Source: Ylistrum balloti
Taxonomy: Eukaryota
Assembly: GCF_031769215.1 (NCBI RefSeq)
Contig: NW_026782491.1
Span: forward strand, 270,882-334,881
Direction of reading: 5' to 3'
DNA: 64,000 bases
Shown: positions 1 through 64,000 of the stretch, piece after piece
How positions within the stretch are numbered: the first letter of the stretch is position 1
Layout of the letters: each line of letters begins with the position of its first letter
Made by a program: the position numbers and the translations under genes
The notes under the pieces: model-generated
What the model saw: only the letters and a program-made list of their open reading frames with translations
Told to the model about the DNA's origin: nothing
Database searches by the model: none

Positions 1-2291
1 GCCGGGCGCCCAAGTTGTTCACTTTATTACCCCGGACCCTTCACTAAAGTACAAACTGAGAAAATATTAGAATTCTATGCAAGGCAAGAGACAGGTAGAC
101 CCCATATTTCAAGTTTTAAAAGATCTTCACATCTGATTGTATAGAAAATTTTCACAAAAACCACTTTGTAAAATTTTGTCAGTTTCATCTTTCAAAGTAC
201 ACCAATGAAAAGAATGGAGAACCTAACACAATGTAACTGATTGCATTGTCTATTATGTGAATGTATTCAAGTGTAAACCTGATTCGCGCACCGAAATCAA
301 CACGGTTGACAAATACTTAACACTCATAAATATCTCTACCATAGAATAACAGAATTGTATCTAAAACATATGATCTACATGTTTACATAGATACTGGGCT
401 TACCATGTTTTACAGTAAATATACTCACTTTTAATTGTATGGGCACAAACACAGGCTCCTGACATAATTTATTTCACTGCAAGTTGTCTGCTATAAAGCA
501 TGCAGTCAATGTACAAGAAAAACAAAAAGTATCCAGCGCCTATGGTGACAAGGATTTTGCGCGCGAGGCGTGAACAATCCCATCCACTGTTGTTGACTGT
601 TTACCAAAGGTTTCCGACCAGTAATGATGGAATTCACACTTAAGGAATTTTCACTCGTCATTCCAACTATGGAATTCTACGAATGGTTTTATCTAAGGAA
701 TCACTTAAGGTTTGATAAAAAATATTAGAAGGAGGAAACACTTCACCACTGAGAGTAAAAACGCTTCATGTTCTAAATATATTTGTTCTATGATAAGTTG
801 CATTTGCTCCAAAAATAACTCATTATTGCTCACGGATGTCATCTTACAGCTGTTTGTTCATCCTACAGTACATTAGTAGGAGGATTACTTACCTGTGAAT
901 GGTTTCATGCACGCTGTGTGCAATATCATACTTACCACTACAAGTAGCCGTGATCTCCCTTCCAGCAATATCACGCTTTGTATATAAACATTTGTCAAAT
1001 CAACTTCAGGACTTTAAGTTAGTGTCAAATCGACCTATTATACACAAGCTTATTCAAGCCTGTCGCCAGATCCACGTTCACAACGAAGTCACTGACTAAA
1101 TGACATCTACTAGTCCTTCACAAACCGTATTTATTATATGTTACGCTTGGCGTGCACACTGTTCGGAGCCTCAGCAAAGTTCATGTCATAGCCGAACACT
1201 GTAATGATGCACACACAACGACGTCCATACCCCTCGGTAGCCTAAATAACGTCTTACACAAAGTTTTAGCTATCTATATCACAAGTTTACTGCCGCCTAC
1301 CTATATAGCACTAGTTTGATTCCAGTGCAAAACTCATAGATAAAGCAATAAGTAGAATTCTGTCGCGAAATGAACTTAAATACCGTAGCTTTTAAAATTA
1401 TAAATAATTTTCTATATATCTATACGGAAATGGCATTATAGAAATCATCAAGATGAAAGAGTGATTTAAAATACACCCAGAGCAAATCACATCTCAGATG
1501 TTGCAGATGACTCGGTGCATGGCCATTACAACGTCATTGGCATAGAAATGGCGTCGGCTCATCGTCAAAAGAACCATACTTCTGTATAATTCAAGGTGTA
1601 GTTGGCATAAGACAGCAGCATGTGTAGGCAATATAAATATAAGTACAGTATATAGTCTTTATGTTCGTTATAAAAACACAGGTATGTAATTTATAGTATC
1701 ATAAATGCCATATCACGACCGTTAAACTTTAAAATTATTTCATGTCAAACAATTTTATGTTTTACATTCATATTATAAAAATCGTAACCGGTTTTCTAGA
1801 ATGATACACTGTTCTTGGCCTCTGTATTTACACGTCATTTGGTAGTATCGGGGCGATCTTTAAGATTTTGGTACCTTTCACGTGTCAAGTATGATGGTTA
1901 AAACCCCTTTAACTCTTTGACATCAGCCATTAACTACACAAACTTCTTGGGGGTTAAAAATCAGTATACAGAACCTCTGCTGGTTTTCGAAAAAGAGAAG
2001 GCTAATTGCTAGCCGCCACTGAGTATAGGTTTATAATAGGGAAATATAGAGTTAGACTAGAGTAGGAATAGGCGTTTCTGTGACTGTCCAAAATTTCCCT
2101 GTTTTTTGTTTTGTTTTGTTTTTTTTCATAGACGTTAGGGTATAGAAATAGTCAGATCTGTCCTCCCCACATTAGACCTGTTTGATGATTACTAAAAAGC
2201 GAAATTGCACACCTTAATGCCTCGGCCCTACCAGCCCCCTCCCCCTTAGTATCCTAGGCTCGGTTATAACCGGAACAAGGACGTTAAGCTC

Positions 2292-2313
2292 AAAAAAAAA
2301 AAAAAAAAAAAAA
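2292..2313. repeat. poly(A) homopolymer of ~22 A, preceded by a (GTTTT)n microsatellite at ~2101-2125
   Basis: Direct reading of the sequence. It may be the 3' tail of an eroded retroposed element, since a C-rich and complex stretch sits upstream. Confidence 0.6.
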
Positions 2314-2751
2314 GAATTGGATATTGTCGATCGAGTATACTAGCAATCAACAGAACAAGAATTGCTTAACTTTAGGAAAACCTGTACCATTTGAAAATTG
2401 TTAGTGTAGCCACTCATCTCGATTCTTAGTTCTTTTCCATTGTTTAATACTCTTTGAAGTGACTTTTGGATTTTAGAGCATTTATCTTGTGATTTTGAGA
2501 CAAACTATTTTTCACAAGGTCATTGACGGACCTTGGTGTTACAATCATGAGATCTGGAACAAGATAAATTGGTCTTTTCATCATTGCTGTTTCTGAGAAA
2601 CGAGATGAAAACGTCACAAGTTAAAATCCGTAATGCGAAAATGCAGTTGAATATCAAAATGTGGCATGCACAACATGTTCTTGGAATTTCAAGATTATCT
2701 TTTCTGAAGTTCTTTAGAGTTCGAAAGAAGGCCTCAAAAGTCAAAACCCAT

Positions 2752-4130
2752 TTTCTACATAGCTCCCATTCCGTACAGGACATAGCTCCAATTTCGAACA
2801 GGACATAGCTCCAATTTCGAACAGGACATAGTTCCCATTTCGAACAGGACATAGTTCCCATTCCGTACAGAACATAGCTCCCATTCCGTACAGTACATAG
2901 TTCCCATTCCGTACAGAACATAGCTCCCATTCCGTACAGTACATAGTTCCCATTCCGTACAGAACATAGCTCCCATTCCGTACAGTACATAGTTCCCATT
3001 CCGTACAGAACATAGCTCCCATTCCGTACAGTACATAGTTCCCATTCCGTACAGAACATAGCTCCCATTCCGTACAGTACATAATTCCCATTCCGTACAG
3101 AACATAGCTCCTATTCCGTACAGTACATAGTTCCCATTCCGCACAGAACATAGTTCCCATTCCTTACGGTGCATAGTTCCCATTCCGTATAGTACATAGC
3201 TCCCATTCCGTACAGAACATAGCTCCTATTCCGTACAGTACATAGTTCCCATTCCGCACAGAACATAGTTCCCATTCCTTACGGTGCATAGTTCCCACTC
3301 CGTACAGTACATAGTTCCCATTCCGTACAGTACATAGTTCCCATTCCGTACAGAACATAGCTCCCATTCCGTACAGTACATAGTTCCCATTCCGTACAGA
3401 ACATAGCTCCCATTCCGTACAGTACATAGTTCCCATTCCGTACAGAACATAGCTCCCATTCCGTACAGTACATAATTCCCATTCCGTACAGAACATAGCT
3501 CCTATTCCGTACAGTACATAGTTCCCATTCCGCACAGAACATAGTTCCCATTCCTTACGGTGCATAGTTCCCATTCCGTATAGTACATAGCTCCCATTCC
3601 GTACAGAACATAGCTCCCGTTCCGTTCAGAACATAGCTCCCATTCCGTACAGTACATAGCTCCCATTCCGTATAGTACATAGCTCCCATTCCTTACAGTA
3701 CATAACTCCCATTCCGTACAGAACATAGCTCCATTCCGTACAGAACATAGCTCCCATTCCGTACAGAACATAGCTCCCATTCCGTACAGCATATAGTTCC
3801 AATTCCGCACAGTACAGAACTCCGTTTCCGTATAGTACATAACTCCCATTCCGGACAGGACATAGCTCCCATTCCATAGAGTACATAACTCCCTTTCCGT
3901 ACAGGATATGGTTCCCATTCCGAACAGGACATAGCTCCCATTCCATAGAGTACATAGCTCCCATTCCATACAGTACATAGCTCCCATTCCGAACAGGACA
4001 TAGCTCCCATTCCATAGAGTACATAACTCCCCTTCCGTACAGGATATGGTTCCCATTCCGAACAGTACATAGCTACCATATAGTACAGTACATAGTTCCC
4101 ATTCCGTACAGTATATAGCTCCCATTCTGT
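2752..4130. repeat. Tandem satellite, 23-bp unit, subfamily A (…CCATTCCGTACAG[A/T]ACATAG[C/T]TC…), ~60 copies. Units alternate GAACATAGCTCCC and GTACATAGTTCCC, giving a 46-bp higher-order dimer.
   Basis: The period was measured from coordinates: the CCATTCC motif recurs at 2881, 2904 and 2927, a spacing of 23 bp. The alternation of unit variants is regular across hundreds of bp. The long minus-strand ORFs predicted here are stop-free repeat artefacts. Confidence 0.9.
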
Positions 4131-6510
4131 ACGGGACTTAGTTTCCATTCTGTACAGGACATAGTTTCCATTCTGTACGGGACTTAGTTCCCATTCTGTA
4201 CAGGACATTGTTCCCATTCTGTACAGGACGTAGTTCCCATTCTGTACAGGACGTAGTTTCCATTCTGTACAGGACATAGTTCCCATTCTGTACAGGACAT
4301 AGTTCCCATTCTGTACAGGACATTGTTCCCATTCTGTACAGGACATAGTTCCCATGCTGTACAGGACGTAGTTCCCATTCTGTACAGGACGTAGTTTCCA
4401 TTCTGTACTGGACGTAGTTTCCATTCTGTACGGAACTTAGTTTCCATTCTGTACAGGACATAGTTCCCATGCCGTACAGAGTGTAGTTTCCATTCTGTAC
4501 AGGACGTAGTTTCCATTCTGTACAGGACATAGTTTCCATTCTGTACAGGACATAGTTCCCATTCTTTAGCGGACATAGTTCCCATTCTGTACAGGACATA
4601 GTTCCCATTCTGTACAGGACGTAGTTCCCATTTTGTACAGGACATAGTTCCCATTCTGTACAGGACGTAGTTTCCATTCTGTACTGGACCTAGTTTCCAT
4701 TCTGTACAGGACATAGTTCCCATGCTGTACAGGGTGTAGTTCCCATTAATTCTCTACAGGACATAGTTTCCATTCTGTACAGGACCTAGTTTCCATTCTG
4801 TACGGGACGTAGTTCCCATTCTGTACAGGATGTAGTTTCCATTCTGTACAGGACCATTCTGTACAGGGTGTAGTTCCCATTCTGTACAGGACGTAGTTCC
4901 CATTCTGTACAGGACATAGTTCCCAATTCTGTACAGGACGTAGTTCCCATTCTGTACAGGATAATTCTGTACAGGACATAGTTCCCAATTTGTACAGGAC
5001 ATAGTTCCCATTCTGTACAGGATCATTCTGTACAGGACGTAGTTCCCATTCTGTACAGGATAATTCTGTACGGGACGTAGTTCCCATTCTGTACAGGACA
5101 TAGTTTCCATTCTGTACAGGGCGTAGTTCCCATTCTGTACAGGAAGTAGTTTCCATTCTGTACAGGACGTAGTTCCCATTCTGTACAGGACATAGTTTCC
5201 ATTCTGTACAGGACATAGTTCCCATTCTTTAGCGGACATAGTTCCCATTCTGTACAGGACATAGTTCCCATTCTGTACAGGACGTAGTTTCCATTCTGTA
5301 CTGGACCTAGTTTCCATTCTGTACAGGACATAGTTCCCATGCTGTACAGGTTGTAGTTCCCATTGTGTACAGGACGTAGTTTCCATTCTCTACAGGACGT
5401 AGTTTCCATTCTGTACAGGACCTAGTTTCCATTCTGTACGGGACGTAGTTCCCATTCTGTACAGGATGTAGTTTCCATTCTGTACAGGACCATTCTGTAC
5501 AGGGTGTAGTTCCCATTCTGTACAGGACATAGTTCCCAATTCTGTACAGGACGTAGTTCCCATTCTGTACAGGATAATTCTGTACAGGACATAGTTCCCA
5601 ATCTGTACAGGACATAGTTCCCATTCTGTACAGGATCATTCTGTACAGGACGTAGTTCCCATTCTGTACAGGACGTAGATCCCATTCTGTACAGGACATA
5701 GTTCCCAATTCTGTACAGGACGTAGTTCCCATTCTGTACAGGATAATTCTGTACAGGACATAGTTCCCAATCTGTACAGGACATAGTTCCCATTCTGTAC
5801 AGGACATACAGGACTTAGTTCCCATTCTGTACAGGACGTAGTTCCCATTCTGTACAGGACATTGCTCCCATTCTGTACAAGGTGTAGTTCCCATTCTGTA
5901 CAGGATAATTCTGTACAGGACATAGTTCCCAATCTGTACAGGACATAGTTCCCATTCTGTACAGGATCATTCTGTACAGGACGTAGTTCCCATTCTGTAC
6001 AGGATAATTCTGTACGAGACGTAGTTCCCATTCTGTACAGGACATAGTTTCCATTCTGTACAGGGCGTAGTTCCCATTCTGTACAGGATAATTCTGTACA
6101 GGACATAGTTCCCATTCTGTACAGGACGTAGTTCCCATTCTGTACAGGACATAGTTCCCATTCTCTACAGGATCATTTTGTACAGGACGTAGTTCCCATT
6201 CTGTACAGGATGTAGTTTCCATTCTGTACAGGACCATTCTGTACAGGGTGTAGTTCCCATTCTGTACAGGACGTAGTTCCCATTCTGTACAGGACATAGT
6301 TCCCAATTCTGTACAGGACGTAGTTCCCATTCTGTACAGGATAATTCTGTACAGGACATAGTTCCCATTCTGTACAGGGTGTAGTTTCCATTCTGTACAG
6401 GAGGTAGTTTCCATTCTGTACAGGACCATTCTGTACAGGACCTAGTTTCCATTCTGTACGGGACGCAGTTCCCTTTCTGTACAGGACATAGTTTCCATTC
6501 TGTACTCTGT
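4130..6510. repeat. Tandem satellite, 23-bp unit, subfamily B (…CCATTCTGTACAGGAC[A/G]TAGTT[C/T]…), ~100 copies, with interspersed truncated units (CAGGATAATTCTGTACAGG / CAGGACCATTCTGTACAGG)
   Basis: The period and backbone are the same as subfamily A, but the unit has a diagnostic CCG>CTG change plus GGAC. The switch between subfamilies at ~4130 is sharp. 8-15-bp truncated units recur at regular positions, which indicates a higher-order repeat. Confidence 0.9.
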
Positions 6511-9500
6511 TCAGGACATTGTGTAGTTTAAGGAACAGGAGCCTAGATCAACCCATTGTTTTATCATAGTGGGCTAAACACATAACAAAAACAATAATTT
6601 TAGTGAATACATTTTAATATGGACACCAATAATTAAGGATATATGTCTCCCACATACATACTGATGATGTCACTAACACACACATTAACTCTCTAATACT
6701 TCACTGATCAGTGAGGGATCCTTCTCACCCTAACATATGTATCCCCGACTCTCATATTTTCCTCATCAATGGCAAGTTTTTATGATGATGTATATTTTGT
6801 TTTCTTTCTTTTCGATTCATTGGCAGTGGTCCCGTGGACTGCCCTGTAATAAAGCTGCTTGTTAAATGATCAACTGTTCAATTTATGGACCAAACAGCAG
6901 CAAGAGAAGACCATGGAAACAAACCGAAATACAATTTACATATATTGGTTTTATACCGTATTTAACAACATCAGTCTTATGATGTATCTGCTTTTTTTAT
7001 TGGCTGTTTAAAATTTTTGCAATTTAACCACTCATTTGAGTCATAGACGATACAGTCACAAAATTTCTCGAAGGTAAAGTAATCAAATTTCATGTAGATT
7101 TTGTTTTTGTTCAATTTGCCATTACTCTTAAATCCATGAATTTAAATATCCCTGAAATGATAAACTGATAAAAATTGACATGGATTTTATTAGTACTGGA
7201 TTTCACTGGCATAATTTATCCAAGAAAGAAAATGCCAACGAAATTGCAAATGGTGTAAAACACCAAAGGAAATATATTATTTTTTTATGTTGAATGCCAT
7301 CCTTAAAAAACTGCATGAAATAACAGAACGCCATTAAAATAACAACCTTTACATTAATTGTGTGTTCTCATTATATTCATAATGAGTACAAAGCTGTATG
7401 AGGGTAATTATATATGGCAACATCTGTTTCTTATGTTGATTTGACTGACCACCTTTGCTACAAAAGCAAAGATGACATATACGTATCTATTTACACATAT
7501 GTCACTGTATACTTACACTTTGTATTAAATACAGCACTACTTCTAAGAAGCAAAATGATAATAACATTAACAATAAGGAACAAAAACGTACACAAAAAGA
7601 AATAAAATGGATTAATGAAGTCAAACTGCGCACAAAAATATTATGTCCCATGCTGTTAATTTGTCTCAAATTCTTTAAATTTTCAGCAGTCAAATCTAAG
7701 TCTTAGTTCAGATAACATATCATTATCCCATGAACAATTTGAATTGGTCATTGTAATCAGGAAGAAAAAGCCTTTTGAAGTGAAAAGAAATTAAAAAATA
7801 ATTTCTCATTAAGTGTACTTGTTTATGTATATTTCCTAAAATTCTTATTTATCCTATCCAAAGTTACAGAATTTGGCCATTTATTCTGAGCCATAGGCAT
7901 TGAGAGTAAGAAAATCTATTCCTTTTCAGAGATTGGAAGTAATGGTGAATGGTATGTGCTTAACAACAAGAAATTGCTAGGTTGTATAGCACCAAAGAGT
8001 TATCTCCCTTCCTCTTCAAGATCATTAGGACGGAAAATATATTAGAAAGCTTGAACATGAAGTCTATCAAACATCTGAGGCTTTTCAACTTATAAAGACT
8101 TTAAGTATTACTATAAATGAAATATTTGAATTTTGAAATCAACATTCATTAGTTACAGTAATATCATTAAATGTCTCAATATAAATGTACAAATTATATC
8201 ACATACACACAAAAAAAAAAAAACAAAAACAAAAAATATGCAAAGAAAAATAATGGATTAAACAGAGAGGTTAAAAGAAAAAATCCATTTGAAACATTAT
8301 TTCACTTATCTATGTGAGTAAGGGTTTTGTTTATGGCACGAGATTACTGTGGAATATCATATCTGTGTAATGTTTGATCTACAGTGATATACATCTCCAT
8401 TAACTTCTTCATTTGATCATGTTTCACATGTTAAAAATAAAAAGTTTTTTATACAGAACATAAGTGAGTGTATACCACTTAACTTCCAATTCTATAGTTT
8501 AGCCTCTTAATTACACATATAAATATATTGGATCTCCATGAATTTCCATTCAATATGTGTGCCATATCCACATCCTTTGTCCTAGTGGCTGTCAGGCAAA
8601 TCGCCATACCATCATCCTGCAATTCTTTCTTTCTTCTTTCTATCCTTTTTTTCTTTTTCTTTTTGCAAATAAATAAAAAAAGCTCCTTTTTTCAAATCTG
8701 ATAATGCATATCACTTAAATTTCATGTGCGATTTATTTTCGCATAAATACGCAAGAATAGTCATTTATGAATTCAAATCCTTCACGGTTATTTGTACAGA
8801 AATAATTCTTAAAAGACATCCATGCAGATTTGGTTACTGATATCGAAGTCCATGTATCTAATAACCCATCATTCACGAATTTAAAGTGATTTCTAGATCT
8901 TCATTCGCGAAATCATATATTCATGAAAATGTCTGAAGAGGCAGAATTGTGAAATAAAGTATTAGGAAAATCTAAGTGATGTACAGTAGTTTGACCTTTT
9001 AACAACAGATCTCTGAGCTTTGTAAACCAAGTCTACGAACCGTTCTTTTAAAGATTTACCAGAGGTAGACTTAAAATTATTTGATATTTGACAAGTTTTT
9101 ACATAAATCTTGAAAGCAATGGAAACTGTACTTATGATTTGTTTTATCACATAAAATCATTTTTCTGTTGCAAACAGAGCAGAAAAAATAGTTTTTACGT
9201 CACTCCTGAAGTAACAATATCTGCTTTTTCTGTATTGACATAATATGATCTGTATGTGAGTGAACTTATTTACTAACATTTTGCAAAAGATCAGATATTA
9301 TCTGTAGCAAACGAAATATAGCATTGGTGTAGCCACTGAATAAAACAGTGGTAGTGTAATAAATAACTGATTTATCCAAATCAAGCAATAGCAGAGAAGG
9401 ATATATACATTTGTATGGTTTAAGCAAAATCAAGCACTTGAAATTAAAGTAAGTTTAAAGATAACCCCATCAAGAAAAAAAACCAAAAAATACACAAAAT

Positions 9501-11351
9501 GAAAAAATCACACAATTTGAATCAGAAATGGTTTTCAATAAATACTGACATGAAAAAAAATATACACAAAATAACTAAATTATGATTGAACTACTTGTAC
9601 ATGCAGTTATATAACACACGAGAACTTACAGGGAGACACATTGACTATATCACATCACAACACTGCTATATACAGTTCATATACTGTCAAGTTAATTTTT
9701 TCAATTGTTCAAAGTTCCAAAATTTTACAAAATGTTTGAAGCAAAAAGCATGAATTTTTCACAGAAAGTCATGGAGACAGCATTTTCTTCCAGCTTGTTA
9801 ATTAAACTTAATACAACTTTTTGCATGTTTGAATCTCATACCCACAGCTAAAAATAGAAATCCTTGATAATACCTAACAACCTTTAAAGTATATGGTTCA
9901 CACAGGTTAAACAATTACTATTCTTTTCCTTATTGTTAAGTATGAAGAGGCACCATTTTTAGCTGATCCTAAAAAGAAATTTTCAATGGGCCGTTTTGAA
10001 AATTTACATGACACCAACTGAATACTGACAAAAACAGAAATGAATAAAGAAAAAAAAAACATGTCTTGTAGAGAACCTAGTTTCTCAGAGCAAACATACC
10101 AAATAATTTTCAAAAGCAACTTATCAAGCCTGATCCTAACTACATCTTTAGAGGTCATGGTTAGATGACAAAATGCCATTTCAAGAAGTAAGCTGGCATT
10201 CAGTGATCCTCAGAAACGAGCTAAACCATGGCCTGAGGTAGTGAATTATTATCTCATATTTTATGTTATAATGACCTTCAGAAAAATAATTAAAATTGTT
10301 TTTTCCTCTACACAAACTTTTGCTTTCATTTACTTATCATACTTTTTGACTATTTGATGGTTTGTTTAAATGATTTTTTACTTTTTATGGTATCTTTCAG
10401 TGACAGACAAAGTACATGTAGGTACTTTTTCCTGGTGTTATTTGTACTTGCCTGAGAAGGAAATGGTAATATAAAGTGATTACAATATTTAATAGATAGC
10501 TCAAGATTTTTTTGGGTGAATAACTTTGACTTAATCCTTCTTGTATGTGAGAAAACATAAGAAAGGAAGTTTAGGGAAGCAGCACCTATAGAAATGGGAA
10601 GCAGCACCTATAGAAAAGCTAACTGGTTTACTACTTTATCATTGAACCAAGGCATAAAAATGAATTTGCACAAGAATTACAAGGAAGATTCCCAATTCTT
10701 AATGGTTTTGGCTGTATATGTAATATTTACAGGTGATATTATTGGGAGCTCATGGCACTTTATATGGTGTATAATAAATGTATGTCCATACAAATAAATG
10801 GTGTTACAGGAAAACATGATATTAACCAGAATGTGATATTAAACAGTGAGATATGGGATCTGATGAATAACTTTGAGGTATACAATACTATGGTTAAACC
10901 ATTTGAAACATGTCAACTATATAACATACAACAAATAATAATAATCATTGTGTCCAACATGATAGTACACAATGATGTGATCACGAAAGAAGACAATGAT
11001 TTTTTTCTTTTTCGATTTTTGTATGACATAATTATGGTATGTACATATAACCAGTTCTCAGAAAAAGAAAAAAAAATATGTAAGAACTTACATTTTGAGA
11101 CATCCTTATTATCAACGTTAGTCTACAACCATAACATGGTCTGTAACTGAAATTCAAATAATCAATAATCAAACTTGTTCCCTTAGATGAGATTCTAATT
11201 GTAATTTGTTTTGCAAAATTTGTATATCAATCACTATGCCAATGTATTTCAATAACTATTAAAGATGAACATATATTTCAAATTCAAGAGTTTGGCAACA
11301 GTTGAAGGATTTCAAATACATGTAACATATTACATATGTCTGTCAATGTAT

Positions 11352-12154
11352 TTACATTTGCTGAAGACTATTGCCAAATCTGTGAATGAACTCAGTGAAC
11401 TGTTTCCTTGTAAGCATATCCATGTTCAAGGTTCGGACACCAAAGTTGGACAGAATAGTGTCAAGGTCGTCAAGACTGGAATGGAATGTGTCATGCAGCC
11501 TGACCTGTCCTGCCCCAAGACTAGTCACAAGAGGAGTCAGTGGATTGGAAAATGGTTTACCTATCCCTAATTTGTTTGGTGCCATCTGCCTAACAGCAGG
11601 AGGACATACAGTAGTCTTTGTAGCATCTTCTTCCAGACCCTCTGAGGAAGTTGATGAGTGAGACAGAGTAACTTTATGAGGTTTTAATGACTTTATATCC
11701 TTAACTACCCCACACTCCTTCATACCCTTCTCTTTGATTGGCAGTTCTTGGTTTTTATTCTTAGTGTCAAAAGAGTTATCTCCCCTTTCAGTTACCTCCC
11801 CTTTCACACCGACTCCACCCTTAGACTCTGTTGCTTGGTCATTATTCCACTTGATTATTCTCTGGACACATTCTTTGTCTGAAACTGTTTCCTTCTTACA
11901 AACATCCGGGTCAGATTTTAAATGTTTTCCTTTGTCAGTAATTTTCACATGAGCTGAATCCCCTAAAAAATCAAATACTGTGTCCTTGGTAAATTTCATA
12001 AGACACGCTGGGTGATTGGTGTGTTTATCATAACAATGGAGGTGTAGCTGGTGACGTAGCGGTGCAGCATAGAAGCAGTATACACAGCTGAAGCCTACTT
12101 TCAGTGCCTCCATTTTTCTTGGATGTAATGTATATGATGTGGATGATTCTTCAC
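11352..12154 (-). CDS. Second, probably terminal, coding exon of the same zinc-finger gene. It begins after the acceptor tttttctctctctcag (AG at 12156-12155), in phase 1. It carries a further canonical C2H2 finger (FSCVYCFYAAPLRHQLHLHCYDKH). Stop codon at 11352-11354.
   Basis: The phase-1 end of the big exon (…CCA G) plus GT from this exon restores a Gly codon. The frame then continues as …GEESSTSYTLHPRKMEALKVGFSCVYCFY… This is exactly the 253-aa ORF-track frame 11352..12113. The finger motif is C-X2-C-X12-H-X4-H. The polypyrimidine/AG acceptor was seen directly. I found no further in-frame donor before the stop, but I cannot exclude additional 3' exons. Confidence 0.65.
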
Positions 12155-13480
12155 CTGAGAGAGAGAAAAATACTCATTTCATAAATAAAATTGATTATTG
12201 TTATCTTTAGGCTTATTTTTACTTAGATTTAAACTTCAGGTGATGAAACAAATCAATATTCCATTCAAAACCTTCCCCCACTCTTAAAACTTTTTTTAGT
12301 TAAAGCAGAATTTATATGTGATATATACATATGCTTCCTTGAGAGGCAGAGTAGGAAACACGTCTTATGAAATATTGTCAAAATATCAAAATATGACAAC
12401 TGAGATACAAAGTCTAATTAATGTGAATACTCAGTTCTAACTAATGTGCACAGCATACTCAAGATGAAGACACATGTGAAAAACCACATTTCAGTGAAAC
12501 AGAAAAAGAACTTGCTCTAAAATATGTCACCAATGAATCCTGAGTTTAAGATATAGGTCACAAAAAATTCAAATCCCCAAAAAACTTTCTGTATTTTATA
12601 TATCACAGCTGGATCAGACAAGTTAGAATAAGAAAACTTTATATGTTACAGTTTATATTTCATTACCTTGTTTGTTTATGCAAATCTGTACATAAACATT
12701 TGAACTGTCTGTTACAATTTTTTGAAAATAATTAATTTTTCATGCGAGAATTGGAAATACTTTGCCTCTTTAAAGTAAAAAAGGAGGGTTGACCATCGCA
12801 CAAGAGGGGGCTTTCTTTAAAATGTTAAAAGTGCATAACAAAATATTCATTTGGTAGCAAAAATTACATTGAAAATTAATACATCCCTCCAAAAATTATT
12901 TTCTATGCTGAAAACATGCTTTCAATTTAAATGAAAAATTAAGTAAATGAATAAACTAAAAATACACATAATTTTAAAACTGTTGCACTGAATAATTTCT
13001 ATCTTTTAAACACCCATACTCACAACCGATATCAAAATAAAAGGTTATGGAATGAAATGCAAGTAAACTTTTTTGACGGTTTCACAAAATTTCCAAACAT
13101 TTCTATGGAAAAATGAAAAGGGTGACAGAAAATAACATGTTTATCCTCACAATCAGGCTCCAAAAAGGCCATACTCCAAATAAAATCATATGAAACTGAA
13201 TTCTTACACAATGATATATTGTGATTGTACTTTTAGATTGATCACATTCATCAATATTTACAAATTTACTCAACATTTTTCAACCATTATGGAGATAGAT
13301 GGTATATGTAAACAGCAGCTAAATTTGACATTCATCCAGGTTTTTTTCACTCTTGCATTAAACTGTTTTCATCCAAATAGAAAAATTGAAATGCAAGTAA
13401 ATATTCTCCTGTACAATGTCATAACATAGCCTACACTCACAGTCAGCTAGTGAGGAAAATTACCACACCTAGTCACTTAC

Positions 13481-16400
13481 CTGGAAGTACTGTCTCGGAC
13501 ACCTTGACTTTTCCTGTCTTCCCCTTACGTTTGGCAATAAGCTGTTGGAGATTTTCTCGATCTTTGATAGATCCCAGTTTCATTTTCCATGTCTTAGGAA
13601 ACTTCTTCAATTTTGGCATAGTTGGAGACAGATCAGAAAGAACAGAATCTGTTTCAGTGCTACCTTTAGAAGACTTTGGCGTAGAAGAACCCTTAGGTGA
13701 GGAGAGTTCTAAGTTGAGGTCTGGGTCTGGTTTCACCAAGACTGCTGTTCTGTAAACTTTTGGTTGCATTCCTTTGTGATTACGTCGGAAATGCTGGACA
13801 GTGAGAGTTTTTGAGTGTGATTTGTACTTGCATTCTTTACAAACCCAGTTCACAGTGTCATGTGCTAACATCAGATGCTGACCTACACCACGCACTGTTG
13901 AAACATATGAACACTTAGGGCAACGGCCTTTCAACACTTTAGCCCTGTCTTCAGCGACAGGTGTCGTCACTGTACTTGTAATGTCTGGTGCTCCAGGTGA
14001 CTTGGAAGGTGAAGATTCTGAAGACACACTGTAATCATAGATGTCAGCCTTACCCGGAGCACGCTGCTTAGAGGGTGATGTTTGTCCTTGGAGTGACAAG
14101 GTCATAACTTTTCCCTCTATTCCTGGTGTAGTGTCTTCTTCTAGGTCTTTTAACAGACAGAAACTGCGCACTAAACTCACTGTTTTTCCTGGGTGATCCT
14201 CTTTGTAATGTGCAAGACCTTCAAATCTGTTCAGGGTGAAGTATGGACACTCAGTGCATGTGTACTTACACATTTTGTGTACCCAGAAGGCATGAAGTCT
14301 TACCCCATTGATGGACTTGGACTTGTATTCACACAGTGGACACTTAATCAGTTGTGGATCTTTGGCATTCCCCATTACCTTGCCCTGAGATTTAGCCTTG
14401 GCTAACTTTGAATATTTCTGACTATACTTCTTAACATAGTTTGTCATTCTGGCAGACTTTAAAAGGGTAGGTTTCTTCACCGAGTTACTAGAATTTTCAA
14501 CATTTTCTCCATTATCATCCTCTGTGGCACATAGGCAGTTTGCTCTCCCTGGACTGGCATTCATTCTCTTCTTCTTCCCATCTAGAGAACCTTCTTCCAC
14601 TGGACTTTTATCACAACCAGAATGTATAGCCGTTCTTTGTTCAGAAACAGTCCCTTTTGATAATAAATTGAGATTTTTCTTGTAAGGTCCTTTTACTAAA
14701 TCTATACTGTTCTTTTTTACGGAAGCTGGTCTTCCACGTTTGCGTTTCTCAGGACTCTGAGTGGAAGATAGTCCAGTTTCATTAAGATCCCTTTGCTCAT
14801 CCATTGTACTACTTGTACTACTGGTAGAAAGTAGCAAAGAGGAATTATTGGACATGGAACGGCTTTTGTTTTTCTTTGGTGGCATTGTAAGACTTTTTGT
14901 TCGTTTCACATATTTCCTTTTCACACGAGTGCCTGAGGCTGTAATGTTGTCCTGTCGCCTCTTCAGAGCTAGCAGACTATTGTTGATAGTCTCCTCTGTC
15001 AGAATACCAGTTTCACTGGCCACTTTTCTCTGTTTCTCCAAGCCCCCTGTTGCTGGGTCTGTAACACAATCAATCTTTCTCTTTCTTCCCACCTTTTTCC
15101 TCTCTGAGGAACCATCCCTTTCAGAACTTACATTTTCTTCTTCTTTCAAATCTGATTCAATTTTTTTCTTTTTGATTCCCAACAATTTATCTTCTTTTGG
15201 TGTATCATCAGAAATTTCAGATCCTCTCCTTGATTTTGTGACATATTGCTCAGATGATGTTCCTACAAGCTTCATTCTCATGTATTTCCGCTTTAAGGGA
15301 GCAATTCCACGACCCCTTGCAATTGCACGGCCTCTTCTTTTCTGTACTGGAACTGGCCAGGATGGGTCACCTTCAGATCCACTTAATTCACTTTCAGGAA
15401 CAGAATTATCTGTTGAAGACTGGTCAGTTTCCACATCAAAGCTCTTTGAAGTTCCTCGCCTCCTACCTCGTCCCCTACCAGCTTTAAAACCAAACGAAAA
15501 ATTCATGCTGCCTGCTTTGTTTGCTTTTGCCTCTGCAATTTGACCATGTGAAAGTTTTTGCCGGCGCACACCATTGTCTAAATTCAAAATTTCTCTGATG
15601 GTTTTTGTTCTTCCTTTCTTTTTCTTGTCTTCATTTTCAACAAGTTGTCTTGTTGGGTTTGCTTCTGTGACAGGAGGTTTGCTATGTGTGATTGAAGATT
15701 CAATTTTTGGTTGCTCCATGGTGTGCTGATGTACAGACATCTGCGTTGGTATCTGTGTTCGTATTTGAGCAGGTACTTGTATGGGAATCTGCATTGGCAT
15801 TTGCATTGGTACTGGGATAGCTATTCCCCCAAAAGTCTGAATAAGGTTTATACTACTCGTCTGAGTGGCTGTTTGAGCAGACATTACAGGCCCTGGATGA
15901 GGGAGAGCTACCAAAGGAGTAGGGCTTCTTTGACTTATCAATGGTGGATTTACATTAATACTACTGGTACTTATCTGTGGTGCAATTTCAGTATTAGAAC
16001 CAACAGGAAAGGATTCCAGCTCACTCTTTTTCTTTCTGCCTGGTCCTCGTCTTCTTGGCTCAGCAGGACTATTCCCAAAAGTATCATCTGCAGCTCGAAC
16101 AGTGGAGCCATCAGGATAAGTTACATACACCTGTTCTTTTGTTTCGGGAATTCTTATAACTTTTTTCCGTTTCCCTGTCTGCCTCTCTGACTCAGAAGAC
16201 TCATTTGTACCTTTTATGGAAGAATCCAGTTCCTTCTTCTCTATGAATTTCTTTGAAGATGTACTTTTGAAATGTTTGAACATGTCAAATGTGACAAGAG
16301 TACAGTCTTTGTACTTAGAAGGGTTCCGTAATGCTGCTTCTGAAGACTTTACCTTGCCTTCAAGACCAATACACATATCCAGATACTTATCTAAAGCCTT

Positions 16401-17942
16401 GTCCTTTTCATCTTCTGGAGTAAACTCAAAGTTTTCAAATCCACTATGTCTTTTCTTGTTATGAAAATTGAGCGTAGATTTATCTGTGAATTTGCCACCA
16501 CATAAATTACACAGGTAAGGTTTGTATTCAATGTTAATAGAAGCATGTCTACGTAGGTTAGTTTTGATGGGAGTGTTGTACTTACATCCCTTACACTTGT
16601 ACGACCTATAGAGTCCAGTGCCTCGACTGTATCGATCTGGAGTGGACAAATTAGAACAATCAGTGCTGACTGAATCTTCCAATATAGAAGTATCAGATAT
16701 ATTCAGCTCAGGATCATCTTTGCTTTCCTCAATCAACAGTCTGTCGCCACTTTCACATTCGTCCTCAGGACTCGGTGCTGGCACTGTTTTTTCATCTGGT
16801 GTTGAAAGGTTACTTATGTCATTTGTCGGCTTTGTGACTAAAGACAATGGTTCTATTTGTACATCTGGCATTGTTTGTTCTTGACCTGTAGTATCAGACA
16901 GTGTTTTAGGTGAAGTAGCTCTTTGCATTCTACTTTGCTTTGGAGTTTTTACATCATCTTTTAGAATATTATCTTCCTCAGAAGCTTGTGTTTCACAAGC
17001 ATTATCATCTTCATCGTTTACTGATTGTTTTTTCAAAGTTTTTTCGGTTTCTTCATCAGTCTCCATAACTGATGTTTTGTCATTTTTCACTTCCTCTTTA
17101 GTTGGTTTGTTTTTGTCTTCTGTACACAATGTTTCAGATTCAGATTCTATTACTTGATTGACTTCCTCTATTGGACTGCTTCTTTTCTTGTCTTTACAAG
17201 TTCCTTCCTGAGTTACAATGTTTTCTAGTTGCTGCGGTGATGATGTTTTCTCTTCCACATCTGTCAAATTTTCAGTGATTTCTCCTTCTGTACCCTCTTT
17301 CTGCGATGAAATTTTAGATGTTTCCATTTGTGATGTCACTTCCTGTTCACTTTGTGGTGTCACTTCCAATTTTGTTTGCAATGTTCCTTCCTCTGTTTCC
17401 AATGATAATGCCTCTAATGTGTTCTCTTTTTGTACAGATGTCACATCATGTTGTGTTGGTGATGCAACATCGTCTTTTTGTGGTTTTGATGTATCTATCT
17501 GTTCATTACTTGTTCCTTTGTTAATAACTGCTGACATGCTTTGCTTAGAGTTTTGATCATTTGAGTCCTTTTCAGTTTTTGTCACATCAGATGAACAGGG
17601 ACCAGGTTCTTTGAGTTCTTCATTTACATTTTCATCTTCTGTGGTCTTCTCAGGTGTCAATGTAAGTTCACTGCTTTGTTTCAGGTTTTCATCTTTTTTC
17701 TGATCTGATTCAGTTTTTCCCTCCTGGTTTTCATGGTTGTTTTCTGTCTCTTTTTCCTTATCTTCGGACTTTGTTTCTTTACTTTCTGTAATAGCACTGC
17801 AACCTTGGTCAGTTTCAATGTTTTCAGAGGCTGAAGCATCCGAGACAGGTTCAGTCTCATCTTTGGCATCATCAGCTGTCTTTTCGGCGTTGATACTGGA
17901 TGTAGCCATACTATTCAGTGCATCAGCAGGTAGATTGGACAT
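13481..17942 (-). CDS. Large first coding exon of a multi-C2H2 zinc-finger / AT-hook nuclear protein. ATG is at 17942. The exon ends in phase 1 at the donor CCAG|GTAAGT (donor GT at 13480-13479).
   Basis: The exon holds 1487 complete codons with no stop and ends in one extra nucleotide (phase 1). C2H2 fingers were read from the translation: YLCNLCGGKFTDKSTLNFHNKKRH, IKCPLCEYKSKSINGVRLHAFWVH, YTCTECPYFTLNRFEGLAHYKEDH, GRCPKCSYVSTVRGVGQHLMLAH, WVCKECKYKSHSKTLTVQHFRRNH (C-X2-C-X11-12-H-X4-H). AT-hook-like motifs present: KRKRGRPASVKK, RRRGPGRKKK, GRGRGRRRG. Long acidic and Ser/Thr-rich low-complexity tracts. The ORF-track stop at 13473 lies inside the intron, after a perfect GTAAGT donor. An acceptor (ttgttaacttttttag) lies ~22 nt upstream of the ATG, so the 5'UTR is spliced. 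Confidence 0.8.
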
Positions 17943-20900
17943 CTGGCTCCTTCAATGGTCAACTAAAAAAGTTAACAAAAATATATTTTAATCAGAGTTC
18001 CAACACATGCGACATTACACAGTATATAAAGGTTATTTTCTATGGGTTCATTATATTGTTATTTAGGCGGAAGTAATAAATTTGTGAAAATAGATACATT
18101 GTAACTTGATAATGAAATCGGTAGAGACAAGTCTACAACTATATGCTCCCTCGAAAACTTTTGGAGAGCAAAAAAATAATAATTGATCGCCTGAATTCCT
18201 TCCAAAAATAATGATACATCTCATGCTTTTAGTGATAAAAGAAAAAACTTGAACCATTGGAAAACAACCTTTAGATGCAGTATTCAGGTAACAAATTTTA
18301 AATGTGTACATGTAGAATGTACAAGTTATGCCTTCGACATACTGGAGCACTAATTGACAGACTGACTCACACACTCACAACCTAAAAAACCTACAGTTCC
18401 TTTTTGTGATAGCTGAATACTGAATAGTACCAGTGGTTTAGTGCAGAAAACTGTATTTTAGACATTTGGATGAGAAAATGGATTTATTTCAATTTCCGTC
18501 AAGTATTTTTTTTCCATTCATAAACAGTACATAAATGTAACATTGCTATGTTTTTTGTCTTTATATGAAGCAATGGATTTTATATTCTGGAGCTTCGTCC
18601 GAAATCAGTTTCCATGATACATAGGTTGACAGTTGCTGGAACTTAAAGAAAGAAAATGTTTCAATAGAGCCAGGTTGAAGACGAATGTGGAAAAATTTAC
18701 AGCTTGCTTTCATAATATCACCTGATTACATGCAATATAGAAATTATGTTTATGTTAATTTGTACTTCTGTTTGTTTTATTGTAGTTATACTGTGTCATA
18801 TTTTGAACATGTGACATCTTTCTAATTGACTTGGACTTTTATCAGAGGATGTTTACTCTTCCAAAACAACCTGTCCATACATCTTTTTTCAAAGGGCTTC
18901 TGTATTAATATTTATTAAATGTTCTAACGCTATTTTATTGATTCTGAGTGAAAATTGCAATTTTGTTTACATGTCAATTATGTTTAATTTTTCATTTTAT
19001 TCACTTATCAAAAAAAATTATTTCCTGTCTAGAATGAAAACAATCTAGGCATATCAACTACCCAAAAGACCCCCCTTTTTTTTTTTACAAAAACACATTA
19101 ATTGTAACATCACAAAGCAGTTTTTTTTTGTGAAATTATTTGGATTTTAACCAAATTCCCTACTTTCAGGAACACTGATTGATTTTTAAAAAAATCATGG
19201 AGAGATTGATACTAACATGTAAGTTTGGCATCTCCAAAATGTTCCTGCAATTTTACAAATTGAATTTTTGTAAACTGGAAAATATTACTCTGTATCATCA
19301 ATGCATGGCTTAGTTTCTTTTTCTTAATGAAAGAAAATAAACTTGAGTTTGAAGAATCTAAGCTGGAATCAATGAAAAATACCAGCAGAAAAAATGAGTA
19401 TGTAGAATGTGAATTGGGTCTTCTGCTACAGATCATTTTATATCTGAATTGTCTCATTGAACTGAAAAAATTACCCTTCTGAGACATCTACCTCCTTTTT
19501 CTGATGGATTAATCATGTTTTTAAATTATAATCAATAGTTTAGTGTTAGTGATACCAGTCTAGATGTGTCAGAGAGCCATGTGAATGCCTCCATCAGCTA
19601 CCAATAAGATACTACTTTCTAAATTTGAACATTACCAGATTATCATTGTTCACATAACAAAATATATAACAACAAGTGTAACACTATATGTCCCATGATT
19701 GGGCAATAGAAATCTGGATTTTCCCTACAAATACCAAAAGGAATGTATACAATTTATCGACAGACATATCATGATGAGTGTGGATCATTGTAGAGATATA
19801 ACTTCAAATTCAAGGAGTTAACACTGAATACATTAATTAAATACAGTGTTGACAGAGTAAATATCAGTAAGTACATTTTACATTCATGTGTACCATGAAT
19901 CTTGCAAGAACAATGAAAGTACAATAAAATAAGATATAATTTCTATGGATTGTCTATTAATTCTGACAGTAAATGAATTTAAGTTATCACAAAATTTTAT
20001 AGTCGATTGCAAGCATGCCATATACAAATTTAAATTTACATTCAACTGTAGCTATCTTTCAAGAACTGTATCATAATTGTCATGAAAAAATTGTTAAATG
20101 TTATCAAATAATGAAAAGTTAAATTACAAAATTTTCATTTCAACTATTACACAAATGTACAATACAGTCCTGCCCTTATTCTGAAAATTGTTCTAAATTA
20201 TTTATATGTCACAATATACTTAGCTAGTATATACTTACTTCATTCTTGTTTTATTTTCTTCATTTTCTCAAATTTCATTTCAAGTGTCTAATTTCAAAAT
20301 TTGTTTAATTTGTCATTTGGCTTTGGAACTCATGTGAAAGACAGGAGATATCTTTTTCTTGCTGAGTGCTAAGGCAGAATTCAAACTGTGGTCTCTAGTG
20401 TAGTAACATGATATTACAAACTAGGAGAAAAAGAACATACTCTTTCAACTGAGTGACAAATCGTACATATTTAACAGCACTTAATACAAGTCACAACAAC
20501 CTGCTCCATTTACTCTACACGAATTACATGTTGAGATAGTAATGTTGAAACTGTGTTGAATTATATTGTGTAACTTTAAGTAACAAAATATGCTTGAATA
20601 GTTATACAGCAAATATTCATATCAAAATATACCAATTTAAGTTTTAGATTTTACTGGCACTGGGCTGACCATTTGACTAAACATTTTCCTTAATCATCAT
20701 GGATCATGTGCTTGTTACCACTATTGGTCTGAAAGTCAGGCACTATACATAGGCTTTAATGTCGATGTCACCTTTACATTCATTTATTATTTGTTTGTAT
20801 AAGTATACAGCAGTACACATCCATTATCCATGCCTTCTTAACCCTTTAGAAAATGCTATTAACATGACTTGGCTGCTGAGATATACATTATGTATATATA

Positions 20901-22515
20901 CAACACAAAACATGATGAATCACCATATAGATATACATTATTTACAGAGTTACCTAGAAATACATACATATGTACATTTTGTAGTTTTTATCAGAAAAAT
21001 ATGTGCAGCTGACAAAGAGATAATTTTTATGTAAATTGAGCACAACTATATCTTCCTATTTCAATATAATTTAAACAATATTCAATTAAGTTCTTAATCC
21101 CTTCCCCAACCCCTTTTTTAATACAGGCTATACAGGTTCCCCCCCCCCCTCTCCCCGCCCTCCTATAGAGCCTTTTTATCACATATTGGTAAAGAAATCT
21201 ATTTATCGAAAAGGAACTTTTAAGGAGTGCACTTATGAAATCATTTTAACTGCGAAGAGGGTATATATATGTATATATATACACGTTATCCTACCGGTAT
21301 GTATAATTTTTCCACTAAAGAATGCACAATCATCAAAAGACTGCTAAATTATTCACTATTAAATCAAGAATATGGAAGAAGAAAAGGAGTTATTTTAAGA
21401 TACTCATCTAAATTTCCCTTTGTCCTAGAAATTACTATTAACATGCACACTGTGCTTAGAGATTTGAAAAATCTGTATGTCATACTTTCAATACAATAAC
21501 ATTCATGTTCCAGTATATATCAGCTGTCAATATAAACAAAATCCTGAATAGTAAATTATTCATACATATACATATTAACTAGGTAGACATAGACATCAAG
21601 ACATTGTTTACGTGTGGTAACTTATATGTGCACATATAATGTTAACACATACTACATAACATGTTGCAGTATATAATACCTACATTGATTACATGCTACA
21701 TGAATGTAGATTAGCTTACAGCATGTGTAGTTGTTTACTTACCAGTCTGCCTACATATTCCCTGTTATTGTGTACATTATGTAACATTATCAGTCAGTAG
21801 AACAACTGTATGATTGGTCTCTTTTGCAGAAATACAACAATAGCTGAAAGTAAGTCAGCATATCAATGAACGTATTGATTGCCTAGGGCAATTGACATAA
21901 GGCTGGAAGAAGCCTGCATTGTTATGTTAACTGTTATAGACATCATTTCTAGAACTAATATAATATTTACACTAATCAATATGGCCTGCTTGTGCAGAAT
22001 GCAGTACAAAGCATTTAATGCTCTATAACATTATGAAGGACATGTAAAGACATACCATGTATCAAATTGCACACCCGATACTTGGTGTTAGCTTTACATG
22101 CAAATACATGCACATACGTAATAATGTTTGTAATAACAAACATATGATCACCAATGTGTTTAACACTGGGCCGTTTACCACAAAGCTAAAAATCATCCAC
22201 CCGAGAACATCGTATCATGTTAACAATCTATAAATACCGTCGTTACATAATATGCATTTAAGAAACTGCTGTGAGTGTATGCATAGTGCAATTATTCTAT
22301 TATCTAAGTCGAAAATTGTATATCCATGTATCAACGACGCGTAAGGTCATGCCTGATCGCAACTCTATATTGTTTACAAGTAAAATTTGTAAGAGCGGAA
22401 GTGGTCAATGACTGAAGTTTATAACCCAGACACACATTTTTATACATGCGGTGTCAAACCACTTTCGGTGTCTCAGCAGAACACTCCAGTGTGATCACCA
22501 TTATTTCATATTTAC

Positions 22516-22720
22516 CTGATAAAGCCTTGCATAGTTGCTGACGTTCAGAACGTGTTCGCCGACGAGCGTCTCTTCGTGATTGTGTATTGTGATAATTTAA
22601 GCACTTTTCTGATCCAGATGAGTTTATGTGCAGCATCAACATAAGGCTCTTTATTCTGACGATGAAAACTCGCAGATGACCCAGAAAGAGGGAGATAACC
22701 CAATGTATTTTGGCGGAAAT
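22516..22720 (-). promoter_or_regulatory. Candidate 5' noncoding first exon and promoter of the zinc-finger gene. A minus-strand donor CAG|GTAAAT sits at 22515-22514. The region is unusually CpG-containing (cgccgacgagcgtctcttcg).
   Basis: A splice donor was seen on the minus strand, in the right orientation and upstream of the spliced start-codon exon at ~17965. Local CpG density is well above the surrounding AT-rich sequence. There is no coding potential. Assignment to this gene is an inference. Confidence 0.25.
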
Positions 22721-24417
22721 TTTCAATAGGTAGCTGTTAAATCCAACAATTCATTAAAAGATAACATTTGTACATAACCACTTATCACAACGCTCACAAA
22801 GATTGGTCATTATGAATAGTACTTAATTATTCATATATTCAAGTATATTCTTCATATTTTTTTCCTTCAAAAAGACACATTATATTAGATACGTATCTGA
22901 TTATATAGATGATTAAACTTGTTTCAAATTTTCAGCAATGCAATACAATACTTTGCAAATAGTGCAAACAAAAGTGTCCAAGAGACCGTGATAGACATAA
23001 TATATTTTAGTTTAAAATGTATACAAATTTCCTCGATAACTTGAGAGAGAGAAGTAGTCATAAAAAATGAAGTACACGATGTTAATTCAAAATCAGCCAT
23101 CTATGACTAAAAAGTACAGAAGCATGTACACTTATCAAAGGTAGATATACTTAGTATAAAATAATATTGATACTTAATATATAATATCGACATGTTAATC
23201 ATACCTTGCCCCCTCTAACAATTGATAAAGTATGAAAAATCTAGACCAAAAGAAAAAAAAAATAAACTAGACCTTCCGGAAAATACGCTTAGCTTCGTCA
23301 ACAATCAGCTCGCAATGAAGATCAACGGAACCACTAAATGAAGTAATATGCATCTAACTTCACAAAACGAAATACAACGTAGTAGCTTACCCAGTGAGAT
23401 CAGGTTGTCAACATTAAAAACTTCATAATTGTTCGTTAATCTAACTCTCGAAACCTGTTAGCTGTTGATCTTTCACTTAAATCACGATATTGGAAGCATA
23501 TGAGACAGCATATCGAATCAACTATTGCTGAAAAATGTAAACATAACACTATGATGATGATGATGAAGAAAAAGACCGATCTTACGATTGTAAATTTATC
23601 CATTAGATAAATGTAACCCAAGAGGAAATAGGCTGGAGGCTGGAAGGATATGGTCACTTTAGGTCACAACATAAAAAAACTTTTCATTAATTACATCAGA
23701 GACATATATAATGTAATATATACGTCTCTGATTACATCAAAGCTGAAAGTTCAAAGGTCATAAGTGTCATGGTTTGGGTTGTATGACCCGCCCATCGCCC
23801 CACTCCCCCACCCTACCCTACTCTGAACAATTCTTATTAAATACCTTCCATTTCATTTGAAGTTTTACTTATCACTCTATTTGAGTTATTCAAGGTATTG
23901 AACATAGAGTGTTGAAATAACATACAAATTTATGACAGGAAATTTGACTGGTTGTTCAGTAATCCAAGGGGAGACAACTCATTTAAGAAGGCAAAGTTAC
24001 GAAAATTATACATTAATGTATATATTTGTAATACAATAACTTTTTGACGTCTTGAGTTAAATATAGGTATCTGATCTATCTCACAAAAAGAGAGATATTG
24101 TTAAACATAAACGATCGTTTTTAAGAATATTTTTTAGGTCATCATTCAATTCCATTCAGAATGATAAACACGCCCCCTCCTGTTTTAGGGCGTTATCTGT
24201 TATATGAATTTTAGAATCAAATACTAGTATGAATCGGACATTACAGTAAATTCACTTTCCAAACCAATTCCTCAGAAACCTTTCACTAATACCCTTCACG
24301 GATAGAATATTGTTGTTTACCAAAATTAGGAAATTCGTTATTATTTCATCATTCTTACTTACTTCTGAAATCTTGAACTCTGACGTATCGAGCGCGTGAT
24401 ATGATTCTAGTTATATT

Positions 24418-24625
24418 GAGTACCAGGCGTAGTAAAGACGTCAAATCTTGAGTCCCGGGCATAGTAAAGATTTAAGATCTATGTCGAAGGCATAGAACTG
24501 TTGCCCAATCTACGAACCACGTCATAGTAAAAGTGTCAAATATTGTTTCCTTGAAATCGTAAAGACGCATTATCTTTAGTCCCAAACATACTAAAGACGC
24601 CAAATCCTCAGGCCCAGACTGATAT
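24418..24625. repeat. Degenerate minisatellite of ~31-bp units (…CATAGTAAAGACGTCAAATCTTGAGTCCCGGG…), ~6.5 diverged copies
   Basis: Recurring motifs GTAAAGACG / CATAGTAAAG / CAAAT recur at ~31-bp spacing. Confidence 0.55.
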
Positions 24626-24767
24626 AAAAAAATTTGGAAATTTCATTATGGTCAATTACATATGTAATTCATTTGCTTGGTTGTTGTAACATCATTCTAT
24701 GTTCTTAATTTTCAAGTCCAATGCAATGAAGCACGCCCACATAATTAAAACTTCTTTAGTAAAGTGA

Positions 24768-24770
<3 letters not shown>

Positions 24771-24840
<70 letters not shown>
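24771..24840. repeat. (AAAT)n microsatellite, ~17 units
   Basis: Direct reading of the sequence. Confidence 0.95.
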
Positions 24841-26149
24841 AACATTAAAATAAACTCCAGCGATTGTTGATATTCACATTCGGTGAACTATTATGTTTTG
24901 GTTATAACTTTGCCGCTATGTGGAGATGTCGTTTATATTTTATTATTAATTTCCTTAATTGCGTATAAAATCCTTTACTTCATATCTGATTAATATAAGT
25001 TATCAATTGTACTTTAATCAGAAAACAACTTAACTATTTACTATATATAAACAGTAGTCGGTCTTATTGCCTCCACGACACACGTACATTGATGTTGTGT
25101 TTACCTATAAAATGACACAACTAATTTTTAACTCAATTTTGTCAAAGTTATATCAATGTGTTGGAAAGTTACTATACTTGAGAGTCAGTGACATACATTT
25201 GGAGATATATTTATAAAAATGCATTTATTTCACACTGAAGTTGTCAAAATAATCGTTTTGTTAAAAATTTGGTAAGACTATGAAGAAGATTCATGTGTAA
25301 GTTTCAACTTAAAAAAATGGCACAACTAATTTTCATCTAAATATTTTAAAAGATGATATGTTTGTAACTAAGAAGTGTAAAATTTACTGATCCGAGGTAT
25401 ACATTTTGGAATGTTTATTTACAAAACGATATATTTGTATTTTTCTGAAATGCTGTTATAATTTCTATAGCAAAAAAAGACTTTACGAATGAAATTGACG
25501 AATTTCATATCTTAGATACAAAAAGAAACTGAAGATTAATTTGACCACATGATTATTTAGGCGTATATTGCAGAAAAGTGACATTTTCATGTCCAAAATT
25601 CATTTTGACGTCGCATGGGTTATATAACATATGAGTAATATAACTCGTATATTAACTGTTAGTAATAAAAGTGGAAATCATCTATTTCACCGTTGTTGTA
25701 TATTTGTATGCTGATAGGTTTGATAACAGTCTGAACCACAGGGCATTTATTTTTACGGATATATATGATGAAATTATAAAAACGTTTTGAAAAACTAATA
25801 AAGAAAAAACAATTACTTTTAACAAATTGATTTATAAGTTTCAGTTATGGAAGTTTACAAGGAAACAGTCACTTTTAAAAAAATATTTAAAAAAATTCAC
25901 AAATATAAATGACCTGATATCACATCCTAATTTTTTTTCACAAGTTGTGTAAATATCAAATAATCCTTTTATACCCTGCTCAGTTGTGTAAGTTAACAAA
26001 GCTTCTAACTGTGTTTTTTGTGTGTATATCGTCAAAAATGTCTGATGAAATACTCTTCCGTCTTAAGAAAGAACGTAATTGAAACTACGTCGCAAAGTAA
26101 AACTTTATCATTCATATATTTAGACACGGGGTTCTTTACACGAGTTGTC

Positions 26150-26286
26150 TCCCTTCTCCCGTAACCGGTCATCGATAAGAATAGAAGTAACGTGATTGGT
26201 CAGATGAAAGTTCACACCCCACCTGCCGGCCTGCAGGATCTTGCTCAACATTGAGAAACTCAGAACTGTGCTGACGCAGCTTGAAG
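26150..26286 (+). promoter_or_regulatory. Candidate noncoding first exon and core promoter of the MVP gene. A donor GAACAG|GTAAGC sits at 26287. An inverted CCAAT box (GTGATTGG) lies at ~26201. The flank is CpG-containing.
   Basis: MVP coding exon 1 begins with a spliced 5'UTR (acceptor tttctgttacag at 30703-30714, 8 nt before the ATG), so an upstream noncoding exon must exist. This is the only good plus-strand donor in a CpG-enriched patch between the two divergent genes. The assignment is an inference. Confidence 0.3.
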
Positions 26287-26688
26287 AACAGGTAAGCGTT
26301 AATTTGATTGGTTTTAAACACGTAAATCGAGGTGTTTCAACGAAGCTTATATTGTTTATGAAAGTAAATACATTTCTTGTTAATGACAGTCTGTGATTAT
26401 GTTTGGAAAATCGTTTGTAAAATGTGCAAAGTGCATAGTTTACTTCCGCTTTATCGATCGGACGGACATGTTTATTGACGTAAACTTGGAAACGCATCAA
26501 CATTACAGCAGTAATTATACAATGTCAGCAATTATCGTGAACGTGTTATGATTAATTGTTATTTAACTATTGTGGCAAATTATTAAATGATAGAATTTAT
26601 CACCGGTTGGTGTGGCTGCATTAAAATATAGTTACAGTTACTGCGCACAACGCCAGTGGCATACATACAGGTAATTTTTGTTGCCAAA

Positions 26689-26716
26689 CCTTCCCCCCCC
26701 CCCCCCCCCCCCCAAG
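26689..26716. repeat. C27 homopolymer (G27 on the minus strand)
   Basis: Direct reading of the sequence. Confidence 0.9.
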
Positions 26717-28607
26717 TAGACAAAATATATCAATGACTTGATAGCACAACCATTTAGAATGCTTTGGTACCAACATATGAAATAATTTTATTGTGTATTT
26801 TATCGCGACTCTCGCTTTATTGGTAATCTGAATCGCATGTACATTCTTGTTGGGGTAGTTTTGTTTGACGTCATTAACTCTATCATGGCTATATTTAAAC
26901 ATGGGTATGTCCCAAGTTCGCATTAACTACACACAAACATTTTGAGTGACAGGTAAGCATTTACAGTGATTTCGAAGTAGTTGTGCAATGTCCTAGTGGT
27001 GTATAATACATTTACCTCAGATGTAAAAGGTTGAGTGCTGACAAAGCATGTTCATGTCAGCACAATTTATCCTTTAAAACCAAGTCTTTTTCCAAAATTA
27101 AAGTCAGTACAATATAGGGACATGTGCTGAAGTACAACATGCCTTGATTGAAGACATCACTATCTGCTTTCCCTAGACTTTCTTTAGTCTTACTGTTGGT
27201 GCTGATTATTTTTTGGCTGGTCACTGGTATATTGTAAGTAAGATTTAATTTTCAGTCAATGTCATGTTCATTTTAAATTGTGCAAAAGGACACACTGGTT
27301 TAGAGAGGATTTTAAGACTTAGCAGTTATAGTGTTAATAGTATTGTAGTATTTTAAGGCATTGGGTTATAATGTCCTTATTCTAAACCATGCTCTTCTTC
27401 TCATTCTTAACCACTTTAGAAAGTCTGGCAATGCATATTTCATAGTGTGTAATAACCCAGATACCTGCATATTATTCTTAATGATGATTCAGTCTGAGCT
27501 TTAATGTTGTTTGTGTGATTGTATCTGAAGGAAGAATGAGAGGTAATTGCCAAAAGTGTGTCTAGTGCACTGCTATATGATATGATATATACTCTAGTAA
27601 TGCACAGTTAAATTGTGTTAATTAGATGTCAGGTAATTTATAGCAATTAATCCAGTATAAATAAACATAAGGAAATTATATAATTAATATCCAAACTCCA
27701 GTATATTAGACCCCAGGAAGATATAGCAGCTAATATATTGTCTTTTCAACTGGAAAAGAGGAAACATTTGCTAGAAAATATTTCATTGTATACAAAAAAT
27801 CAATATATTGAAAGTAATTATTACCATGCTTATTACAGTACAATTGTAGATTAGTTTGTATATAAATGGATATTGCTATTTAAAAGCACAAGGAAGTATT
27901 TTATATGTAATTAATAGGGCCTATTTATTTGTACACGGTTGTTATCAATTTCCTTATACACATATTTATGTAATACAAAACATCCTGCATTGACAAGATT
28001 TCAATTCCTTGTGATGTTATCAGATAACAGGTTGTAATTTTCTCAAGTGTAATGTATTTAGGATGAGAAAGTTTTTCCTTATGTAACTTACTTAGCTTTT
28101 ACAGGATAATTTTCTATACTTTTCTTCCTTTCTTTTTTGGTCATTTTTGGGATGTTAATATGTAACATGTCTGAATTCAGATTTTATCAGACTGGTAAAT
28201 GTGGTCGGACAGGTGTGACAGTTTTCATTCACGTAGACTAAGTAGGAAGGTAATTCATGCACTTTATCCAGTGAAATTTGTTACAGCATGTGAAACCAAA
28301 TGCAAATGGAAATTCAAACATTTATGAAAGTTTGACCTGCCCCTATTAACATCTTGAAAAAATGGAGACAGAAAACACTCCTACACATAATGTTTAATTA
28401 AATTTAACTTTAGTTAGAAGTTACTATGCCACAGTAGTTTTTGCTCATGTGGAACTTGAGTTTTTGATTTCATAAGATTTTAATGTCAAATGCTGGAAGT
28501 TTTGTCAGGAGTAAAAAGTTGTGCATTACGAGTGGTAAATGATAAACCCTATCATGTATATTTAACTGATGTATTACAGAAAAGCCCTGGATAAGAATTT
28601 ATGAAAC

Positions 28608-28960
28608 AAAGTGGTCTTAGCCAAATACTGACATTCAGAAAGTGGCCTTAGCCAAATACTGACATTCAGAAAGTGGCCTTAGCCAAATACTGACATTCAG
28701 AGAGTGGCCTTAGCCAAATACTGACATTCAGAGAGTGGCCTTAGCCAAATACTGACATTCAGAGAGTGGCCTTAGCCAAATACTGACATTCAGCGAGTGG
28801 CCTTAGCCAAATACTGACATTCAGAGAGTGGCCTTAGCCAAATACTGACATTCAGAGAGTGGCATTAGCCAAATACTGACATTCAGCGAGTGGCCTTAGC
28901 CAAATACTGACATTCAGAGAGTGGCCTTAGCCAAATACTGACATTCAGAAAGTGGCCTTA
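28608..28960. repeat. Tandem minisatellite, 31-bp unit (AGTGGCCTTAGCCAAATACTGACATTCAGAG), ~11 copies, inside the presumed MVP intron 1
   Basis: GTGGCC recurs at 28611 and 28642, a spacing of 31 bp. Copies are >95% identical, with A/G and C/A variants at fixed positions. Confidence 0.9.
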
Positions 28961-30721
28961 GCCACATGCCAAGTGACCAAATAATCTTTGATTATTTGGA
29001 TTTGCTTATTAATTACATGACAGACAAAATAGCATTTGTTGGCAGAGCAGGGAAAAAAATAAAAAAAACCATTATGTATTGGCCAATCACCAGATAATAT
29101 TTCATCTGATGAAATACATAGTGCCATTTTAAGACAAACCTTTTAATTGAATGTGAATAACATGTTAATGTAAAAAACGTTTTTGTCTACTATTAGGAGA
29201 AAGAGTGTGGTGGTAATACATAACAATAGTGAGATTCATTCTTGCTTCGTCATCAACATTTATTGGCAATCACTTTACCTATCACAGTATCAGGGTAACC
29301 TGTATGTAGTGTACTTAGTATTTAATCTGAATTACCTGAACAAGTTGGCACAAATCCAGGTGTGTTATTTATCTGGATATGAGCTGGCCATGGATATTTA
29401 ATTTCTTCTGTACTTTACGTTCAGCTTACAATAATAGACTACGTAGCTAGTGTGAGCTATATGTTAGCTAATTTAAAAACTTGAAAGAGTTTATTTTTGT
29501 CCTGACGTCACTAGTATGTAATCTTGTCTTTTGGTCTGAATTATTCTGTTTCATATGTTATCTATGTATAAATATAGATTTAAAACGAAAATTTCAAAAC
29601 CAAACCATGTATAATCTTTTAACTGGTGTGAAAACCAATAGTTCACGTGAAATTTGGGTCAGTGATACCTAATTCTGTAGTCTAGAATATATTGATTGCT
29701 GTAGAACCTTGGCCTATTTTACAATAGTGTATGCAGTATTATATCAACAAGACAAGCTTTTATGACTGATCAAACATTTAATTAGTGAGACATTCAGTGA
29801 GATATTGGAACAAGAAAAAACTAGTCAGATATGGTGGTTAAAAAACAGAGAGACTTTTTAGGCATGCTCATAAGGCCCTGCTAGTTAAGCTGGTATTTTC
29901 TCAAGATGTTCTTTGATATGTTTGAAATCATGCTTGACTTTGTTAGAGTTAAAGAAAATCTTTCATATCATAATTAAATGCTATGATCATGTAATATTGT
30001 ATAGTGTACTGGTAAGAAACAGATTTGTAAAGACTGCACAACTATAGGGTGTGACAAATTTCAATATGTTTGCCTGGTGCCAATATGTCTATTTTTGAGG
30101 GAATAATATTTCTGCGAGTATTGAATGTATTAGATGTAATTATGAAACAACAAAAATTAAAGATAATTTTTTTGTGAGTTTTTACACAGGTTTGATGGAT
30201 ACAAGGAAGTGTTTTCAATTTATAAGGCTGATTTACGTTATTTAGATTACAAGAGTTGTATCCCCTTTATTATAGTTGACAACTCAATTTCATAGACACC
30301 AACAATGTACTGAAATAATGACTTCCTCCAATTGTCTTCACCATTAAAATTTCTAAAATTACAAAAAAATTTAACTACTGCAGATTCAACCCGCAATAAA
30401 AGTTATTTTGGCAAAGTGCATAAAACAATGCAGAATATTCATTATTTTGCATGGTAGCCAATCAGATTGTCTATTTGATGTAACTAAGTCCAAGGCATAT
30501 TTTTATAGATGGGATTCTTTTTCAGTATTTGATAAAATTTTTGAGGAATAAAATACTATTACTTTTTTAATAATTTCTATTCGGGTGATAAATAAGAGTG
30601 ATGGTAAATTTTGATCAGTGTTTTTAGTATATACAGTCAGAGAATCCATCATAAAATAAGTTCCAGGTAATCTTACAATAACTGATGAAAATACCATTTC
30701 TGTTACAGATAACTGATCATA

Positions 30722-30864
30722 ATGTCCGTCTCACGTCGTGGAGGGGAGGAGCTGTCCCTATTCAGGATTCCTCCCTACTTTTACCTTCATGTCCTTGACC
30801 AGAATCTTAATGTGACCCGTCTGGAGATTGGTCCCCAGACATACATCCGACAGGATAATGAGAG
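30722..30864 (+). CDS. MVP: MVP (major vault protein) coding exon 1: [47 protein letters not shown](R). It ends in phase 2 at the donor AG|GTGAGA.
   Basis: Translation aligns with the human MVP N-terminus (…[35 protein letters not shown]…). ATG at 30722. The split Arg codon AG|A is completed by exon 2. Confidence 0.9.
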
Positions 30865-31367
30865 GTGAGACTCAGTACTTAGCACACAGGATAAGGGGGT
30901 TATAATGACAATGAACTTCACTGGTCAGGGGTTTAATCAATTAATTTAAGAAATTTGAAGGAAAATTGTTAACTCCTGTAATATTAAATGGTTTGATGTT
31001 GTCTCACAAAATAAATTATGATCTTTATATAGATATCTGATATAAAAGACCATTAAAACATTAAAAAGAAACTCCATTTGAGTGAAAGATTTTCTTTGAT
31101 AAATTAATGACTAATTCGTAATGGAGTCAGTGCTTACTAACCAAAAAAATGATATGAAAAACCCCTGCTTGTTTTTCTTATGTTTATTTCCTTTTTGTGA
31201 CAGTTGTGGCTGATTTTCTAGGGATAATTAAGAAAATTAAGTGACATAGATAAGAATATTAGTTTGGGGTAAATCATTTTAGTCGTGTTTTTGTTCGTTT
31301 TTCTGTAAAACTGTTGAACCTTTGTTATGATTGAACTGGAAGTGTATACGATGATGTTTGTTTACAG

Positions 31368-31563
31368 AGTTGTGTTTGGCCCTGAAAAGATGATCACAGT
31401 GCCTCCAAGGCATTACTGTGTCATCGAGAACCCCCATGTCCGAGACAAGGACAATAAGGTTGTGCTGGACAACAGCGGTCAAGCCAAACTCCTCCATGCT
31501 GACCAGGAGATCCGTTTAGCACAGGACCCTTTCCCTCTATACCCAGGCGAGGTCTTGAAACAG
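31368..31563 (+). CDS. MVP: MVP exon 2: (R)[65 protein letters not shown]
   Basis: Acceptor gtttgtttacag at 31367. Donor CAG|GTAAAA at 31564. It matches the human …[10 protein letters not shown]…[19 protein letters not shown] segment. Frame agrees with the ORF track. Confidence 0.9.
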
Positions 31564-31715
31564 GTAAAAAAAGTCATGATTATACAACTTGTTTAGAGCA
31601 TACTCTGTAATTCAAGTTATGCATGCTTTTATATATTATGTACTGGGGAATAGTGAATGTGAAAAATGTAATGACTATAAGTTTTGTATTTTAATGTAAA
31701 AATTTATTTCTCAAG

Positions 31716-32060
31716 GTTGTGACACCCCTGAAAGTTGTAAATGCCAACTCTGCTCTGCGCTTGAGAGCAATTCTTGACTTTGAAGAAGATATCAAGCGAA
31801 CAGCTGGCGATGAGTGGCTGTTTGAGGGACCCGGGACCTATATCCCACGCAAGGAGGTGGTGATTGATGAGACAATTCGTGCCACAGTAATCCGTCCTAA
31901 TCAGGCTATTCGTCTTCGGGCACGTAAGGAAACAATTGACCGACAGGGCTCTCCCCGAGTGACTGGTGAGGAATGGCTGGTTAAAAAGACTGGAGCTTAT
32001 CTCCCTGGGGCATACGAGGAGGTGGTTGATATTGTCAATGCTTTCGTCCTCACAGACAAG
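31716..32060 (+). CDS. MVP: MVP exon 3: [25 protein letters not shown]…[18 protein letters not shown]…[34 protein letters not shown] (115 codons, phase 0 at both ends)
   Basis: Acceptor tttatttctcaag|. Donor AAG|GTATGA at 32061. It carries the MVP vault-repeat signature [18 protein letters not shown] and the second repeat TGEEWLV. Confidence 0.9.
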
Positions 32061-32571
32061 GTATGATAAGAATTTGTTTAGGACTAAGTAGAATGGGTAG
32101 TTTTTGAACGTAGTCTCTGTTAATAGCTAGTAGACTCTAATGTTGATGTCTATATGAATAGATTGATCTCTACACATATTCTGTTGTTAGGGTGATGGGA
32201 CTACATGGTAAAATTTAATATTAGGATTTATTTTTCAGTGATTCATTTTTTTCACCAGTTCAACCTATTATATAAGAAAATATATTTTTCTATTGACAAA
32301 TGTATTTAACCAGTAGGGAATGAATATCTTCCTGGAAGAATATAAGTTTCCTATATGAAAAGCATCACATCTTCATCAGAAATGCTATAATACAATATAT
32401 TGATGGCATATGTAGAAAAAAATATTTTTTTACTTGTTTTAAAAAAAAAAATTAAATCTGTAATTAATTCAGTTTCTACTGTTGGCGATGTGATATGATA
32501 TTTTGTTGAAGCTGTAATCAACTGTATATTCTAATTCAGTAAATCATAAACTTGTTTTGTTGTATTTATAG

Positions 32572-32697
32572 AAAGCTCTTCACATGAGGTCCCTTAGAAC
32601 ATTTAAGGATGACTTTGGTGTGGTGAGGAAGAATGGAGAGGAATGGCTTATAACGATGACGGAGACAGAAACACATATCCCCAATGTTTACGAGGAG
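32572..32697 (+). CDS. MVP: MVP exon 4: [42 protein letters not shown] (42 codons)
   Basis: Acceptor ttgtatttatag|. Donor GAG|GTCAGT at 32698. It matches human …[42 protein letters not shown]. Confidence 0.85.
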
Positions 32698-32856
32698 GTC
32701 AGTATCAAAATCTTAAACATAATTGTCAGGATGAATCATTGCTTGTTATTATTAGTGTTTTTAGTGAACATTTCCAGAAATGTATAATAAGATTTTTTTT
32801 GTATTTTATATTGTAATATTGATTTGTAAGAAAATTAACTGTTTCTTTGGTAACAG

Positions 32857-32967
32857 GTTGTGGGTGTGGTCTCCATCACGACCTTGACTTCTCGTCAGTA
32901 TTGTGTTATCTTGGATCCTTGTGATGAATCTGGGCGACCACAACTTGGACGCAAGAAGCTGGTCAAG
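32857..32967 (+). CDS. MVP: MVP exon 5: [37 protein letters not shown] (37 codons)
   Basis: Acceptor ctttggtaacag|. Donor AAG|GTTAGT at 32968. It matches human [37 protein letters not shown]. Confidence 0.85.
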
Positions 32968-33424
32968 GTTAGTGGTTAAGGTCATGGACATTGTCTAGTC
33001 ATCATGGGATTTGAACGAAAATAGAATGTAAAATACAATGTATGATAGCTGTGAGGATTTTTTTTTCTGTCAAAAAAATGGCGTTATGATTCCAAATTGT
33101 CTGCAGCATTTAATCATATTTTATAAAACAAATTTTTGTCAAAGTTTTCTGAACCATAACAATCTTAAAACAGGATCATTTTAGACCAAAAAGAATAAAG
33201 GACAAAAAATTGTGTTTGAATTATCAAAGTAAGCTTAAGGTTCAATATACAAACAAAACAAATCTATACAAACAAAACAAATCCTTTAAGTTTATTTATA
33301 TTTGAGCATAGAATTGAAAAAAAAAAGAAAATAAACTTCTTTGTTGAATTTTGATGATTAAGCCAGGACAATTGACATAATTTTTCATTTGTTCATGTTC
33401 TTAAAATTTTGATTGCCAATTTAG

Positions 33425-33700
33425 GGAGAGAAATCCTTCTTCCTTCTTCCTGGTGAGCGACTGGAGCGAGGCATACAGAACATATATGTCCTTGGTGAGG
33501 AGGAAGGTCTTATTCTCAAGGCCACAGAAACATTCAAGGATGAAGATGCCGAAGAAGACCGTCGTCCCGGAGACCGATGGATGATCCGTGGACCCAAGGA
33601 GTATGTACCACCAACTGAGGTAGAGGTTGTGCTCAAGAGACGTGCAATTCCATTAGATGAAAATGAGGGTATCTACGTCAGGGACATCAAATCTGGAAAG
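33425..33700 (+). CDS. MVP: MVP exon 6: [92 protein letters not shown] (92 codons)
   Basis: Acceptor ttgccaatttag|. Donor AAG|GTAATT at 33701. It is almost colinear with human [23 protein letters not shown]…[19 protein letters not shown]. Confidence 0.9.
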
Positions 33701-34153
33701 GTAATTGATCAAAATTGGGAATTTTTCTGCAGGTTTTTGGAGAAGATTAGGGAAAATGTCTTTACACAGATTATGTCTTGTCTGGTAAGCTAACAGATAA
33801 ATATTGGAGGGGCATAAGTGACTGGTGGGAATGATTCATCTGAAGTTGGTATTGAAGAGATATGTATATGTTTCCATTCTCAAGACCATGGGATCCATAT
33901 TTATCAAAGTAGTAATAGCTCAGGACATTCATACTTTGTCAGTTATTGATTTTGAAATCAGAGTTTTTGAAATTAGCTCACACAATTCAGTATGTTTTCT
34001 AGCATGGGCAAAATGTATTATGAAAACTCAAATTTTGGGTCTGATTTTATCAGTCACTTGAATAGAATACTTCAATTTGAAGGAGATTCATTCCTTTTAT
34101 TTGTATTTTAGGAAGTCTGTTAGTAAGAAACTGTTCGATTTGTCTTGTTTTAG

Positions 34154-34735
34154 GTTCGTGCCGTTACAGCTGAGACATATATGTTGAGTCATGATGAGGA
34201 ACTCTGGGAGAAGGAACTTCCTCCTGCAGTGGAGACACTCTTAGCCCAAGGCAAGGATCCTCTGGCTGATCGGGGTACAAGGGGACAAAGTACAGAGTCC
34301 TCAAAGGCTCGTGACAAAACTAGGGTTGTCACCTTCCGTGTACCACACAATGCAGCAGTACAGATTTATGATTACAAGGAGAAGAAAGCAAGGGTTGTGT
34401 TTGGACCAGAACTGGTCATGCTTGGTCCTGATGAACAATTTACACAGCTCAGTCTGTCTGGTGGCAAACCAAAGAAACCTAATTCTATTAAATCTCTCTG
34501 CCTCTTGCTCGGTCCAGACTTTATGACTGATATCATCGTTGTGGAAACAGCTGATCACGCTCGACTCAGCCTCCAGTTATCCTACAATTGGCACTTTGAG
34601 ATCAAGGACAAGTTGCAGGTTTCCGAATCCCACAAGATCTTCAGTGTACCTGATTTTGTTGGTGATGCCTGCAAAGCAATTGCATCCAGGGTGCGAGGAG
34701 CTGTGGCTCAAGTACAGTTTGATGACTTCCACAAG
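34154..34735 (+). CDS. MVP: MVP exon 7: [24 protein letters not shown]…[32 protein letters not shown]…[36 protein letters not shown]…[32 protein letters not shown] (194 codons)
   Basis: Acceptor tcttgttttag|. Donor AAG|GTGATT at 34736. Long blocks are identical to human MVP ([72 protein letters not shown]). Confidence 0.92.
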
Positions 34736-35381
34736 GTGATTATCAAGGACAGTTATTTTTGCTCGGATATAACAATGACTATTATTTGATGAACGTATGA
34801 AGAATTCTAATTTGACAAAGATATCATGGTTCATATTCTTAAATTAACTAACCATTAGAGAACTCATAGAAATGTTAAACTGAATTGAATTGACGACTAC
34901 TGGTAAAGTAAGATCTTCTGTTATGATGCCGACTTACTGTAAAATCATATATATTGATGAGGTTCAGTTATCATGCTTTTCCACAAAATTGTTATTTTGA
35001 GGATATTTGATTTCGTGGATAATCCACGAAATCAGTGAAAATAAATCCCTCACAGAAGTAAATGATTTCACAGTAATGGGCTTTAAAAATGGTCTTATCA
35101 ACAAATTACAATGATTTTACTGCCAATGTTTTAGCAACACTTCATGGGAGAAGTTGTATATTCTAAATTTTCTGGTGTCAAAATATAACATATATATATG
35201 TATAGTAGCTTTTGATAGATGTATATCATTCATTAATCTTTTTATCAATTAAAAATTGTCTTCATGTGAGTAAAACATTGTGTTGTATTTATCATAACTT
35301 GCTTTGATAAGTTAATATTTGTTCCATCTAATGAATGAATTAAGTATCTGTAATTAATTTATTTGTTTCATTTTCTTTTAG

Positions 35382-35837
35382 AACTCGGCCAGGATTATCC
35401 GATCTTCTGTTTTTGGTTTCGATGAGAAAGATAAAGTGCGGGACCAGTTTGTTTTTAATCAGAATTGTTTGATGATTACCAGCATTGATATCCAGTCAGT
35501 AGAACCAGTGGACCAGAGGACTCGAGATGCTCTCCAAAAATCTGTCCAGCTCGCCATCGAGATCACCACCAACTCCCAGGAGGCTACAGCTAGACACGAA
35601 GCTGAACGTCTCGAACAGGAAGCTAAGGGTCGCTTAGAGCGCCAAAAGATCAGTGACGAGGCTGAGGCTGAAAAGTCACGTAAGGAGCTGCTGGAACTGC
35701 AGGCCAACAGTGCAGCTGTGGAAAGTACTGGTCAGGCCAAGGCAGAAGCCCAGTCTCGTGCTGAGGCTTCAAGGATCGAAGGAGAGGCAGCTGTTGAGCA
35801 GGCAAAACTCAAGGCTATGGCTATGAAGATTGAAGCT
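35382..35837 (+). CDS. MVP: MVP exon 8: [13 protein letters not shown]…[57 protein letters not shown]…[21 protein letters not shown] (152 codons). This is the shoulder and start of the cap-helix region.
   Basis: Acceptor cattttcttttag|. Donor GCT|GTAAGT at 35838. It matches human NSARIIRTAVFGF…[56 protein letters not shown]. Confidence 0.92.
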
Positions 35838-36158
35838 GTAAGTGTTTATTGTGGTCAACAACTTGTCTTATCATAACTAAAGCATATAGTTTCACATGTT
35901 ACTTCTTTTGTAAAACAAGACATGATGTACATTCTAGCAGATATACATATTTACAAGCTGTTTTGGGGGAAAAAACACGAAAAAGGTTTACTTTTTTAAA
36001 GGTTCAGTTTTTGTATGCAATTCTTTATAGGTTAACTCATTACAGTCACATTAAGCATAAAATCTTCTTTTGTTTAGCTGCCTATAGCGAACAAAATTAT
36101 TCATAGATCAAGTAAATTTCATGCCAATCGCATTCACTTCTGTGTTTGTAATTTGTAG

Positions 36159-36503
36159 GAGTCTGATCTGGAAAGACTGACCAGTGCCAGGGAAGCAGAA
36201 TTGAAATATATTCGGGAGCAGAATGACATGGAACTCAACAAATCCAAGGAAATGTCCCTCATCGAAACTGAGAAGTTCAAGAACATGGTGGATGCTATCG
36301 GAGCTAGCACACTCCAGTCCATTGCAGTCTCTGGTCCAGAGATGCAGGTCAAGATGTTGACCGCTCTAGGGTTGAAGTCTACACTCATTACAGATGGCAG
36401 CAGTCCAATCAACCTTTTCAATACTGCCAACGGACTTGTTGGTGGCCAGCTGCTTCCTGCTAAAAGGCGTCATGCTCCAGGTGACTCTGATGAGGAGGAT
36501 TAA
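36159..36503 (+). CDS. MVP: MVP exon 9 (terminal): [21 protein letters not shown]…[72 protein letters not shown]. The stop TAA is at 36501-36503.
   Basis: Acceptor tgtaatttgtag|. The C-terminal coiled-coil/cap region matches human …[50 protein letters not shown]. The nine exons sum to 2580 nt, giving 859 aa. Poly(A) signal candidates downstream are ATTAAA at ~36771 and AATAAA at ~37633. Confidence 0.92.
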   Translation, partial: [114 protein letters not shown]

Positions 36504-39500
36504 AGGGCAGATAACTAAAAGAGTACTCTCCCTTTACACTGTTTGTTTTCTTGGCCAATTGTTATTGGTCATATTTCTGTTACACACTGCAATCAAAATT
36601 TGATGGTCGGATGAAACACATCTTCTGGTCATTGAAAACAAATTATTTATTATGGACAGACATTTCTACCCCAGACAACTTGGACCAAAATGAGAATGAG
36701 GTTTTAAAGGCATGGTTATGTGTTATAAGATATTTTGTAATAGTGAAGTTTCTGTGCAAGATTTCAGATTAAATTATCATAACCAAGTATGGTACATAAC
36801 AACCAATTAATGTTTAATTGACCAATATATATTCAATTGTGGTTAAAAAGTTAAATGCTTGTTATTTAGCAAAGAATTTTTTTGTACTTGTTCATGCATA
36901 ATTCATTGTATTCTGCCTTAAATCTTGTTTAAGAAAAAAAGTATCTCTTCCATTGCATGCAAATTGGTAAATTTCAACTCTGCATTTAAAACTTTCATTA
37001 TGAACATGACATCTGTGTTATTTTATTATATTATCATTCATATTTTTCATCTAGATTTCTATCTAAGTGTCAACTGGTATATTAAAGTTTATACAAGTGC
37101 AATTACAACTGTGAGATGAAAGCATGTGTGATGACCTAGACTTTAATTTGTATTCTTTGTTTGGACAAATGTGTTTGAAATAGATGCTTACACTTCAGCT
37201 GCACAACTTCAACATAAGTTGACAAACCACGAAAAAAACTAATATGATGTACACAGCAATATGAAATTCACCAATAGTCAACTCTTGTCATGTTTGTGCA
37301 GCTGTATAGTGAAATAGTGATAACCTAGTGTTTAATTGCATTTTCATTAATTAAGAAAAAAGTGCTTGGTACAGAACAAATATACATACCAAGTACTAGC
37401 TGGATTTTAAGGAGTCAGACTGCTTTCACATTGATATACTGTATTAATATTGTATGAATTTGTTTGGAGTATATTGTGAGTAGTGTCTGTAAAGACAGTG
37501 CTCACAGGTGTTTGTTGTTTTTTGTGGGTTGAAGTTATTTCTGTTTTATAACTAATTTTGTACCAATTTAGACTATTGTCCTTTCTCTGTGATAGACTCA
37601 GTGCACCTCTTTCTAACATAATATATATTCTAATAAAATATATATGTATAGTGACAATATTTAATTATGCAACATGTCTGTTTACAATCCGACGGCGAGT
37701 GAAATGGATATCATGTTGACAAATAGAATTTTGTTTTTGTGAATCTTATTAAAAACTTATATGAAATACCTTCTTCATTGTTTTTATAGAATGCCATTTG
37801 AAGATGGTAGTAGTTTTTTTCAGATTGTCTATTGTTTGTTGTCTTACTATTTGATGACAGATATTCAAGGCTTTTTTACTGGTTTCAGATGGGGCATTTT
37901 TACCTTATTTTAGAAGAAAATTTGTGAATTCGCAAGGAAATTTCGAATTTGGAGAATTTAGCTTGAATGTGGAGTAATTTCAACTGGGAATGAGGCCCAT
38001 TGTCAGCCCAAAAAGGATCTCAAAAAGTCCTAATATTTGTCCAAAAACTGTTTTGTACACAGGATTCCTTTGACTCCTGAAGAATAATGTCTACATTCCT
38101 ATCTTGTAAAATTTTACTAAACATCACAAGACAGGTTTATTTTTAACTTCTGATGGTAGTGAAGATTTGCCATGAAAAAAACCCCGCTGACATTGGAATA
38201 CAAATCAAATTTCAACCTCAGCTGTCATTTGAATAAAGGAAACTAAGTCGGTACTTATCCCTAAATGATAGGTCTAATGGGCCTGAATTGTTCACCTGTT
38301 CTGCAGCTTGAAAATGGTACTGTAAACCATATGATTCATGCAAGGTGCAATTTTACATACGTGAGTCATTCACCTGCGTAAAATTTACCCCATGTGGATG
38401 ATTTTGTGATTTACCTGTGTATGGTACATGTACTTGTGAAACGGGTATGTAAAATGAACATCGTAATTTATTAAAGATATGGATATCAAACCGCTGTGTA
38501 ACTGATATACCACAACTACACCCACTTATACTCTTATCAATATACATGTTATTATGAACACTATACAAATAAACATTGTGATAAGATCACTGAAGCTGAT
38601 AAATGAAAGTTAATAACCTGTGTACTCCCAAGTTTGTGTAGACAAAGTAACATCAGACAAAACATTTTATTAACATTATCATGGATGGTATAATAACAGG
38701 GTATTATAATTAGACACTAACTGATATGAAAGATGTTACACGATAGATATGGTCTATATATTTACCAGTGTGAATTGACCATATTAAACAATCCAGTCAC
38801 ACATGGGAAAACAACACGTCCATCAGAACCATGCAGATATACTTGAAACAAATACCCATGATTTGTGTTCCTGTTTTGTTGAAATCAAGAAAGCATCATG
38901 ATGGAGACATGGCCATAGGTCAGTTATAGAAGTCTGTGATGTACAGTGTGCAGATTGCCTGTTGAAATTGGGAAATCTATTCACACTTACAGTACTTAGT
39001 TCAAGAACTTCATTTCTGCACACTTGAAAGCCTGGTTCCCCAGCATACTATAGTATCACACCAATACCATGACCAAGGGCCTATTGTATCTTGAAAAGAA
39101 GAAGTTTGAACTTCTTAACACATTTGACCTCTGTGTCCTTGAAAAGTCAAGGTCATTTTTTTTAATCAACTTGGAAGCTCTTCACTCCAGTATGCTTATG
39201 GCTTAGTGTCACAACCCTTGGCTTCTTTTTTTATGCAGTTGTTTAAAAGATTTTGACCCATTTGAGTAGGTCAAGGTTATTCATATAAACAAACTTGTAA
39301 GCTCTTTATCTCCATCTTCTGCTGACTCATAGTCAGGACATTAGGGCCTGTTGGTTATTGAAAAGTTTTGTGAAGGGAAAAATTGACACAACAGACAACT
39401 CATCTTGGGAGAGGTTATATTTGCTGTTTGAGCTGATGAGCTAACAATCAGTTAAGGCTTCCATTATTCAACAGGAAATCATAATAAAAATATGTATTCA

Positions 39501-40329
39501 CCATTCAAACTCAACAGGTTTTAAACATACAAGATGACAAAAAACGTTTGAAATTCAGTCTTTATTTGTGAAAAATTATATTTGACATCAAATACCACTG
39601 CATGACCTATATTATCGTGACTATAACAATGAAAACAAAAATAATGGTATATGAACTGTGTTTGTATGGGAATGATGTAGTATACAAGGTTAGAGTTAGA
39701 ATATGTCGGTAAGAGAGGATTGGGAAACAAGCTTGGGATGAATTAATTGATTGGTTAAAGCTTTTCTGATAAAAAATTCCAAATGTGAAAATTTTTACGT
39801 TATTGGCATATGTAGTTTAATATATAAATAACCAACGATGACAGATCAGAACTTTGTACATCACTTTTGACCTGGTAAGGTGTACAAGTACAGTTGGGTA
39901 TCTGGATAATCAAGCTGTGGTGACCGATCTTCTGAGCTATAAAACTTCAGTTAAGTAAATTTTATGATTAATGAATTATATAAGAAGATAGGAATGTGGC
40001 AAATATTAATATATGTGGGACCAGAATGCATTCAAGCTTCATTTCAGAAAATAATTTTACAACTGTTAGAATAAATAGCAGTAACCACATGTTTGATCCC
40101 CGATTGAAACGGTGGATCACATAATACTGGTTCTATTACATATCTAATAGAAATTCTCTCTTAAAATATCTAAGGTAGGTATAATTTGCACTTCCAAATA
40201 GAATTTATTATTGTTTGGTTCCTTTTTCTCATTAAGGCCTCTCTGCATTTAGATTTTATATTGATTATCAGGAGGACTGAAAAATATTCATACTGTGCTT
40301 TGTGAAGACAGGACCTTTCATTCATTAAA

Positions 40330-62100: not shown

Positions 62101-64000
62101 TATACAGAATTATGTATGTATGATGTTGTTTGATTTAAAACACGTGTATATAGAGGTATGTACCTGTCATATACCACGTAATATATAGGTTATATACATG
62201 TACCTATTTACCCGAAAGTAATATTTTGTTCAGTAAAATAGTGATCTTGATTTGCGTAAAAGTACGATATTAAACATTTTCATCTCTGGAATATTTTGGT
62301 CAAGTGGTGTAGTCAGAGACGTATATATGTCTCTGGTGTAGTGAAGTTTGTATACGATAAAAAAGTGTTTGACGGTCACGTTGCCATGGACTTTATACCA
62401 CTAAGGACAGCTGTTTAAAGTGGAAATGATATGGATCTATACATATAAAGTGTTGTGAAATATTTGTCAATTAGAACAAGTTGTCAGCTCAGACGGAGAA
62501 CGTCACGAGGAAAGAGGAAAATCAACATTCTGCTCTTTAATTAAGAAATAAAAAATGTTATATAGGTCTTTGGTTGCCATTTTACATAAAAAATATTTCT
62601 CTATTCGATCTTTCCGATATAAATATTATTTAAGATTTGTTGTAAACCTTGCCATCTGTTCCTCATCAATAATATTGGTAATTATGTCTCCGTAAGACAA
62701 TTAACACGCAACGAACACTAAGCAAGCTCACATGTGGAAAGCAAACATCAATGGCGGGAAAATCGATGAATCCTAGTTCTCTGTATTAGCCGTCTGGTCC
62801 AGATACAGTGGTGTGACCTGAGAGCTACAACGGTGGTACAGCACATGCTCAAACACAGGACGCTGGGTTGACCTGCAGATAACACATATACCCCCTGGGT
62901 ACCAGAAACAGTTACCAACTTACCCGTGAATTGTCAGATCACGTAAGAGACAGCACGTGCTGGTAAAAAAGGTAAGTGTGCTCCATCATTACGGATGCCT
63001 GCTTTGTGGTCATCGTTCGAACGACTGTCGTAATAAGAAAATTACCGATGGTATTGATGTTGTAGGATGGTTCTATATCCGGGAGTGTAAAATAAACGTC
63101 ATTTAGTACACATATACACAGTCATGAGATGGAAATCCAGCCCTATTGTGTACATTATCAATCTGTGAGCAAATTTCATTTTGAGGTCGCACTTGTTTTA
63201 CAGCACTTTAAACATAGGATTGACCGCCTGTCCTAGTAAACAAAAACATGACTTGTAAAATTTACCTGTATAATGTACCTGTGAAAGGTTAGCTACGGCC
63301 TTTAGACAATGAATTCATTATATGAAGCAACAACCTGCTTGTTGGATCAAGTAACGGAACGAAATTAAATTACAATTCACATCCTGTGAGATGTCGGTTA
63401 CATTTAATATTTAGTGATATCAAAATATCATAAGCTGCGTGACTACACGTTTTTACTTGTACTAATTACGAGCACCTGCACAAACACCCATCACAGAACA
63501 CAACAGATTTTGTACGTCATATATACTTGGTAAATACAATTTAAAAAAAGTAAATTTTCTTAGCGAATGGGTTAAACCCAAATGGCAATTGACTCAAGGG
63601 TTTTACCTAAATTATTCTAGCGTTAAGGTCTATCAACAGATGAGCTCCTCGAATGTTTCTGCGACTAACTTATATCTTCACTTGAAGATGATGAAACATC
63701 TGACTGACACATGTTCCTTAGATTCTGGGGTTTTCTAATCCATCGAAGCTTGCTGTTTATCAACTTTTGCCTTTAAAGCCGGATAAATATGGTAGACTGT
63801 CTGCCCAAATGGTCCGCAAAAGGTTGAAAACCTACCAGCATGAAAGCGCGGCGTTCCTACACTAGATCAATTTCGTTGTGACGTCACCGTAGTAATTGCC
63901 GTCTTTGGGCCTTTCGACAATGGGACAATGTTCTGTTCTCAGACGTGTCCAGATTTTGTCTGCAACTCAGTAATGGAAGGCAGAATGTGGAGGCGAAGAG

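Follow-up and report, generated by a model that had tools for sequence, protein, structure and literature searches.

The window (the whole 64,000-nucleotide stretch of Ylistrum balloti contig NW_026782491.1 that was analysed) almost certainly carries an ordinary, intact and strongly conserved scallop gene for the major vault protein (MVP), composed of 10 exons, nine of them coding, and specifying 859 amino acids (Table 1). In the spliced exon model the coding sequence (CDS) lies on the plus strand, starts at an ATG (30722-30724) and finishes at a TAA stop codon (36501-36503). The spliced CDS measures 2,580 nt (859 codons plus the stop), and the phases of the nine coding exons are compatible. 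Every internal border of these exons shows the AG...GT arrangement, and an independent exact protein-to-genome threading recovered the same nine exons. The original prediction, a complete MVP gene of nine coding exons and 859 amino acids made from the letters alone, therefore agrees with both procedures, and the eight junctions that it listed are exact. No observation of the analysis speaks against the MVP reading.

Table 1. Exons, leader intron and untranslated regions of the Y. balloti MVP gene, in window coordinates.
Feature	Position	Strand	Description	Evidence
Inferred 5' noncoding exon (exon 1)	~26198..26291	+	transcription start at or upstream of 26198	homology to Argopecten irradians mRNA
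5' UTR intron	26292..30708	+	4,417 nt	borders from Argopecten mRNA alignment and donor/acceptor sites
Exon 2	30709..30864	+	13 nt of 5' UTR (ATAACTGATCATA), then coding exon 1 from ATG 30722; aa 1-48, phase-2 split	splicing, threading
Coding exon 2	31368..31563	+	196 nt, aa 48-113	splicing, threading
Coding exon 3	31716..32060	+	345 nt, aa 114-228	splicing, threading
Coding exon 4	32572..32697	+	126 nt, aa 229-270	splicing, threading
Coding exon 5	32857..32967	+	111 nt, aa 271-307	splicing, threading
Coding exon 6	33425..33700	+	276 nt, aa 308-399	splicing, threading
Coding exon 7	34154..34735	+	582 nt, aa 400-593: repeats R8-R9 and first part of shoulder	splicing, threading
Coding exon 8	35382..35837	+	456 nt, aa 594-745: shoulder end and most of cap-helix	splicing, threading
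Coding exon 9, CDS part	36159..36503	+	345 nt, aa 746-859 and TAA: cap-helix end, cap-ring, acidic C-terminal tail	splicing, threading
Inferred 3' UTR	36504..37770 (end approximate)	+	~1.27 kb; ends shortly past ATTAAA signal 37748-37753	homology

Few animal proteins are as conserved and as well annotated as MVP. The conceptual translation is 100% identical over its 859 residues to the RefSeq entry XP_060079696.1 ("major vault protein-like [Ylistrum balloti]"; the XP_ prefix denotes a model record), so the gene was already annotated in RefSeq. Thus, the MVP gene is correct as modelled but ordinary and already known. The reconstruction by hand of a nine-exon animal gene from raw sequence, matching the RefSeq model residue for residue, has a value that is mostly one of quality control. 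What the analysis adds is modest: probable positions for the 5' noncoding exon, for the promoter region and for the poly(A) site, together with the loss of three ancestral introns in scallops.

A 5' noncoding exon had been predicted, and its probable place is given by homology to mRNA of the scallop Argopecten irradians. Two A. irradians mRNA contigs (L005 and L006) begin with an exon that precedes the ATG by 3.4 kb in the genome of that species, and this first exon aligns with positions 26205-26295 of the window at 83% identity. An inverted CCAAT box (ATTGG) is found at 26195, beside the putative exon 1, and conservation in Pecten and Mizuhopecten extends over the block around this exon (26017-26549). 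The exon 1 donor, after position 26291, reads CAG/GTAAGC, and the exon 2 acceptor (ttctgttacag/ATAACTG) agrees with the A. irradians mRNA junction ...GAACAG/ATAATCAATCAAAATG (slashes mark exon borders). The long intron between both exons contains a tandem repeat of 11.5 copies of a 31-bp unit (28610-28964). At the other end of the gene, a third contig, L004, finishes in poly(A) (…CCTATTAAACTTGATACAAAAAAA), and this end aligns with positions 37494-37753, within a block (37066-37787) that is also conserved in Pecten and Mizuhopecten. The comparison of A. irradians mRNA and genome showed an additional 3' UTR "intron", but its flanks carry a 32-nt direct repeat and lack GT/AG borders, indicating that this gap is not a splice but an indel or an assembly difference. 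The positions of exon 1 and of the poly(A) site are thus probable ones, deduced from homology. With the noncoding exon and a 3' UTR of this length, the transcription unit would cover about 11.6 kb. The gene had been described as compact at 5.8 kb, which holds for the span from ATG to stop but not for the transcription unit.

The transcript support for the MVP junctions comes from the A. irradians orthologue, that is, from a different genus. Three RNA-seq contigs of this species represent uninterrupted spliced MVP mRNAs, whose blocks stop at equivalent junctions in the A. irradians genome and in the Y. balloti window. These data also bear on whether the nine-exon CDS is just one of several isoforms, with alternative exons or 5' exons able to alter the protein. 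For instance, several MVP isoforms are annotated in other animals (X2-X7 in Branchiostoma, X5 in Littorina), A. irradians MVP has two RefSeq accessions, and the 4.4-kb first intron offers room for alternative first exons. However, both A. irradians accessions carry the same protein sequence, all three mRNA contigs encode one and the same 860-aa protein, and no MVP-like coding potential was found in the introns of the window gene. We therefore regard additional isoforms as improbable and keep the single nine-exon CDS as the gene product.

The four scallop genera compared share nine coding exons and the same eight intron positions and phases. Numbers of residues identical to Y. balloti MVP are 834 for Pecten maximus (XP_033747539, 861 aa), 826 for A. 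irradians (XP_069136058, 860 aa) and 812 for Mizuhopecten yessoensis (XP_021364753, 859 aa). With respect to the other scallops, Ylistrum lacks two residues of the R3 loop, deleted in frame after aa 139, so that coding exon 3 is shorter by 6 nt. Minor differences also affect the C-terminal tail, and intron lengths are unequal. Values of dN/dS against Pecten, Mizuhopecten and Argopecten range from 0.024 to 0.029, with dS of 0.8-1.07, so that strong purifying selection acts on Y. balloti MVP (dN/dS about 0.025). Across 117 other, non-scallop animal MVPs, 426 alignment columns reach a conservation of 95% or more, and the Y. balloti protein matches 424 of them. The two exceptions are A405, a residue common to all four scallops, and T371, where the Argopecten alignment is ambiguous.

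An intact-looking gene could still be a copy that is not expressed or that stems from recent duplication (as an unprocessed pseudogene or a redundant paralogue), a reading favoured by the foreign origin of the transcripts and by an extra partial "MVP-like" record of Mizuhopecten (230 aa on a 4.5-kb contig), which indicates that fragments or haplotigs occur in scallop assemblies. However, such a copy is hard to reconcile with a complete ORF that has kept so low a dN/dS over this synonymous divergence and nearly all near-invariant residues, with introns at orthologous positions, or with the conservation of the promoter/5' exon and of the 3' UTR. Furthermore, the conserved blocks upstream and downstream of the gene are colinear with single loci of Pecten and Mizuhopecten, and no second MVP copy is present within the window. 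We consider this reading extremely unlikely. The apparent functionality of the gene, as originally proposed, is instead suggested by the presence of all Pfam MVP domains, by the low dN/dS and by the exon structure shared with three other scallop genera.

Outside the scallops, MVP coding exons are more numerous: 12 in Mytilus californianus, 13 in Lottia gigantea, 13 in Saccoglossus kowalevskii and 17 in Nematostella vectensis, whose proteins show 76-83% identity to the scallop one. Every one of the eight scallop introns sits at a position found in at least two of these four animals. Introns at aa 349 (phase 0), 479 (phase 2) and 664 (phase 2) are kept by Mytilus, Lottia and Saccoglossus but absent in scallops, where coding exons 6, 7 and 8 each correspond to two Mytilus exons (126+150 nt in the case of exon 6 and 212+244 nt in that of exon 8). 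The scallop lineage has very probably undergone the precise loss of these three ancestral introns, which would help the compactness of the gene. Since the lost introns alternate with retained ones (307, 399, 593 and 745), three independent losses fit better than a single cDNA-mediated conversion. In scallop MVP genes the span from ATG to stop is 5.5-6.8 kb; the human gene is far larger, with about 27 kb and 15 exons. Nothing in the scallop data points to a novel function or to an element of a novel kind.

The protein gives Pfam matches far above the curated cut-offs to Vault (four), Vault_2 (two), Vault_3, Vault_4 and MVP_shoulder, the latter (PF11978, E = 6.7e-53) at aa 519-637 and covering positions 1-118 of the 118 of the profile. 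The nine N-terminal vault repeats R1-R9 are present, eight as Pfam repeat matches and R1, which has no such match, by ungapped alignment to rat R1. Solved MVP structures (2qzv, 4hl8/4v60 and others) were matched at E = 0, with residues 10-840 of the query against 4-850 of the chain. An 893-aa MVP chain, 11dr, is listed together with rat MVP among the closest known structures.

Rat MVP (PDB 4V60/4HL8/2QZV) is colinear with the scallop protein from R1 to the cap-ring, with the same domain borders, and both are identical at 66% of positions (555 of 847 aligned, 16 gap positions). The shoulder starts at Pro520 in both proteins (borders from PMC3595041), and the cap-helix (scallop 637-792, rat 647-802) and the cap-ring region (scallop 793-840, rat 803-850) align without gaps. 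By homology with rat, the scallop domain map would thus consist of repeats (aa 1-519), shoulder (520-636), a long cap-helix of about 155 aa (637-792) and a cap-ring (793 to about 835), followed by an acidic tail that is short and unlike that of rat. The original prediction had stated colinearity with human MVP "with no gaps". Colinearity holds end to end, but the absence of gaps was slightly overstated, since the alignment with rat contains four short indels (2, 2, 2 and 10 aa): the scallop protein lacks rat residues 611-620, in the shoulder loop, and three 2-aa stretches. None of them falls at an exon junction or removes a repeat. The 10-aa indel and one of those of 2 aa map to loops of rat MVP (608-620 and 429-448, respectively) for which the crystal shows disorder (PMC3595041). 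No repeat-sized gap exists anywhere in the alignment with rat, and the comparison with MVP orthologues, proposed earlier as a check, revealed no missing vault repeat and did not indicate an extra coding exon. The residues Ile36, Arg37, Asp39 and Arg42, which form the waist interface between rat half-vaults (PMC2752026), are identical in the scallop protein (I42, R43, D45 and R48).

As its 66% identity to rat MVP suggests, scallop MVP may self-assemble into 78-subunit vaults. By analogy with the rat and human structures, 78 copies would form a hollow, barrel-shaped shell made of two 39-mer halves, in which the vault repeats would make up the barrel wall and the coiled coils of the cap-helix would drive oligomerisation, while the two halves would meet at the waist, joined by their R1 domains across a charged interface that responds to pH. 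To our knowledge, the cellular role of the finished vault particle is unsettled in every organism, and one more intact MVP orthologue makes the question of vault function no more testable.

With respect to other vault components, neither TEP1 nor PARP4/vPARP is encoded in the window. An Rfam search of the whole window at gathering score returned no match of any kind, and hence no linked vault RNA or intronic snoRNA, nor was a vault RNA match obtained at E ≤ 1 around the MVP gene, and ARAGORN found no tRNA. Permissive Rfam scans of 25500-37900 and 37800-42500 gave three snoRNA-like matches, which were treated as chance (E values of 0.25-0.75 and bit scores of about half the gathering score). 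Downstream of the gene, the block 39523-39675 is 93.5% identical to Pecten. It was considered as a vault RNA or other noncoding RNA and rejected, since its minus strand, with an AATAAA signal, looks like a 3' end. A neighbouring gene in convergent orientation, whose 3' UTR would finish here, is the likelier explanation of the block.

Inspection of positions 30400-36900 and in silico splicing of the nine proposed exons yield a coding sequence of 2,580 nt, which starts with the ATG at 30722, ends with the TAA stop at 36501-36503 and encodes 859 aa with compatible phases. Every internal exon border is of the AG…GT form, the polypyrimidine tracts are good, the donor sites follow the AG/GTAAGT pattern, and the exon junctions are located at aa 48, 113, 228, 270, 307, 399, 593, and 745. 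An exact protein-to-genome threading routine, blind to the coordinates of the original prediction, produces the same nine exons. Therefore, all eight junctions, which had been built by hand from the sequence alone, are exact, and splicing and independent threading agree with that prediction at each coordinate. An exact-sequence look-up retrieves XP_060079696.1 ("major vault protein-like [Ylistrum balloti]", 859 aa), which is identical from end to end. The exact coding model is thus already annotated in RefSeq and the finding is an ordinary one; only the untranslated (UTR) exons and three pectinid intron losses are additions to that annotation.

The assignment as major vault protein (MVP), right in view of this identity, is also sustained by domain and structure matches. 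Pfam detects Vault (four stretches, E = 7e-64), Vault_2 (two), Vault_3, Vault_4 and the full MVP_shoulder profile (E = 7e-53) in the conceptual protein. The top matches of a PDB sequence search are all "Major vault protein" (E = 0); for instance, residues 10-840 align with residues 4-850 of the rat chain 4HL8/4V60, and residues 12-856 with residues 6-868 of an 893-residue MVP chain. The 90% cluster mates of XP_060079696.1 are the MVPs of Argopecten irradians, Pecten maximus, and Mizuhopecten yessoensis, with 25-47 differing positions.

Rat MVP is divided into vault repeats (1-519), shoulder (520-646), cap-helix (647-802) and then cap-ring, and its segments 429-448, 608-620 and 846-861 are disordered (PMC3595041). 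Transferring these borders by BLASTP alignment with the rat sequence recovered from the PDB alignment (555/847 identities, 66%; 16 gap positions) gives scallop repeats 1-519, shoulder 520-636, cap-helix 637-792, cap-ring 793 to ~835, and a 24-residue acidic tail. The claimed colinearity holds against rat MVP and no vault repeat is missing, but the protein is not free of gaps, since four short indels separate it from rat MVP. Repeats R3 and R7 each have one of 2 aa; the others, of 2 aa at rat 444-445 and of 10 aa at rat 611-620, fall within loops disordered in the rat crystal, and none of the four coincides with an exon junction. The rat residues that join the half-vaults, Ile36, Arg37, Asp39 and Arg42 (PMC2752026), have the same identities in the scallop protein, as I42, R43, D45, and R48. 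Among 426 columns with 95% conservation or more across 117 aligned animal MVPs from outside the scallops, 424 show the consensus residue in the scallop protein; the exceptions are A405, common to all four scallops, and T371, where the Argopecten alignment is ambiguous. Only one feature is peculiar to Ylistrum, an in-frame deletion of 2 aa that follows residue 139.

By analogy with rat and human vault structures, 78 MVP copies would form a barrel in two halves, with a wall built from the vault repeats and oligomerisation driven by the cap-helix bundle. The R1 domains would link the half-vaults through a conserved Asp/Arg interface, for which low-pH opening has been proposed. The Ylistrum locus offers no fresh handle on what vaults do in the cell. 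Rfam scans detected neither vault RNA nor any other Rfam family in or near the gene.

The reading of the gene as apparently functional is supported by selection, gene structure and the transcripts of another scallop. Nei-Gojobori comparisons with Pecten, Mizuhopecten and Argopecten give a dN/dS of 0.024-0.029 (dS = 0.8-1.07), which indicates very strong purifying selection. Threading on these three loci returns their RefSeq MVP proteins exactly, with an identical layout of nine coding exons and eight intron positions and phases. Three A. irradians RNA-seq assembly contigs (L004-L006, 3.0-3.9 kb) each carry an uninterrupted 860-aa ORF and are therefore spliced mRNAs. On their own genome, the mapped blocks stop at the equivalent junctions, and on the window they form nine coding blocks whose ends are the proposed exon borders, which gives the junctions transcript support from a genus other than Ylistrum. 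The flanks are colinear with Pecten and Mizuhopecten, with conserved blocks upstream (22.3-22.7, 26.0-26.5, and 26.8-26.9 kb) and downstream (37.1-37.8, 39.5, 40.9, and 41.9 kb). No second MVP-like sequence was found across the window. At the sequence level, the locus is an intact, constrained MVP orthologue.

The UTR exons are putatively placed by homology. The A. irradians mRNAs open with an exon of 87 to 91 nt, which the A. irradians genome has 3.4 kb 5' of the ATG exon, and its alignment to the window, followed by CAG/GTAAGC, would place the 5' noncoding exon left to be located in the original prediction. An inverted CCAAT box (ATTGG, 26195) borders the transcribed stretch in Ylistrum and A. 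irradians alike. The second exon starts 13 nt 5' of the ATG (acceptor ttctgttacag/ATAACTGATCATAATG, 30709), a layout identical to that of A. irradians, leaving a 5' UTR intron of 4,417 nt. The poly(A)-tailed end of L004 aligns to 37494-37753, stopping just past an ATTAAA that the window shares (37748). Together, both ends suggest a transcription unit of 11.6 kb and 10 exons. About 730 bp of genomic 3' UTR (16899-17626 of L003, the A. irradians locus) are absent from L004 and L005. A 3' UTR intron was rejected here, because this segment sits within a pair of 32-nt direct repeats and GT/AG borders are absent; it represents an indel polymorphism or an assembly collapse.

The human MVP locus spans ~27 kb. 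When MVPs were threaded on their own loci, 12 coding exons were found in Mytilus californianus, 13 in Lottia gigantea, 13 in Saccoglossus kowalevskii, and 17 in Nematostella vectensis, with ATG-to-stop spans of 7.7-10.1 kb. For each of the eight scallop introns, two or more of these species have an intron at the same position and phase, indicating that none is new. Three ancestral introns, at aa 349 (phase 0), 479 (phase 2), and 664 (phase 2), are absent in all four scallop genera and kept in Mytilus, Lottia, and Saccoglossus; the sea anemone (Nematostella) has two of the three as well. The missing introns interleave with retained ones (window 33425-35837; scallop and other invertebrate loci L001-L003 and L007-L010), and each of scallop exons 6, 7 and 8 corresponds exactly to a fused pair of Mytilus exons (126+150, 242+343, and 212+244 nt, respectively). 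Compactness in the scallop reflects partly lineage-specific intron loss and partly the shortness of invertebrate introns in this gene (150-650 nt).

Features of the window (window coordinates)
Feature	Position	Strand	Description
Satellite	2757-6505		3.7 kb; built on a 23-bp unit, ACATAGTTCCCATTCCGTACAGG, with higher-order periods of 46/69
ORF	11352-12113	-	grouped with the following ORF
ORF	13473-17942	-	single, uninterrupted, 1,489 aa; probably a large zinc-finger protein gene
MVP transcription unit	~26198-37770	+	putative extent
MVP 5' noncoding exon	26198-26291	+	placed by homology
Tandem repeat	28610-28964		31-bp x 11.5, copies 97% matching, AGTGGCCTTAGCCAAATACTGACATTCAGAG; within the putative MVP 5' UTR intron
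MVP coding exons	30722-36503	+	nine exons
Conserved block	39523-39675	-	probable 3' UTR end of a convergent neighbour gene
RNF34/rififylin-like E3 ligase gene	47427-47669, 48856-49191, 55512-55892	-	exons
Env-like remnant	49563-52468	+	apparently decayed, errantivirus-type
Envelope ORF	50617-51696	+	baculovirus-F-protein-like, Pfam PF12259, E = 3e-15
Tandem repeat	56890-57795		28-bp x 32, 91% matches, GTTTGTGGTGTGAGACCACCAGTACAGG

The 1,489-aa ORF, which lies upstream of MVP and runs in the opposite direction, has many low-complexity stretches of Ser/Glu/Lys, with weak, sub-threshold C2H2/C2HC zinc-finger matches only (ZNF462/ZNF512-like). The conserved block downstream of MVP shows 93.5% identity to Pecten over 93 nt, exceeding MVP exon conservation, and is present in Mizuhopecten too; it gives no Rfam match above threshold, and its assignment derives from the AATAAA signal in which it terminates when read on the minus strand.

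The RNF34-like exons are a C-terminal RING exon that closes with a stop, one with an RNF34L-like third domain (E = 5e-18), and one with an RNF34/RFFL SAP domain (E = 6e-12). The env-like remnant appears to lie within an intron of this gene. Two ORFs without a Pfam family match, at least one of them in another frame, flank the envelope ORF, next to which no pol/RT ORF was observed. The satellite yields stacked, spurious long ORFs on the minus strand, and the 28-bp tandem repeat gives spurious ORFs too.
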